Source: a virus (lineage: Duplodnaviria; Caudoviricetes). Taken from it: a stretch of 56,372 nucleotides of DNA. The translations under genes were made by a program, and so were the position numbers. The number at the start of each line of letters is the position of its first letter. The stretch's first letter is position 1. The notes below the pieces were generated by a model. The model was given only the letters and a program-made list of their open reading frames with translations, did no database searches and was not told the origin of the DNA. This document shows positions 1 to 56,372 of this stretch, one piece after another. Where the stretch lies: positions 1 to 56,372 of IMG/VR virus record IMGVR_UViG_3300044641_005442; one strand, 5' to 3'.

Positions 1-182
1 ACTTTTTCTTTATAATTTGTACTATCATTTATTAATGTATACTCTTGATTTCTTTTTTCAAACTCTTCTATAATCCATGTTAATGTGTTTTCGATTCCAC
101 CCCACCCATTTAATCCTGGAACTGGAATTGGAAGGGTACCGGGTCCAACTAACACTATATTTTTATTTATTGTACTTAACAT
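1..182 (-). CDS. Glycosyltransferase, GT4-like N-terminus (runs off window start)
   Basis: Manual translation from ATG at 182: MLSTINKNIVLVGPGTLPIPVPGLNGWGGIENTLTWIIEEF..., the typical GT4 N-terminal 'PIP..GWGGIE' motif; not in the ORF track. Confidence 0.7.
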   Translation of the reverse strand, partial: MLSTINKNIVLVGPGTLPIPVPGLNGWGGIENTLTWIIEEFEKRNQEYTLINDSTNYKEK

Positions 183-197
183 TATATTATTTCACAA

Positions 198-205
198 TAT
201 TTATA
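198..205 (-). promoter_or_regulatory. T4-type late promoter TATAAATA
   Basis: Exact TATAAATA on the minus strand just upstream of the ATG at 182. Confidence 0.6.
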
Positions 206-207
206 TA

Positions 208-1110
208 TTAATATTGAGTTTTTATCCACTCTAAAATATGTGTTGTTGGTACCCAACCAGTTAATTTAAAAAATTTATCATATGAAGATAGATTATTTAT
301 AGCTTCTCCTTTACGCTCTTCGATACAAATAATATTATCATTAATAGATCTAGCTAAATCAATTAATTTAACAGTTTTTCCATAACCTATATTAAAGATA
401 TCTGCTTTTGTTAAAGAATCTACATTATTCCATGAATTCATACATTGTATATTTGCTTTAATAATATCTTTTACGTAGATAAAATCTCTTTCCTGTGATC
501 CATTACCTACAACAGTCAGAGCTTCATTATTTAATTTTTGTCTTAAAAATATCCCTGTAACCAATGCATATTGTCCTTTGGTTGGTGCTCGTTCTCCAAA
601 TACATTAAAATATCTCAAGATACAAGATTTTATACCATACATGTGATAATAATTTTTTAATAATAATTCAGCACAATATTTTGTAGAAGCATAAGGATTT
701 AAACAGTTTTCTTTATTATCTTCTGTAATTGGAAATTCTTCGGAGAGTCCATATATTGAAGATGTAGATGAAAATACTAAACCTTTAATATTATTAACTT
801 TACATGCTTCTAACAAATTTAAAGTTCCACCAACATTAACATCAATGGCTCTGGTTGGATTTTCAATAGCATTTTGCAAACGAGATTCTGCAGCTAAATG
901 AAAACAAAATTCACAACCTTTAGATATATTAATTAATTTATTTTGATCACAAATACTTACTTTATGATATAAAACTTTATCATTAAAATAAAATTTTTCA
1001 TTATTTGCCGAACAATCATCTATTACAATAACTTCATGTTGTAATTCAACTAAAGCATCTACTAAATGACTACCAATAAATCCACATCCACCAGTTACTA
1101 AAATTTTCAT
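208..1110 (-). CDS. NAD-dependent sugar epimerase/dehydratase (extended SDR)
   Basis: TGGCGFIGSH Rossmann motif, YASTK (YxxxK), RYFNVFG, RDFIYVKD. Confidence 0.93.
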   Translation of the reverse strand: MKILVTGGCGFIGSHLVDALVELQHEVIVIDDCSANNEKFYFNDKVLYHKVSICDQNKLINISKGCEFCFHLAAESRLQNAIENPTRAIDVNVGGTLNLLEACKVNNIKGLVFSSTSSIYGLSEEFPITEDNKENCLNPYASTKYCAELLLKNYYHMYGIKSCILRYFNVFGERAPTKGQYALVTGIFLRQKLNNEALTVVGNGSQERDFIYVKDIIKANIQCMNSWNNVDSLTKADIFNIGYGKTVKLIDLARSINDNIICIEERKGEAINNLSSYDKFFKLTGWVPTTHILEWIKTQY

Positions 1111-1823
1111 TTTATAAATTCCATATATGATTCTGCAATTTTCTTTTTAAGATCGGTAGTTGAATATCCATGTGATCTATCAGTATATATAATCTTTATA
1201 GGAAGATAATCGGCAGTAAATTGTTTATTTTTATAGTCATCACCTAAAAACCTAATATCAAAAGAAAATAATTTTAATTTTATTAAAAGATCATTTTCAT
1301 TCGTGTATGAAATAACTTCATCAATATACCTAATAGATTTTAATATTTCAATCCGTTCTTCTAAAGAATGAATAGGTTTCATTTTATTACGTTCAAGTGA
1401 GGGATTATCATGTAAAAATACTGTAAGATGATTGCAGTTGTCTTTGCAAAATTTAAATAACTTACAATATCCTGGATGAATCAAATCAAATGCTCCAGCA
1501 ACTACACCGCGAGTTTTGGAGAATGATTGTCTCCAATCAACTGCATTAATTGCTTTATCATCAATAATGACATCATAAGTAGGCTTACGATTCATTATTA
1601 GTTCATCGTGTGATATTTTCCATTCTTTTAATTGTTCTTTAGTTAATAAAGTCCAATCTTTACCGCTACTAGATCCTCTTCCAGTAAATATAAGAATTTT
1701 ATTACCAAGAAATGAAAGCCTATTGACTTCTTCAATAGCTTCATGTATAGGGGTTGCGGTTGCATAATCCCCATTAATGGCTTTAGTACATAACGTTTCG
1801 TCTAAATCAAAACAATATATCAT
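1107..1823 (-). CDS. Fusion of HAD-family phosphatase and HxGH-type cytidylyltransferase-like nucleotidyltransferase
   Basis: N-terminal FDLDETL (DxDxT), TGR, KP...IDDK; C-terminal GAFDLIHPGY, ER.EIL..I.YIDEV, GDDY, YSTT. Confidence 0.85.
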   Translation of the reverse strand: MIYCFDLDETLCTKAINGDYATATPIHEAIEEVNRLSFLGNKILIFTGRGSSSGKDWTLLTKEQLKEWKISHDELIMNRKPTYDVIIDDKAINAVDWRQSFSKTRGVVAGAFDLIHPGYCKLFKFCKDNCNHLTVFLHDNPSLERNKMKPIHSLEERIEILKSIRYIDEVISYTNENDLLIKLKLFSFDIRFLGDDYKNKQFTADYLPIKIIYTDRSHGYSTTDLKKKIAESYMEFIK

Positions 1824-2332
1824 TATATTACCGAATGTAAAATGATCTCATGAACACATTCAACAACACCATAATCAGTGGAATCAACCCAAAAATCTAT
1901 AAGTGCATTATTTTTAAAAAGTGTACGCAATTGATTATTTGGGTTAAAACCAGATAATATAATATAATTTATATTATGCTTTTGACAATACAAAGCCGAA
2001 TTTAAAATATTTTTAGAATTTCCAGATGAGCTAATTAAAATAACTAAACTATCTGGTGTTGAAAACTCCTCAAGATATTGTGAAAAAGTATTTTCATAAC
2101 CATAATCATTTGCATAACATGTCAGCCTAGCACCATCGGTAAATGCAATACCACGTTTCTTTAATGCTTTAGTATAGTCTTCTGCCATGTGAGCTGAAAT
2201 TGCATTACTTCCACCATTGCCTAATATTATAATTTCTGAATTATTTTCTAATATAATTTTTTTTAAATATTCTAAATTATCAGTATTTAAATTATGTAAA
2301 GCAGCATTAATATTTGATATAAATTTATTCAT
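1823..2332 (-). CDS. gmhA: Phosphoheptose isomerase (SIS domain)
   Basis: GNGGSNAISAH, ANDYG, ISSSGNS.N, E..HE motifs. Confidence 0.88.
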   Translation of the reverse strand: MNKFISNINAALHNLNTDNLEYLKKIILENNSEIIILGNGGSNAISAHMAEDYTKALKKRGIAFTDGARLTCYANDYGYENTFSQYLEEFSTPDSLVILISSSGNSKNILNSALYCQKHNINYIILSGFNPNNQLRTLFKNNALIDFWVDSTDYGVVECVHEIILHSVI

Positions 2333-3279
2333 ATAACTCGTTGCACTCCTGTATTACTTAGTGTTAACTTAAAAAATTTACTGTCTAAAGGGGGCTTATC
2401 TGAAGGGAAAAAGCATAAAAAGAATCCACCATTTCCTGCACCACATAATTTGTGTGTAACACAGTTAGGATAACTAGATAAATACTCATCCATATCTTTT
2501 ATAATTTGATCTTTTAAAACGTCCTTGGATGATTTTTTCTTTTCTTTCCATCCTTCAGAGATGGTAGATAAAAACTTTTCATATGAACCATTTAAAATAA
2601 ATTGTTCAGATTCTTCTACTAACGGATTAAAAACATCTGTATCTGGAACAGAAATTGATTTTAATATATCGGTTGAATTTCTTGTAAGTCCAGTAAATAA
2701 AAGATATGGTGTAAAATATGTAAAAAATTGTGTTGGTAAAAAAGTATATTTTGGTAATCCATTTTGTGTAAATTCAATTTTTTTAAATCCACCAATACAG
2801 CAACCAAATACATCTTGTTGTCCTAACAATGGGTTTGCTATTTTTTCCATATAATGAGATTTAACAGCACATTCAATATCAGAAATGGGTTCATTTTTAA
2901 ATTCTGATATAGCTTTAGATATAGCACACGAATAAGATGAAGATGAAGCTAAACCTGATCCATGTGAAAATACATCACTAGTAAGATGTATAGAACACGG
3001 ATCTACATTTTCTTTTTCAAAAAATATTTGAACTAATTTATTTTGTATTTGTGAAATAGAATCTACTTCTTCTCGCACTGAATAATTTACAATATATTTT
3101 TGATTTAAAGAATTTTTACCTATTAAATCTTTATATATAGAAACATACGTATAAATTTTTGGAGTAAAAGATATTACAGATCCTTTTTTATGTTTGGATA
3201 TATAAGAATCAATATCACTTGATCCACCGATTAATGAAATACGAACCGGGCATTTTACTGTAATCATATAGCAATCCAA
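2329..3279 (-). CDS. hddA: GHMP kinase, D-glycero-alpha-D-manno-heptose-7-phosphate kinase-like
   Basis: PVRISLIGGSSD, GSGLASSS, GQQD, KLCGAGNGGF; adjacent to gmhA. True start may be the ATG at 3267. Confidence 0.85.
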   Translation of the reverse strand: MDCYMITVKCPVRISLIGGSSDIDSYISKHKKGSVISFTPKIYTYVSIYKDLIGKNSLNQKYIVNYSVREEVDSISQIQNKLVQIFFEKENVDPCSIHLTSDVFSHGSGLASSSSYSCAISKAISEFKNEPISDIECAVKSHYMEKIANPLLGQQDVFGCCIGGFKKIEFTQNGLPKYTFLPTQFFTYFTPYLLFTGLTRNSTDILKSISVPDTDVFNPLVEESEQFILNGSYEKFLSTISEGWKEKKKSSKDVLKDQIIKDMDEYLSSYPNCVTHKLCGAGNGGFFLCFFPSDKPPLDSKFFKLTLSNTGVQRVI

Positions 3280-4052
3280 TTTTCACAATATACATCAGAC
3301 CAATCTTTTGGCATACCTGGAGCACCACCAAACCATGTTTTAGGTGCAATTACTTTTTTACTTTTAGCTAACCATGCCCCCCACCAACTAAAAGAACTAT
3401 TTGCAATAATATGATATTCACATTTAGTCATCATGCATAAATCAATAAATTTGTCGTCCGTTCCCATCATCATAATATTACGATTTAATGGTTGCAGAAT
3501 ATTAGTTGCAAGAGGATAGTCATCACTAAATAAAATAATTTGAGTATCCAAAGGTATTTCTGAAATAGCATTTTTATAATATTCTATATCACACACTGGA
3601 TGACTATCAGAAAATTGTAAATAATCTGTTAATCTTATGTGTAAGGCAACATATTTGGTTTGTTTACCTTCTAATAATGTGTTTGTTTTATTTTCTATAG
3701 ATTCTTTAAATTTAAATTCTTTAGTAATTAAATCTTTTTTATATTTTTTAAAATATTTTTCTGTTTGAAAATATCCTCTAATATCACAATTGTCTGGAAT
3801 ATTATGAATATTTTTATCATGATTAAAATGTGGTTCTATATACATAGATCCCATAAAACTATGGGATGAATCTGAGGCTGATAAATCAAATGCATCCGGT
3901 AAACAAAAATTTAATTTATCATTATGGCTTCGTTGTTTATAGGGTACACCAATTTCATAATGTAATTCTTTACCTAAAGCATAAAGAGTAGCATACTGAA
4001 ACATTTGGTTACCAAATCTACCATTAGTTCCTATTGATTGGCATGAAATCAT
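3264..4052 (-). CDS. GT11 (alpha-1,2-fucosyltransferase family) glycosyltransferase
   Basis: GRFGNQMFQYA, GYFQ.EKYF, HIRLTDY, FSDD, IIANSSFSWWGAWL. Confidence 0.9.
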   Translation of the reverse strand: MISCQSIGTNGRFGNQMFQYATLYALGKELHYEIGVPYKQRSHNDKLNFCLPDAFDLSASDSSHSFMGSMYIEPHFNHDKNIHNIPDNCDIRGYFQTEKYFKKYKKDLITKEFKFKESIENKTNTLLEGKQTKYVALHIRLTDYLQFSDSHPVCDIEYYKNAISEIPLDTQIILFSDDYPLATNILQPLNRNIMMMGTDDKFIDLCMMTKCEYHIIANSSFSWWGAWLAKSKKVIAPKTWFGGAPGMPKDWSDVYCENWIAI

Positions 4053-4732
4053 GCTGGCACCTGTATTTCTAATTTAACATTTGGGTCTCGAACAGGAAAC
4101 TCACTATTTTTATCTACCAATGGTCTAGAGGTTACTACTTCCCATTGGTTTGCACTTTGTCTTGCATTCGCTTGAACAAAAAAAGGTTTATTTGGTGTAA
4201 TGACATTAAATCTTTCCTGGACTAAAGCACACCCATTATCAAATGGAATCTTTAATCTATAAGCAAAAATTTTAGCTATATCGGCAACAGTTTTTCTATA
4301 ATCTTTATTGAGATATAAAATTGCATGTGTTGCTAAAATTTTACCAATACGCATATAATGCTTGTCCACACGTTTGGTTATATAATGTTGATTTCCAGAA
4401 GAAATACCAAGATACACAGCATCTGTATCATCTTTTACTTCAATTTGAGGATGAAAATCTGGTGTGAATTCAGCATCATCTTCTAAAATTAGAATAGGGC
4501 AATCATATCGCATATCCTCTAAAATATCAATATGTGATTGAGCACAACCAACATAATGTTTAATTGTGTCCGGTGTCCCATGTGGTGGGGCTATTTGTAC
4601 GGCTGATTTGCGGTGGGTGTTGGAAAATCTGTGCTCACGAAATCTTTGATTCATGATTTCTGCGTTGCCAGTAGCACTGTCAAGATTAATCCATACGGTA
4701 GGTATTTGTCTTAGATCTATAATCATATTCAA
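4049..4732 (-). CDS. GT25-like glycosyltransferase
   Basis: WINLD, GCAQSH, LILEDDA motifs. Confidence 0.75.
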   Translation of the reverse strand: MNMIIDLRQIPTVWINLDSATGNAEIMNQRFREHRFSNTHRKSAVQIAPPHGTPDTIKHYVGCAQSHIDILEDMRYDCPILILEDDAEFTPDFHPQIEVKDDTDAVYLGISSGNQHYITKRVDKHYMRIGKILATHAILYLNKDYRKTVADIAKIFAYRLKIPFDNGCALVQERFNVITPNKPFFVQANARQSANQWEVVTSRPLVDKNSEFPVRDPNVKLEIQVPA

Positions 4733-4759
4733 TTTAATTTAAAGGAGACTTATAACAAT

Positions 4760-4788
4760 ATTATAACACATTTTAAATAAATAATCAA
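4760..4788 (-). promoter_or_regulatory. Sigma70-type promoter for the glycosylation cluster
   Basis: TTGATT-17-TATAAT with extended -10 TG on the minus strand. Confidence 0.5.
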
Positions 4789-4796
4789 GATATATC

Positions 4797-4825
4797 TTGA
4801 CTTTTCTTAAAGGATACTCTATAGT
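4797..4825 (+). promoter_or_regulatory. Sigma70-type promoter for uvsY
   Basis: TTGACT-17-TATAGT ending 9 nt before the ATG at 4835. Confidence 0.55.
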
Positions 4826-4834
4826 ATACTTATA

Positions 4835-5272
4835 ATGAATTTAGAAACCCTTAAAGATAACATTAAAAAAGATTCTTTAATAGACTCTACAGAGTTAGGT
4901 AAAGAAGCTATAAGGACTCCTGCTATACATGGTAAGTACTTGAATATACACGCAGACCTTAAGATAGAACTTCAAAAATTAAATAATGCATTCTTGATCA
5001 TGCGATTAAGAAAATGGAAAATTTATACTGGTCATGCAACGCAAGACGAGTTAGTTGAATGGGGTGAAGATCCATTTCAAATGAAATTATTAAAAACTGA
5101 TCTAGATAAATTTCTAGAGGCAGATCCTATATTATTAAAAATTGTAACTGATTTAAATATTCTTGAAATCAAAGTTAAGATGGTAGAAGATTTTTTAAAG
5201 GTTTTAACTAATAGAAATTTTTCCATTAAGTCTGCCATTGATTGGAATAAGCTTGTTAACGGTATCTCATGA
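4835..5272 (+). CDS. uvsY: Recombination mediator UvsY
   Basis: D..ID...L..E....P..H.KY, W..Y.G, R.F.IK.AIDW.K; directly upstream of uvsW. Confidence 0.88.
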   Translation: MNLETLKDNIKKDSLIDSTELGKEAIRTPAIHGKYLNIHADLKIELQKLNNAFLIMRLRKWKIYTGHATQDELVEWGEDPFQMKLLKTDLDKFLEADPILLKIVTDLNILEIKVKMVEDFLKVLTNRNFSIKSAIDWNKLVNGIS

Positions 5273-5289
5273 TGACATAAATAATTGTA

Positions 5290-6786
5290 GTGTATACTAT
5301 AATTGCATCAGCGGAAGACCATACAAAATATAAAATTGATTGCGAAGATTCTGTAAAAAGAGAACTTCGTTCTTATTTTTCATTTAAGGTTCCCGGTGCA
5401 GAATACATGCCCTTATACAAATCTCGTATATGGGATGGTAAAATTAAATTATATGAGATCAATAGTTCAACTCTTCCATGTGGACTCAAGTCATATCTTA
5501 AACGATTTTGTGAAGAAAGACACTATAATGTTATTTTTGATGATAAAGATGTAGATCCAATAGACATTAATTCTGAATCATTTGATGAATTTTATAAAAC
5601 TTTAAATGTCACTGTTAAAAAAGAACCTGTAATTCCACATCCCCACCAAAAAAATGCTGTCATACATGCATTAACAAATGCCCGATCTGTTGTCGTATCA
5701 CCAACGGGTAGTGGTAAGTCGCTTATCATTTATTTGATAATTCGATACCTATTACGATATTGTCTAAAGGCTCCCAAGAAAATTTTATTATTAGTCCCCA
5801 CTGTTGGTTTGGTTCAGCAGATGGAAGCAGACTTCTTTGATTATTCAAAAAATGATAAATCTTGGTCTGTAACAAAATTTGTACATAAAATCAGTGCTGG
5901 TAAGGAAAAATTAACAGATAAGCCAGTTGTCGTATCTACATGGCAGTCTGTGTACAAACTTCCAAAAGAATGGTTCGATCAGTTCGAGGCTGTAATTTTT
6001 GATGAGTGTCATCTTGTAAAAGCAGACTCTTTGGTCAATATTGGTAAAAAACTGACAAAGGCTTGGTTTAGGCTCGGGACTACAGGTACGCTGGATCAGA
6101 CCTTGGCACATAAACTCTCAATAGAGGGCACGCTAGGGCCATCTGTACAGTTTATAACAACAAGGGGGCTAATCAGTAAGGGAGTACTGGCAAAGCTTGG
6201 GATAGACTGTATTGTTTTGGATTATGATGACCAAACTCGACATAGAGTCAAAAAATTAAAATATCAAGACGAAATGGCTTATTTGGTTGAAAATTCAAAA
6301 CGCAATGATTTTATTGTAAAATTGTGTGGAGAAACTCAAGGTAATACATTAGTTCTTTTTAACTATGTTGAAAAGCACGGTAAACCACTTTATGAATTAA
6401 TTCAAAAACAATACCCAGAAAAGAAAGTATACTTCATTTCGGGTAAAGTCGATGCAGAAAATAGAGAATTTATTCGAAAGATAATAGACAAAGAAAAAAA
6501 TGCCATTCTTGTTGCCTCTTTTGGTACTACGAGCACGGGTATTAATATCGTACATCTCGATAATATTATCTTTGCATCACCTACAAAATCAGTGATACGC
6601 TTGTTACAGAGTATTGGGCGTGGATTAAGAACATCTGCAATCAAACAAACACTCAAGGTGTTTGATATTGTCGATGATATGTCATGGAAAAGTTATAAAA
6701 ATCATGTGCTGAAACATTTTGAACAACGCATTAAAATATACAAAAAAGAAAAGTTTGATCATAAAGTTTTTAAGATCAAAATATAA
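5290..6786 (+). CDS. uvsW: DNA helicase UvsW (SF2)
   Basis: FSF.VPGA.YMP.Y....WDGKI, SPTGSGKS, DECH, GTTGT, LQSIGRGLR. Confidence 0.95.
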   Translation: MYTIIASAEDHTKYKIDCEDSVKRELRSYFSFKVPGAEYMPLYKSRIWDGKIKLYEINSSTLPCGLKSYLKRFCEERHYNVIFDDKDVDPIDINSESFDEFYKTLNVTVKKEPVIPHPHQKNAVIHALTNARSVVVSPTGSGKSLIIYLIIRYLLRYCLKAPKKILLLVPTVGLVQQMEADFFDYSKNDKSWSVTKFVHKISAGKEKLTDKPVVVSTWQSVYKLPKEWFDQFEAVIFDECHLVKADSLVNIGKKLTKAWFRLGTTGTLDQTLAHKLSIEGTLGPSVQFITTRGLISKGVLAKLGIDCIVLDYDDQTRHRVKKLKYQDEMAYLVENSKRNDFIVKLCGETQGNTLVLFNYVEKHGKPLYELIQKQYPEKKVYFISGKVDAENREFIRKIIDKEKNAILVASFGTTSTGINIVHLDNIIFASPTKSVIRLLQSIGRGLRTSAIKQTLKVFDIVDDMSWKSYKNHVLKHFEQRIKIYKKEKFDHKVFKIKI

Positions 6787-6822
6787 AAACTTCTTTTGGA
6801 TAAATAGTATTGAGGAGGAAGC

Positions 6823-7461
6823 ATGGAAGAACAAAATCCTAAAGCTTCATCGTCTATAAAAGTTATTAAACTCTCTAGTGGTGAAGAGTTGATATCAATG
6901 GTGGATGAATCACCAGACGAAGTCGTTCTCTCAAACCCGGCTAAAATTGTCTTTTATACAACATCAACTCCAGATGGTGAGGTTATTGAATGCTTGCGTG
7001 TTACTTCTTACTTGGCTAACATCAAAGAAACTTCGATTACTATTTTAATGAAACATGTTATATATCTGTCAGAACCATCTGATGATATTCTCAATATGTA
7101 CAATTCATATTTGGAGTTTATGAATGGTTTAAAAGATGATGTTATATTAGCAGAAATAGAACCAGATCATGACAACATGGATGTTGCTTGGGCACTATTT
7201 TCAGATCCACAATTTATTGATTTTGTACAAGAAATTTATGAAGAACATCTTCAAGATTCAGAAATTGATGAAGAAGAAGATAGAGAAGAACCATCTGAAG
7301 AATTGTTTGATTCATTAAATGCTGAATGGGAAAAGGCAATTAATGAAAATAGAAAGAAAAGAAAATACAAAAAGGAAGAGTTAAAACTACCTTATATTCC
7401 CGACAACGAAGCATCAGATCCACAGAGTTGGTCTGATAATCCAGAAGACTATCTAACATGA
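6823..7461 (+). CDS. Sm-like-fold phage protein with acidic C-terminus
   Basis: IKVIKLSSGEELIS...LSNP motif typical of the small protein downstream of uvsW in T4-like phages. Confidence 0.55.
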   Translation: MEEQNPKASSSIKVIKLSSGEELISMVDESPDEVVLSNPAKIVFYTTSTPDGEVIECLRVTSYLANIKETSITILMKHVIYLSEPSDDILNMYNSYLEFMNGLKDDVILAEIEPDHDNMDVAWALFSDPQFIDFVQEIYEEHLQDSEIDEEEDREEPSEELFDSLNAEWEKAINENRKKRKYKKEELKLPYIPDNEASDPQSWSDNPEDYLT

Positions 7462-7937
7462 CAAACATCAATCCGTTATTATCAAATTGTTACAAATTTA
7501 TTATAGACAGAGGAGATAGTAAACTTGAATTGTTTGGTCAAACTATTTCTTTACCCGGTATTCAATTAAGTGTAAGCCAACAACCCACTACTCTTGGTGT
7601 TCAAATTCCAGTTGCTACAAATACATTTACATTTGAATCACTTGTTCTTGAATTCATAGTAGATGAAAACATCGAAAACTGGAAAAGCATATATGATTGG
7701 ATGTCATCTATCGGTAATATTTCTAACGATACAGACAATGAAATGTATAGGACATGGGCAACAACTGCATATCTACAAGTTCTTGGGTCTAATTATTATC
7801 CAATCAACAAAACTGCAGTATTTTATTATGTAATTCCAACTGCATTAAGTGCACTTACTTTCAGATCTGATCTTGGTGATAGTACACCAATAAAAGCAAG
7901 AGTTACATTTGCCTATTCATATTACGATTTTGATTAA
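7458..7937 (+). CDS. gp3: Tail tube terminator / tail completion protein gp3
   Basis: Q.ISLPGI, L.LEFIVDE..ENW..IYDWM, P..LS.L.F, VTF.Y. Confidence 0.85.
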   Translation: MTNINPLLSNCYKFIIDRGDSKLELFGQTISLPGIQLSVSQQPTTLGVQIPVATNTFTFESLVLEFIVDENIENWKSIYDWMSSIGNISNDTDNEMYRTWATTAYLQVLGSNYYPINKTAVFYYVIPTALSALTFRSDLGDSTPIKARVTFAYSYYDFD

Positions 7938-7961
7938 TTTTTAAAAACATATAAACCAATG

Positions 7962-7994
7962 AAAAACCCTCGGGTGTTTAGCCCGAGGGTTTTT
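7962..7994. terminator. Bidirectional intrinsic terminator between gp3 and gp23
   Basis: AAAAACCCTCGGG-tgtttag-CCCGAGGGTTTTT perfect inverted repeat with A/T tails between convergent genes. Confidence 0.88.
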
Positions 7995-8017
7995 GTTTAT
8001 AAACTCTATCCTACGTA

Positions 8018-9466
8018 TTAACTACCGTAGGTGTTACCATGCAGACCATTGACGCGGGTGAGACGGTAGTACTGATTAGCACCAGATTGGTTAGAGAAAT
8101 CTGAACCATATGGAGTACCATCTGACTTGAGAACGTATGGGTTAGCAACCATACCGTAACGTGTCTTAAACGCGATACGAGGTTGGAAAGTACCAGGATC
8201 AATAGCTCTCATCATTTGGAGTGGAACGTATGGGCAGTAGAATACACCTGCATCATACGGAGACTCACCCTTATAACCAACGCAGAAGAAGTTTACGCCA
8301 AGCAGTGAATACGGATCAATGTAAACTTTCAGCTTGCCGTTAAGTAGACCAGCAAAAGTGCTGCCGGTATCATCAACTGCGAGTTGGGTATTAATGGCTG
8401 GTGAGAGATTCAAGAAGCCTGACATGGCGAGTGCACTGGCGACATCGGAAGATACGATGACGAAGTTACCCTTACCACGACGGGTTTCCTTGGAGATGGC
8501 ATTGCATTCACGTTCAATCTGGAAGACCAGACCACGGAAACGTTCAGCAGACCAACGACCATCTGAATCTAGATCCAGATTGTAGGTACCAGCAGCAGTA
8601 ATATCAGTTTGCTGTGAACCAGTCTTAGCAACCCAGTAGATGGAACGGACGATTTCGCGATTAATTTCAGCAAGAATTTCAGTGCTAAGAAGATTTGCGA
8701 GTTCGGCTTCAGCGTCAAGACCGTGAACAGCCTTAAGATCTTGTGCCAATTCGACTGTGTACCCTGCACTCAGTGCACGGCTACCGGCTGCGACAGCAAC
8801 ACGGTCAATCGTAAAGGACATCTTATTCATGACGTTGGTTGTAGTTCCAGCATAATCCAGGTTTTCGCCTGATGCAGTTAACATTGCTCTCATTGAGTCA
8901 AAGTTTTTCTGATCTTTGGCAGCTTGGAAGTTACCAGCGTTAGGATATGCAATACCAGAGGTGGTTCCGTATGGATTTACACCAATGTTAGATGCAGATG
9001 TACCACCGGCTGAGGTGAAACCAGCTGAAGGGCCAGAAATACCAGAGAAACGAGGATCTGGTTCCTGGAATTGGGCTTCATTGCCAACGCCTGTAGCAGA
9101 ACTATCGCCGTACTTGGCACGCATCGCAAAGATGAGTCCAGTTGGGGCAGTCATTGGTTGTACGCCGCAAATGTCATATGCCATCAAATTCGGCATAGCA
9201 CGACGAACAAGACTGATAAGAATCGGATCGTAACCACGGACACCACCTTGGGCGGTACCAGCGACTACACCACCAATATCAGATCCTGTTGCCATACCGG
9301 CTTCAGTTAGATATTGGTCGCGCATGTTCTGCTCTTGATTCTCAAGTAGAACTGCGGTAACTTTGGTTTTCCATTCATTGCCAATTGAAGGAAGTGCCTC
9401 GTGCTTAAGCACGGGATTCCATTTTTCAGTTAAAATATCATACGGGGTTTCATCTCGGTAACTCAT
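8018..9466 (-). CDS. gp23: Major capsid protein gp23
   Basis: LLENQ, LVRRAMPNLMAYDICGVQPMTAPTGLIFAMR, ELAQDLKAVHGLDAEAEL, YCPYVPL, FKTRYG. Confidence 0.98.
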   Translation of the reverse strand: MSYRDETPYDILTEKWNPVLKHEALPSIGNEWKTKVTAVLLENQEQNMRDQYLTEAGMATGSDIGGVVAGTAQGGVRGYDPILISLVRRAMPNLMAYDICGVQPMTAPTGLIFAMRAKYGDSSATGVGNEAQFQEPDPRFSGISGPSAGFTSAGGTSASNIGVNPYGTTSGIAYPNAGNFQAAKDQKNFDSMRAMLTASGENLDYAGTTTNVMNKMSFTIDRVAVAAGSRALSAGYTVELAQDLKAVHGLDAEAELANLLSTEILAEINREIVRSIYWVAKTGSQQTDITAAGTYNLDLDSDGRWSAERFRGLVFQIERECNAISKETRRGKGNFVIVSSDVASALAMSGFLNLSPAINTQLAVDDTGSTFAGLLNGKLKVYIDPYSLLGVNFFCVGYKGESPYDAGVFYCPYVPLQMMRAIDPGTFQPRIAFKTRYGMVANPYVLKSDGTPYGSDFSNQSGANQYYRLTRVNGLHGNTYGS

Positions 9467-9506
9467 TTTATTAGTATCTCCTGTGGATTAAAATTATTTA
9501 GTAAAT

Positions 9507-10481
9507 TTAAAGTTTCTTAGACAAACGATCTAAGGTGTGAGTGTAATTCTCGATTAGAGTGGTTGGTACACTTGCAGCCTTGCTAAATGTCATTTCCGGA
9601 ACATACTGTTCTGGAATAACAACTCTACTTCCAAGGTAGTGTTCCTTGAGAGTGGAGAGTTTAGTTTTGTATTCTTCTAGGGTGCTAAACTCAATATTTT
9701 CAATGAGTGAAGCAAGCTTTTCAATCTGAGTGTCAGCAAGATCCTTGGTTTCATTTACAAAGATACCAGCGCATTCAGAGATAAGAAGTTGTTTCTTGAG
9801 GGCAATGTTCTCATTCAGAACATGGTTGAGGTCGCCTTGAAGGTTTGAGGTCTGCTCATAGAGACCATCAATGACGTTGTACTTCTCGGCAGGAACATCA
9901 ACATAATGCATTTCGAAGAGTTTCTTGAGACCCAAGATGAAGTTCTCAGCCAAGGTAGATTTGATACCACCTTCAACGGCTAATTGGTTGTCTTGCATCC
10001 ACTCTTCGACTACGTAATCTAGATAGTCATCAATTTTTTCGGTAAGGTTGACGGTGATTTCACCAAGCTTAGTTTCAAAGTTTTCTTGAAGAGCTGGTGC
10101 AATCTCGTTAGCAATAGCCTTTAATTTTTGGTCAACTGCTGACTCAAAAATTGTCTTGGCTTGGATGAAGAAGTTTTCAGATACATTGACTTCGGCCAAA
10201 AGTGAACGGAGGCTATTCTCAAAATCAATAGCCTCTTGCATCTCTTCTTCGTCTTCTTCGTCTGTTGCGTATTGATCATTATCAACAGCTGCCTTTGAAT
10301 TCAAGGTAGCCTGATTCATCTGTGCAATCCCCATTGGGGCAACAGGTTGTGCGATAAAACTAGTAGCACCATTGGAGGCATAGCCACCTTTACCATTTGC
10401 ATCATAGGTAAAGTCTTGTTGTGCGCCTACGTTTTCCTTGATAATGCTCATTAAATAGTCGTTATTTGATTGTTTGCTCAT
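9507..10481 (-). CDS. gp22: Prohead core scaffold protein gp22
   Basis: A.TIFESAV, D.YLDYVVEEWM..N.LAVE.GI, F..HY.DVP; upstream of gp23. Confidence 0.92.
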   Translation of the reverse strand: MSKQSNNDYLMSIIKENVGAQQDFTYDANGKGGYASNGATSFIAQPVAPMGIAQMNQATLNSKAAVDNDQYATDEEDEEEMQEAIDFENSLRSLLAEVNVSENFFIQAKTIFESAVDQKLKAIANEIAPALQENFETKLGEITVNLTEKIDDYLDYVVEEWMQDNQLAVEGGIKSTLAENFILGLKKLFEMHYVDVPAEKYNVIDGLYEQTSNLQGDLNHVLNENIALKKQLLISECAGIFVNETKDLADTQIEKLASLIENIEFSTLEEYKTKLSTLKEHYLGSRVVIPEQYVPEMTFSKAASVPTTLIENYTHTLDRLSKKL

Positions 10482-10546
10482 GTTGATCCTTTATACCTTA
10501 TTATTTAGTTAATTGTGTGAGTTCAGTATTTTTCAATACTTTATGA

Positions 10547-11053
10547 TTATTTCTTTGTTGGTTTAAAATAGTCGGCAATAGTTTGTGCTATTGAAGCTTT
10601 TGGGGCCAGAGGAATAGTTGCTTGACCAAGATTTTTATAAAAATTACTAACGTTTGACATACTTCTAACACCCTCTTGTTGAGCGTTTCTATTAGCTACT
10701 GCTAAATCAACCAGACCCATAGCACGATCCGCAGCAAGTTCAAGAGTATTTGCTGCAATTCTTGCTGACCCTGCACCAGGAAGTCCTTTACCCATATTTA
10801 ATGTTGCATCTATAGTCAATTGTCCAGCTTCTGCTGCTTCTTGTCCTACTTTATTATTCTTTCCCATTACATTCGGGTCTACACCTGGATAAATTCTCTT
10901 CTTTCCTTTTGATGTAGCCGAACCAGACTTTGGGGTAACTGGCTTCTTTTTGAATAATTCTGAGACTGATGATGGACCAGCAGGTGTGGACGAACCACCA
11001 AAGCCAGATGCTTCAGAAATATAAGATAAAAGTTTTAAAGTTGAATATCTCAT
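10547..11053 (-). CDS. Hypothetical protein inserted between gp21 and gp22 (possible internal head protein)
   Basis: Intact 168-aa ORF overlapping the gp21 stop; N-terminal LLSYISE-A resembles a prohead protease site. Confidence 0.55.
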   Translation of the reverse strand: MRYSTLKLLSYISEASGFGGSSTPAGPSSVSELFKKKPVTPKSGSATSKGKKRIYPGVDPNVMGKNNKVGQEAAEAGQLTIDATLNMGKGLPGAGSARIAANTLELAADRAMGLVDLAVANRNAQQEGVRSMSNVSNFYKNLGQATIPLAPKASIAQTIADYFKPTKK

Positions 11054-11694
11054 ATACTTTTTAAGAATTTCTTAAATACGTTAATCATATTCTTTTCAAG
11101 ATTTCGGCTTGAACTTTTCTTGATTGTCTGATGATAGGACTCAATAACTTGTGGTTGAAGAATACCGTTTTCCCAAACCCATTCTTTACCTTCCATGATT
11201 CCGTTTACAAAAGCATTTGGGGCAGAAGGATCAGCAACGATATCAATGGCTGCTAACATGAAATCTTCTTGAACTTCTTGATATCCACCACGTGATTTGA
11301 GCGAACCCATACCACGACTAGATACACCAAGTTTAGCTCCTTCGGCAATAAGGTTTTTAACAATATCACCCATTGGAGTTTTAAGAACCTTTGCACGACC
11401 AATGATATCTCTACCAGATTCATTGAGTGATTTGACCATGTGTGATACACGATCAAGATTTACCGTTGGACCAGTTGGATGGTTTAATTCACCCAATGCA
11501 CGACCTTTATCGACATATTCACGAATATATCGACGGCACTCTTTGATTAAAGTTGGGGTAGGATATACTCGACCATTGCGGTTCTGTACTTCACTTTGAA
11601 GAAATACTCCTTCAATGTAATAATCCTTACCACCGTCTTTATTGCTTTCCTCAATGTATTTTACATCTTCTACTAATTCGGTGATAAGTTTCAT
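11050..11694 (-). CDS. gp21: Prohead protease gp21
   Basis: MKLITE, IEGVFLQ, NRNGRVYP, ALGELNHP, GVSSRGMGS, DIVADPSAP.AFV. Confidence 0.97.
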   Translation of the reverse strand: MKLITELVEDVKYIEESNKDGGKDYYIEGVFLQSEVQNRNGRVYPTPTLIKECRRYIREYVDKGRALGELNHPTGPTVNLDRVSHMVKSLNESGRDIIGRAKVLKTPMGDIVKNLIAEGAKLGVSSRGMGSLKSRGGYQEVQEDFMLAAIDIVADPSAPNAFVNGIMEGKEWVWENGILQPQVIESYHQTIKKSSSRNLEKNMINVFKKFLKSI

Positions 11695-11696
11695 GT

Positions 11697-11987
11697 TTAG
11701 TACGCTCCGTAACTACGAGCTTGGTTGTCACTCGGGAAATCTGTTGGCATTTCTTCGCCTTCTTCGGTTTCCTCTTCTTCGGTATCTTCTTCTGTTTCTT
11801 CATCGCCCTCTAGTTCTTCTTCAGTCTCATCTGCTTCAGAAAGGGTAAACATGGTCTTAGAAACATCTTGATACTCTTCTTCAAGACGAACAGATAATTT
11901 TTCAAGTAAAACTTGATTAACTATTTGACGAAAATCTACTGCGTTTTCGTTAACGATTGATTCGATCAGGGCTAGTTTGTCGGTCAT
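11697..11987 (-). CDS. Small acidic prohead core protein (gp67/gp68 position)
   Basis: Glu-rich 96-aa ORF between portal and protease. Confidence 0.55.
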   Translation of the reverse strand: MTDKLALIESIVNENAVDFRQIVNQVLLEKLSVRLEEEYQDVSKTMFTLSEADETEEELEGDEETEEDTEEEETEEGEEMPTDFPSDNQARSYGAY

Positions 11988-12409
11988 TTTGTGAGTCCTT
12001 TTACTTTTTTAGCAAATTCCAAAGTTTGTTTAAAGTGCTGCTGATTCTCAAATAAATTTTTTGCCATAAGTTTTTGATTGTCTTGGCTGAGTTGGTCAAA
12101 AAGCATTTTAATTGGTTTAATATCATTTTCAGAAATATTTAGAATAGATGCATTTTTAAATTGCATTTTTATATTTTTTTGTGCTTCTGCGTGGGTAATA
12201 GTTTCTATCAATTGTTTAACATCATCATTGACATCCACAGTCTTATCCACTGGTTCTTTTACAATAGATTCAAAAATTTTGATAGATAAATTCTTACAAA
12301 TTTCTTGTTTTCTGGTTTCTAATTCTTGCATGAGACCTTCAGCAAACAGGTCTTCATTTCCCTCTGAAAGTTCTCCAATAAGTTTTTGAATTCTTAGTGG
12401 GCTCATCAT
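11984..12409 (-). CDS. Putative prohead core protein (gp67/gp68 position)
   Basis: Synteny immediately after portal; translationally coupled overlaps on both sides. Confidence 0.5.
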   Translation of the reverse strand: MMSPLRIQKLIGELSEGNEDLFAEGLMQELETRKQEICKNLSIKIFESIVKEPVDKTVDVNDDVKQLIETITHAEAQKNIKMQFKNASILNISENDIKPIKMLFDQLSQDNQKLMAKNLFENQQHFKQTLEFAKKVKGLTK

Positions 12410-13971
12410 GTGGCGGCTGCTTCCTCTGGTGGGACTCCTGCTGCTTGTTGTTGTGCAGCAAGAACAGCTTGTTCAGCCTGTAGTTTCATGTTATCTTCTT
12501 GAATTTCCATATCCATAAGCTTAATCTGTTCATCTGTGAGACGTAAAACATGTTTCTTGATATAGCTACTTGAGATATATTTCCCAACATAACCTTCAGC
12601 TATAGAAACCATTTTTAATCGTTCAGATAGAATTTCAGCTTCTTTAAGATCCCAGAAATAATTGTCAGTATTAAATTCAAATTGGAAATAATACTTTACT
12701 GCATTCCAATCTTCTTCTGTCAATGTTCCAGTCAGTAATAGCTCAACACGTAATGTGTGTAAAAAGATTTGACTAAACTGATGTCTGAGACGCTCAATGA
12801 ACTTATAGAATTTAAGTTCTTCTCTTGAAATCTCTGAGGACCGACCCATATTAAATCCGGTACTAGCCTCAAGTCTACTGGTTGGGACATTTAGTGCCGC
12901 GAACAGCTTCTTTTTGAAGTAGTCGACGTCTTCGATTTGCGACATGGCTTGTCCGCCTGGCAACACTTGAATTTCTGTTCCTTTGGAGCCTTCTCTACGG
13001 GGAATCCAATAATCTTCAAGAACTGATAGATAATTTTTATCATCTTTAATTTCTCCTGTACCTTGGTTGTATATAATTTTATTTCTAAACCGTGACATCA
13101 TATCACGCAAATATTGTTCAGCTTTTTGTTTAGGTAACTGACCAACATCGACGTAAAATGCTCTACGCTCAGGTGCACGAGCAACACGATATACCATCAA
13201 GGCATCTTCAAGTTGTCGAAGCATGTTCACTGGACGAATTGCTTTGTGTAAATATCCAATCACACGTTTAGTGTTTAAATCAACCATTCCAGAGTGAACA
13301 TATGAAATGGCATCTTTGGAAATTCTAATTCCTTGATGTGGAGTTGTGATATAAGAATCTTTATCTGTATTTGCATAGAGATAAAACTCTTCAATATTTT
13401 TAATTAAAGAAACAGTACCAGCAGCCACACTTGCTGCTTCTTTTTCTATGTTTTTAATTTTCTTAGTTTTTAACGGATCCAAAGGAATCAATTCTTTGAT
13501 ACCTTCTTTTGGATTCTTTTCGTCAATAATAATATAATAAAATAATTTACCATCAACATACCAACGTCTAAAAACTTCATATGCCTTAGCATTGAAATCT
13601 AACATCTTTAGAATGCGATCAAAACTATTATGAATTTTACGTTTTACTTGATCCGATAATGGAACAGTGGTAAGATCTAGTTTAATTGGTTTGCGGTCTG
13701 TACCCCACACAATAGATGCATTCACAATTTCATCAACAGCTGCATCTACCTCTGGGTAGAGAGACATGTTTCTGTATTGAACTATATTTGCGTTTTCATC
13801 TTTAAGTGTAGTAGAATAGTCAATGTATGTACCATATACACCACCGGCTTCTACTGCTACAGTACCGTCAAATTCTTCTGTAGCAACTAATCGCTTCGGT
13901 CCCGTCATTACATCTGGGAACTCTTCCGGGCGTTTCTTTCCAAATTCAAATCCAAAAAATTCTATAGCCAT
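12406..13971 (-). CDS. gp20: Portal vertex protein gp20
   Basis: FRRWYVDG, YLHKAI.P.N.LR.LEDA..YR..RAPERR.FY.DVG.LPK.KAEQY, EDYW.PRREG..GTEI. Confidence 0.98.
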   Translation of the reverse strand: MAIEFFGFEFGKKRPEEFPDVMTGPKRLVATEEFDGTVAVEAGGVYGTYIDYSTTLKDENANIVQYRNMSLYPEVDAAVDEIVNASIVWGTDRKPIKLDLTTVPLSDQVKRKIHNSFDRILKMLDFNAKAYEVFRRWYVDGKLFYYIIIDEKNPKEGIKELIPLDPLKTKKIKNIEKEAASVAAGTVSLIKNIEEFYLYANTDKDSYITTPHQGIRISKDAISYVHSGMVDLNTKRVIGYLHKAIRPVNMLRQLEDALMVYRVARAPERRAFYVDVGQLPKQKAEQYLRDMMSRFRNKIIYNQGTGEIKDDKNYLSVLEDYWIPRREGSKGTEIQVLPGGQAMSQIEDVDYFKKKLFAALNVPTSRLEASTGFNMGRSSEISREELKFYKFIERLRHQFSQIFLHTLRVELLLTGTLTEEDWNAVKYYFQFEFNTDNYFWDLKEAEILSERLKMVSIAEGYVGKYISSSYIKKHVLRLTDEQIKLMDMEIQEDNMKLQAEQAVLAAQQQAAGVPPEEAAAT

Positions 13972-14023
13972 GTTGATCTTTCACAATATTTAGGTACAAT
14001 TAAATCAAGTTTTATTTTATACA

Positions 14024-14614
14024 TTAACCCGTAGTTGGTGTAGTGTCAGTAACACCACCAATTTCAATTTCATCGTATAACATGACAACTGAAAAAGTAT
14101 TCAAAAAATTTCTATTTGTCATATTATGATCAATAGCACTAACGGTTTTTGGCCAACAACCATGCATGGTAAACGTTTTTATAATACTACCATTTAAATC
14201 TAAATGATTAATTTGCCAGGTTTGTTTATAATTAGTATACGATGGACCGTTTGTAGTAGTACTATTATTTACATGGTCATTAATTGTATTATGCCAATTT
14301 GAAAATTCTTTCCATAAATTGGTAATTGTACTACCTGAACCAGAAGCAACGGGACCATCTATATCATCATATACAGATATTTGCCAAGGAGCATATTGTC
14401 TATCACCAGGAATATGTAATTTTCTACCATAACCATGTAATTCTAATGTGATGTTTGTGATAGGTGGGATAAAAGTAGACCTTATGTGGAATGGTCTATC
14501 AATAGTTGTGGTGATATTAGCACCAACAGTTGATTTACCAATACCTCCGCTAATCAAAAATCGATTTGCGCGAGTACCTCCAGCAAATGCAGTTTTAAAT
14601 GATGATATATTCAT
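14024..14614 (-). CDS. gp19: Tail tube protein gp19 (copy 2)
   Basis: GGTRANRF, GR....PGDR.Y.PW..SV.DD, GCWP. Confidence 0.85.
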   Translation of the reverse strand: MNISSFKTAFAGGTRANRFLISGGIGKSTVGANITTTIDRPFHIRSTFIPPITNITLELHGYGRKLHIPGDRQYAPWQISVYDDIDGPVASGSGSTITNLWKEFSNWHNTINDHVNNSTTTNGPSYTNYKQTWQINHLDLNGSIIKTFTMHGCWPKTVSAIDHNMTNRNFLNTFSVVMLYDEIEIGGVTDTTPTTG

Positions 14615-15201
14615 GGTGTTGTTGTGGTTGTAAGCCCTTTAGTAATTTCATAATAATCATAGGTAAACGTTACACTAAATGAAACTAAACTACCACCTTC
14701 ACCCATATCTAAACCAATTTGACCTACTTCAGATGGCCATGCATGTTTTAAAATTATTGTTCTCATTGTAGTGTGTCCTGTAAACGTATCAGTACCACCA
14801 CTACTAGGATCATTTAATTGATTAAAAGTAACATCACATAAATTTGAACTACCCCCAATTCCATAAGTTGTATCAGCAACAGTATTATTTACATGTGAAC
14901 TTAATAAATTAGCCCATTGATGGAATGCTAACCAAGATGCATTGGTTCCCGTATCATCAATAATAGTAACAGTCCATGGTTTATAGTCTCGGTCACCAGC
15001 ATAATGTGCTACACGCCCACGGTATGGTATCGAAATACTACCTAATTCTGCTTCTGGTAATTTTGATGCAGTTGCATGATAAATTGAAGTAGCCGGTTCA
15101 GCAACGACGCCGGTAGGCCAAACAATTTCAACATTAAATCTATTGGCTCGTGTTCCGCCTAAAAATCCACTTTTAAAATCTGAAATTTTTTGATTAGCCA
15201 T
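14611..15201 (-). CDS. gp19: Tail tube protein gp19 (copy 1)
   Basis: GGTRANRF.V, LP...LG.I..PYRGR....AGDR.Y.PWTVT..DD, AWP..VG.I.L, F.VTF.YDY. Confidence 0.92.
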   Translation of the reverse strand: MANQKISDFKSGFLGGTRANRFNVEIVWPTGVVAEPATSIYHATASKLPEAELGSISIPYRGRVAHYAGDRDYKPWTVTIIDDTGTNASWLAFHQWANLLSSHVNNTVADTTYGIGGSSNLCDVTFNQLNDPSSGGTDTFTGHTTMRTIILKHAWPSEVGQIGLDMGEGGSLVSFSVTFTYDYYEITKGLTTTTTP

Positions 15202-15217
15202 TTAAAAACCTTTAGAA

Positions 15218-17077
15218 TTAAGCGGAAGCACTAACTGTCAGCGTATAACCAAGAAGGCTTGAACTACCCAGTGGTGTTGTACCAAATGATGCTTGTATTG
15301 GATAGAATGTAATTGTTACAGTTATTAAAGTATTATCATTGGCAACTGGATTTACTACTACATCTGTTGCTGCAATCAATGAATTATTTAATCCAGTATT
15401 ATTTGTAATTGCACTTTTAATATCAGTAACTATTGATGCGCGCGTAATGTCATCATTAACCCTGTTTGGGGGTGCTACATAACCATCTAAAATGTCTTGT
15501 GCAAGTTTCGTGATTACGCGTTTCATTGACGTAACACCAATTCTATCTTCTATTCCATTTTGTGCTGATGTTGCCCCAACTAAATCTGTAGATAAAATGT
15601 ATCCATTAGTTCCTTGGACATAGTAATTAACACGTCTTTCTCGTAATGTATTAGCAATATCACTGGAACTAATAATTGTTGGTGTTATTGTATCAACATT
15701 TAAAACCTTAGAATTTACGCTACCAACAGAAGATTGGTAAATACTATTATTTGCTTTGGCTCTTTGTATTGAACCAGCTACATCTGCAACTAGAGGAATT
15801 TCTAATACAAGAGTTTTTGTTGCAGGATGTCCAAAGTTGTTACTGATAATTGTGCGTTTTTTCTTTCCAATTACACACATTAATCTATTAAGATATGGCT
15901 CTTCGATTAATGTATATGCAGTTAATCCAGCAGTATTAAAAACATTCTGGTATAACGATGGTAGACCGTCCAAACCAGGATAACGATAGACATCACTGAA
16001 AGTACCATTCAATGAGTTTTGTGCGATTGATATATCGGCACCAGACAACCCAGCATGAATAATATAAGCTGATTTTGTTGCTGTTCCTGAATTATCATCT
16101 AATGCACTGTTTACTAAATTATTTCGTTTAGTGATTTCTGTATAAATACTATTCAACCATTGTGCAGTAAGACCATGACAGAAATTAAATGTATTACCTA
16201 GCGCATAAGCATTTTCACTTCCACCATATACTAAACGTGAATTAGACGATGCGGATGTAATGCCTTGTCCGTCAATGTAAGTACTCATATCTAAAGTAAT
16301 AAATGCATCGAGAGGAGTAATACCATTAGATAGTGAAGTAGGTTGAGAAAATGATGATAAGGGATTATAATTACCCCCAATAATTACTTTTGCACCATAT
16401 GCAAGAGCTGTGAGTGCGGTATAAAACTCGATACCAGTTCTACTTAATTGATACTCTCTATTAATTGTATCAAGATTAGTAAAAGCTCCAGTGATTCCTT
16501 TTCCAATATAATCATATAACGATCCTGGTGTTGGTACAGCTTTTTGTGGTAATTCTGCTGTTAGTGTATTTCCGGTATACGATCCAGGAAAAAGTATATT
16601 ATTTACAAAATTAAATGCGTTTACCGTAGATAACGTTGCTAAAGGAGCCTCTAGTTCACCAAAACTATCAACAGCTGCCCAGGAAGATCCAGGCATAAAT
16701 TGACGTATAATATTATTAATATTATTATGAATATTATTTAAATGTCCTACAAATGCAGTTGGAGTATCAAATACAAATGCATCTGTACCTGTATCTTTTC
16801 CAGTTGAGTTCGATGCTGATATAAATTGTAATTTAACTTCAGGTACATTAGAAGATTCTGCAACTTTTAATATTCCATATAAACCAGAAGCAGTTAAACC
16901 TTTGTTTGCTGCTAATCCTCCTTGTGTAATAGCAAAATTTCCTGCAGAAAATGCTATTACAGCACGTTGAGTAATATTTGGTGGTGGCGTTTCATTTTCC
17001 CATTTTCCATTCCCTTTATCTAAAAAATCTGAAAAGGGGCTAACGGGTGTACCAACTGATGCTGCTTTGAATGCCAT
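15218..17077 (-). CDS. gp18: Tail sheath protein gp18 (strongly diverged)
   Basis: Position between gp17 and gp19; C-terminal IP..ADVAG, RVN, DRI.V, ND..TR match the sheath C-terminal domain; N-terminal half not recognisable. Confidence 0.72.
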   Translation of the reverse strand: MAFKAASVGTPVSPFSDFLDKGNGKWENETPPPNITQRAVIAFSAGNFAITQGGLAANKGLTASGLYGILKVAESSNVPEVKLQFISASNSTGKDTGTDAFVFDTPTAFVGHLNNIHNNINNIIRQFMPGSSWAAVDSFGELEAPLATLSTVNAFNFVNNILFPGSYTGNTLTAELPQKAVPTPGSLYDYIGKGITGAFTNLDTINREYQLSRTGIEFYTALTALAYGAKVIIGGNYNPLSSFSQPTSLSNGITPLDAFITLDMSTYIDGQGITSASSNSRLVYGGSENAYALGNTFNFCHGLTAQWLNSIYTEITKRNNLVNSALDDNSGTATKSAYIIHAGLSGADISIAQNSLNGTFSDVYRYPGLDGLPSLYQNVFNTAGLTAYTLIEEPYLNRLMCVIGKKKRTIISNNFGHPATKTLVLEIPLVADVAGSIQRAKANNSIYQSSVGSVNSKVLNVDTITPTIISSSDIANTLRERRVNYYVQGTNGYILSTDLVGATSAQNGIEDRIGVTSMKRVITKLAQDILDGYVAPPNRVNDDITRASIVTDIKSAITNNTGLNNSLIAATDVVVNPVANDNTLITVTITFYPIQASFGTTPLGSSSLLGYTLTVSASA

Positions 17078-17092
17078 ATTGATCCTCGTTAC

Positions 17093-17100
17093 TATTTATA
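17093..17100 (-). promoter_or_regulatory. T4-type late promoter TATAAATA upstream of gp18
   Basis: Exact TATAAATA 15 nt upstream of the start codon. Confidence 0.75.
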
Positions 17101-17109
17101 TACTATTTT

Positions 17110-18768
17110 TTATGTCGGAAACCAAACAAAATTTCCATCTGACCAACCATCTTTTGTAACTTCATCTGGATCGCGTTCATCAGCACTCATCATAAACAAT
17201 GTATTATCTTCTTCTGGATTTGTTTCATTTTGAGAATATTTATTCTTAGCAGTCTCAATTAAGTCAGCAAAATATTCTTGGCGGGTTAACCATGAATAAA
17301 ACACTAAACACATAACTAAATCATCACTGTGGTTATCTTCAGCCCGAAAACTGTTTGCCTTTGATACAAACGACATCAGTTCTTTCATGATTCGTTCGTC
17401 ATTTAAATAAATTTTATCCTCTTCGACTAACCGTTTAAGTACAGCACAACCAATTTTTTTGGTCTGAGTAGTTGTTCTGAGACCGAATTCAGCTCTACCA
17501 CGAGCAAATCCTTGAGACAATACTTGACCCTTCATTCCTTTATTTTGAGTCATCAACAAATTTTCATAACTTAGATCGTTGTAAAGTATTGATGCAACCT
17601 GTCCACCGACATCATTTACCTCAATAAGAACATAAGCTTCATTATATTTTTCAGCTACCACTTTAATAGTGGTTGGGAAAGAGAACGGGCTGATGGTATT
17701 ATTTTGAAAACTTGCAACAACTTTATATGGTGATTGACTTCCTTCGATGACAATAAAGGCAGAATAGTCTTGACCCTGTCCACGAGAAACGTCTGCCATG
17801 ATAAAATAAATACCGTTTGGATCCGGTTGTTCAAAGATTCTTAAACCTTCTGGCGTTTGTTCAATAGGATCATTGGGAGCTAAAATGTTTAGCTTAGATG
17901 ACGAAACAAGTGTGTTAGAAGATCCAATAAACGAACATTCAAATTCTTGGTTGAACTGTTCTGCACTGGTATTTGCAATGGTTTCTGTTTTCCATGCATC
18001 ATCTCTATTTGGACCACCCGGATACAGAGGAACTTGTCTCCAGCTAATTTCTACTGGAACAAATTTATTCTTCAGTGGATGTCCTTCTGGGCGACATGCA
18101 TTAATCCAAGTATTATGAAAATGATTCAATCCATGAGGAGTAGAAACAATTATAATTTTTGAGGTAGTACCTGCCGAAATGGTCGGATACGTAGATGCAT
18201 AAAACTCTTCTGCAATATTTTGTGGCAGATATGCAAACTCATCTAATAATAGAAAATTATAAGAACCACCACGGATAGCTGAAGCCGAAGTAGCCGCACA
18301 CATAACTGATGAACCATTTTCAAGGCTTAGTGAAGTTTTGTTCCACTCAAGCACTCCTTGTTGCAAATACTGTGGTAAATTTTCATAAGCTAACTGAAGT
18401 CTATTAAATAATTCAGTTGCAGTTTTTTGTTTGTTTGCGAGAATAGCAACTTTAACATCTGGATGAAAGTTTACATAATGGTTGATATATCCAAGTACGC
18501 AACTGGACTTACCACTCTGACGAGGAAACTTTGATACCACAAATCGATTATCGTGAATAGACTGAATAAACTTTTTTTGATAATCATATAAGACAAAGGG
18601 ACTTAAACCTTTATCGAGTGTAACAATCTTAATATGATTTTCAATAAAGTGAATTGGGTCGCGAGCACACTTGACATATTCGTCAAATTGGTCTTTAGTA
18701 TAATTGACATTTATACCAGGTGCTTTAAGATTCGGGTTTGACCGATATCCTGTTCTGGGTTGACTCAT
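17110..18768 (-). CDS. gp17: Terminase large subunit gp17
   Basis: PRQSGKS Walker A, LLLDEFA Walker B, STPHG, F.QEFEC.F, DVSRG.G.DYS, DDLVM. Confidence 0.98.
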   Translation of the reverse strand: MSQPRTGYRSNPNLKAPGINVNYTKDQFDEYVKCARDPIHFIENHIKIVTLDKGLSPFVLYDYQKKFIQSIHDNRFVVSKFPRQSGKSSCVLGYINHYVNFHPDVKVAILANKQKTATELFNRLQLAYENLPQYLQQGVLEWNKTSLSLENGSSVMCAATSASAIRGGSYNFLLLDEFAYLPQNIAEEFYASTYPTISAGTTSKIIIVSTPHGLNHFHNTWINACRPEGHPLKNKFVPVEISWRQVPLYPGGPNRDDAWKTETIANTSAEQFNQEFECSFIGSSNTLVSSSKLNILAPNDPIEQTPEGLRIFEQPDPNGIYFIMADVSRGQGQDYSAFIVIEGSQSPYKVVASFQNNTISPFSFPTTIKVVAEKYNEAYVLIEVNDVGGQVASILYNDLSYENLLMTQNKGMKGQVLSQGFARGRAEFGLRTTTQTKKIGCAVLKRLVEEDKIYLNDERIMKELMSFVSKANSFRAEDNHSDDLVMCLVFYSWLTRQEYFADLIETAKNKYSQNETNPEEDNTLFMMSADERDPDEVTKDGWSDGNFVWFPT

Positions 18769-19174
18769 TTATTTCTGCCTCCACATACTCTTTTTCTTTT
18801 TTTAATAAGGCTTGGAGATCTTTGGTTGTACCAACAAATATTGAATTATTTGTATTATTTTTTACAGTAACTTTATTTGTTTCTGCAAATTTTGTAGATA
18901 CGTCCATTAGATTTACGTTGATATCGGCTATTGTTTTAATCATCGTCGCAAGAACTTCATAGGCTCTTGGGTTATCAGATTCAATAGCAACTTTCATTAT
19001 TCCTTCTAAACTAACTGCCCCACTAGAAATAAGATTTCTTAGATTCTGTCTGGCAAAATCGTAATCTTCACTTGCTGGTCCAGTAGCACCAGGTTTTACA
19101 ATTTCTTGTTTGGTAGTTTCGTTTGTGGAATCTATATGAAAAAACTGTTCTAAATTTTTATTTACATCTTTCAT
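18725..19174 (-). CDS. gp16: Terminase small subunit gp16
   Basis: DY..AR.NL, PRAYEV...MIK, NNSIFVGTT.DLQ.LL. Confidence 0.92.
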   Translation of the reverse strand: MKDVNKNLEQFFHIDSTNETTKQEIVKPGATGPASEDYDFARQNLRNLISSGAVSLEGIMKVAIESDNPRAYEVLATMIKTIADINVNLMDVSTKFAETNKVTVKNNTNNSIFVGTTKDLQALLKKEKEYVEAEINESTQNRISVKPES

Positions 19175-19175
19175 T

Positions 19176-19832
19176 TTATTCTAACATAGCTTGCACATCA
19201 AGATCATAATCTTCAAGAAGCTGAATAGCCTGGTTACCATTGGCTGGACCAAACATATAACCTTTAGCGATTAATCCAATACTAGACATATTTAGGCGTC
19301 GACTACCGAAGTCTCCATCGTAGCGTTCATTTAAATTAATACCATTCATGATAACCAGTGGAACTGTTGTATCATCTCTATTTGCACCATAGTTAATTTT
19401 TAAATTAAATTCTGGATTAAAATATGGAATAATTTGTTCTGAAATTTGTAAAGTATCTGTAATATGTCTTGTGTACATAAACAAATTGAATGTTATATTA
19501 ATCGGAACTTCAACAAACATTTGTTTGCCTTGATTTCCAACAACATCATATACATCAGTATTTACTTTGTTACGTCTACGGCTTGGGTCAATGGCAATCT
19601 GATTAACTGCAAAACTCATCTGTGGTAAACGTATTCCCAATTTGGTATCATCGGTGATCGATGATTCTTCCAATAACCGACGAATGAACTTTTCTTTGGG
19701 TGCATAAGTCAATGGAACACGAATATTTTTGTCAACTCCACTTTCTGGATGGGCGACATAGATATTATTGAATAGAGTACCGAAAGCAATAACGACTTTT
19801 CGGAGATATGCGCCGTAGTAATATTGAAACAT
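19176..19832 (-). CDS. gp15: Tail sheath stabilizer / completion protein gp15
   Basis: RK.V.AFGTLFNNI, VPL.YAPKEKF, LP.MSF, QI.EQI.PYF.P. Confidence 0.93.
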   Translation of the reverse strand: MFQYYYGAYLRKVVIAFGTLFNNIYVAHPESGVDKNIRVPLTYAPKEKFIRRLLEESSITDDTKLGIRLPQMSFAVNQIAIDPSRRRNKVNTDVYDVVGNQGKQMFVEVPINITFNLFMYTRHITDTLQISEQIIPYFNPEFNLKINYGANRDDTTVPLVIMNGINLNERYDGDFGSRRLNMSSIGLIAKGYMFGPANGNQAIQLLEDYDLDVQAMLE

Positions 19833-20746
19833 TAATAATTACCTTCCGAGAATGGATCCGTGTTATCAAATGGGACCACATTATTTGCAAATCTTTCTTG
19901 TTCAAAATCCTCATTATTTCCTTTGAGAGTCTTGTTGGGTCCGTAGGACATGTATCTATTAGTATCAGCAATAATGGAGCTAATAGACGCTGTAAGCCCT
20001 TGGTAGACTCCAGCCGTATCTCCGAGGGCTCTAAACGTGGAAGCCGTACTGAAGCTTCCGCTGATAATATTGATACGAACGGGACTATAAGTTTCACCAC
20101 CCCAAGATTCAATTTGACCAAATCCACCAGAACTACCAGAAATACCACTTTGTTGTACGTATTGTCCTTGATAGAATGAAGTAGCACCTATAAGATCGTA
20201 CACATATAGGTTATAGAAGGTTCTAAAGGCATTGTCATAAATCTCATTAATAGCAGTATTTCCTGTAGTAATTTTTTCCATACTGTAACTGAACATTTCA
20301 CATGTCAATTCATAACTATAAAGTTTGCCTAATGCATAGAATGGATTTTCATGTTCTACAAAGTTGATTTCAAATATACTTTTGGACAAAGGAAAATAAA
20401 TTAAGTCACCTTCACGTGGACGAATAATCGTGGGTTCAGCTGCACTTACTATGTCCTTGAATCTTTTCTTTGCAATAACTAGAGTGAGTTGATCTTTGAC
20501 TTCGATACCAAACTGATTAATAATATCAGTGCCTTTAAACCCGGTATTAGTTTTAATATACGCTTCGATAACGTAAGACGTAGAAAACGAAGTACCCATA
20601 TCTTCACCAAAGATTTTATCAATATTTGCATATTGACGTGGAACATACACCACATCTCTTCCGGTACCTTGAATGATTTCGATGGTGATAGATTCCATCA
20701 AATCTTGTTGTCCAGTATCGTCTTGAATATATGGGTTGGTAGTCAT
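19832..20746 (-). CDS. gp14: Neck protein gp14
   Basis: G.DV.Y.PR, FG....D, RP.EGDLIYFP, FEI.FVEHE.PFY.LGK, C-terminal PF. Confidence 0.93.
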   Translation of the reverse strand: MTTNPYIQDDTGQQDLMESITIEIIQGTGRDVVYVPRQYANIDKIFGEDMGTSFSTSYVIEAYIKTNTGFKGTDIINQFGIEVKDQLTLVIAKKRFKDIVSAAEPTIIRPREGDLIYFPLSKSIFEINFVEHENPFYALGKLYSYELTCEMFSYSMEKITTGNTAINEIYDNAFRTFYNLYVYDLIGATSFYQGQYVQQSGISGSSGGFGQIESWGGETYSPVRINIISGSFSTASTFRALGDTAGVYQGLTASISSIIADTNRYMSYGPNKTLKGNNEDFEQERFANNVVPFDNTDPFSEGNY

Positions 20747-20749
20747 GGT

Positions 20750-21550
20750 TTAGCCTATCAGCATATCTGGTGGTGGCTCGTACATCTTGGTTATCTTATC
20801 TTCAATCTCTTCTATTTCGCGTAGCGCATCAGCCATAAGAGCAGGTGCATTCATTTGTGCACCACCGGGTAACGGAACACCAGAAAACTTCATAAGATTC
20901 TGTGCCCATTGTTTTTTCAGGGTAGCCGTATAGTATCGTTTAAAAATACGGTCTTTCCATATTTTTGGATATAAATCTACGTCAATGGCAACATATGCTT
21001 CAAACATCAAATAATTTCCAGGTGACAATCGGTCTTTACCTGTATCTAAAAATAGTCTTGATGTAGCTTTTGAGAATGTATAAGCAACCGGATATGCAAA
21101 ATCCATTTCAATGGTTTGAATGTAACTTCTTGCCATCTCGTAATTTGATAGAGCACCATAGGATGCTTGACCCTGATTAAAGAAAATACCAAAGAAGTCC
21201 TGCATGGATAACTGATATCTAAGATCAAAGATATAATCACCAACAGTTGAAGTAATAGGATAAACTTTACTAATGGTTAAAATATGGTCTGAACTAGGCC
21301 AACCACCACTAGACCCAAGTGCAGGACCAATAGTATCAGTATCAATATACTGGCGCGTTAAATCGAGTGCAGTAATTTTATGAGCAAACAGAGCTCTATG
21401 AACAAAGTCAAAATGCTTTTCCATTAGATAGCTTAAACAGTCATCTAAACGGTCATCGGCTTGAGTTGAGCCAATATTAACCGTGACAACTGGTTCGCCT
21501 AGGGCTCGTTTACAAAAACCAATAAATTCTTCTTTGTTTGTTGGATCCAT
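20750..21550 (-). CDS. gp13: Neck protein gp13
   Basis: R.LG.PV..VN, Y.TA..K.QW..NL.KF.GV.LPGG..N, PP...IG. Confidence 0.93.
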   Translation of the reverse strand: MDPTNKEEFIGFCKRALGEPVVTVNIGSTQADDRLDDCLSYLMEKHFDFVHRALFAHKITALDLTRQYIDTDTIGPALGSSGGWPSSDHILTISKVYPITSTVGDYIFDLRYQLSMQDFFGIFFNQGQASYGALSNYEMARSYIQTIEMDFAYPVAYTFSKATSRLFLDTGKDRLSPGNYLMFEAYVAIDVDLYPKIWKDRIFKRYYTATLKKQWAQNLMKFSGVPLPGGAQMNAPALMADALREIEEIEDKITKMYEPPPDMLIG

Positions 21551-21558
21551 TACAAAAA

Positions 21559-22026
21559 TTATTTAGGCTCTTGAGAACTTTTAATTTTAGCCATTTTCTC
21601 AAAAATCTCATATTCTGCATTGGATGGGTCTGGATTTGATACAATAATTTTATCAAGTTCCATTATATCATAAAGCTCAATTTGAGTTTTTCTATTGTTT
21701 TCTTCAATTTCTTTAGGGTTTGCTGGCTCATAATTAGAAAATCCTGGCATCTTCAATGGACATGAAAGATACGGATAATCCAATTTAGAATAAGATTCAC
21801 CATTAATTAATAATTGAGTATACGTGTTATCACCACACCCACACCCACCACAATAATGTCCACCATGGTGTTCACTTTTAAGTAAATTTGGGCAAGGTGA
21901 AATTGATGAGTTACCAAAGCAAGACAATACACGTAATTGTTTTTCCCAAACAAAAGCTTTTTTGTTTGTAAAACCACGTGAAGCCAACGACATAGCCAAA
22001 GCAATACATTTATTTAAAAAATTCAT
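21559..22026 (-). CDS. Cys-rich hypothetical protein
   Basis: R...C...CP...CGGCGC...KL...CPL pattern; in the late operon. Confidence 0.6.
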   Translation of the reverse strand: MNFLNKCIALAMSLASRGFTNKKAFVWEKQLRVLSCFGNSSISPCPNLLKSEHHGGHYCGGCGCGDNTYTQLLINGESYSKLDYPYLSCPLKMPGFSNYEPANPKEIEENNRKTQIELYDIMELDKIIVSNPDPSNAEYEIFEKMAKIKSSQEPK

Positions 22027-22625
22027 TAGACACTTACAAAAGTTATTTCAAAAGAAAAAGGACACGCTAAAGTTTTAAATAGTGTTTGATACGAAGGGTT
22101 TAAATCTGATGTAACTGTATATCTACCACCCGCACTTACTGAAATACTAACAGTTGTTACACCAAATAAACTTTTTAAGATATATGCCATACCTTCTTGT
22201 GTACCACGTATTCTTGTGTATACATCATATGTCATATAAAATCTTCTAAAATTACTAACAAGTTCTGGATAAGTAGCAAAATTTAAATTACTAGAAAATA
22301 CCAAGTCTGCATACGCTTGCAAAAATGCATCTGGGACATAGTGAATATCTCTTAAATCTTCGAGATAAAATCCCATACCATAGCCTTCATAATCAAAAAG
22401 CCATCTATAGTAATAAGTAAAAAAATCAATTACTGGGGCTGCAGTTGGGTCTACACCATATTCTTTTTGTACCCATGATGGAAATTGATTCTTAATTTGA
22501 ATCTTATCGCCATCCCATTCTTTTTCTGGAATACCCTGTTCACGCAATAATTTAAAAGTAGTATTGACAATTCTCTGGATACCAGTTTGAATTGAATCTT
22601 TTGTAAAACTATAAAATAATGTCAT
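22026..22625 (-). CDS. Baseplate wedge protein, short gp7-like
   Basis: Follows gp6; I..QFP..V, F...YY.WL and Y...RGT..G...IL..LFG motifs seen in gp7/gpI-like wedge proteins. Confidence 0.55.
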   Translation of the reverse strand: MTLFYSFTKDSIQTGIQRIVNTTFKLLREQGIPEKEWDGDKIQIKNQFPSWVQKEYGVDPTAAPVIDFFTYYYRWLFDYEGYGMGFYLEDLRDIHYVPDAFLQAYADLVFSSNLNFATYPELVSNFRRFYMTYDVYTRIRGTQEGMAYILKSLFGVTTVSISVSAGGRYTVTSDLNPSYQTLFKTLACPFSFEITFVSV

Positions 22626-22626
22626 A

Positions 22627-23715
22627 TTATTGTCCGTATGATACTATGATACCAGCAATTTTTCTAACGGCAAGATAATCTGTGATCAATTCACTTTGTA
22701 ATGCATCTGACAAATTGGGAACATAAAATCTAATCTGACCCACACTTGGGCTGCTAATAACAATATCGGTATACGCTATTGTTAAACCTTTACCAATTAA
22801 AAATGAATAGATTGCATCTTTATAATCATATTCTGTTACAATTCTATCTCTTGTATTTACAGCATACTGAGTATATGTTCGAATATAATCTTTTGTTGTA
22901 CCGTTTCGTCCACCAGTTGGGTTTGTATGACTAACTACGGTGACCTTACTGTAAATTTTTGCATTTAAGATTATTGCAGAATCGGTTAAGGTTCCTGAAG
23001 ACTCTAGGGCTCGACAAATTGCTGCACCGGTGATAACTTCTGCTCCAGAAATATTATTGGTAACATAATAAACACCAGGACCGTTTAAAACAGTAAATAT
23101 TTGAGTTCCAGAATTATTTGAAAATTTATCTACTCTACTCCATGAAACTTCGCTACCATCAGTAGCAAAAGAACTAAAAGAAACAGTAGATGGATCATAT
23201 GATACAGGAATAGAAATTACCTGTTTTGCTAAGTCATAATTACCAAATTCAGTTATTGTTTTTCCTGCAACTAACACAACATCGGTTGTATCGTCATCAA
23301 CTGTAACTGGAATTGCTGTTATATTATAAAATAAACAAGGGGATCCATTTGCCTGGGTTCCATTAAAAACACTATATGCTGGAATTGCACTCGTTTCTTT
23401 GTTTTGTATTGTTGCGACACACCGAGAAGAAACGGTATCAGAAATAAACGCACCATGTAAACCAGCGTTTAAAAGCAATGTACGCTTAGTTGAAGCGGTT
23501 GTTGGAAAAGAATTTGTCAAAACTGAATGTAAATAATAACCATTATATGCAGTATTTGCAGACAAAATATCCAAGAACATATTGATGGCTGATGCTTGGT
23601 TCGCAAAATCATAATATTGAAATTGTGGATATTTTTGTAAAAATGTTACTAAACTTGATTTGATAGAATCATAATCAAGTTTGCCTACATTTAATGTGCT
23701 ATAATCATAATTCAT
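22627..23715 (-). CDS. gp6: Baseplate wedge protein gp6 (shortened)
   Basis: LDYD.IK.SL..FL....F..YDF, LDILS.NT.YN.YY, F..TA, GG, R.VT..DY. Confidence 0.82.
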   Translation of the reverse strand: MNYDYSTLNVGKLDYDSIKSSLVTFLQKYPQFQYYDFANQASAINMFLDILSANTAYNGYYLHSVLTNSFPTTASTKRTLLLNAGLHGAFISDTVSSRCVATIQNKETSAIPAYSVFNGTQANGSPCLFYNITAIPVTVDDDTTDVVLVAGKTITEFGNYDLAKQVISIPVSYDPSTVSFSSFATDGSEVSWSRVDKFSNNSGTQIFTVLNGPGVYYVTNNISGAEVITGAAICRALESSGTLTDSAIILNAKIYSKVTVVSHTNPTGGRNGTTKDYIRTYTQYAVNTRDRIVTEYDYKDAIYSFLIGKGLTIAYTDIVISSPSVGQIRFYVPNLSDALQSELITDYLAVRKIAGIIVSYGQ

Positions 23716-24095
23716 GTATTTGTATCCATTGTTATTGTTACTTGGTTGTTTACGCTAGATGATGTTTTTGTAGAATAATCATACTTAACCACAATAGTTA
23801 AAATACCACCATTATTGTATATTCTAGTTCTGACTTTATTTACATTTTTAACTGCATACGTTATCGCTGTATTGATTTGATCAACAACAATATATACATT
23901 AGACAAATTGCCCATTAAAAAACTTTTAATATTTGTTCCTAAAGCGTAATTAAAACTATTTTCTGATCTATCCAATAATACAACGTTTTTTATTTGTTGT
24001 GCTATATTATAGCTACCCTCAACCAAAGCTACATCTTGTCTGTCATTTGCAGAAGGTATTGTAGTTAAAAGAATGTCAAAATCTATTTTATCCAT
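23712..24095 (-). CDS. gp25: Baseplate wedge protein gp25
   Basis: D.D......D........I.Q.IKN.VL....E..F....G..I...L; upstream of gp6. Confidence 0.7.
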   Translation of the reverse strand: MDKIDFDILLTTIPSANDRQDVALVEGSYNIAQQIKNVVLLDRSENSFNYALGTNIKSFLMGNLSNVYIVVDQINTAITYAVKNVNKVRTRIYNNGGILTIVVKYDYSTKTSSSVNNQVTITMDTNT

Positions 24096-24125
24096 GTACC
24101 CATTTATTTAGGGTAATTTCTATAC

Positions 24126-24932
24126 TTAAATTGACTCATATGGTTTGTTATCTTCATATGGTGGATAGAACCTAGAATTTGTCATAGTGCTCAAAGATAG
24201 AATGGTAGTGTGACCACCATCATTTTTTATTACGTTTTTCGCACGCATAATATAATAGTAACCAGTTTTTACTTGGTTGGCTGGTTTATCGTCACTGAGA
24301 GTAGCTAATCCAGTAGGATCATCCATTTTTACATATACAATATCACCTGGGCGTTGACTCAAATCACCACCAATTGTAATTTCAATCAATTCTTTAATTG
24401 ATTCTACAAAATCTTGACGATTTATTGGGGTCTCTATTGGTGTATCCCAAAAGGTTGCAGATCCTAAACGATACTTTAAGAAATTTTCAAACATATCACC
24501 ATATAAAGGGCAGTTACAACTAAAGGTTGCCATTGGGTCAGGCCAAAAACAACCAGCCCAATCTTTGCCCAATATATTATAAATGTTCACACACTCTGGA
24601 TCTGGTTCGTTAAAGATTAAAGTAAACCCACCCGAACCACCTGCTATACCCAAACCTGATGCACCAGATAAACCACAAATACAAAGTCCACTGGTAGAAC
24701 CACTTAAACCAAAACTAGCCTCCAAACTATAAGTATTACCAACACCTAAAGCAAGAGCAATAGTTTTAATTTCTGGAAAAAGCTCATAACATTCTTCTAA
24801 TGTATATGGTGCTTCTACTTGACCAGTTGTGATTTTTGGATTTGCACAGGTATATGAATCTCTATTCGAAACAGCATTACCTGTTTGAATTTTTAATATA
24901 TTTGTACCAAGAATTGTTATTTTTTTAGCCAT
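24126..24932 (-). CDS. Putative baseplate hub protein, C-terminal part (gp27-like)
   Basis: IEITIGGD....PGD.V.V...TGYY.I....N.I......T.L.L resembles the hub C-terminal barrel. Confidence 0.5.
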   Translation of the reverse strand: MAKKITILGTNILKIQTGNAVSNRDSYTCANPKITTGQVEAPYTLEECYELFPEIKTIALALGVGNTYSLEASFGLSGSTSGLCICGLSGASGLGIAGGSGGFTLIFNEPDPECVNIYNILGKDWAGCFWPDPMATFSCNCPLYGDMFENFLKYRLGSATFWDTPIETPINRQDFVESIKELIEITIGGDLSQRPGDIVYVKMDDPTGLATLSDDKPANQVKTGYYYIMRAKNVIKNDGGHTTILSLSTMTNSRFYPPYEDNKPYESI

Positions 24933-27382
24933 TAGCAGATTCCATCAACTGCGTTTTCCGCAATAAAGTAATACATATATTCATTATCTAGGTTCGGGGC
25001 TGGTGGTATACAACCCATCTCTCTCAGTTTATTAACTTTAATTTTATACATTTTTACAATATGGGAAGCCGACTCCCATTTGTTGAATCCTGGACCGGAT
25101 GGTAAAGCATTACTATGGGTAAAAATACTTCCAGTAAATCCAATTGGTTTATAAGCAAATTGACCATTTGTAGTGATATTATCTTTATAATATCCTGGTC
25201 CTCTGTAATTTTTAGTATCTGTACCACTTTCACCTGGACCGTTTGGTATAGAATATATATTATCATTTTGACCATTTAATCTTTCATTAAGATTTATAGC
25301 CCATGATGACATACCAGTAAACGATCCACCAGCTTTCATTCCCGGACCATATAAACCATTTATCTCTGTAATAAACAATGAATCTGGCATACCAGTTGAA
25401 CCTATACATGGGCTGGTTGTCCATCCATGCATCATACTATGATATGATGCAGATCGTTCAATATCTGACGTATTCCCTGCAGTAAGCCCAACAAAAAGAG
25501 GTCCTGGTTCTAACTTTTTCCAAGAATACAACCATGCATCAGCTACATTTCCCAGTTTAATATCATTCTCTACCCCAATACCAGAACGTAATTTTCTATT
25601 ATCTGGAATAAAGCCTGTAATTTTTGCAAAGAACCAATCTTCTTTTGCTGTAAGATCGTCACCAATACAACACAAGACATTAGCAACAAAATTTTCTTTT
25701 TCAGTTTGTTCTAATTGTTTTCTGCGGTAATTATCATAATTATTTTTATCACCCATTGCTTTATATTTGGCTTGAAGCACTTTATTTAAAGTAATGGATT
25801 CTAATAATTCTGTAATTACTGTTTGAGAAAAAATATCTCCACCATCTGTATATAACAAGTCTGATAAATCTTGATAAAAATCAACTTCTTTTACGGATAT
25901 AACATCACCATCTTCAACTCTAACCAAATTTGGATGTGTTCTAGATAGATCGTATGCAAACTGCCACATATATGGATTGTCGTTAAATGGATATAACGGT
26001 GTCTGTGGATTTGGTTGCTGGTATGAATCACGTAAACCAAGAGGAGTAGCTTCAATATGGTTTAATAAAAATTCATATGATGCAACAGCATCCGTTGTAT
26101 TGATTTTTGTATTGCTTTGAGTAAAATCAGATGCATATCCATAGAATCCTCTATCCGGTAGATATGTTAAATTAGCATCTTCTAATGCCATAGTTCTCAT
26201 ACTATAGGTAACACCACCAGCAACATTTTCTGTATACTTGGTGACTGTGGTTAAATGTGTATTTGCCGAGTCGCTTAAATATGGACTCATCAGATTAACA
26301 GGATCTGTAGTTGAACCCGAAATACCAAATGATGGAATTTCCATGTATACTGGTGAATCTCGAATATAATAATAATTTTTATTAATTATACTTGTAGCTG
26401 GATTTGTTACCAATACATATATTTTTTTACATTCAATATCTTCGCCGTCAACATCTTTTAAAAGACGTTGAACATCGGGCGAATCATAAACACCATATGG
26501 TTGTATATGATATGGATCAGCAGGATCAAGATCAAATTTATATAATCCTGTAGTTAGATCACTGCGAAGATCAAAAAATTTGTAATTTAAACAATTTGTA
26601 AAATCAGTCCAAAACATATAATAGGGTTTTAACTGATTGCTACCATTAGGAGAACTTACAGCATATGTAAAAATATAATTCAAATATGAAATTATATTAG
26701 TTTGGTATTGTTCTTGTCGAGTTGCATCTGCTATTTTAGGTCTAAACAAAACAGCATTTTTAGGTTCAAAGTTATTTTTAATATTATTGTTTATACCACA
26801 TCCCCTTAATATTATTTCATTACCATCAGAATCTCTTTTATTAAATAATGGCTTTGAAAAAACTGATCGGTATCCATATGTTTTGATAATATGTTCTGGT
26901 GTAGTTACAAACGGATATGATATATCCCACAAAGAACTAGGGACTGCTGTTACTTCACCCTCAGAATCTGTTTCATAAACAATCTCATCATAAAATGACT
27001 TTCCTTGAGATTCTTGGAATATTTTATTTGTAAAATAGATAACTACAAAAGTTTGATCTATTTCAGATACAGCATTATTGGCATAAGTTATTGATGTAAT
27101 ACTCCATTCATATTTTTCAGAAGTAGTGTCATCAAGATCACCCATAGAAACAATAATGGATTTTATCTCTTTTGCTGCAATGTAAGTTAAGATGTCACTA
27201 GTATCTCTAACAATGAGAGCACCAGTTGGAAAAATATTATTAACACTTTCTTCCAATTCCATACGCTCAAATTGACAAAATTTATTATTTTTCATCAATT
27301 CAATATCAAAATCAGAATCCTCGGTTGATAAATTTGATTTTAATATGATCGATTGTATTGGTGACGAAATAGGATTTTGCAT
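24932..27382 (-). CDS. Putative baseplate hub protein, N-terminal part with large insertion
   Basis: ELEESV...FPTG.L.VRDT.DIL resembles the gp27-like N-terminus; Y.FW.D....NYK; downstream of gp53. Confidence 0.5.
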   Translation of the reverse strand: MQNPISSPIQSIILKSNLSTEDSDFDIELMKNNKFCQFERMELEESVNNIFPTGALIVRDTSDILTYIAAKEIKSIIVSMGDLDDTTSEKYEWSITSITYANNAVSEIDQTFVVIYFTNKIFQESQGKSFYDEIVYETDSEGEVTAVPSSLWDISYPFVTTPEHIIKTYGYRSVFSKPLFNKRDSDGNEIILRGCGINNNIKNNFEPKNAVLFRPKIADATRQEQYQTNIISYLNYIFTYAVSSPNGSNQLKPYYMFWTDFTNCLNYKFFDLRSDLTTGLYKFDLDPADPYHIQPYGVYDSPDVQRLLKDVDGEDIECKKIYVLVTNPATSIINKNYYYIRDSPVYMEIPSFGISGSTTDPVNLMSPYLSDSANTHLTTVTKYTENVAGGVTYSMRTMALEDANLTYLPDRGFYGYASDFTQSNTKINTTDAVASYEFLLNHIEATPLGLRDSYQQPNPQTPLYPFNDNPYMWQFAYDLSRTHPNLVRVEDGDVISVKEVDFYQDLSDLLYTDGGDIFSQTVITELLESITLNKVLQAKYKAMGDKNNYDNYRRKQLEQTEKENFVANVLCCIGDDLTAKEDWFFAKITGFIPDNRKLRSGIGVENDIKLGNVADAWLYSWKKLEPGPLFVGLTAGNTSDIERSASYHSMMHGWTTSPCIGSTGMPDSLFITEINGLYGPGMKAGGSFTGMSSWAINLNERLNGQNDNIYSIPNGPGESGTDTKNYRGPGYYKDNITTNGQFAYKPIGFTGSIFTHSNALPSGPGFNKWESASHIVKMYKIKVNKLREMGCIPPAPNLDNEYMYYFIAENAVDGIC

Positions 27383-27385
27383 AAT

Positions 27386-28294
27386 TTAAATTAATTTTTT
27401 AACAATAGTACCGAGGTCACTATTTTTTAGATATTTTACAGTAGAAGTAGCCTGGTATGTGTTGGCATATGCTTCTTCTGTTGTGATTGGATTATACTGT
27501 TCTGAATATATTGCTTCACTACTTGGTTGTGGGTCATCACCGGATATTAATGTTTGTATAGAATCCAAAGAATTAATCTTCGGTGTTGGTGAGGTTACAC
27601 TTGATATATCCTTTTTAAAAAATAAAGCATCTGATTGAATATATGGATATGATTTTAGGTTACTTATACCACCATCACCAATTGCAGGATTATTTGCTAT
27701 ATAATATCCCGTAGACCCCTTACGTAAAATAATAAGCGTATAAGCTAAGGTGCTATTATTGGGGTCTGTTAAATCAGCATAGGCAGTTGATCCAATTGTT
27801 TTGGATATTTGAGCTTTTTTTGTATCACCAAATCCCTTTGTAACTATATTGGTTCCAGTAGTATCAAAATATGTATCATAATCCGGGAATAGATTGTCTG
27901 CTGCAGTATAGCCACCAGAGTATATACCTTTTACAATGATATCTTCTGGTTGTAAGTAAAAATAAGAATTTGGATTTAATTTTCCTGCTGAACCATATTT
28001 GCAATAAAAAGCTGTGTAATCTTTATTTGCAGTATTGAATTCTGATGGAGTTTCTTGTAAAAAAGTCCATGGGTTTATCTGTTCATTTGCAAACATTAAA
28101 CCCCAAAAATTATTAGCATCTTTTGCATAAATGCTAGCTGACAAATTACCAATAGTTTTGAATGTACCCATTTGAGTAGTAGAAGAAGTAAATTCTTCGG
28201 GGTCATATTCTAAACCAAAAGAAATATCAACCATACCTATAGACTTATTGTTTATAGTAGATTTAATTTTAGGAAAATTTGTAAAATATGTCAT
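27386..28294 (-). CDS. gp53: Baseplate wedge protein gp53
   Basis: M.YF..FP.I, LS..IY......W.L...N....PW; follows gp48. Confidence 0.7.
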   Translation of the reverse strand: MTYFTNFPKIKSTINNKSIGMVDISFGLEYDPEEFTSSTTQMGTFKTIGNLSASIYAKDANNFWGLMFANEQINPWTFLQETPSEFNTANKDYTAFYCKYGSAGKLNPNSYFYLQPEDIIVKGIYSGGYTAADNLFPDYDTYFDTTGTNIVTKGFGDTKKAQISKTIGSTAYADLTDPNNSTLAYTLIILRKGSTGYYIANNPAIGDGGISNLKSYPYIQSDALFFKKDISSVTSPTPKINSLDSIQTLISGDDPQPSSEAIYSEQYNPITTEEAYANTYQATSTVKYLKNSDLGTIVKKLI

Positions 28295-29094
28295 CCGGCT
28301 GCGTCCCCTAAGTATGATACTTCAGATTTTGATAACAATTTATCCATAACTGGAGAATATGTTCCTGTTTCAAATTCTAAAAATGTAAGAGTTAATAAAG
28401 TCATCAAAGATTTTGAGTTGGGTAAAATTTTTAAAACTGGATCTGATGGATCTCCTTTATCGACTTCCATGTGCTGTAATACACATGGTAATGGATCACC
28501 CAACCAACTACTGGTTATACTTGCATCACCCTCTTCATCGTCAACATTACCAAAAGCAGATATAGTCCAAATATTTTGTGGCATAGTTCTTTCAGGTAAA
28601 CCTGGAACAATTTTAGGATATGATAGATTACGAAAAGTTGTAACAATAGCATCAACAGCGTCTGATTCATTCTCATTTTTTGGAACAAACAGATATTTAA
28701 AAGTAAAAGTTCTGCGTGCTTCGCTGGTCATAGAAGCTTCTGTAACATTACTAAATCTTCTATAAGTATCCGTAGTAAATGTTGTTTCATAAAAAGCTGC
28801 AGCTGGCGCAGAAAGTCTCTCTAAAAAAGTAGCATCTCCGTCACTACCGCTTGTATTTCTCAATCCAGCCAAACTTAAAACCGGACCTACTGGGTTGGTA
28901 CCTTCGACAAACTTATGCTCCATGGTCATCTTGGGTTCACCAGTAAACGGTAAATAAATTGCCACTAGATTTAAGGTGTTGATATACTCTCGTGTTCTTT
29001 TTTCATTTATTACAGAATATTCAGCACACTTAAAAGCACACCAAAATGGTATTTCAGCAGCATATGGATCAAGTGGATATTGAAGATCTGACAT
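28291..29094 (-). CDS. gp48: Baseplate tail tube cap gp48
   Basis: IYLP, RTFTF.Y.FVPKN..ES..V..IV..F....YP, CVL....V, LTLTF.E.E. Confidence 0.85.
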   Translation of the reverse strand: MSDLQYPLDPYAAEIPFWCAFKCAEYSVINEKRTREYINTLNLVAIYLPFTGEPKMTMEHKFVEGTNPVGPVLSLAGLRNTSGSDGDATFLERLSAPAAAFYETTFTTDTYRRFSNVTEASMTSEARRTFTFKYLFVPKNENESDAVDAIVTTFRNLSYPKIVPGLPERTMPQNIWTISAFGNVDDEEGDASITSSWLGDPLPCVLQHMEVDKGDPSDPVLKILPNSKSLMTLLTLTFLEFETGTYSPVMDKLLSKSEVSYLGDAAG

Positions 29095-29136
29095 ATAAAA
29101 TTATTTAGCAGGAATATAACCTAAATATTTTAGCCC

Positions 29137-29553
29137 ATGGCATATAAAACTACATTTACTCCCAAAAACCCTAACAAATACATCGGATCTAAAAACTCCA
29201 TAAAATGTAGATCTTTGTGGGAACGAAGAGTTTGTAAATTTTTTGATGAAAGTGAAAAGATAAAAAAATGGTCATTTGAGGAAATTGAAATTCCATATGT
29301 CCATCCCGTTGATAAACAAGTACACAGATATATTCCTGATTTTTTGATTCAGGTTGAACAAAATAACATAAACAAATCAATTATAGTAGAGGTCAAACCA
29401 TTAAAACAGGTTAACCTTAAAGAATCAGCATCAAGCAAAGACAAGTTAATTTTTGAAATTAATAAAGCAAAATGGAATGCAGCAGAAAAATTTTGTGAAA
29501 AACACCAGATGCAATTTCAAATTTTAACAGAAAAGGACATATTCTGTGGCTAA
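29137..29553 (+). CDS. gp4: Head completion protein gp4 (TnsA-like nuclease fold)
   Basis: MAYK..F.PKNP.KY.G, RSLWER, IPY..P.D...HRY.PDF, EVKP..Q, N.AKW.AA, LTE. Confidence 0.93.
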   Translation: MAYKTTFTPKNPNKYIGSKNSIKCRSLWERRVCKFFDESEKIKKWSFEEIEIPYVHPVDKQVHRYIPDFLIQVEQNNINKSIIVEVKPLKQVNLKESASSKDKLIFEINKAKWNAAEKFCEKHQMQFQILTEKDIFCG

Positions 29554-30151
29554 CATCAATACCTCAATCTCAGCATTAAAAGAAAAAATTACTGCTTCTG
29601 GTGGTCTACAAAGAGCAAACAGATTTTTAATTAAATTTAATGGTTTGTCCGGAGAGCAGGCTGCATTTTTTAATGCAACATCTGGTGGTGATGGGACACC
29701 AAATACGTATATTGCTGAAACGGTATTGCTTCCCGATATCGTAATGAATACACAAGCTGATGCTCTAAGTGGTCCAGGATTGGGAAGATCTCAACCTAGA
29801 GGTTTATCCTATAAAGACGGTGTGTTGGTTACGTTTCCCGTTTTTGGTGATTATAAATTACCACAGGCTTTTGATAATTGGATGAAAAACATATATAGCG
29901 AAAATCTGTCAGGGTCTGGAGCAAAAACTTGGATAACTTATTTTTATGATGATGTAGTAAAAAAGAATGAAATGGTATTGGATGTTCTTGATTTGAATGG
30001 TAAAGTGACAGCAACATATAGATTTTATGAAATTTTTCCTGTAGAGATTGCTCCTATTCAATTTTCTTCATTAAACACAAATGAATATTTAAAAATAACT
30101 GTACGTTTTGCTTTCCGAAAATACGAACTTACTTTAACAGCAGATTCATAA
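29546..30151 (+). CDS. Tail tube initiator, gp54/gp19-like
   Basis: GGLQRANRF, V.LP, F..WM, E.FP....I, TV.F.FR. Confidence 0.7.
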   Translation: MANINTSISALKEKITASGGLQRANRFLIKFNGLSGEQAAFFNATSGGDGTPNTYIAETVLLPDIVMNTQADALSGPGLGRSQPRGLSYKDGVLVTFPVFGDYKLPQAFDNWMKNIYSENLSGSGAKTWITYFYDDVVKKNEMVLDVLDLNGKVTATYRFYEIFPVEIAPIQFSSLNTNEYLKITVRFAFRKYELTLTADS

Positions 30152-30152
30152 C

Positions 30153-30830
30153 ATGACCGACATTGATACAATTTTAAACGATATTAAAACTGCTCAACCA
30201 GAATACAAAACAGTTTTACCTGTAAGTGGAACTGATGTCTTCTATAGCCCTTTCAAAATAAGAGATCAAAAAACCATATCTATTATTTCAGAAGAAACTC
30301 ATGTTGGTAGTATATTAAAAAATATTTGTAATATTTTAAAAAGTTGCTCTAATATTAAAAACCCAGAACAGTTATATCTTGCGGACTTAGAATTTTTATT
30401 CTTACAGATAAGAGCTAAAAGTGTAGAGGAAAATATTAAACTATTATTGGATGGTCCAATTCCAATTAATTTTGAATTAAACATATCCAATATTAAATTT
30501 AATAATGGGGTTTTGACAAAAGATATATCAACCAATAAAAATATTACTTTAACGGTAGCACAACCAAGAGTATGTGATTATTATGAATTATCATCAATTG
30601 ATGATGATAAGTTATTAACTAAAATTATAAAAGTGATAACGATTGGCAACAAAAGACATGATATTAGTTTATTCAAGTCTAGTGATATTACTAAAATTTT
30701 AGATGAAATTTATTTAAGTGAAATTAAACTCTTAAAAAACTTCCTAAAAGATGGACCAAAATTAACTTATGATGTCGCCAACGGCGAAGAAATAATTGTT
30801 GTCGAGGGCTTTTTGCGTTTTTTTACCTGA
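30153..30830 (+). CDS. gp26: Baseplate hub assembly protein gp26
   Basis: P.Y...LP.SG....Y.PF, D.E.LFLQIRAKSV.E, P.L.Y, EG...FF. Confidence 0.85.
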   Translation: MTDIDTILNDIKTAQPEYKTVLPVSGTDVFYSPFKIRDQKTISIISEETHVGSILKNICNILKSCSNIKNPEQLYLADLEFLFLQIRAKSVEENIKLLLDGPIPINFELNISNIKFNNGVLTKDISTNKNITLTVAQPRVCDYYELSSIDDDKLLTKIIKVITIGNKRHDISLFKSSDITKILDEIYLSEIKLLKNFLKDGPKLTYDVANGEEIIVVEGFLRFFT

Positions 30831-30832
30831 GT

Positions 30833-31024
30833 GTGAATTACTTTAGTTTGGTTGACTATTATAAAATGGTCTTCTTATTAACAAATTCACAGAGACTATC
30901 GGTATCTGAGATTGAAAATATGTATCCATGGGAATACGAAATATATTTAAATATGTTACAAACTCATCTCGAAGAAGAAAATCAAAACAAACAAGAACAA
31001 TATAATTCTGATTTAATGAGATAA
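30833..31024 (+). CDS. gp51: Baseplate hub assembly catalyst gp51
   Basis: L..YY...F.L......S..EIENM.PWE.EIY...L...LEEEN. Confidence 0.85.
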   Translation: MNYFSLVDYYKMVFLLTNSQRLSVSEIENMYPWEYEIYLNMLQTHLEEENQNKQEQYNSDLMR

Positions 31025-31025
31025 T

Positions 31026-31688
31026 ATGGATAAAAATAAAAAAGCAATGTTGGGAACAGATAGTAAAGAAAGTGCTATGGATAAAATTAAATTATCCGCA
31101 CCACCAACTTCACCAACACTTCCTTCTGCTCCACAACCAACGAACACCATTCCATCTATTTTGGGTGCACCAAAATTACTTAATACAAAAAATCCATCAA
31201 TTTTAAGTTCTGAGAAGTTACTTAATCCAACGGTCCCAGCTGTTTTTAAACCATCTGTATTTGTTCCACAGGCTGCGATGCCTCAAGCAGAAACTATTGA
31301 CAAATTAAAAGCTGATAAAAATAGACCAAAGGGAGTAGATTTGATAAAAGCTTTAGTCCCAAAAGCACCAACAGCTCCCGTTATACAAGCAGACACAACA
31401 AAATTTAATCCAAAAACATCAACAGCAGATAATATAAAAAATAATGAAGCTATGTTGGATGAAATGGATAAAAAAATTAAAGAAATGACAGGGAAAAAAC
31501 TTCAAAAAGATACATTGAAGATGTTACAACCTGCATTTACAAATATTGCAGCAACGGTAAACCAATCAAATAAAGACAAAGGGTCAAAAGATTATGATAG
31601 TGAACATATTACAGTTCACAACTCACAGTCTTTATTTACTCTTACCGCTAATCAAATTTCTGGTACACCATCATATAGAGTAAAATAA
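31026..31688 (+). CDS. Pro/Lys-rich hypothetical protein after gp51
   Basis: Intact 220-aa ORF, co-oriented with gp26/gp51, followed by a terminator. Confidence 0.6.
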   Translation: MDKNKKAMLGTDSKESAMDKIKLSAPPTSPTLPSAPQPTNTIPSILGAPKLLNTKNPSILSSEKLLNPTVPAVFKPSVFVPQAAMPQAETIDKLKADKNRPKGVDLIKALVPKAPTAPVIQADTTKFNPKTSTADNIKNNEAMLDEMDKKIKEMTGKKLQKDTLKMLQPAFTNIAATVNQSNKDKGSKDYDSEHITVHNSQSLFTLTANQISGTPSYRVK

Positions 31689-31690
31689 GA

Positions 31691-31712
31691 AGAGCCCCTT
31701 TTCAGGGGCTCT
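31691..31712. terminator. Intrinsic terminator between convergent genes
   Basis: AGAGCCCCT-tttc-AGGGGCTCT hairpin between the stops at 31688 (+) and 31715 (-). Confidence 0.75.
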
Positions 31713-31714
31713 CT

Positions 31715-32578
31715 TTAGTCTTGCTTACTCTTTAGAGACTTGAAGTAGTCCAGAGTATCGGTATCTTCCGATGGAATCTGTTCTACTGTCGAGTCATCCT
31801 CAACAGTCTTTTCGTTAGCCTCATCAAACTGTTCGCGGATATCATCTCCGACAGTCTTCTTGAAGCGATCCTTGACTTCATCATATGACTTGAAGCCAGT
31901 AGGATTCACAAACTCAGCCAACGCATATTGCTTCTTCCACAGAACCTCAAGCTTCTTGTCATCTCCACCAAACAATGGTGCTGGAGCTGAAAATTCACTT
32001 CTGTCGTAGTTTACATAACCACCGACATTACGAATCTTGAGTTTGAAATCTGCGCCTTCCCAGAAATTAAAGGGATCAACGGGAGTCTCATCCTTGAATT
32101 CAGGAGACATAAGTGCCTGAACCTTCTCAAAGATCTTTGTTCCATACTTGAATAGAAATACCTTACCTTCGTTTTCTGAATTGGATGGATCGCTGATGAC
32201 CAAAATATTACTGATGTAATTAAGCTTACGCTTACGTGATCGTGCAATATCCTTGTCCTCCTCTAATCCACTGTTCCAGAGTTCAGTATTAGCTTCACAC
32301 ACCGGACACTTTTCGCCAAATGTGGTACGGCAGTTTTCAATAAACCAGCCACCCTTACCTTTGAAAGCGTGAGTATAAAGTTTAATGAATGGAACTTCTT
32401 CAGTCTCAATGGACGGAAGAAAACGAATTACAGCGTAACCATTCTTGGATGCATCGAGTCCTGGCTTCCAAAACCGATCATCCTTATAGCTTTCCTTGCT
32501 ATTCAGGCTGACCAACTTCTTGCTCAAGTCCTCGATAGAATTCTTACTACGCTTCTTAAAATCTGAAAACGATCCCAT
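31715..32578 (-). CDS. gp32: Single-stranded DNA-binding protein gp32
   Basis: DDRFWKP, NGYAVIRFLP, H.F....GW.IENC.TT....CPVC, GKVFLFKYG.KIF, P.DPF..WEGA.FKLKIR, NYD.SEF. Confidence 0.97.
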   Translation of the reverse strand: MGSFSDFKKRSKNSIEDLSKKLVSLNSKESYKDDRFWKPGLDASKNGYAVIRFLPSIETEEVPFIKLYTHAFKGKGGWFIENCRTTFGEKCPVCEANTELWNSGLEEDKDIARSRKRKLNYISNILVISDPSNSENEGKVFLFKYGTKIFEKVQALMSPEFKDETPVDPFNFWEGADFKLKIRNVGGYVNYDRSEFSAPAPLFGGDDKKLEVLWKKQYALAEFVNPTGFKSYDEVKDRFKKTVGDDIREQFDEANEKTVEDDSTVEQIPSEDTDTLDYFKSLKSKQD

Positions 32579-32644
32579 ATAGTGACCTTTCTCTGGGGAC
32601 TACCCAGACCATGAAAATTATCAAGGACCTACCTTGATTTGTTT

Positions 32645-32672
32645 ATTCTATCATATTTAGGGTGAATGTCAA
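32645..32672 (-). promoter_or_regulatory. Promoter for gp32 (sigma70-type with embedded late TAAATA)
   Basis: TTGACA-16-TAGAAT with extended -10 TG; CTAAATA inside the spacer. Confidence 0.6.
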
Positions 32673-32905
32673 CCATCAACCGGTAACTTTTTGCCTTTAA
32701 CTGCTTTCATAAGATGCAATTCTTTTGCTTCTTCTTGAATTTTTTCAATTAAAGGTTTTGTTAAAAGTTTCCCAGCAGCACCTGGTTCAATATTCATTTC
32801 CTCTGCCAATTCCAACACACAATCCATATATGATAATTTTGTTTTTTGTACTCTTTCAAGTACTTTACTTGAAAATGTTAATTTTATATTTTCGTCTAGA
32901 TACAT
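32669..32905 (-). CDS. gp33: Late transcription coactivator gp33
   Basis: FS..V...V....SYMD.V...E...IE......L...L.EKI..EA..L..; adjacent to gp32. Confidence 0.85.
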   Translation of the reverse strand: MYLDENIKLTFSSKVLERVQKTKLSYMDCVLELAEEMNIEPGAAGKLLTKPLIEKIQEEAKELHLMKAVKGKKLPVDG

Positions 32906-32911
32906 GTGGAT

Positions 32912-32940
32912 ATTATACCAGAATTTAAAAAAAATATCAA
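32912..32940 (-). promoter_or_regulatory. Sigma70-type promoter for gp33 (predicted leaderless mRNA)
   Basis: TTGATA-17-TATAAT with extended TG; -10 ends 6 nt before the ATG at 32905. Confidence 0.55.
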
Positions 32941-32979
32941 TACTTATAATACCCTAAATATATGTGATTCGGAGTATCA

Positions 32980-33900
32980 ATGGCAAATAATATTACAGTA
33001 AATATTGCATCAGGACTTACCGCCTCTCTTGCTACCAATGAAGTGGGAGGTAGTCATTTCCAGGTCTTTAAAATGGCCTATGGTAATACTGCCAGCTCTA
33101 CAGTTGTCAGTAGTACTACCCCGCTACCTGTCGTACTATCAGCAGGCATTACTGCAAACATTGTTAATTTTACTACTCCTATAATTGTACAGGGAAACAG
33201 CGCAGGCGGTCCTGTAACTGTTCAGGGGACCGTAAGTGTCCTCGGTGTCAGCGGAGCTCCTATAGCGATCACTGGGGGCATTCCTCTCACGTATACAAAC
33301 TCCAGCATCAAGGTATATGGTTACGATGGTAACCCTTTTATTCGATCTGCTCTTGTTACTGTAGGTAACACAGCCATTGGCGTATCAGGAGATGCTCTTA
33401 AAGTTTACCTCCAAGATATTAACATAACTGCGAGTATCAATCCTGTTATCTACGTAGAAAATTACGGGTCTACTTCTGCTCTGAGAGTTGAAGGTCTATC
33501 AGGTGGTGTATCACAAAATGTCACAGTAACTGGTACCGCTGGTATCAATGATACAAATATTTTAACTGGAATGACTGCCATCTATGGATTGATGACTACC
33601 CTGAACGCAGCCTTAATTGCATCTGGTGCAGCAAGACCTTCAAACTTTACTGCTGGCAGAGTTACCGCAACCACTGGTGTTACTTGGTTGTTGGCTTCTG
33701 GTTATACTTCCGGAAGTGGCGTAAATCTGAAAGCATCATCTGCAAATACGGACTTGATCTATATTCACTCAGATGGTGCTGCAGTTACAGGATATGAACT
33801 TGATCCTGGTCAGAATGTTTTCTTAGATGTAATCAATCTTAATACAATTTATATTCGCGCCAAGTCATCCACACAAATAATTTCATACATGGCTAGTTAA
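32980..33900 (+). CDS. Putative virion structural protein (Gly/Thr/Val-rich, beta-rich)
   Basis: Late TAAATA at 32955; HFQ..K...G and C-terminal GV.LKA...N...IY......GYEL.PG..VF..V.NLN.IY seen in phage structural proteins. Confidence 0.55.
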   Translation: MANNITVNIASGLTASLATNEVGGSHFQVFKMAYGNTASSTVVSSTTPLPVVLSAGITANIVNFTTPIIVQGNSAGGPVTVQGTVSVLGVSGAPIAITGGIPLTYTNSSIKVYGYDGNPFIRSALVTVGNTAIGVSGDALKVYLQDINITASINPVIYVENYGSTSALRVEGLSGGVSQNVTVTGTAGINDTNILTGMTAIYGLMTTLNAALIASGAARPSNFTAGRVTATTGVTWLLASGYTSGSGVNLKASSANTDLIYIHSDGAAVTGYELDPGQNVFLDVINLNTIYIRAKSSTQIISYMAS

Positions 33901-33902
33901 AT

Positions 33903-35231
33903 ATGGCTGTCCCACTAACAGTAGTAAAATCAACACAATCCTTTACTTTGGAATTTGTTGGGGCAACAGCAAATCCATGTTTAACTAAAGGAATTATTCA
34001 CTCCACTCCAAATATTTTGGCTTCGGGAAATAGTTATTTCTTTAATTATTCGCATAGTAAAAATTCAAACGATTTAAAATTCTTAAAAATCTTTTTTGAT
34101 ACTATGTCTGTTGGTAATACCTGTGCGTTTACTTCAGGTGTTTACGTAAACATCGATACAGGTGCCAGGACAACTTGGTCCGGGCAATTTACATTACAGG
34201 GAAAAACCGGAGCATATAATGAGTTTTTATATTTTTCTGGTTTAACTGGAACATCTGGTTTAGCTAGTGGCATATATGATGCAAACTTATTTACAGATGC
34301 AATTCAGTTTACAACAATCAATGGTTCTACAGCAAATATTCTGGTGTCTAAGTTACCAAACAATGATCCATTAAACCTTAAGTATCTTGGGTTATATGGT
34401 AGTGATTTTGGTTATGAAGAATACGTAGAAGTTGAGAAGAGTACTTTAAATACTGGACGTATTCCGGTTAAAAACTTTACTGTATTGAATGATGGATCGG
34501 AAGTTGTATTACTTTCACAGTCATCCACTATCACCAATGAAAATCTATACTTTCAAAATAGTTTATTATCTACTTATATGCGAGGTATTCCGAGCATTGA
34601 AGCACTAAACTACGACGAAACTATTAATGGTGTAGTTCGATATAACTACGTTGACCCGGGTGTATTTACTAGATTTATCGAGTATCAAAACAAAAAACAA
34701 TTTGAATTAAGATATCTAACTACTGCACCTTATGATATTGCAAAATCCTGGTATCAAAATACAACTTTAAAAAGTTTAACTTTATCAACCAATACACCAA
34801 TAACAACACCTATATCTTTAGAATTGTTAAAAATATATCACTTAACTTATAGAAACTCGGTTGTAACTGATTTTGTTGCCTCAACAGATTTCCAAATACC
34901 GTTACTGTTATCTAACACAACTATAAATGAAATTTATGTTGATGAAATCGTGACAAATACATTAACAATTACAGCCGGATCATTTGTTCGTGATATCAAT
35001 TTCAAAATTGATTTGTCAGATTCTAGAAATTATGGAACACTTATAAGTGCCTTTGCAGACAGAAGTTGTTCAATTCCATTAACTGGGTTGTCGTATTTAC
35101 TTGGTACACCTGGATTTGAAGGTGCTTCCTTTGTATTTGCCGGTACAGAAACTAGATTGAATACAAATATATTTCTTAAATTAGAACGAGAAACTACTTC
35201 TATTTTAGAACTTATAGTTTTAGTAAATTAA
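33903..35231 (+). CDS. Hypothetical protein, probably structural
   Basis: 442-aa Thr/Ser/Asn-rich ORF co-transcribed with 32980. Confidence 0.55.
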   Translation: MAVPLTVVKSTQSFTLEFVGATANPCLTKGIIHSTPNILASGNSYFFNYSHSKNSNDLKFLKIFFDTMSVGNTCAFTSGVYVNIDTGARTTWSGQFTLQGKTGAYNEFLYFSGLTGTSGLASGIYDANLFTDAIQFTTINGSTANILVSKLPNNDPLNLKYLGLYGSDFGYEEYVEVEKSTLNTGRIPVKNFTVLNDGSEVVLLSQSSTITNENLYFQNSLLSTYMRGIPSIEALNYDETINGVVRYNYVDPGVFTRFIEYQNKKQFELRYLTTAPYDIAKSWYQNTTLKSLTLSTNTPITTPISLELLKIYHLTYRNSVVTDFVASTDFQIPLLLSNTTINEIYVDEIVTNTLTITAGSFVRDINFKIDLSDSRNYGTLISAFADRSCSIPLTGLSYLLGTPGFEGASFVFAGTETRLNTNIFLKLERETTSILELIVLVN

Positions 35232-35509
35232 ATAGCAACCCAAGCATAATTATTACCATCATAGTAATAAGAATAGTATGTGCCATCCTTGACCCATATT
35301 TGTCCAATCTCTGGGTTTAACGGTGGGTTATCTGAATTAAAAATTTCAGTAGATCCAACAAAAGCCCATGAATTTGTGTTTTCTAATGGGGACAAAGAAA
35401 TAGGTTCTTTGGCTGCGTATAATTTTCCATGAAACATAACAACATCATTTGTGGAATACGTAGCCAAAGAACCATCAGATAATTTCTTTTTATATTTGCC
35501 TTTAAACAC
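35228..35509 (-). CDS. Small protein with carbohydrate-binding-module-like and fibre-like motifs
   Basis: Y..NDVV...G.LY.A......P.....W; PP.NP..GQIW; late TAAATA at 35515. Confidence 0.5.
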   Translation of the reverse strand: MFKGKYKKKLSDGSLATYSTNDVVMFHGKLYAAKEPISLSPLENTNSWAFVGSTEIFNSDNPPLNPEIGQIWVKDGTYYSYYYDGNNYAWVAI

Positions 35510-35526
35510 GCAAATATTTATTAAAA

Positions 35527-35820
35527 TTACTTAGTCACTTCAGTAACTGCATCTTGTTCTACAACAAGATTTGGGTCAACCCAACGACCATAGTATTCAA
35601 TCATATCCTCTGCAACATCAGTTGCAAACATGATTGCTGTACCGGGAATCAATGCACCTTCTTTGATTGTTGTATATGGTAGCCAGTTTGCCAATCCTAG
35701 CTTATATTCCTGTAAATGAATAATTTGAGCAGGATCTTCCATGTACCAATCAGAGTTTACCTTTTTGGCTTTTGCGATAACTTCTTCACCATTCATCATC
35801 TTAAAATACTTAATTTCCAT
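35527..35820 (-). CDS. Sm-like-fold phage protein
   Basis: IKYFKMMNGEEVIA...DP....L..WLPY; paralogous to 45561..45860. Confidence 0.6.
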   Translation of the reverse strand: MEIKYFKMMNGEEVIAKAKKVNSDWYMEDPAQIIHLQEYKLGLANWLPYTTIKEGALIPGTAIMFATDVAEDMIEYYGRWVDPNLVVEQDAVTEVTK

Positions 35821-35841
35821 TTGTAACCTTTCGTTAATGAT

Positions 35842-35870
35842 ATTATATCACATATTTTTTAAATTGTCAA
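35842..35870 (-). promoter_or_regulatory. Consensus sigma70 promoter
   Basis: TTGACA-17-TATAAT with extended TG, upstream of 35820. Confidence 0.75.
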
Positions 35871-36421
35871 CGTTTTTTATTTGCACACCCACAACCTGAT
35901 TTTTTGGTTTGTGCTACAAATGTAGGCTTTGGTTTAAACATAGCAATATGACCTTCCATATGTTCAGCTGAAATTTGATCAACAGAAGTTGAAGATGATT
36001 TTAGTTTCACTGCTTCTTTTTTATATCCACTTACAATTTCATCAATATATGAAAAATTAGTAATTGATATAGTATAATAAGGAATAGTTAAAAGTTTATT
36101 GAATTTTTTTCTTCGAGCCTCACAACCACAATTTCCTTTTGTGATATAAATTATAAATCTTTTAATACCAGTAATCGACGTAAAATAATCTATTATGTCA
36201 CCTGATCCTATTATGTGTTTATGTATTTTTATTACTTTTTTAATAGTAAAATTAAAATTAATATATTTACTATATTCTGATGGTATAGTTTCTTTTTTAG
36301 TTTGTGTATAAAGCTCTACATCCAATCCTGGGTTTGTATTTAAACTATCTCGTGTAAATGTGTTTACACCATCCCCAGAATACGATTCTCCCGACACAAA
36401 ATGAGTATTAGTAAAATTCAT
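35867..36421 (-). CDS. Hypothetical protein with CGC motifs
   Basis: G.GD.I...T..TGIK......NCGCEARRKKFN and C-terminal GCGCANKKR. Confidence 0.6.
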   Translation of the reverse strand: MNFTNTHFVSGESYSGDGVNTFTRDSLNTNPGLDVELYTQTKKETIPSEYSKYINFNFTIKKVIKIHKHIIGSGDIIDYFTSITGIKRFIIYITKGNCGCEARRKKFNKLLTIPYYTISITNFSYIDEIVSGYKKEAVKLKSSSTSVDQISAEHMEGHIAMFKPKPTFVAQTKKSGCGCANKKR

Positions 36422-36434
36422 ATATTTTTTCCTT

Positions 36435-39400
36435 TTAATTTGTCAATGCGACACAAGTTAAATCTGATGCAACAGCAATCATAGAAGTATTACCATCTTG
36501 ATATTTAAGGAAAGCATAAAACCTATCGATATTATCGTTCCCACATCCACTTGACAAATCCCAACCACCTTGAAACGCTACAGGATCCAATGTCATACCT
36601 GTAGGAATCCATGTAGATTTTAATTCTTCATAAACTCTAAACAGTTTAAGTGTTTGTTGTTCTGTATACGTTATTTTGTCTCCAACTAAATTATATTTTG
36701 TTAAATCATCTATATCATATTCTTCAAGAACATCATAAACTGCATTCGCATTACATTGTAAATTACACCCAGCACACTGTGCATCATAGTTTGGACATGG
36801 ACACGCTGGACCCGTATAACATAGCGCAGTAAACCCTGGGGGTAATCGTCCTGTATATGGACCAAATTTCACTAAAGGTCCCAAATATGTTGACGCACCA
36901 GCTTCTAGATATAAAGTTTTATCAAACAAAGCAATTGAACTACTAAGAGATCCACCTGAATGTACTGGAACACCATTTCCTATGTTACCAGCTCTACATG
37001 CTGCTCCAGGATTATATATCCATCCACCTGGACCCAATAAATTAGCTCCAGCCTTTTTATCTTTGCATCCAGAACAGAACTGACATGTGTTAGTTGGAGA
37101 ACATACTTCATCTGCACTACAATAACAATCTTGACATGCAGTTGATCTACTACCAAGATTTATAGAACTAGAAAAACTTTGTTTTAATTGTTGTAAACGA
37201 TTACCACCAACATAAACTGTTGGGTATTGCATATAATAATCTACCTGATAATATTTTACAATACAATCTTCTGGAGTCATCGTATAATTCATATAAACTG
37301 CCGAAGTAGCACCAGGGTTTGCTCCTGTTCTACCATCACCCCAGTAATATGATCTATATTTTAAAGGTGCATCTTTTACCTCATACAACCCAGTAGTAGA
37401 ATTATAACCATAATAAAAACATTTTTTTGCATAATAAAAATAAGTTATATTTGTATCAACAACACCACAGCATACTCCACCAACACCTTCATCGACTGCT
37501 TGACTGGCACTTGTTTTTCCAAAATATTTATGAGATTGAACAAAAAAATCTTTATTTGAAGAAAATCCAGATCTTCCGTAAACACTACCATCAAAACAGT
37601 TAGTACCAAGTCCTACAAAACTCTTGGGACCACCACAAGCATACTTATAATAAGTTTCTGATTCTGGTGGACATCCACATACATCTTCACAATCACAACG
37701 AAAACCAGTACCAAATTGTGTTTCTTGTTTTGAATATTGAAATGCACTCGGTGAACCATCACCCACCCAACATATATCACCGATACCAGAATAACACCCA
37801 CCAATCAAACCACCTAATTGACGATTTGTATCTCCGTTTATTCCAGCACCGTTTCCTGTACCATAATCAATAGGTTGCAATCCATCATCACCATTTTCAT
37901 CGCGCATCAGTCCGCAACCAGTTAGATCTTCTTGTGGATCCCTTGTATGTAATGGAGTAACTTTTTGATATCTTCTGTCATTAGGTTTCATCCAATAATA
38001 TTTTGGGTGACCCGTAAAACATAAATTAGCTTCACCTTTTTTCCAGTAGATACTGCATTCATCTTTTAATATTACTTCATTGTCTTGTTCTTCGCCTTGT
38101 AGCTGCTTACAGGATCTACCAAATAACCATTTGGAAAAATCCCAATGACCTTTTACACATCTAAAGAAAGCTTGACTTTGGAAATATAAAGGAAGATCAC
38201 CAGTACTAGTAAATTGTAATAAATTATGTCCTGTATATGTATTAAACGAACTTTGTTTCCAGGTATTAATTCTGAATCCACTATTAACAATACCAATTGC
38301 ATGACCATAACTTAAGGCAGCATCTTCAAAGTCATATTCGGTATATGGTAATTTATTAACACCAAAATCATATGAACCTTGTGTATTACGCGAAGGTCGT
38401 GTAAAAATATCTAAGAATTTTTGAGCATTATTTTGTCTTCGGTACAATACACCAAAAGAATTTACACCAGCTATAATTTTTTCAATATAGTTGTAAGATT
38501 TAGTGTCAGATCCGGTTAAACCAGAAATTGCAGTATTGTTTAATGCAGAAACCATTTCTGAATGTCCCCAAATAATAACATTCACTGGTGTATCTGACCC
38601 CGTTACAGCAAGACTATAATCAGGTCCACCATCTACTTGAAATATCTTAATAGTAGCTGGGTCTTTTTTTGCTGTTGTATAAACATAATTATCTGGGTCA
38701 TCTTCATTTACTCCCCTACAACCTAAAGTTATTCCACCAAGTGTCCATTTATCCGGATTAATAAGATTGATTGGTGTAAATGCTGGTATAGGATTTATTC
38801 CAGTATTACCTGTTATATCTTGTTGATTTGGTTGAAGAACATTACCAGACTGATCAACTTTAACATAGCTACCCCATACTTTTAAATTCTGATCAGAAGA
38901 AACAGCAATACTATGATATTGTCCAGCACCAACGTTTATGTAAAAAGGTCTTTCCGGTGTAATATCATAATATCCAGGAGTACCATCTATAGCACTATTT
39001 AAATCATAAAAATTATTAACAGAATACAAATAACATCTAATATCACATTTTTTTCTTGTATTATCATTATACGGAATGATGTTACTGCAATTAGTCGTTT
39101 TCCATAATGAAAGACTATCTCCATTCCATTCAATGTCTTTAAAATAACCAGGTACAGGCATGTTTTCAATATATGTTAAATCTGATTCAACTGAAACTGC
39201 TGCTGGTGCTTTACCATATGACATTTGATCATATGTATTATCACTATCTGGAGTTACAAATAAACATCCATCACCAGTAATAGCAACACAATGTTTTGCT
39301 CCTGCTGCAACATCTACCCATAATCTATATCTATTTTTTAAAGGCATTGTATTTGCAACACCATTTGGTCTAATACTTTCATCATTAGAAGAAGGACAAT

Positions 39401-42400
39401 AATATAAGCCACCTGGAGGATTATAAAAAATACCATATGTATTATCAGGTCCCCAAGTTTTTAAAGCAAATGTATTATCATTAACTCCATAACCATAACC
39501 AGGACAGCTAGGGTATACACCCCAGTAACCAACTGTTGGTGTATCACCACGGTAAACACCACCATAGTTTGGATCAGAAGGACCACTTGAAATTGCTTGA
39601 ACACCAGAATTAGAATCTAATCTTCTATTTGCTACAGTACCATTATTACCACGATGATTTCCGATAGGAAATGCCCCATAGCTTACTAAAGCAACAGCAA
39701 ATTTACCTTTACAAGAAATTTTTTCTATACTTCCAGGAGCAGCATCGTCTGGATTTTCTTGAAGATCTTGACGATAACTTAAATGTAATGGTACACACCC
39801 AAGTGATCTTGTAAAATTAGCTGGGTCACTGTCTATAAGACATTCAGGAAGAGAATTATTTCCTGTAATTTGAACTTTTCCATTTACAGTAATAGCAAAA
39901 TTAGTGCCAAGATCATTTGTATGAACAGAAGAATACACTAAATTAACATTTGATTGTATATCTAGTGGATATGGATCATATGTGTCACAACCAGCATTTT
40001 CACATCCCCATGCTGTTAAGCCGGATGAAAGTGGTGTTGGTATTAATTTAACTCTTCGTGGTCCCAAGAACATTGGACCAGGAAGACTTTTCTTGGTAGC
40101 CAAATTTACTGAATACCGCAAACTCTCTGGGTTAATCATTCTCTTAATGACTTTAGCTGTTACGTATGGTTTAAGTGAAGCCCAATCTGTAATAGTATTA
40201 TTACCAGCATCAAAACCAATTAAACGCTTTAAAAAAGTTATTAAATAATTATAACCAGCAGATCCACCAATTTGTGTTTTAATAAAATTATTTGGGAATA
40301 CTACAACAGATTCACTATCAATAGTTTCAACAGTAATTTGATCTAATATTTCAATCAATTCATCAGCAATATCTTTTGCGTGGTCTTTGATACTGATAAT
40401 ATTATATCGAATCATTTCAGTAAGACAAGTAGATACATAAGAATACATTGCAACATCTTTTGGTTCAACATAAGGTTCACCTACAACAGAAGGTTTGATA
40501 AGATTATTATAAAAATACAAATAATATTGTTCTAAAAATTTAGAACCATTAAACGTTTCACCTTCAATTAAAATATTTTTTTCACGTGATAAATGTTCAA
40601 AGGCATAAAGATCTGAAAAGAAGATAGGAACACCAGATGAACCATACATAACAGTTCGTGGTGTATAGTGTAAAATCTGCCAACGCATTGCAGCTCTTGG
40701 TTCATATTGAAAACTACAAGGTTTTACAAACCCAGCATATGGTCTTTCATAAGGTAGTAATAAAATTAAGGCATGATTCATTAACAAAGGTGGTTGTGGA
40801 GAAAATGGAGCTTTACTGTGATATGCCCATGACTCAAAATGATGTTCTAAAGATACAATTCCAACTAATTTATTGTATAAAGAATCTTTTTTATTATACA
40901 TTTTAGTAAAACGTAATGCTGTCCACTTTTTACCATCTTCTAATATAGAAGAAGATCTATATGTTGCACCTAAAGTTTCTTGTTGTGCTGGATTATCTGA
41001 ACCATAATGAAAAATATCAAATGCTAAAGTATAAAGCGAAATAGATATTCTACTTAAATATGGTGAAATACCACGACTAAAACAACTAGTTCTATAATTA
41101 GGATTATAAGCTGGTGGACTTATAAGTATATTTTCAGTACAACCAATACCTATAGCTTGTATACTAGAACCCCAACCACTTGCTTTTGGATAAGATAAAT
41201 ATTTACCTCTTCTTGTATTAAAAAGCTCCCCTGACTGTGAACAAGTACCCGAAGTATTACTGGCACTTTGTGTGGTAAAACAAGTACAACATCCTAATTC
41301 TGAGATATTTACTTTTGGTAAAAATGGATTTTTTCCTGCAATATATCCACCAAAAAATTGTTTCTTAGAAACATTAATACGTCTTTGTAAAGTATCATAT
41401 ATTCCACCACTCAAATGTGGGAATTGGGTACATTGGCAAGGATAACTATTATAATCTCTTGAGCAATCAGTATCACCACTATCAAATACATTTTGCCCAC
41501 AAGTAAGCTCAAAGTTACCTTCTGATGAACCATCTGTTCCATTTACTCTTCCAAAGAAATAATCACATGTTTTTATTCCCTTTGGATTTAAATATCCAGG
41601 GCATTGACTTGGAGTTCTATTATAATTAAAAACATATTCTGGTGGATACCAGATAAAATTACAAGATGAATATCTGTAAATAAAATAAATTGGAGGTGCA
41701 GCTGGGTTACCACCACTGAATACACATTTAGTACATGGGTTTTGTCCTACTGGTATAGTCTGATTATTACCATAATCACCTTCACCAAGACTTTTTACTA
41801 AATTTGAAACATCTGTTTTACCAGCATAGATATCTGTTGTATCTAATTCTGGATCTAATGCTATCATATCATCTTGGTAATTTACATTACTTAATAACAT
41901 TTCACTATTTTTTATTTGTTGTGGGGTTCCACCATAAATTGGATCACAAAAATTACTGCATTCTTCAGAACAATTTTCACAAATATTAGTATTTTTATTT
42001 TGACAATTTATACTAATATCATCATCAACACAATCAATGTCAATATTATTATCTTGTAAACATTTTTTACATCTACTTAAAAATTCTAATTTTGATTTAA
42101 ATCTTTCATTTTGAAAATTAATTTTATTAGTAGTTTGTGTTACTTGTTTTTCATTTTCTTTTAATTTTTTATTTGTATTTACATCAAGGCTAGATAAATA
42201 ACCTAAACTTGTAATTTTATATTGGTCCATGAATGATGGAGGGTTTTTAAAAACTCTATTAACAAATTTTTTAAATATAGATGGAACATTATTTGGTGTT
42301 TGTTTGTTTGTCACTCCATCTCCAGGAGGACAATCAGGCAGACCAGGACATCCACATGTAATATCAGTATTTACGTAACGACATTGACAAGAATCAGAAC

Positions 42401-42794
42401 AGCCACCAGGTGAAGAAGATGGAACTGAACAACAACATGGTGTGCATCGACCGGCAAATTCATTGTAATATGCGTTAGTTATATCAAAATTACCGTATAA
42501 ATCTGTAAATCTACCACATAAACATCCATCAGCAGAACATGTCCTACAACATTTTGGGCAAGAACTGGGTCCACCACCACCCGGTCCTCCACCACCACTC
42601 GAAGCTGCTGCTATTGAATAATTTCTTCCATATGATTGTGCGCCTGGACGATTAATTTTTAAAACTATCAAATCTTGATCAGATACAGGACATGCGCTAT
42701 CTAATTCAGTATCAAATAAAGTTACGAATTGATCTTTTAAAATTGGGTCACAGCACGTATTCGAAGTCGTACAACAACATTTTCTTGATATCAT
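36435..42794 (-). CDS. Giant Cys-rich protein with RCC1/BLIP-II-like repeats (putative virion adhesin)
   Basis: 2119 aa; starts MISRKCCC; repeats VDVAAGAKHCVAITGDG, INVGAGQYHSIAVSSDQNLKVWG, QVDGGPDYSLAV...IIWG; late TAAATA at 42816. Confidence 0.7.
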   Translation of the reverse strand: MISRKCCCTTSNTCCDPILKDQFVTLFDTELDSACPVSDQDLIVLKINRPGAQSYGRNYSIAAASSGGGGPGGGGPSSCPKCCRTCSADGCLCGRFTDLYGNFDITNAYYNEFAGRCTPCCCSVPSSSPGGCSDSCQCRYVNTDITCGCPGLPDCPPGDGVTNKQTPNNVPSIFKKFVNRVFKNPPSFMDQYKITSLGYLSSLDVNTNKKLKENEKQVTQTTNKINFQNERFKSKLEFLSRCKKCLQDNNIDIDCVDDDISINCQNKNTNICENCSEECSNFCDPIYGGTPQQIKNSEMLLSNVNYQDDMIALDPELDTTDIYAGKTDVSNLVKSLGEGDYGNNQTIPVGQNPCTKCVFSGGNPAAPPIYFIYRYSSCNFIWYPPEYVFNYNRTPSQCPGYLNPKGIKTCDYFFGRVNGTDGSSEGNFELTCGQNVFDSGDTDCSRDYNSYPCQCTQFPHLSGGIYDTLQRRINVSKKQFFGGYIAGKNPFLPKVNISELGCCTCFTTQSASNTSGTCSQSGELFNTRRGKYLSYPKASGWGSSIQAIGIGCTENILISPPAYNPNYRTSCFSRGISPYLSRISISLYTLAFDIFHYGSDNPAQQETLGATYRSSSILEDGKKWTALRFTKMYNKKDSLYNKLVGIVSLEHHFESWAYHSKAPFSPQPPLLMNHALILLLPYERPYAGFVKPCSFQYEPRAAMRWQILHYTPRTVMYGSSGVPIFFSDLYAFEHLSREKNILIEGETFNGSKFLEQYYLYFYNNLIKPSVVGEPYVEPKDVAMYSYVSTCLTEMIRYNIISIKDHAKDIADELIEILDQITVETIDSESVVVFPNNFIKTQIGGSAGYNYLITFLKRLIGFDAGNNTITDWASLKPYVTAKVIKRMINPESLRYSVNLATKKSLPGPMFLGPRRVKLIPTPLSSGLTAWGCENAGCDTYDPYPLDIQSNVNLVYSSVHTNDLGTNFAITVNGKVQITGNNSLPECLIDSDPANFTRSLGCVPLHLSYRQDLQENPDDAAPGSIEKISCKGKFAVALVSYGAFPIGNHRGNNGTVANRRLDSNSGVQAISSGPSDPNYGGVYRGDTPTVGYWGVYPSCPGYGYGVNDNTFALKTWGPDNTYGIFYNPPGGLYYCPSSNDESIRPNGVANTMPLKNRYRLWVDVAAGAKHCVAITGDGCLFVTPDSDNTYDQMSYGKAPAAVSVESDLTYIENMPVPGYFKDIEWNGDSLSLWKTTNCSNIIPYNDNTRKKCDIRCYLYSVNNFYDLNSAIDGTPGYYDITPERPFYINVGAGQYHSIAVSSDQNLKVWGSYVKVDQSGNVLQPNQQDITGNTGINPIPAFTPINLINPDKWTLGGITLGCRGVNEDDPDNYVYTTAKKDPATIKIFQVDGGPDYSLAVTGSDTPVNVIIWGHSEMVSALNNTAISGLTGSDTKSYNYIEKIIAGVNSFGVLYRRQNNAQKFLDIFTRPSRNTQGSYDFGVNKLPYTEYDFEDAALSYGHAIGIVNSGFRINTWKQSSFNTYTGHNLLQFTSTGDLPLYFQSQAFFRCVKGHWDFSKWLFGRSCKQLQGEEQDNEVILKDECSIYWKKGEANLCFTGHPKYYWMKPNDRRYQKVTPLHTRDPQEDLTGCGLMRDENGDDGLQPIDYGTGNGAGINGDTNRQLGGLIGGCYSGIGDICWVGDGSPSAFQYSKQETQFGTGFRCDCEDVCGCPPESETYYKYACGGPKSFVGLGTNCFDGSVYGRSGFSSNKDFFVQSHKYFGKTSASQAVDEGVGGVCCGVVDTNITYFYYAKKCFYYGYNSTTGLYEVKDAPLKYRSYYWGDGRTGANPGATSAVYMNYTMTPEDCIVKYYQVDYYMQYPTVYVGGNRLQQLKQSFSSSINLGSRSTACQDCYCSADEVCSPTNTCQFCSGCKDKKAGANLLGPGGWIYNPGAACRAGNIGNGVPVHSGGSLSSSIALFDKTLYLEAGASTYLGPLVKFGPYTGRLPPGFTALCYTGPACPCPNYDAQCAGCNLQCNANAVYDVLEEYDIDDLTKYNLVGDKITYTEQQTLKLFRVYEELKSTWIPTGMTLDPVAFQGGWDLSSGCGNDNIDRFYAFLKYQDGNTSMIAVASDLTCVALTN

Positions 42795-42833
42795 AAATTA
42801 ATCACCTGTTACATCTATTTAGGTGCCCAAATA

Positions 42834-42863
42834 AAAAACCACCCCATTACTGGAGTGGTTTTT
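42834..42863 (-). terminator. Intrinsic terminator after the small HTH gene
   Basis: AAAAACCAC-...-GTGGTTTTT inverted repeat with A/T tails. Confidence 0.65.
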
Positions 42864-42887
42864 GAAAGGCTAAACTTTTTTGAAAGT

Positions 42888-43124
42888 TTAGCGGGAACGC
42901 GTATTTTGCAGACGGTAGAAGGTACGACCCTTCTTAGTCTCACGAACCACGTCCATACGATGACCGAAGGTGTCAAATGCTTCACGAAGATCGCTCATCG
43001 TAGCACGGACATTTCGAATCTTGAACATGGATCGTGCCTTGCCCTCAGTCAGGGTGTTTCCCCGTGACATATAGTTGCAAACACGCTGAATCTTAGTCGG
43101 ACGCTTGATATTAGTAACATTCAT
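42888..43124 (-). CDS. Small basic winged-HTH DNA-binding protein
   Basis: RV.NYM..G..LT...A...F.I.N.RA.MS.LR; start reassigned to ATG 43124 (GAAAGG RBS, promoter overlaps the longer ORF call). Confidence 0.6.
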   Translation of the reverse strand: MNVTNIKRPTKIQRVCNYMSRGNTLTEGKARSMFKIRNVRATMSDLREAFDTFGHRMDVVRETKKGRTFYRLQNTRSR

Positions 43125-43148
43125 ATTAGTAACCTTTCTATATTGCAT

Positions 43149-43177
43149 ATTATAATACAAATTAAGGGTATTGTCAA
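43149..43177 (-). promoter_or_regulatory. Consensus sigma70 promoter
   Basis: TTGACA-17-TATAAT on the minus strand. Confidence 0.75.
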
Positions 43178-43255
43178 GCCCCTATTTTAATAAAAAAAAT
43201 ATTGTCTTTTAGGGCATTTTTATTCATAAATAGTTCTAACGGAGGCTCCTACGCC

Positions 43256-43852
43256 ATGACTCGCAAACACCGTCAGTTTGTCTCCCATGTGCGTAAACAT
43301 TTAAAACTTTATAATGGTAAATTGGTCATAGGACGCGGTAAGGCTATCAATGTTGAAGGTAGCCGTTGTTCCGGGTGTTTTGATGATAATAACATAATAA
43401 TTTCTGTAGCCAGAAAAGCACCAAATTTTTTAGATGTTCTCTTACACGAATATTGCCATTTTTTACAATGGATTCAAAAATCAAAAATTTACAATACAGC
43501 CGATAGACATTGTTCTATTGTAGTTGACTGGTTTGCTGGAAAAGATTATTCCGTAAAAACCATTAAAAAAGCATTTTACTGGGTTCGTAAGATGGAACGT
43601 GAATGCGAACAATTTGCTGTAAAATTGATACACAAGTACGATCTTCCGATTGACAAAAAGAAATATATCAAGCAAGCAAATTGCTATATCTATACCCATT
43701 TTATCATGGAAGAAACACGCAAATTTTGGATGTTTAAAAAGAACCCATACAAGAATAAAGCAGTGCAAAAAACCATGCCTTCAAATTTTAAGGCACAGAG
43801 TCATAGCACGCTACCTAAGAATGTTAGAACAGCCTTATTACGCTGCGTCTAA
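43256..43852 (+). CDS. HExxH zinc metallopeptidase-like protein
   Basis: VLLHEYCHFLQW and downstream MERECE; start moved to ATG 43256 (GGAGG at 43241, TAAATA at 43227). Confidence 0.65.
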   Translation: MTRKHRQFVSHVRKHLKLYNGKLVIGRGKAINVEGSRCSGCFDDNNIIISVARKAPNFLDVLLHEYCHFLQWIQKSKIYNTADRHCSIVVDWFAGKDYSVKTIKKAFYWVRKMERECEQFAVKLIHKYDLPIDKKKYIKQANCYIYTHFIMEETRKFWMFKKNPYKNKAVQKTMPSNFKAQSHSTLPKNVRTALLRCV

Positions 43853-44152
43853 TTTTCTTATTTCTTCCCATCTATCTTCTTGAGGAAAATAGCCTTTATG
43901 GATAAGTTCGGTGATGAAATCATCCATCATTCCTAAAACTTCTTTATCCACAGGGCATATTTGTTCCCCGTTCAATTCAATGGGGCCCGTGCCAGACTTA
44001 AGTCCATAACAAACTGCTAGATCGCATTGTTTCACAAGGTCATCTGTATATTCAAGTAGACTAGCTACTTGGTAAAATAGATCCTTACGAGAAGGATCTA
44101 TTTCTTTGCGAGCCAACAAACGGATTTCGTAGGTTAGTTCTGTTATTTTCAT
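43838..44152 (-). CDS. Hypothetical protein
   Basis: 104-aa ORF coupled to the upstream gene by an ATGA overlap. Confidence 0.6.
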   Translation of the reverse strand: MKITELTYEIRLLARKEIDPSRKDLFYQVASLLEYTDDLVKQCDLAVCYGLKSGTGPIELNGEQICPVDKEVLGMMDDFITELIHKGYFPQEDRWEEIRKLDAA

Positions 44153-44508
44153 GTCAGGCGAAGAAGATACTTTGTATGCTGAAGAACAGCAAGCATCTCA
44201 TCTCTGATATTTAGTAGCTCTGTGTCATTTTCTGACAAATTTGTTGTCATATTTTCAAGGTATCGAATACCATCCTGGAGCACTTCTTTGGTGTTTTTCT
44301 CCGAATAATTTTCAATATTAATCTTAAAAGTTTCTTTGGCGTTTACGTTGCCATATTTACCGAAGTAAGTCTCTACAAAGTTGTCTACAATGCCGTCTAG
44401 AGCCGTGTAGGCGTGTCCTAAGGCTTTATGCTCGGAATAGGACTTAGTTTGCCAATGAAGCAGTCTCAATTGATTCTGCAGGGTTAGTAGAGGTGTTATT
44501 ATTTGCAT
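44149..44508 (-). CDS. Ferritin/Dps-like four-helix protein (DUF5856-like)
   Basis: LHWQT.SY.EHKALG..Y..L....D.FVE...GKYG, L.NIRDEML.......YLL. Confidence 0.75.
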   Translation of the reverse strand: MQIITPLLTLQNQLRLLHWQTKSYSEHKALGHAYTALDGIVDNFVETYFGKYGNVNAKETFKINIENYSEKNTKEVLQDGIRYLENMTTNLSENDTELLNIRDEMLAVLQHTKYLLRLT

Positions 44509-44524
44509 ACCAGATATTTATCAA

Positions 44525-44595
44525 TTGCTTGATTAGGATTCGAACCTAAACAAAAACCTTCAAAGGGTTCGGTGCTACCGTTACACCATCAAGCA
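44525..44595 (-). tRNA. tRNA-Gln (anticodon UUG), CCA not encoded
   Basis: Reverse complement folds as TGCTTGA/TCAAGCA acceptor stem, D arm with GG, GAACC-CTTTGAA-GGTTT anticodon arm, TTAGG-TTCGAAT-CCTAA T arm. Confidence 0.93.
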
Positions 44596-44611
44596 AAAAA
44601 GCCCCAAATTT

Positions 44612-45175
44612 TTATACTCCGAGGCCCAGAGTTTGTGTGATTTTGGAACAATAAGAATTCATTAAAATTCCACTGGCAGTACCAACATTAATACTTCGCA
44701 CAGAACCGTACTGTGGAATATACAAAATATCATTACAGATATTTAAAATTTCTGTTGGTACACCAATTTGTTCTTGTCCAAAAATCATTATGTAATGAAT
44801 ATTTGGATCAAAATCATAAGTGCTTACATCCTTAGCAGTAGGAACATTATCGATTCCTATGAGTCGGATCTGTCCTCCGGTGTCACATGATTTGGATTCA
44901 ATAAACGATCCAAAATCATCAATATTTCGTACATGACGAAAATTGGTATAATGGTGAGTACCAACAGTACCACGCCTATCATATTTTTTATTGCCATAGA
45001 TAATTACTTCTTTCGCCAGAAACGCATTAGCGTTTCGTATAACGGTGGCAATATTAAAATCATTGCCAATATTACAACAGACAACTGAATAATTAAAACG
45101 TTTATCGTCCAAATCGGATAAGATTGCATCATGTTCCCAATAATGGTAATGATCAATTATATTACGTGTTTCCAT
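44612..45175 (-). CDS. SpoU/TrmH-family RNA 2'-O-methyltransferase
   Basis: N....NI.T.IRNA.AF, IFGQE..GV, YIP.YG..RS.NV..A.GI SPOUT motifs. Confidence 0.9.
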   Translation of the reverse strand: METRNIIDHYHYWEHDAILSDLDDKRFNYSVVCCNIGNDFNIATVIRNANAFLAKEVIIYGNKKYDRRGTVGTHHYTNFRHVRNIDDFGSFIESKSCDTGGQIRLIGIDNVPTAKDVSTYDFDPNIHYIMIFGQEQIGVPTEILNICNDILYIPQYGSVRSINVGTASGILMNSYCSKITQTLGLGV

Positions 45176-45178
45176 TGG

Positions 45179-45559
45179 TTAATCCTCTAATTTAAGAATT
45201 CCGTCATCACTTGTATAAAAGATATCATGAAAAATATCAGCACACCATTTGTGACATATTGGACATGGTTTAGCATTTCTGTAAACACCAAACCGATTAA
45301 ATCTAAAATTAAGAAGGACTAATTTTTTATCACGATAACTTCTTGGGATTTTTCTGAATGCATCTAACTCAGAATGCATCTCAGGATACCTATACCCAAG
45401 TTTTACACTTTGTGGATGAGTCTTATACTCATTTTGACCAATAGCAACAATTTCTTTTTTGTACAAAATAATAGAAATATGTTTCTTTTGTCTTTCCATT
45501 GCCATTGATATAGGTTTGGCAATAGGAACATAAAGTTTAGTTATCGTGTTTATATCCAA
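45179..45559 (-). CDS. Zinc-dependent cytidine/adenosine deaminase-fold protein
   Basis: HSELDA (HxE) and KPCPIC (PCxxC); TTG start. Confidence 0.8.
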   Translation of the reverse strand: MDINTITKLYVPIAKPISMAMERQKKHISIILYKKEIVAIGQNEYKTHPQSVKLGYRYPEMHSELDAFRKIPRSYRDKKLVLLNFRFNRFGVYRNAKPCPICHKWCADIFHDIFYTSDDGILKLED

Positions 45560-45560
45560 T

Positions 45561-45860
45561 TTAATCCATCGTCAACTTTAACTTCGAAGACTTCGAAGGA
45601 GCAACGATTCCTTTGTTTAGGTTAGCATCATATTGATTCTTCAGTGCAGCGACTGGGCTTACATGAAAAACAATAAATGATTTTGGAATAGTAACACCTT
45701 GGGAAATGTCCGTATACATCATCCAAGGCATCATACCAATTTGCCCCTGTTCCATTGGAATTAAAACTGCTGGGTCTTTAAAGACATAGCCTGTTTCGGT
45801 TTCTTCGTATCGAGTCAAAATTTCTTCGCCTGAGTTTAGTCTAAATAGTTGAACGTTCAT
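45561..45860 (-). CDS. Sm-like-fold phage protein
   Basis: V.L.RL.SGEEI.......KDP..L......G..PWM.Y. Confidence 0.65.
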   Translation of the reverse strand: MNVQLFRLNSGEEILTRYEETETGYVFKDPAVLIPMEQGQIGMMPWMMYTDISQGVTIPKSFIVFHVSPVAALKNQYDANLNKGIVAPSKSSKLKLTMD

Positions 45861-45879
45861 TGTATGTTTCCTTTGTCAT

Positions 45880-45907
45880 ATTATACCATGAACTAGAACA
45901 AAGTCAA
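45880..45907 (-). promoter_or_regulatory. Sigma70-type promoter for the Sm-like/deaminase/SpoU/tRNA unit
   Basis: TTGACT-16-TATAAT with extended TG. Confidence 0.65.
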
Positions 45908-45917
45908 AGGTTATTAT

Positions 45918-46790
45918 ATGCTAAGATTTAAACAATTTTTGATGGAAGCACCCTTACCGCCTGTCAGAAAAGATTTACAAGATTTTGTTCGACCTTATGA
46001 AATACAGGGAAATGAAGATCAAATCTTGGGGCTTCATGGTAGTGCAGCAGATCCTACAATTGGTGTTGGTCATAGTTTAAATGACTCAGAATCTTCTAGA
46101 AAAAAATTACAAACAGTTGCTCCAGATATTAGTTATGAAAATTTACGTTCTGGAAAAGCAAAGTTAACAAAAGATCAGGTTCAGAGTTTAAGTGATTTGG
46201 ATACCGATGAGCACATACAAAGATTGAGAGATCTTGTTCCCGATATAGATGATTATACACCAGACGCACAAAAAGGATTGTACTCCTCAACATATAGAGG
46301 AACACTAGGCGGATCACCAAAAGCTTTAAGCTTATTAAAACAAAAACAATATGATGCGGCTGCTGATGAACTTTTAAATAATGCTGAATACAGAGCATCT
46401 AGAGATGGTGTACCAATTAAAGGTAAATTACTTCCAGGAATTGCAAAGAGAATGGAGGCTGAAAGTGCTCTAATTCGAGGAGAATCAGATCGCAGAAATA
46501 ATAATCTTCCACTCACAGGAAAAGCAGTAAAAACAGCAATATCTGTTTTACCAAAAGCAATAGATACAGTTACAAAATTAGCTGAACCACTTGGTGGAAC
46601 TCCAACACAACCTAAAAAGAATAAACCGGTATCACCAGTAGTTGACAATGACCATACGATTCAAAGTGGCGAAACGTTATGGAAATTAACTAAAGGTGAT
46701 CCGGCTAAGATTAAACAAATTCAAGCAGCCAATCCTGGCTTAGACCCAAACAAATTAAGTGTGGGTCAAAAAATTAAAATGCCTCGTTAA
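45918..46790 (+). CDS. T4-lysozyme-like (GH24) muramidase with C-terminal LysM
   Basis: E...PTIGVGH, YDAAA.ELL, R; C-terminal HTIQSGETLWKL....I...NP.L.PN.L.VGQKIK.P. Confidence 0.82.
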   Translation: MLRFKQFLMEAPLPPVRKDLQDFVRPYEIQGNEDQILGLHGSAADPTIGVGHSLNDSESSRKKLQTVAPDISYENLRSGKAKLTKDQVQSLSDLDTDEHIQRLRDLVPDIDDYTPDAQKGLYSSTYRGTLGGSPKALSLLKQKQYDAAADELLNNAEYRASRDGVPIKGKLLPGIAKRMEAESALIRGESDRRNNNLPLTGKAVKTAISVLPKAIDTVTKLAEPLGGTPTQPKKNKPVSPVVDNDHTIQSGETLWKLTKGDPAKIKQIQAANPGLDPNKLSVGQKIKMPR

Positions 46791-47299
46791 ACTAAAATAA
46801 CTTTATTTGATAGCATTGCAGATGTAAACCACATAGGTTCATTTCCTAACTTCCACTTAGCAAATTTAGCTTTCTCTCCAAGATAATATGCACGATATGC
46901 GGTTACTCCATCAACATTCTTGTATTGTTCTGGCATTGCTTGTGCAAAGTCAGTACAAATAGTATTTGGGAGATTGCTTGGTGCATTTTTAGTAAACCAA
47001 TATGCCATATCAGTAGATTTATGGATTTTACCATAATAACGACTACTATATTCATTTGTTAATTCAAATGTATGATTAGCCAACCAATAATAATTTGATT
47101 TAGATGCTCTTGCCCAAATAGTACATGGGTGATTATGAAAACATGGTTTGTACAATGTTATTTTATTATCTTGTACTGTATCTAAAGAATGAACTGTTGA
47201 AAGCATTTGACAACCTTCAAGAATCATTTTTACGACGTGTTTGTCACACATCATTTGAGCAGCAATAAGAGGATCTTTATCTAAAGCAAAAATATTCAT
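46787..47299 (-). CDS. Pyrimidine-dimer DNA glycosylase / endonuclease V-like family protein
   Basis: MNIF.LD.DP..AA...CDKHVVKMILE..QMLST.H, HPCT.W, R.YGK.H, QAMP..YK, AYR.YY. Confidence 0.75.
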   Translation of the reverse strand: MNIFALDKDPLIAAQMMCDKHVVKMILEGCQMLSTVHSLDTVQDNKITLYKPCFHNHPCTIWARASKSNYYWLANHTFELTNEYSSRYYGKIHKSTDMAYWFTKNAPSNLPNTICTDFAQAMPEQYKNVDGVTAYRAYYLGEKAKFAKWKLGNEPMWFTSAMLSNKVILV

Positions 47300-48330
47300 A
47301 TTTCATTCTCTTCAAAAATATTGTTGATAGTACGATTCACTTTCACCATTGTACCATTGGTGTATAAAGAAGGCAAATCAAAAGCACCAACGTAAGAACA
47401 AGCCGAGCGCAAACCACCAAGAATTTCTTGTATCGTATTGTATACAGGTCCACGGTAAGGAACCTCCACTGTACGTCCCTCTGACGCACGATATGTGGAC
47501 AGCCCACCATTGTATTTTTCATTTGCAGTTTTGCTGCTCATGCCGTAATGCAACATCGTAAGCTGTCCATGCTCTTTATGACGAATTTCACCGCCACACT
47601 CGTCATGTCCGGCAAACATCCCACCAATCATAACAAATGCAGCACCAGCAACAAAAGATTTTGCAATATCACCAGAATGTACTATTCCACCATCAGCAAC
47701 GATCCCAATATCTAATGCTGCTGCGGTTTCTGCACACTCCATTACTGCGGACAATTGTGGGTAACCCACTCCCGCTATTCTCCGTGTCAGGCACATTGAC
47801 CCGGCACCTATTCCCACTTTCACTAAGTCTGCACCAGCAAGCGACAATGCTTCCACTCCGTCTGATGTCACTACGTTCCCTGCTACAATTATCGACTTCG
47901 GACATTTCTCTCTTACCTTTCTAACAAAAGAATGAAACTCTTTCATATACCCATTTGCTACATCTAAGCAAATAAACGTTGGATCATTTGTATGTGGAGT
48001 ATCAACCCACAATTTACTTTGTGCATCTAGTCCTAAACTCAAAGCAACATATTGTTCTTTATCAGGATACTGAGATACAAAGGATTCGTAATAATCAAAA
48101 CCTTTTTTAAGACAAGTTACAATCTTATGTTCTGAAAGAGATAAAGCCATCTTATGTGTACCGATGGTAGACATATTTGTTGCCATAATTGGAATACCAT
48201 TCCAAACTCTACCACTTTTAAAAGTCGTTGAAACTTCTAGCTTTACATCATTTCTAGATTTTACATCAGAAAGTCGTGGTACAATCAGAACATCAGAGTA
48301 ATCAAGTTTTGGTTCGTAATTTACGATCAT
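47296..48330 (-). CDS. guaC: GMP reductase
   Basis: KLDY.DVLI.P..S...SR..V.L, C.DVANGY, KVGIG.GS.C.TR...GVGYPQLSA, ADGG, YGMSS, YRASEG. Confidence 0.93.
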   Translation of the reverse strand: MIVNYEPKLDYSDVLIVPRLSDVKSRNDVKLEVSTTFKSGRVWNGIPIMATNMSTIGTHKMALSLSEHKIVTCLKKGFDYYESFVSQYPDKEQYVALSLGLDAQSKLWVDTPHTNDPTFICLDVANGYMKEFHSFVRKVREKCPKSIIVAGNVVTSDGVEALSLAGADLVKVGIGAGSMCLTRRIAGVGYPQLSAVMECAETAAALDIGIVADGGIVHSGDIAKSFVAGAAFVMIGGMFAGHDECGGEIRHKEHGQLTMLHYGMSSKTANEKYNGGLSTYRASEGRTVEVPYRGPVYNTIQEILGGLRSACSYVGAFDLPSLYTNGTMVKVNRTINNIFEENEI

Positions 48331-48336
48331 GCGTAT

Positions 48337-48365
48337 ATTTTACCACACTATAACACCAACGTCAA
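48337..48365 (-). promoter_or_regulatory. Sigma70-type promoter for guaC (predicted leaderless mRNA)
   Basis: TTGACG-17-TAAAAT with extended TG; -10 ends 6 nt before the ATG at 48330. Confidence 0.55.
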
Positions 48366-48367
48366 TG

Positions 48368-48550
48368 TTATTTGCCGCTGTTTTCAATTCTTTGTATTAT
48401 ATGGGTAAGATTCAACATTTCGGTGGCTAACTCTTTGGATGTCATTTTATCCAATAAGTATGCTTCATAATTTTTGATTAAGAGTTTAGCTTCTCTTAAT
48501 AGAAGAGCATTTAGATGACGTTCAGTTTTTAAATCTTTAAAGTCTTCCAT
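48368..48550 (-). CDS. Hypothetical protein
   Basis: 60-aa ORF fitting the minus-strand gene run. Confidence 0.55.
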   Translation of the reverse strand: MEDFKDLKTERHLNALLLREAKLLIKNYEAYLLDKMTSKELATEMLNLTHIIQRIENSGK

Positions 48551-48559
48551 TACTGATAT

Positions 48560-49225
48560 TTATTCTAAATCATCTGTGTCATCTCGTGTCATCGAAAGAA
48601 GATTGTCGGGGTAGAAAGAACTCCACTTTTGTTTGACTGTACTCCACAACAAAATACGACCATCACCTAATGGACTGAAGGCTGCTTGTCTTACATGTTC
48701 TTCGCCGTTAACAATACCTTCTTTTAGCGATCCCATTATGATAGCAACCTGACCATTTACTTTCATAACCAGAAAAGAAACAATACCATCTAATAGTTCT
48801 TCAATAATTTGATTTGGATTTATAAAGTCTGCAATATAAAGTTTGCCTTCTTTGGCAATTTTTACGGAAACATATTTATCGCTTAATGGATTAAATCCTT
48901 TTGGATATAATTGATCATCCATCTCCAAGTATACAGATAAACTTCCATATCTTTTAGAAAAATACGAAGAATACAATATATCATTCTCCATAACATTTTT
49001 TAAATTGTCTTTACGTTGTTCTGCTAAACCGTAAGTTTCAATTTCTTTATTTTCGTAAACATTATAACCAAATGAACTTTCATCAAAACCAAATTCTTTT
49101 TGGGCTTTTAATGCGTTGCGTTGTGCATCGATACTAGCCATTGCATCACGAACACTTGCACGTGGATCTCTCACGACATCCATGTCATCTGTACCGTTTT
49201 CTACAATTTCATAATCGTCAGCCAT
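48560..49225 (-). CDS. Hypothetical protein with C-terminal WYL_2/SH3-barrel-like domain
   Basis: L..GIV.F...KVNG......GSL...W......W.SF..DN resembles the DUF2693-type barrel. Confidence 0.5.
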   Translation of the reverse strand: MADDYEIVENGTDDMDVVRDPRASVRDAMASIDAQRNALKAQKEFGFDESSFGYNVYENKEIETYGLAEQRKDNLKNVMENDILYSSYFSKRYGSLSVYLEMDDQLYPKGFNPLSDKYVSVKIAKEGKLYIADFINPNQIIEELLDGIVSFLVMKVNGQVAIIMGSLKEGIVNGEEHVRQAAFSPLGDGRILLWSTVKQKWSSFYPDNLLSMTRDDTDDLE

Positions 49226-49470
49226 TATGCTACCTCAAATTTAGCCAACCCGTGTTTGATTTCCATTTGCTTTATATCAATATTTTTATTTTTTAATTCT
49301 TTTAAAATAGCAAAACACATTTCATTTGGTGTAAAAATATACACATCATGAAATGGTTGCATTTTTAAATTTTTAATTTTAGTTACAAATGCCTGATAAT
49401 CAAAATTATCTGATGATGGCATTAAATTAAAGATAGTCTCTCTAGAAGAAACTTTTTCTATTACTTTCAC
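49225..49470 (-). CDS. Hypothetical protein
   Basis: 81-aa ORF, GTG start, exact TATAAATA at 49476-49483. Confidence 0.55.
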   Translation of the reverse strand: MKVIEKVSSRETIFNLMPSSDNFDYQAFVTKIKNLKMQPFHDVYIFTPNEMCFAILKELKNKNIDIKQMEIKHGLAKFEVA

Positions 49471-49486
49471 ATATGTATTTATACAA

Positions 49487-51082
49487 TCAACCTAAAAGAT
49501 TTTTTAAGATTGATGTAACATAATATTCAGTAGATGCATTTAAGTTACGTTTACGTTTACCTTTAAGTGGTGGGAAGGTAGGTTCACTCTCTACGTTTGT
49601 TGGTTCATCCACCACTCCTGCTGAAGGATCATTTGGATTATAATGAAGCCTTCCGGACCTCCACTCTCCTGGGTTCTTTTCGGTATTTGGTATTTCTGTT
49701 GTTGGAAAAGGTTTAGGTGATTTTATTGCTTTTCCTAGTGAAGGTGTTACTGGTGCTGCTGGAACTTCTTCTGGAGGTGTTACTGCTGCTGGAACTTCTT
49801 CTGAAGGTGTTACTGGATTACGTCTAGCTCTACCTCTACCTGCACCTGCTGCTGATGATGTAGGTGTTGATGTTACTGTTGATGCTGCTGTTGCTACTGG
49901 AACTTTTTCTGGAGGTGTTACTGGATTACGTCTAGCTCTACCTGCTGCTGGAGTTTTTGGTTCAGCTTTCGGTTCAACTTTAGGTTCAACTTTTGTATCT
50001 TTAACTTTATCAAATAAACCAGGTGTTACTTCAGGCAATGTTTTAGATGATGTTTTATCTGTTGCTTTGCCTTTAAGCATATCAGCCATAGCTGCTGCAG
50101 CATCAGCCGCTGGACTCGGTGCCCTTGGTTCACTTGAAGGTTCAGGTGAAACAGTAGGCGCAGGTGGAATAGATGGCGCGGATGGTATCTTGCTTAGTGC
50201 TAATTTAGTTTGTGCATCCCTTAAACTTATGGTTGCAGCTGACTCTGCATCATCTTTTTTCTTTTTATTACGCTCTGACCACAACCGTGCAGCAAGTGCA
50301 GATCTTTGAGTTTTTAATTTAATACGTTCTGTTTCAGCTTGTGTTGCCAAAGATGTATCAGTTGTTTTCTTTTTATTACGATCTGACCACAAACGCGCAG
50401 CAAGTGTAGATCTTTGAGTTTTGATTTTAAGACGATCTGCTTCAGCTTGAGCTGCTAAAGCTGCAGTTCGGTTTGCATCATTTAATGCTGCACGTTCATC
50501 TTTATTTTTTCCGTACTCTAATGCTTTGTCAGCACGGGCCGCATCTGTTGTATCTTTAGCTGTTTGTCTTTCTCCTGCTTTAGCTGCAGCATCGGCAGCT
50601 GTTTGTGCCAAACGTTCATCTCTAGTAAGAGCAGATGTTGCAATTTTATCTTGTCTATCTGTCTGTGCCTTATCTAACGCAGCTTGGCGTGCTGTAGCAG
50701 CAGCAGCCGCAGCAGCTTTACTTGCGCCAACAGTTTTACCTACCTCTCCATAGGTAGAAATAATACCCTGAACTTTTTCATCTCTACGAGTTTCATAACT
50801 AGCTTCTTGTTCTCGTCTCTCTTTTTTTCTTGCAGCTATACGTGCAAGTTTTGCACTGTCATCAACTGGAACAGGAGCCGGAGCAGGAACTGGAGTTGGA
50901 GCAGGGACTGCTGCAGCTTCAGCATCAGATCTCTTTTTTGCTCTATTGGCAAGAAAGTTTCTAAAACTTCCAATTCCCTTTGCTGCCAAATATCCACCAG
51001 CAGCAAGACCAACAGCTGCTACAGGTAACATTGCACCAAATGCAGAAATATCAGCTTCCTGTAAATTTTTATTATTATTCAT
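49487..51082 (-). CDS. Ala/Pro/Lys-rich low-complexity protein with N-terminal hydrophobic helix and internal repeats
   Basis: 531 aa; AVGLAAGGYLAAKGIG; duplicated KTQRS.LAARLWS.RNKKK and GRARRNPVTP.E.VP. Confidence 0.7.
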   Translation of the reverse strand: MNNNKNLQEADISAFGAMLPVAAVGLAAGGYLAAKGIGSFRNFLANRAKKRSDAEAAAVPAPTPVPAPAPVPVDDSAKLARIAARKKERREQEASYETRRDEKVQGIISTYGEVGKTVGASKAAAAAAATARQAALDKAQTDRQDKIATSALTRDERLAQTAADAAAKAGERQTAKDTTDAARADKALEYGKNKDERAALNDANRTAALAAQAEADRLKIKTQRSTLAARLWSDRNKKKTTDTSLATQAETERIKLKTQRSALAARLWSERNKKKKDDAESAATISLRDAQTKLALSKIPSAPSIPPAPTVSPEPSSEPRAPSPAADAAAAMADMLKGKATDKTSSKTLPEVTPGLFDKVKDTKVEPKVEPKAEPKTPAAGRARRNPVTPPEKVPVATAASTVTSTPTSSAAGAGRGRARRNPVTPSEEVPAAVTPPEEVPAAPVTPSLGKAIKSPKPFPTTEIPNTEKNPGEWRSGRLHYNPNDPSAGVVDEPTNVESEPTFPPLKGKRKRNLNASTEYYVTSILKNLLG

Positions 51083-51089
51083 ATAACTC

Positions 51090-51593
51090 TTATGGTGTCG
51101 GTGGAGGTGTATAACCAGCTGCTCCTAATGTGGCTGCAGCTTTAATTCTGGCAGCATCTAATGCTGCATTATTTGCGTTCTGAGCCATTGTGGTAGCATG
51201 TTTTCTGTTGCTTGCTCGTCCACGTCTGTCAGCTCTTCTGTTTTTATTTGCTTCTTTTCTTTGTTGTTCTAATGCAGCAGTTCTATGTTCTGCCGCAGCT
51301 TTTCGATCTTCGATACTCGATAAAACATTTTGTTTGTTTAATGCTGCAGCATCGGCCTCATCAGCAGCTTTCTTATTCGCTGCTTTGTTTGCATCAGAAA
51401 TTTGTTTCACTTTAAAGCCAGCGACACCAGCAAGCAAAGCTCCACCAATCAGAGTCCCAATAAGTTCATTGATGGGTTGCTTATTGTTAAAGACGATATC
51501 ACCCTTACTATTCAGTTCAATTTTTGATTCGTTTAGCTGAACTTGCTTGAGGGCATTTGCAAAAATTTTTCTGTCGTGTCTTTTGTCGCTCAT
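51090..51593 (-). CDS. Ala-rich protein with Gly-rich hydrophobic helix
   Basis: INE-LIGTLIGGALLAGVAG followed by charged helical region; late TAAATA at 51599. Confidence 0.65.
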   Translation of the reverse strand: MSDKRHDRKIFANALKQVQLNESKIELNSKGDIVFNNKQPINELIGTLIGGALLAGVAGFKVKQISDANKAANKKAADEADAAALNKQNVLSSIEDRKAAAEHRTAALEQQRKEANKNRRADRRGRASNRKHATTMAQNANNAALDAARIKAAATLGAAGYTPPPTP

Positions 51594-51614
51594 AGAATTA
51601 TTTAGATATTTTAC

Positions 51615-51643
51615 TTGACAAAGATTTGAAGAGGTCTTATAAT
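51615..51643 (+). promoter_or_regulatory. Perfect sigma70 promoter with no downstream + strand ORF
   Basis: TTGACA-17-TATAAT followed by AT-rich repeats. Confidence 0.7.
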
Positions 51644-51743
51644 ATACTCTAGAACAATCTCTAAAGAAACTTTAAAAAACTATTTAAAAGAATATCTCTA
51701 AAGGTTCTTTAAAGTACCTTAGAATACTGCAGACGAAGAAATT

Positions 51744-51938
51744 TTAAACATTCCGTTTGCGAAGACGTTTTAACGTTCCAGCGATATCTTTCAGGGCAGA
51801 TTTTCCCTTTTTCGCTTTTGCCTGTTTTTTTAAAATTTTGCCAGATTTTACGTTGAGGTTATCTACAGCTTTCCCCATGGTCTTACCTGTACCATAAACA
51901 CTCAAATATTCCAACAGGTACATGAGTGAATTTTTCAT
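51744..51938 (-). CDS. Small basic hypothetical protein
   Basis: Lys-rich 64 aa; ATGA overlap with the upstream gene. Confidence 0.55.
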   Translation of the reverse strand: MKNSLMYLLEYLSVYGTGKTMGKAVDNLNVKSGKILKKQAKAKKGKSALKDIAGTLKRLRKRNV

Positions 51939-52282
51939 CGTAATTTAATAGACTTACGAATTAACGACACCACGTCTGAAAGTTTGTCATCACTCATTGG
52001 CTCCGATTCGCCTGAAAGAGTGGCATTTAATGCCCTAGCATTGAGTGTATTCTTGTTTGCTGAATCCTTTAAGGCATTACGAGACATATCAACACTTGCT
52101 CTTAAGTCTGGATTATTTTTTAAAGTATCTGCAAATTCTTCTCTGGCCTGAGCTTCTTTGTTTTTTCTTGCTGCTCGTAAAGATTGCTTTGTGGCTTCTT
52201 TCTTTCTGTCGCCTCTGTTACCAGATTTCATAGCTTTTCTGTGACCAGACTCGTTTAATAGAAAGTTTAAGAAGGTGTCCAT
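51935..52282 (-). CDS. Basic hypothetical protein (internal-protein-like N-terminus)
   Basis: Start reassigned to MDTFLNFLLNE (ATG 52282), just after a minus-strand TAAATA at 52288-52293. Confidence 0.55.
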   Translation of the reverse strand: MDTFLNFLLNESGHRKAMKSGNRGDRKKEATKQSLRAARKNKEAQAREEFADTLKNNPDLRASVDMSRNALKDSANKNTLNARALNATLSGESEPMSDDKLSDVVSLIRKSIKLR

Positions 52283-52307
52283 GTATCTATTTATTCTAAA
52301 TAAATTT

Positions 52308-52562
52308 ATGGACATGAAAGCTTTCCGTGCAGACCTGCAACAAAAATCGTTTAACGCTCGTAAGACTAATAACTACGAGGATCGCATTAATGTCACATAC
52401 AAGGGAATGGTCAGCGAAACTTCCGAAGAGCACTACAAAGCAGTATCAGAAAATTTAGAAAAATCTGTAAATTTTCTAACTGGTGTTCTACGTGCAGCTG
52501 AGTATCAATCAATTAATGTTGGTATACAAAATGCACTTCTAGGTAGAAGTAATATTTTATAA
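52308..52562 (+). CDS. Hypothetical protein
   Basis: Start reassigned to ATG 52308 after the + strand TAAATA at 52297-52302; stop overlaps the next ATG. Confidence 0.55.
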   Translation: MDMKAFRADLQQKSFNARKTNNYEDRINVTYKGMVSETSEEHYKAVSENLEKSVNFLTGVLRAAEYQSINVGIQNALLGRSNIL

Positions 52563-53155
52563 TGATTTCAAAACAAGGTAAAAAATGGGTTGTGAAAGAT
52601 TCTACTGGTACGAAAGTACTGGGAACACATCCATCAAAAGAAAAAGCACAAGCACAACTTGCGGCGATTGAGATCTCAAAGAAAAAAAGAAAAGCTTTTA
52701 AGGAACATGTAGAAAATAATCAATCAATGATATCATTCAAACAATTTATAAACGAAGGTGACGGTTATATTGCCACTCCGACTGTGAATCCACTTCCGGA
52801 TAGTTTTAAGCATCAGACTCCACCAGGATATCCTGGAACACAACAACATGGTCCAATGGCTCCTTTCAGACCAGGAAACCCTCAAGGTGAAAATCATCCA
52901 ATGCCTGGATCGACTTTTACAACTCCAGAAGGTTATACTTATACCTATCAAGATGGAAGATGGACTTTAACTGGAAGACCTCCACAAATCAAGCCAGTAC
53001 CAAGACCAACTACTCAGCCAGTTGGGAGACCTTCAAAGCCTGTAACTCCAAGACCTGGAACCGGTGAGACTACGGATCCTAACTACAGACCAATTCCTAA
53101 AAGACCTGGGCAGGGCGAACCAACAGATCCGGGATATATTCCGCTACGCAGATAA
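52562..53155 (+). CDS. Pro-rich protein with small N-terminal phage domain and internal FKQFINE motif
   Basis: MI.K.G.KW.V....G.KVLGTH.SK..A..QL.AIE; duplicated RPG.GE.TDP.Y.P near the C-terminus. Confidence 0.65.
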   Translation: MISKQGKKWVVKDSTGTKVLGTHPSKEKAQAQLAAIEISKKKRKAFKEHVENNQSMISFKQFINEGDGYIATPTVNPLPDSFKHQTPPGYPGTQQHGPMAPFRPGNPQGENHPMPGSTFTTPEGYTYTYQDGRWTLTGRPPQIKPVPRPTTQPVGRPSKPVTPRPGTGETTDPNYRPIPKRPGQGEPTDPGYIPLRR

Positions 53156-53184
53156 TACTCAAAAAATTATAAAATAATTTAAAC

Positions 53185-53211
53185 GGGTCTCCCAAGAGGG
53201 GACCCCTTTTT
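53185..53211 (+). terminator. Intrinsic terminator
   Basis: GGGTCTCCC-aaga-GGGGACCC hairpin followed by CTTTTT, 30 nt after the stop at 53155. Confidence 0.6.
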
Positions 53212-53426
53212 ATGGGTTCCAGGGGGGACCCATTTTTTTCATATAACCTGGGAAAAGGGGGGGGGACCCATTTTTTGACCTCAGAGGTATTCTGGGGGGG
53301 GGACCCATTTTTCTGAAAAGAGGGTGGGGGGGTCTTTTGAGGATTGAGAGGGTGTTGGAGGTTTTTGAGAAAATTTAAAGTTGATTGGCTAGCCGCCACG
53401 ATTTTCTGACGGAAAGGGGACCCATT
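53198..53426 (+). repeat. G-tract repeats G(4-9)ACCC(A/C)TT(T)n, five copies
   Basis: Copies start at 53198, 53222, 53257, 53294 and 53416; extra G runs at 53322-53332. Confidence 0.85.
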
Positions 53427-53451
53427 CTACTGTCTGGACAGTGAAAGTCAA
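53424..53451 (-). promoter_or_regulatory. Sigma70-type promoter facing the G-tract block
   Basis: TTGACT-16-TAGAAT; inverted repeat ACTGTC-tg-GACAGT over the spacer. Confidence 0.5.
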
Positions 53452-53540
53452 GTTAATTCTCCCAAGAATTTAAAAAAATCATCCGGCAAGCAGGATAATA
53501 TTATCGGACGCATCACAGGGCGATACTTTGACCTACCCTA

Positions 53541-53568
53541 TTGCATTCTGCAGCCGTTTCGGTACACT
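53541..53568 (+). promoter_or_regulatory. Promoter for 53575 (predicted leaderless mRNA)
   Basis: TTGCAT-16-TACACT ending 6 nt before the ATG. Confidence 0.55.
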
Positions 53569-53574
53569 TGACGC

Positions 53575-54033
53575 ATGGCTACCGCCCCTCACTCACTCGC
53601 CCTTCCGAATCTTCCTGCGCCGCAGGGTCTTGGAACGCGCAGCGCGGTGATGGGCGGTAGCCTTGGAGATTCTGCTATGCAGATCGTTTACCGTCAGGCG
53701 TCCGTATTTACTTCCGCCTCCGCCTCGTGGGATATCGCACGCCGTGAAGTTGAGACCGCTACGGCGCTCTCAGACATTCGCACTGCCTGCGCTGCGGTTA
53801 CCGCAGCGGGTGCGGGTCGGATCAAATGGACTCGCGTCTCCGAGTCCGACGAATCCGGTAAGGATCGGTTACCCGGTCAGTTCGACGGACGGAGCGTACT
53901 GAAGTTGCACGTATCCCCGAACGTCACAAAGGCAGGGAAGGTCATGGTGACGGTGATCCTCGCCGCCACTGACGTGAACCCCGTCCGCACCGTTCACGTG
54001 AGGGCTGAAACGCTCCTCTTCGTGAAGGCGTAA
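53575..54033 (+). CDS. Hypothetical protein (GC-rich putative early region)
   Basis: 152-aa ORF bounded by a promoter and a GC hairpin. Confidence 0.6.
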   Translation: MATAPHSLALPNLPAPQGLGTRSAVMGGSLGDSAMQIVYRQASVFTSASASWDIARREVETATALSDIRTACAAVTAAGAGRIKWTRVSESDESGKDRLPGQFDGRSVLKLHVSPNVTKAGKVMVTVILAATDVNPVRTVHVRAETLLFVKA

Positions 54034-54046
54034 GGGGAACGGATGC

Positions 54047-54072
54047 GGGGAGGGGCTCGACAGCCCCTCCCC
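54047..54072 (+). other. GC-rich intercistronic hairpin
   Basis: GGGGAGGGGCT-cgac-AGCCCCTCCCC perfect 11-bp stem, no long U tail; followed by AGAAAGA and an ATG. Confidence 0.7.
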
Positions 54073-54105
54073 TTGACGGAGAACCCAAACTAGAAAGAAC
54101 GAATC

Positions 54106-54516
54106 ATGGCTACTGAAATTGAAATCTCCCGCGCCCGTGAATCCGTCCGCACAACGATTAGGAATCTCACACACAGTGTCGATACCTGTGATTGCACTCC
54201 GGTGCAAGCACGTTTCATGTTCTTATCCGCTGCGCTACAGGCAGTCGGTTGCTCTTCTGAATTCGGGAGCGCCATGGAACGCAAGGTGGCCGCTCGGGAA
54301 CTCCGCGACCAACTACAGGAACTTCTCACGTTCTTGCACGTGGCAGTGTACCCACGCTGCGAGAAGTGCGCTGATACTGAGGCCGACCTGACGTGGCAGG
54401 GTAACAAGCAGTACTGCACACCGTGCACCAATACGATGCGCGTACAGAAGATGGAGGAGGAACTCGCCACTGCACGCGCAGTGCGTACAATCGAAGGAGT
54501 TCCCTTCGGTATTTGA
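54106..54516 (+). CDS. Hypothetical protein with CxxC...CxxC zinc-finger-like motif
   Basis: RCEKC...YCTPC; AGAAAGA RBS-like element at 54092. Confidence 0.6.
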   Translation: MATEIEISRARESVRTTIRNLTHSVDTCDCTPVQARFMFLSAALQAVGCSSEFGSAMERKVAARELRDQLQELLTFLHVAVYPRCEKCADTEADLTWQGNKQYCTPCTNTMRVQKMEEELATARAVRTIEGVPFGI

Positions 54517-54520
54517 TCCA

Positions 54521-54775
54521 CCTACTCCCGACAGCACCCGGCTCCCTACGACGGAGGCCGGGTGCTGTCGCATCTACACGGCCTATCGGCAATCGGCGTA
54601 GCCGCCGATAGGCCTCAGTATACTGAGTTGCATAGAGATGTCAAGAGAAATCTTTCAAGATTTGTAAATAAATTTCGAGACTGTATTGGTTTGCATCGTT
54701 CTACCATTCGTGTACAATCCATGCAGACCGCGAAGCGTTTCGCGTTCAACGCCACTAGTAGGAGTAGAACCCATG
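54521..54775. repeat. Intergenic module copy 1 (double hairpin, divergent promoters, conserved leader)
   Basis: CGACAGCACCCGG/CCGGGTGCTGTCG stem 54529-54570; GGCCTATCGGC/GCCGATAGGCC 54580-54614; minus TTGACA-16-TATACT 54617-54644; plus TTGCAT-16-TACAAT 54691-54718; ACTAGTAGGAGTAGA 54754-54768. Confidence 0.88.
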
Positions 54776-55399
54776 AGTCTGACCCCAGCCACCGTTTCCA
54801 GCCTGTCCCCAGTCATCGTTTCCGCGATTCGTGACCACAGACGTTTGCAATACAACGCGTCTGTAATAGCGAATACTGATGATGTTGGTGGTAATGATGA
54901 ATATGACGTAAATGAATGCGTCTATGAAGAAATTACTGACATCTTTGCAGAAATTGCAGGCGTGGAAGATATTGATGTCTGGTATCAGAGTGCCCAGTGG
55001 TGCGCCATGGAGGACGTGTTTAACGATATGGTGAAGACGGCAGAGGTACAGATAAAGGCGGACAGACTTCGGCGCGTATTGGAACAGCACGCTACGGCGT
55101 TTGCTGTCCGCTGCGGTTTCAAAGTCGGCACACGTGAGTACGTCCTCGCTGCGCGTAAGGCGCTGGATGAGGCTAGGACGGCTCATGATGAACAGTTCAA
55201 CGGCGAACGCCGTATGGAACGCGCAGCGACCAGCCGCGCGTGTGGCGTCTCTGGTGAGGATCACTACGCCAACGAGGACTACCTGTCCTCTGAGTTCCAT
55301 AAGGATGTGGAATGGATGCAGGATGTTCTGAACTGGCTGGAGGAGAATTGTCCTCTTCTTATGCTCAAGATCGCGGAGGAGCCAGCACCAGCAGAGTAA
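54773..55399 (+). CDS. Hypothetical acidic protein
   Basis: Start reassigned to MSLTPAT (ATG 54773) after the AGGAG RBS. Confidence 0.65.
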   Translation: MSLTPATVSSLSPVIVSAIRDHRRLQYNASVIANTDDVGGNDEYDVNECVYEEITDIFAEIAGVEDIDVWYQSAQWCAMEDVFNDMVKTAEVQIKADRLRRVLEQHATAFAVRCGFKVGTREYVLAARKALDEARTAHDEQFNGERRMERAATSRACGVSGEDHYANEDYLSSEFHKDVEWMQDVLNWLEENCPLLMLKIAEEPAPAE

Positions 55400-55407
55400 T
55401 CTTTCAC

Positions 55408-55666
55408 GCGACAGCACCCGGCTCCACCAAAAGGAGACCGGGTGCTGTCGCATTTCCGCGTACTATCGGCGAATCGGCGTAGCCGCCGATAGGCCGAGCA
55501 GTGTACCATGCGGAGCAAGAATGTCAAGCAAATTCTTTCAAGTTGGACAAGAAATTTTCTTTGATATACTTTGTGGAATTGTCTTGTGTTGAATTGTGGT
55601 TGTGTTATAGTTCGGGCATGGAAACGAATCGTTCGTTTCCCCGCAACTAGTAGGAGTAGACCTATG
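55408..55666. repeat. Intergenic module copy 2
   Basis: Same stem 55408-55451 with a different 7-nt loop; CTATCGGC/GCCGATAG 55463-55492; minus TTGACA-16-TACACT 55500-55527; plus extended -10 TATAGT 55606-55611; ACTAGTAGGAGTAGA 55646-55660. Confidence 0.88.
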
Positions 55667-56020
55667 AGTAGTTTCACCAAAGAGTATTTGACCCCGTCCG
55701 CAACCACTGACAATCCTCATTCGAGCATCCCCGAATTGCGCGGTGTACCGTTCATGACGCACACCGCTGCGTTGTGGATCCTCCGCTCAAACTTGGAGCA
55801 GTCCGTTTCCCCATCCGTCCGCCGTTCGCGAAAGTTCGTAAAGTCCCTCCAATTGATGTGGGACTCGCTCGAACCAGTCATGCGAAAGATCGATGATCAG
55901 AACGAGAAAGTGCGACTGGCTCACAATGCCAGAATCCGCGCTCGGCAAGACCGTAGTCTAGTCCTCATGGTTGAGGGAGCCCCGATCAAACTCGGAGCCG
56001 AAACCCCCGCCGGAGCCTGA
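55664..56020 (+). CDS. Hypothetical protein
   Basis: Start reassigned to MSSFTKE (ATG 55664) after the same AGGAG leader as 54773. Confidence 0.6.
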   Translation: MSSFTKEYLTPSATTDNPHSSIPELRGVPFMTHTAALWILRSNLEQSVSPSVRRSRKFVKSLQLMWDSLEPVMRKIDDQNEKVRLAHNARIRARQDRSLVLMVEGAPIKLGAETPAGA

Positions 56021-56026
56021 CCCACG

Positions 56027-56044
56027 GGGGGGCGAAAGCCCCCC
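56027..56044 (+). other. GC-rich intercistronic hairpin with GAAA tetraloop
   Basis: GGGGGGC-GAAA-GCCCCCC, followed by AGAAAGA at 56058 and an ATG, same layout as 54047-54106. Confidence 0.65.
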
Positions 56045-56070
56045 TACCCTCTACCAAAGAAAGATTCACA

Positions 56071-56286
56071 ATGGCATACACTGACCGAAATTTCAAGACG
56101 AAGAAAGACCTGAAGGCGGCAGTAGCCGCAGGTGACGTAACGGTGTTCGCTCCCGGACCGTTCGGGGGAGCAGTGATGGACGGACTCTGCTACTTGGAAG
56201 GACCACACTTCCCGAAGCCACACACATGGTACGCCCAAGTGTTCGTAGTGGACGGACGAATCAAGCAAGGAACACGCGTCAAATAA
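56071..56286 (+). CDS. Small conserved phage hypothetical protein
   Basis: NFKTKK.LK.AVAAG...PGPFG...LEGPH.P.PH.WYA motif, which I recall from other phage genomes; function unknown. Confidence 0.7.
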   Translation: MAYTDRNFKTKKDLKAAVAAGDVTVFAPGPFGGAVMDGLCYLEGPHFPKPHTWYAQVFVVDGRIKQGTRVK

Positions 56287-56293
56287 CCAACCG

Positions 56294-56372
56294 CCTACTC
56301 CCGATGGCACCCGGCTCCCTACGACGGAGACCGGGTGCTGTCGCGTACTATCGGCAAATCGGCTGCGCCGAT
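56294..56372. repeat. Intergenic module copy 3 (truncated by window end)
   Basis: CCTACTCC, then CGATGGCACCCGG/CCGGGTGCTGTCG stem 56302-56343, then TATCGGC..ATCGGC.GCCGAT. Confidence 0.85.

Follow-up and report, generated by a model that had tools for sequence, protein, structure and literature searches.

The repeated hairpin elements at the downstream end of the window, by which we mean the whole stretch of 56,372 nucleotides analysed here, are best read as the upstream halves of approximately 250-bp modules of the promoter-early stem-loop (PeSL) type that stand at the start of a hyperplastic region, and these modules would probably serve as composite terminator-promoter linkers between small early genes whose cassettes are shuffled. 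Such linkers are thought to let T4-like phages sample novel small genes, and descriptions of them have so far come mainly from coliphages and vibriophages. As the host is T4-like, the anatomy matches and the modules lie beside insertions and deletions, they are assigned to this known kind; the preliminary description, in which PeSLs figured merely as an analogue, had proposed an undescribed system, a view that has to be given up in the light of the PeSL anatomy set out in the available parts of PMC2839356 and PMC4122927. What would go beyond the PeSLs in these parts of the published accounts is a conserved second hairpin (HP2), a backward promoter that preserves its hexamers, and a possible masking of ribosome-binding sites by an anti-Shine-Dalgarno (anti-SD) sequence.

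By core-gene content and protein matches the phage is an uncultured T4-like myovirus from lakes. PHROG scans of the window gave T4-type genes for the portal, major head protein, scaffold, prohead protease and terminase as well as for a gp32-like single-stranded DNA-binding protein (SSB), a late-promoter regulator and UvsY; a UvsW-like helicase is likewise encoded within the window, and in comparison with cyanomyoviruses the major capsid protein shows 53% and the portal 47-48% identity. Among the sequencing runs listed as containing the stretch, 24 are of lake-water DNA and none is of RNA, and zero DNA matches to 53160-56372 were obtained in GenBank phages. The array forms the start of an early-gene island of about 15-16 kb in which all genes lie on the + strand and the G + C content is about 20 points above that of the remainder of the genome (GC3 0.56-0.66 vs 0.13-0.44), climbing near 53400, over no more than 300 bp, from about 0.33 to 0.53. 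The island genes remained without match in Pfam, PHROG and phage searches, including tblastn against phages for gene A and orf152, and the use of a GP88-like gene as a single-protein locus query returned three already-known relatives only. As a separate observation, the tRNAs found by ARAGORN are all ordinary, and the phage tRNAs serve AT-rich codons; together with the 20-point jump in G + C and GC3 this makes the phage a testable case of stage-specific codon adaptation.

The features of 53185-56372 are listed below, the promoter, terminator and antisense activities being predictions from consensus and conservation.

53185..53328, + strand: three terminator-like hairpins with T runs and the repeated GGGACCCATTTT, which end the AT-rich gene 52562-53155 (+) and mark where the AT-rich genome gives way to the GC-rich island
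53424..53451, - strand: backward promoter TTGACT-16-TAGAAT (10/12) of the first promoter block, facing the terminator cluster
53541..53568, + strand: forward promoter candidate TTGCAT-16-TACACT, read by eye
53575..54033, + strand: orf152, first island gene, 152 aa, GC3 0.66
54047..54072, + strand: 'type 2' spacer, a promoterless G-run/C-run hairpin between two genes of one unit
54106..54516, + strand: orf136, CxxC-rich, a variable slot with unrelated or strongly diverged genes in relatives
54521..54528, + strand: CCTACTCC copy 1, complement of the SD box GGAGTAG, with its predicted partner at 54760-54766 of a read-through RNA
54529..54570, + strand: HP1 copy 1, 13-bp outer stem, CTCC/GGAG inner stem, loop CTACGAC
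54580..54614, + strand: HP2 copy 1, GGCCTATCGGC...GCCGATAGGCC, inner CGGC-GUA-GCCG
54617..54644, - strand (54644>54617): backward promoter TTGACA-16-TATACT (11/12), predicted start at the edge of HP2
54639..54689, + strand: TGTCAAG...CAAGAT block and AT-rich, UP-element-like stretch between the two promoters
54690..54718, + strand: forward promoter of gene A, 9/12 by scan, by eye TTGCAT-16-TACAAT
54729..54744, + strand: 5' leader hairpin CGCGAA-GCGT-TTCGCG
54754..54768, + strand: ribosome-binding box ACTAGTAGGAGTAGA, copy 1
54773..55399, + strand: gene A, orphan, 208 aa
55409..55450, + strand: HP1 copy 2, loop ACCAAAA
55463..55492, + strand: HP2 copy 2
55500..55527, - strand (55527>55500): backward promoter TTGACA-16-TACACT (10/12), TG ahead of the -10
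55584..55611, + strand: forward promoter candidate TTGTGT-16-TATAGT with TGn, by eye, under the scan threshold
55620..55640, + strand: 5' leader hairpin GGAAACGA-ATCGT-TCGTTTCC
55646..55660, + strand: ribosome-binding box ACTAGTAGGAGTAGA, copy 2, identical to copy 1
55664..56020, + strand: gene B, orphan, 118 aa
56026..56044, + strand: type 2 spacer hairpin GGGGGGGCGAAAGCCCCCC
56071..56286, + strand: gene C, orphan, 71 aa
56294..56301, + strand: CCTACTCC copy 2, 3'-terminal in the unit that opens with a gene using the GGAGTAG box
56302..56343, + strand: HP1 copy 3, left arm CA>TG giving U-G and G-U pairs on the + strand
56348..56372, + strand: HP2 copy 3, cut by the window end, module and array continuing in relatives

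The window thus contains two complete copies of the module and a third cut at the end. A module runs from the upstream stop codon through HP1 and HP2, preceded in some units by CCTACTCC, to a backward sigma70-type promoter, and from there through an AT-rich block, a forward sigma70-type promoter and a leader hairpin, the position of which coincides with the predicted 5' end of the mRNA, to the SD sequence and the ATG. The leader hairpins and the identical ACTAGTAGGAGTAGA noted in the preliminary description are present in both complete copies, and an orthologue of the leader hairpin at 55620..55640 has GGAAGCGA/TCGCTTCC, i.e., a compensatory change. The first promoter block (53424..53568) carries neither HP1 nor HP2, and the start of orf152 looks leaderless because its ATG lies 6 nt past the -10 of the candidate promoter 53541..53568.

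HP1 starts 5-15 nt past the stop codons 54514-54516, 55397-55399 and 56284-56286, and a repeat search places its three copies in one repeat family with 74-84% identity to the reference copy, in line with the earlier statement that the same element follows all three stops. The stem with one bulged purine, the CTCC/GGAG inner stem and the 7-nt loop were likewise found as described, with an outer stem of 13 bp, and the CA>TG changes in copy 3 do give U-G and G-U pairs, restricted to the + strand. HP1 and HP2 together have an RNA fold of -60 kcal/mol (z -8.1 and -8.3; 0 of 200 shuffles as stable). In the HP1 outer stem 103 of 104 cells are paired, with two compensatory pairs and three pairs with G-U on the + strand, and in HP2 all 80 of 80 cells are paired, with one compensatory pair; some of the covariation that had been proposed as a check is therefore present, as two plus one compensatory pairs in a sample of related paralogs and orthologues that are not independent, which is thin. 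HP2 is retained in seven of seven paralogs of one relative. The two ATCGGC copies that were said to compete within it for one GCCGAT occur in five of the seven module types of a relative and are absent in two, so that the competition is not conserved.

Also borne out is the lack of a U tract, since there is no T run after HP1 on either strand of the window and a terminator scan of the window made no call at HP1 or HP2, and HP1 accordingly fails the textbook test of an intrinsic terminator. In three of seven paralogs, however, the position of HP1 is taken by a classical hairpin with a T tract, such hairpins being called on the + strand in modules 5 and 7 of the relative and on the - strand only in module 6. 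A search of Rfam, as the preliminary description had advised, produced zero matches at E <= 1 in 53000-56372. Among other candidates, a mimic of CRISPR repeats was rejected on account of the variable HP2 loop of 11-20 nt and the absence of an array, a dimeric operator on account of variable half-site spacing, and a tRNA-like element on account of the ARAGORN result.

With respect to the promoters, a sigma70 consensus scan of 53100-56372 gave seven sites compared to 1.9 +/- 1.3 in shuffles, and the leftward TTGACA promoters that had been seen to face the hairpins (54644>54617 and 55527>55500) are the best matches in this interval and the top consensus matches across an island of genes that are all on the + strand. 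In pairwise comparisons of seven paralogs the backward promoter has an identity of 1.00 at the -35, 0.90 at the -10 and 0.46 in the spacer, with fixed spacing, and on these grounds looks selected. The rightward promoters, which had also been pointed out before, are weaker matches (9-10/12, one sub-threshold) than the backward ones: that of copy 1 was returned by the scan and that of copy 2 was read by eye, and in the related locus L021 three of seven modules have forward promoters of 9-10/12 by scan, those of the rest being read by eye.

All three copies lie within 54521-56372 and none was found elsewhere in the 56-kb window; copies beyond the window were counted in relatives. The HP2-bearing modules number seven in G001 and six in G002, and the proposed modular expression cassettes for small orphan genes thus comprise at least seven modules per genome and not three. 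A tight module pattern gave true loci in 20 of 21 cases among viral contigs and in 13 of 36 among metagenome contigs, the remaining loci being dropped as chance matches because they have no HP2, and with looser patterns, among the matches listed, HP2 occurred in 0 of 117 loci and true modules in 7 of 121. A relative with a 74% identical CobS-like protein has an array of forward consensus promoters without HP2 and without backward promoters, and the same holds for relatives at about 60% CobS-like identity. These sequence comparisons restrict the module to a single narrow lineage, so that HP2 and the backward promoter may be recent passengers carried along by a spreading repeat and not an old functional design.

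Among the relatives gene content is variable, and the breakpoints fall inside the modules or at them, as the earlier account had anticipated. The window, G001 and G004 carry the cassette of gene A, which two related contigs, G002 and c2335, lack in its entirety; gene E is missing in G002, relatives have a replacement in the orf136 slot, and G004 carries another gene downstream of module 2. In G002 the HP1 of module 2 combines an M4-type left arm with an M2-type right arm, which results in an A-C mismatch, and module 2 of L178 consists of M3-type hairpins joined to M2-type promoters; in these chimeric linkers the crossovers have left direct footprints. One lineage has an identical leader/RBS segment in modules 2 and 3, whereas in another the two modules differ in this segment, which indicates gene conversion. 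Three contigs end inside modules. Among the contigs of four runs, which drop rare forms, no deletion or circle junctions are listed, and the loose ends inspected are partly aligned paralogous modules and not recombinants.

Taken together, these observations would be consistent with a scheme in which the rightward transcript is terminated or stabilised by HP1, each cassette is expressed early and separately, by the host polymerase, from its forward promoter and leader, and the module stretches shared between cassettes are substrates for the homologous recombination of the phage (UvsY, UvsW-like helicase), by which the cassettes would be shuffled. In addition, on any RNA that reads through, CCTACTCC would mask the SD that follows. 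The CUACUCC/GGAGUAG pairing is present in the minimum-free-energy and centroid folds of whole modules, and the anti-SD sites, which are seen in some units only, are located either about 235 nt ahead of the SD or past the gene's own stop codon, the latter with matches of 11 nt and 9 nt in a relative; a short anti-SD sequence may thus mask ribosome-binding sites.

Whether the array belongs to this phage at all could be questioned, since a chimeric assembly, with foreign DNA fused to a T4-like phage at the GC-rich end, might account for the jump in G + C near 53400, next to which there are G-rich repeats that could mislead an assembler. However, the junction and its AT-rich flank are shared by IMG/VR contigs at 88-98% identity, lower-GC phage DNA bounds the island on both sides in G001 and G002, and 52445-53697 is tiled by contigs from four other lake runs, so that the probability of a chimera is practically negligible. 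It is also distinctly unlikely, if somewhat less so, that the modules are ordinary terminators and promoters which are alike through tandem duplication of cassettes and have no role in recombination, the differences between relatives having arisen elsewhere. Module paralogs are indeed 70-85% alike across most of their length, the gene E indel is bounded by just an approximately 10-bp repeat, AACCTACTCC, and not by whole modules, and the contigs showed no direct junctions; but every cassette-sized difference in the comparison of the window, G001, G002, G004 and metagenome contigs begins and ends in a module or the conserved spacer hairpin, and both the two chimeric modules with internal crossovers and the conversion signal between modules 2 and 3 argue against duplication alone. 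Between these two in probability, and thus very unlikely, is a site-specific cassette system of the integron/attC or HUH/REP kind with HP1 or HP2 as the folded site of a dedicated enzyme. This would fit the imperfect palindromes with a bulged base right after stop codons and the G-U pattern suggestive of single-strand folding, and in the part of PMC2839356 that bears on the matter its authors speculate that the stem-loop of PeSLs may be the target of a DNA-binding protein. On the other hand, the search for a recombinase or HUH nuclease that had been recommended yielded no dedicated enzyme: PHROG scans of 67 window ORFs gave no integrase, tyrosine recombinase or Y1/HUH protein, and neither PF00589 nor PF01797, the latter in a search for RAYT, was found in any of four related records (fragments, 9-32% complete). 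The core-site consensus of attC is RYYYAAC ... GTTRRRY, and no such pair occurs on either strand of 53001-56372; together with the absence of PF01797 from the related records this agrees with the earlier judgement that attC and REP motifs do not fit. Moreover, the cassettes bear their own promoters, the crossover points vary along the module, and HP1 is exchangeable for unrelated terminators.

We infer that the backward promoter enforces a stop of transcription by collision or yields a short antisense RNA, and the antisense or small-RNA control that had been suggested earlier is possible. In the first case the promoter would drive polymerases head-on into the U-less hairpins and so enforce termination between cassettes, with a predicted RNA of about 85-95 nt as by-product only. 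This collision step, taken alone, can be put forward tentatively, and with equal reserve the promoter might be seen as a dedicated insulator, i.e., a gene-less, near-consensus promoter kept to seal each cassette, with the anti-SD sequence as a second, translational seal. If true, a conserved promoter that faces the terminator and no gene would be a natural and compact form of insulation, for which synthetic biologists use strong terminators. Less probable, and on balance unlikely, is that the backward transcript is itself the selected product, a small RNA of about 85-95 nt beginning with HP2 and ending at HP1, of which more than seven paralogs per genome would be co-expressed from consensus promoters, to act either as a decoy of a host protein or antisense to early mRNAs at their 3' ends, PeSL-like shuffling being secondary. 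For such an RNA speak the backward promoter, which surpasses the other signals of the module in conservation and in match to the consensus, the placement of HP2 at the predicted +1 to +9 in seven of seven paralogs with its stem kept and a compensatory change, and the retention of the promoter even where a T-tract terminator already ends the upstream unit. However, the G-U pairs of HP1 (three vs one) and the GNA triloops of HP2 (GUA, GAA and GGA vs one UGC) favour a fold of the + strand over one of the backward RNA, HP1-type modules have no U-tract terminator on the - strand, no Rfam family matches, and the element is absent from the next-closest relatives.

Compared with known systems, integron cassettes are promoterless and read from a common promoter, unlike the present ones with promoter-like sites in each module, and REP/BIME elements are palindromes of bacterial chromosomes with a RAYT (Y1/HUH) transposase, unlike HP1, the pattern of which was found in 0 contigs of a bacterial and archaeal genome collection. 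In T4, ribosome-binding sites are masked on read-through transcripts of gene e, soc and I-TevI, and in Staphylococcus aureus the icaR mRNA pairs its 5' and 3' UTRs. The putative masking resembles these cases in a short complement of the SD that is placed so that only some forms of the transcript are translatable, and differs in the location of the anti-SD sequence about 235 nt upstream or after the gene's own stop, in its presence in some units, and in resting on predicted folds. The bidirectional terminators of E. coli, in which according to the available part of the report by Wang, Watters, Ju and Liu (10.1101/2022.10.23.513370) head-on collision at stem-loops is required against read-through and the stem-loop sets the collision site, have convergent transcription at a stem-loop between units, as is predicted for the modules, although in that account the partner is a real gene and here it would be a putative dedicated promoter without a gene.

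PeSLs of T4-type phages have been described for RB49/phi1, where promoter activity, terminator activity and mini-circles were demonstrated (Arbiol et al. 2010, PMC2839356), and in comparisons of the phages PST/T4 and nt-1/KVP40 (Comeau et al. 2014, PMC4122927), to go by the portions of these papers at hand. The present module differs from them in its length of about 250 bp with HP2, backward promoter and leader hairpin, in a forward promoter weaker than the backward one, which is the opposite of published PeSLs, and in a region about 20 G + C points above the rest of the genome. The accessible portions of PMC2839356 and PMC4122927 contain no description of a backward promoter; in that of the former, 'antisense' has no occurrences and one of six uses of 'divergent' refers to sequence divergence, and a non-exhaustive literature search for promoters that face backward at the terminators of phage early regions returned nothing pertinent. 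What the modules have in common with PeSLs is the order of parts, with a stable stem-loop between the upstream stop and the downstream start, followed by an AT-rich stretch, a sigma70-type -35/-10 and an SD with its ATG, the promoter part being recognised by consensus only. Likewise shared are the host, a T4-type myovirus with a variable, hyperplastic region of small, non-core orphan early genes, the concentration of many copies of a repeated motif with lineage-specific sequence in that region, and their position on or close to sites where close relatives differ by insertion, deletion or replacement, and PeSL-type linkers would thereby be extended to an uncultured freshwater lineage.

The phage represented by the window is, judged from its genes, a T4-like myovirus: encoded are the portal, major head protein, scaffold, prohead protease, both terminase subunits and baseplate parts, tail tube and sheath-associated proteins, as well as a gp32-like SSB, UvsY, a UvsW-like helicase and a gp33-like late regulator. 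Since the nearest isolates, which are cyanomyoviruses, are only 53% identical in the major capsid protein and 47-48% in the portal, it belongs to a distant, uncultured lineage; the stretch is present in 24 lake-water DNA runs. Three large ORFs of 2119 aa (36435-42794, - strand, GC3 0.13), 816 aa (24932-27382) and 619 aa (15218-17077) had no PHROG match at E <= 1e-5.

While the G + C content is about 0.27-0.45 across the first 53 kb, it is 0.53 in the last 2-3 kb, and the early-gene island as a whole lies about 20 points above the remaining phage (window 53400-56372 versus 1-53100; 500-16000 in L021, the locus of the related contig G001). Likewise, five island genes have a GC3 of 0.56-0.66 as compared to 0.13-0.44 in eight genes elsewhere in the window, the highest of these being the gp32-like SSB (0.44) and the major head protein (0.39). 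A chimeric assembly was rejected, as the same junction and flanks are found in IMG/VR contigs of relatives, in two of which the GC-rich stretch is internal and about 15 kb long, and as the junction is tiled by contigs of four other runs. The contrast fits either a GC-rich host, with host-like codons in genes that act early, before the phage tRNAs are made, or a recent acquisition; the island of relatives carries tRNA-Lys(UUU), Leu(UAA), Arg(UCU) and Ile(UAU). Its distal part in L021 (11147-14688) encodes two proteins reminiscent of the cobS/cobT arrangement of aquatic T4-like phages, namely a CobS/MoxR-like AAA_5 ATPase of 322 aa, for which relatives at about 60% identity number in the thousands, and one of 728 aa that lacks a Pfam match. 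At the island border (window 53185-53330), G-tract repeats GGGGGGACCCATTTTT, with three exact GGGACCCATTTT, form T-tract hairpins; more GGGACCCATTTT occur in a relative (L008 2020-2260), and the copy number varies among relatives.

A GC-rich first hairpin (HP1) occurs three times in the final 1.85 kb of the window, always after a stop codon and always with a second hairpin (HP2) behind it. In both complete copies the hairpins are followed by a backward (- strand) promoter, an AT-rich block, a forward promoter, a short hairpin at the predicted mRNA start, and the identical box ACTAGTAGGAGTAGA ahead of the ATG.

54529-54570, 55409-55450 and 56302-56343, + strand: HP1
54580-54614, 55463-55492 and 56348-56372, + strand: HP2, the third cut by the window end
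54644 to 54617, - strand: backward promoter of copy 1, TTGACA-16-TATACT (11/12)
55527 to 55500, - strand: backward promoter of copy 2, TTGACA-16-TACACT (10/12)
54690-54718, + strand: forward promoter of copy 1, 9/12 by consensus scan
55584-55611, + strand: forward promoter candidate of copy 2, read by eye and below the scan threshold

The preliminary description of a structured element repeated after stop codons, with a leftward TTGACA promoter, a rightward promoter, a leader hairpin and an identical box before ATG in the two complete copies, is thus confirmed. Folded as RNA, HP1 and HP2 together reach about -60 kcal/mol (z -8.1 and -8.3 versus dinucleotide shuffles). A scan of the rest of the window revealed no further module. 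G001 contains seven HP2-bearing modules (M1-M7), every one ahead of + strand genes, besides a first promoter block in which HP1 and HP2 are both lacking, and the related contig G002 contains six. Common to all seven types are HP2, the backward promoter and the AT-rich block. HP1 is restricted to M1-M4, and its position is occupied in M5-M7 by unrelated hairpins with T tracts, i.e., ordinary terminators, of which a terminator scan called those of M5 and M7 on the + strand but that of M6 solely on the - strand; this substitution is the best argument for HP1 being the 3' end signal of a rightward unit. Inside units there is a second, promoterless type of spacer, a G-run/C-run hairpin followed by AAAGAA..CACAATG, at which gene replacements end too.

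Window 54047-54072 and 56026-56044: G-run/C-run spacers
L021 3185-3235, 3967-4015 and 6134-6193: G-run/C-run spacers

The structural evidence for HP1 and HP2 from sequence comparison is positive but thin. In counts which come from paralogs and orthologues within a single narrow lineage and hence do not represent independent events, 103 of 104 cells are paired in the HP1 outer stem (8 distinct sequences) and all 80 in the HP2 stem (10 distinct sequences, one pair having changed from G-C to A-U). In HP1, two pairs are changed on both sides (A-U/G-C via a G-U intermediate, and G-C/A-U), and its + strand shows G-U pairs at three positions versus one A-C. The loops of HP2 measure 11-20 nt and are closed in most types by GUA, GAA or GGA triloops. 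The leader hairpins vary in sequence between modules, with compensatory A-U to G-C changes between orthologues.

The interesting part of the array is the conserved backward promoter. Both window copies are the top sigma70 matches of the region, in which the consensus scan found 7 sites versus 1.9 +/- 1.3 in shuffles. All genes read in the 16-kb island of L021 are on the + strand, yet of its eight sigma70 matches with a score of 11/12 or 12/12, six occupy the - strand and are aimed at HP2; the seventh backward promoter scores 10/12. As the hexamers (pairwise identity over the seven paralogs 1.00 for the -35 and 0.90 for the -10, which reads TATACT, TACACT or TATAAT and always TA..[AC]T) and their constant spacing have been kept while the 16-nt spacer (0.46) and the flanks (0.38-0.55) diverged, the promoter seems to be selected and not a drifting repeat. 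Its predicted start coincides with the HP2 edge or precedes it by at most about 9 nt, and the promoter reads into no conserved ORF. The first block of the island carries a backward promoter of the same design (window 53424-53451, - strand) with unrelated hairpins, aimed at the T-tract hairpin cluster that ends the preceding AT-rich gene. A block TGTCAAG-N8-10-CAAGATT-N-AAAAT with a -10-like hexamer at promoter distance also recurs in several unrelated viral contigs (L211, L235, L247, L263, L278, L292, L296, L308), some with a divergent forward consensus promoter, a pattern set by the search itself for which chance may account.

By comparing the window, G001, G002 together with c2335, G004 and metagenome contigs, it is evident that cassette content varies between flanks that are 88-98% identical. 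Neither G002 nor c2335 has the gene A cassette (54773-55399), the genes in the orf136 slot change from lineage to lineage, G004 has another gene in place of window genes B and C, and gene E of G001 is absent from G002, the ends of this indel falling in the repeat AACCTACTCC. HP1 of module 2 in G002 is chimeric, and its single A-C mismatch arises because an M4-type left arm meets an M2-type right arm; in locus L178, module 2 fuses M3-type hairpins to M2-type promoters. Since the leader/RBS segments of modules 2 and 3 are identical in L178 and L180 but differ from each other in G001, gene conversion is indicated. Three assemblies, the window among them, end inside a module. Such a comparison of relatives had been proposed at the outset, and the expected gene gain and loss with breakpoints at the module is borne out by these differences and chimeras. 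With regard to the agent of exchange, the window and four related records (9-32% complete) yielded neither an integrase nor a Y1/HUH enzyme, and the array no attC-type core sites, so that the attC part of the earlier statement that attC and REP motifs do not fit holds. As, in addition, the crossover points vary in position along the module, general homologous recombination by T4-type machinery is the economical explanation.

Beyond anatomy, copy number, conservation pattern, cassette differences and chimeras, which can be read directly from the sequences, each module would likely end one early transcription unit and start the next, and the shared module sequence would likely let the phage recombination system swap cassettes. 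That polymerases converging from the backward promoter stop read-through at the U-less hairpins is a doubtful proposal by analogy with convergent genes of E. coli, for which the consulted portion of 10.1101/2022.10.23.513370 describes such arrest at stem-loops; the collision would leave a short two-hairpin RNA. More weakly, CCTACTCC might mask the SD; when entire modules are folded, MFE and centroid structures alike pair this sequence to GGAGUAG. In G001, complementarity noticed post hoc links the sequence right after the stop of a unit's first gene to its own RBS over 11 nt (gF), 9 nt (gG) and 7 nt (gD). It is seen in four of six RBS-bearing units and possibly serves 5'-3' masking of translation; at least 9 nt were reached in 0.12% of shuffle trials, and the other 14 cognate pairs share only 3-5 nt.

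L021 4595-4613 with 5359-5369: complementary pair, 11 nt (gF)
L021 5672-5680 with 6135-6144: complementary pair, 9 nt (gG)
Window 55652-55658 with 56295-56301: GGAGTAG/CTACTCC pair, 7 nt

Several island genes begin 6-9 nt past a -10 hexamer without SD and hence look leaderless, as do many starts downstream of consensus promoters in a 74%-identity relative (locus L324). Such starts would be unusual for T4-like phages and may hint at the host.

Window 53541-53577: leaderless-looking start
L021 8220-8256, 12467-12504 and 15000-15037: leaderless-looking starts
L324 359-400, 1110-1135 and 1827-1870: leaderless-looking starts

The array had been put forward as the best candidate for an undescribed system, a claim that gives way to membership of a known kind, the promoter-early stem-loops (PeSLs). 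According to the consulted portions of PMC2839356 and PMC4122927, these are motifs that recur between genes within the hyperplastic regions of T4-type phages and consist of an upstream stop, an AT-rich stretch, sigma70-like -35/-10 elements, a stable stem-loop, SD and start codon; they adjoin indels, and for those of RB49 and phi1 promoter and terminator activity has been proven and excised mini-circles are reported. No description of a backward promoter was found in these portions or by literature search. Six of eight defining features of PeSLs are present in the array, the other two being experimental. The array departs from PeSLs in module size and G + C contrast, and in possessing HP2, a leader hairpin and a backward promoter. 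Relatives whose CobS-like island protein is 74% or about 60% identical carry classical-looking arrays in which forward consensus promoters (TTGACA-17-TACAAT, 11-12/12) are spaced at 300-600 nt; in L324-L330 these lie in the 3.5 kb upstream of the CobS-like gene, in DNA of 45-60% G + C and with tRNA genes between the promoters. As HP2 and a strong backward promoter are lacking in the arrays of these relatives, such extra parts are specific to the close lineage of the window. On sequence grounds, the array is a more elaborate form of PeSL-type cassettes in a new lineage.
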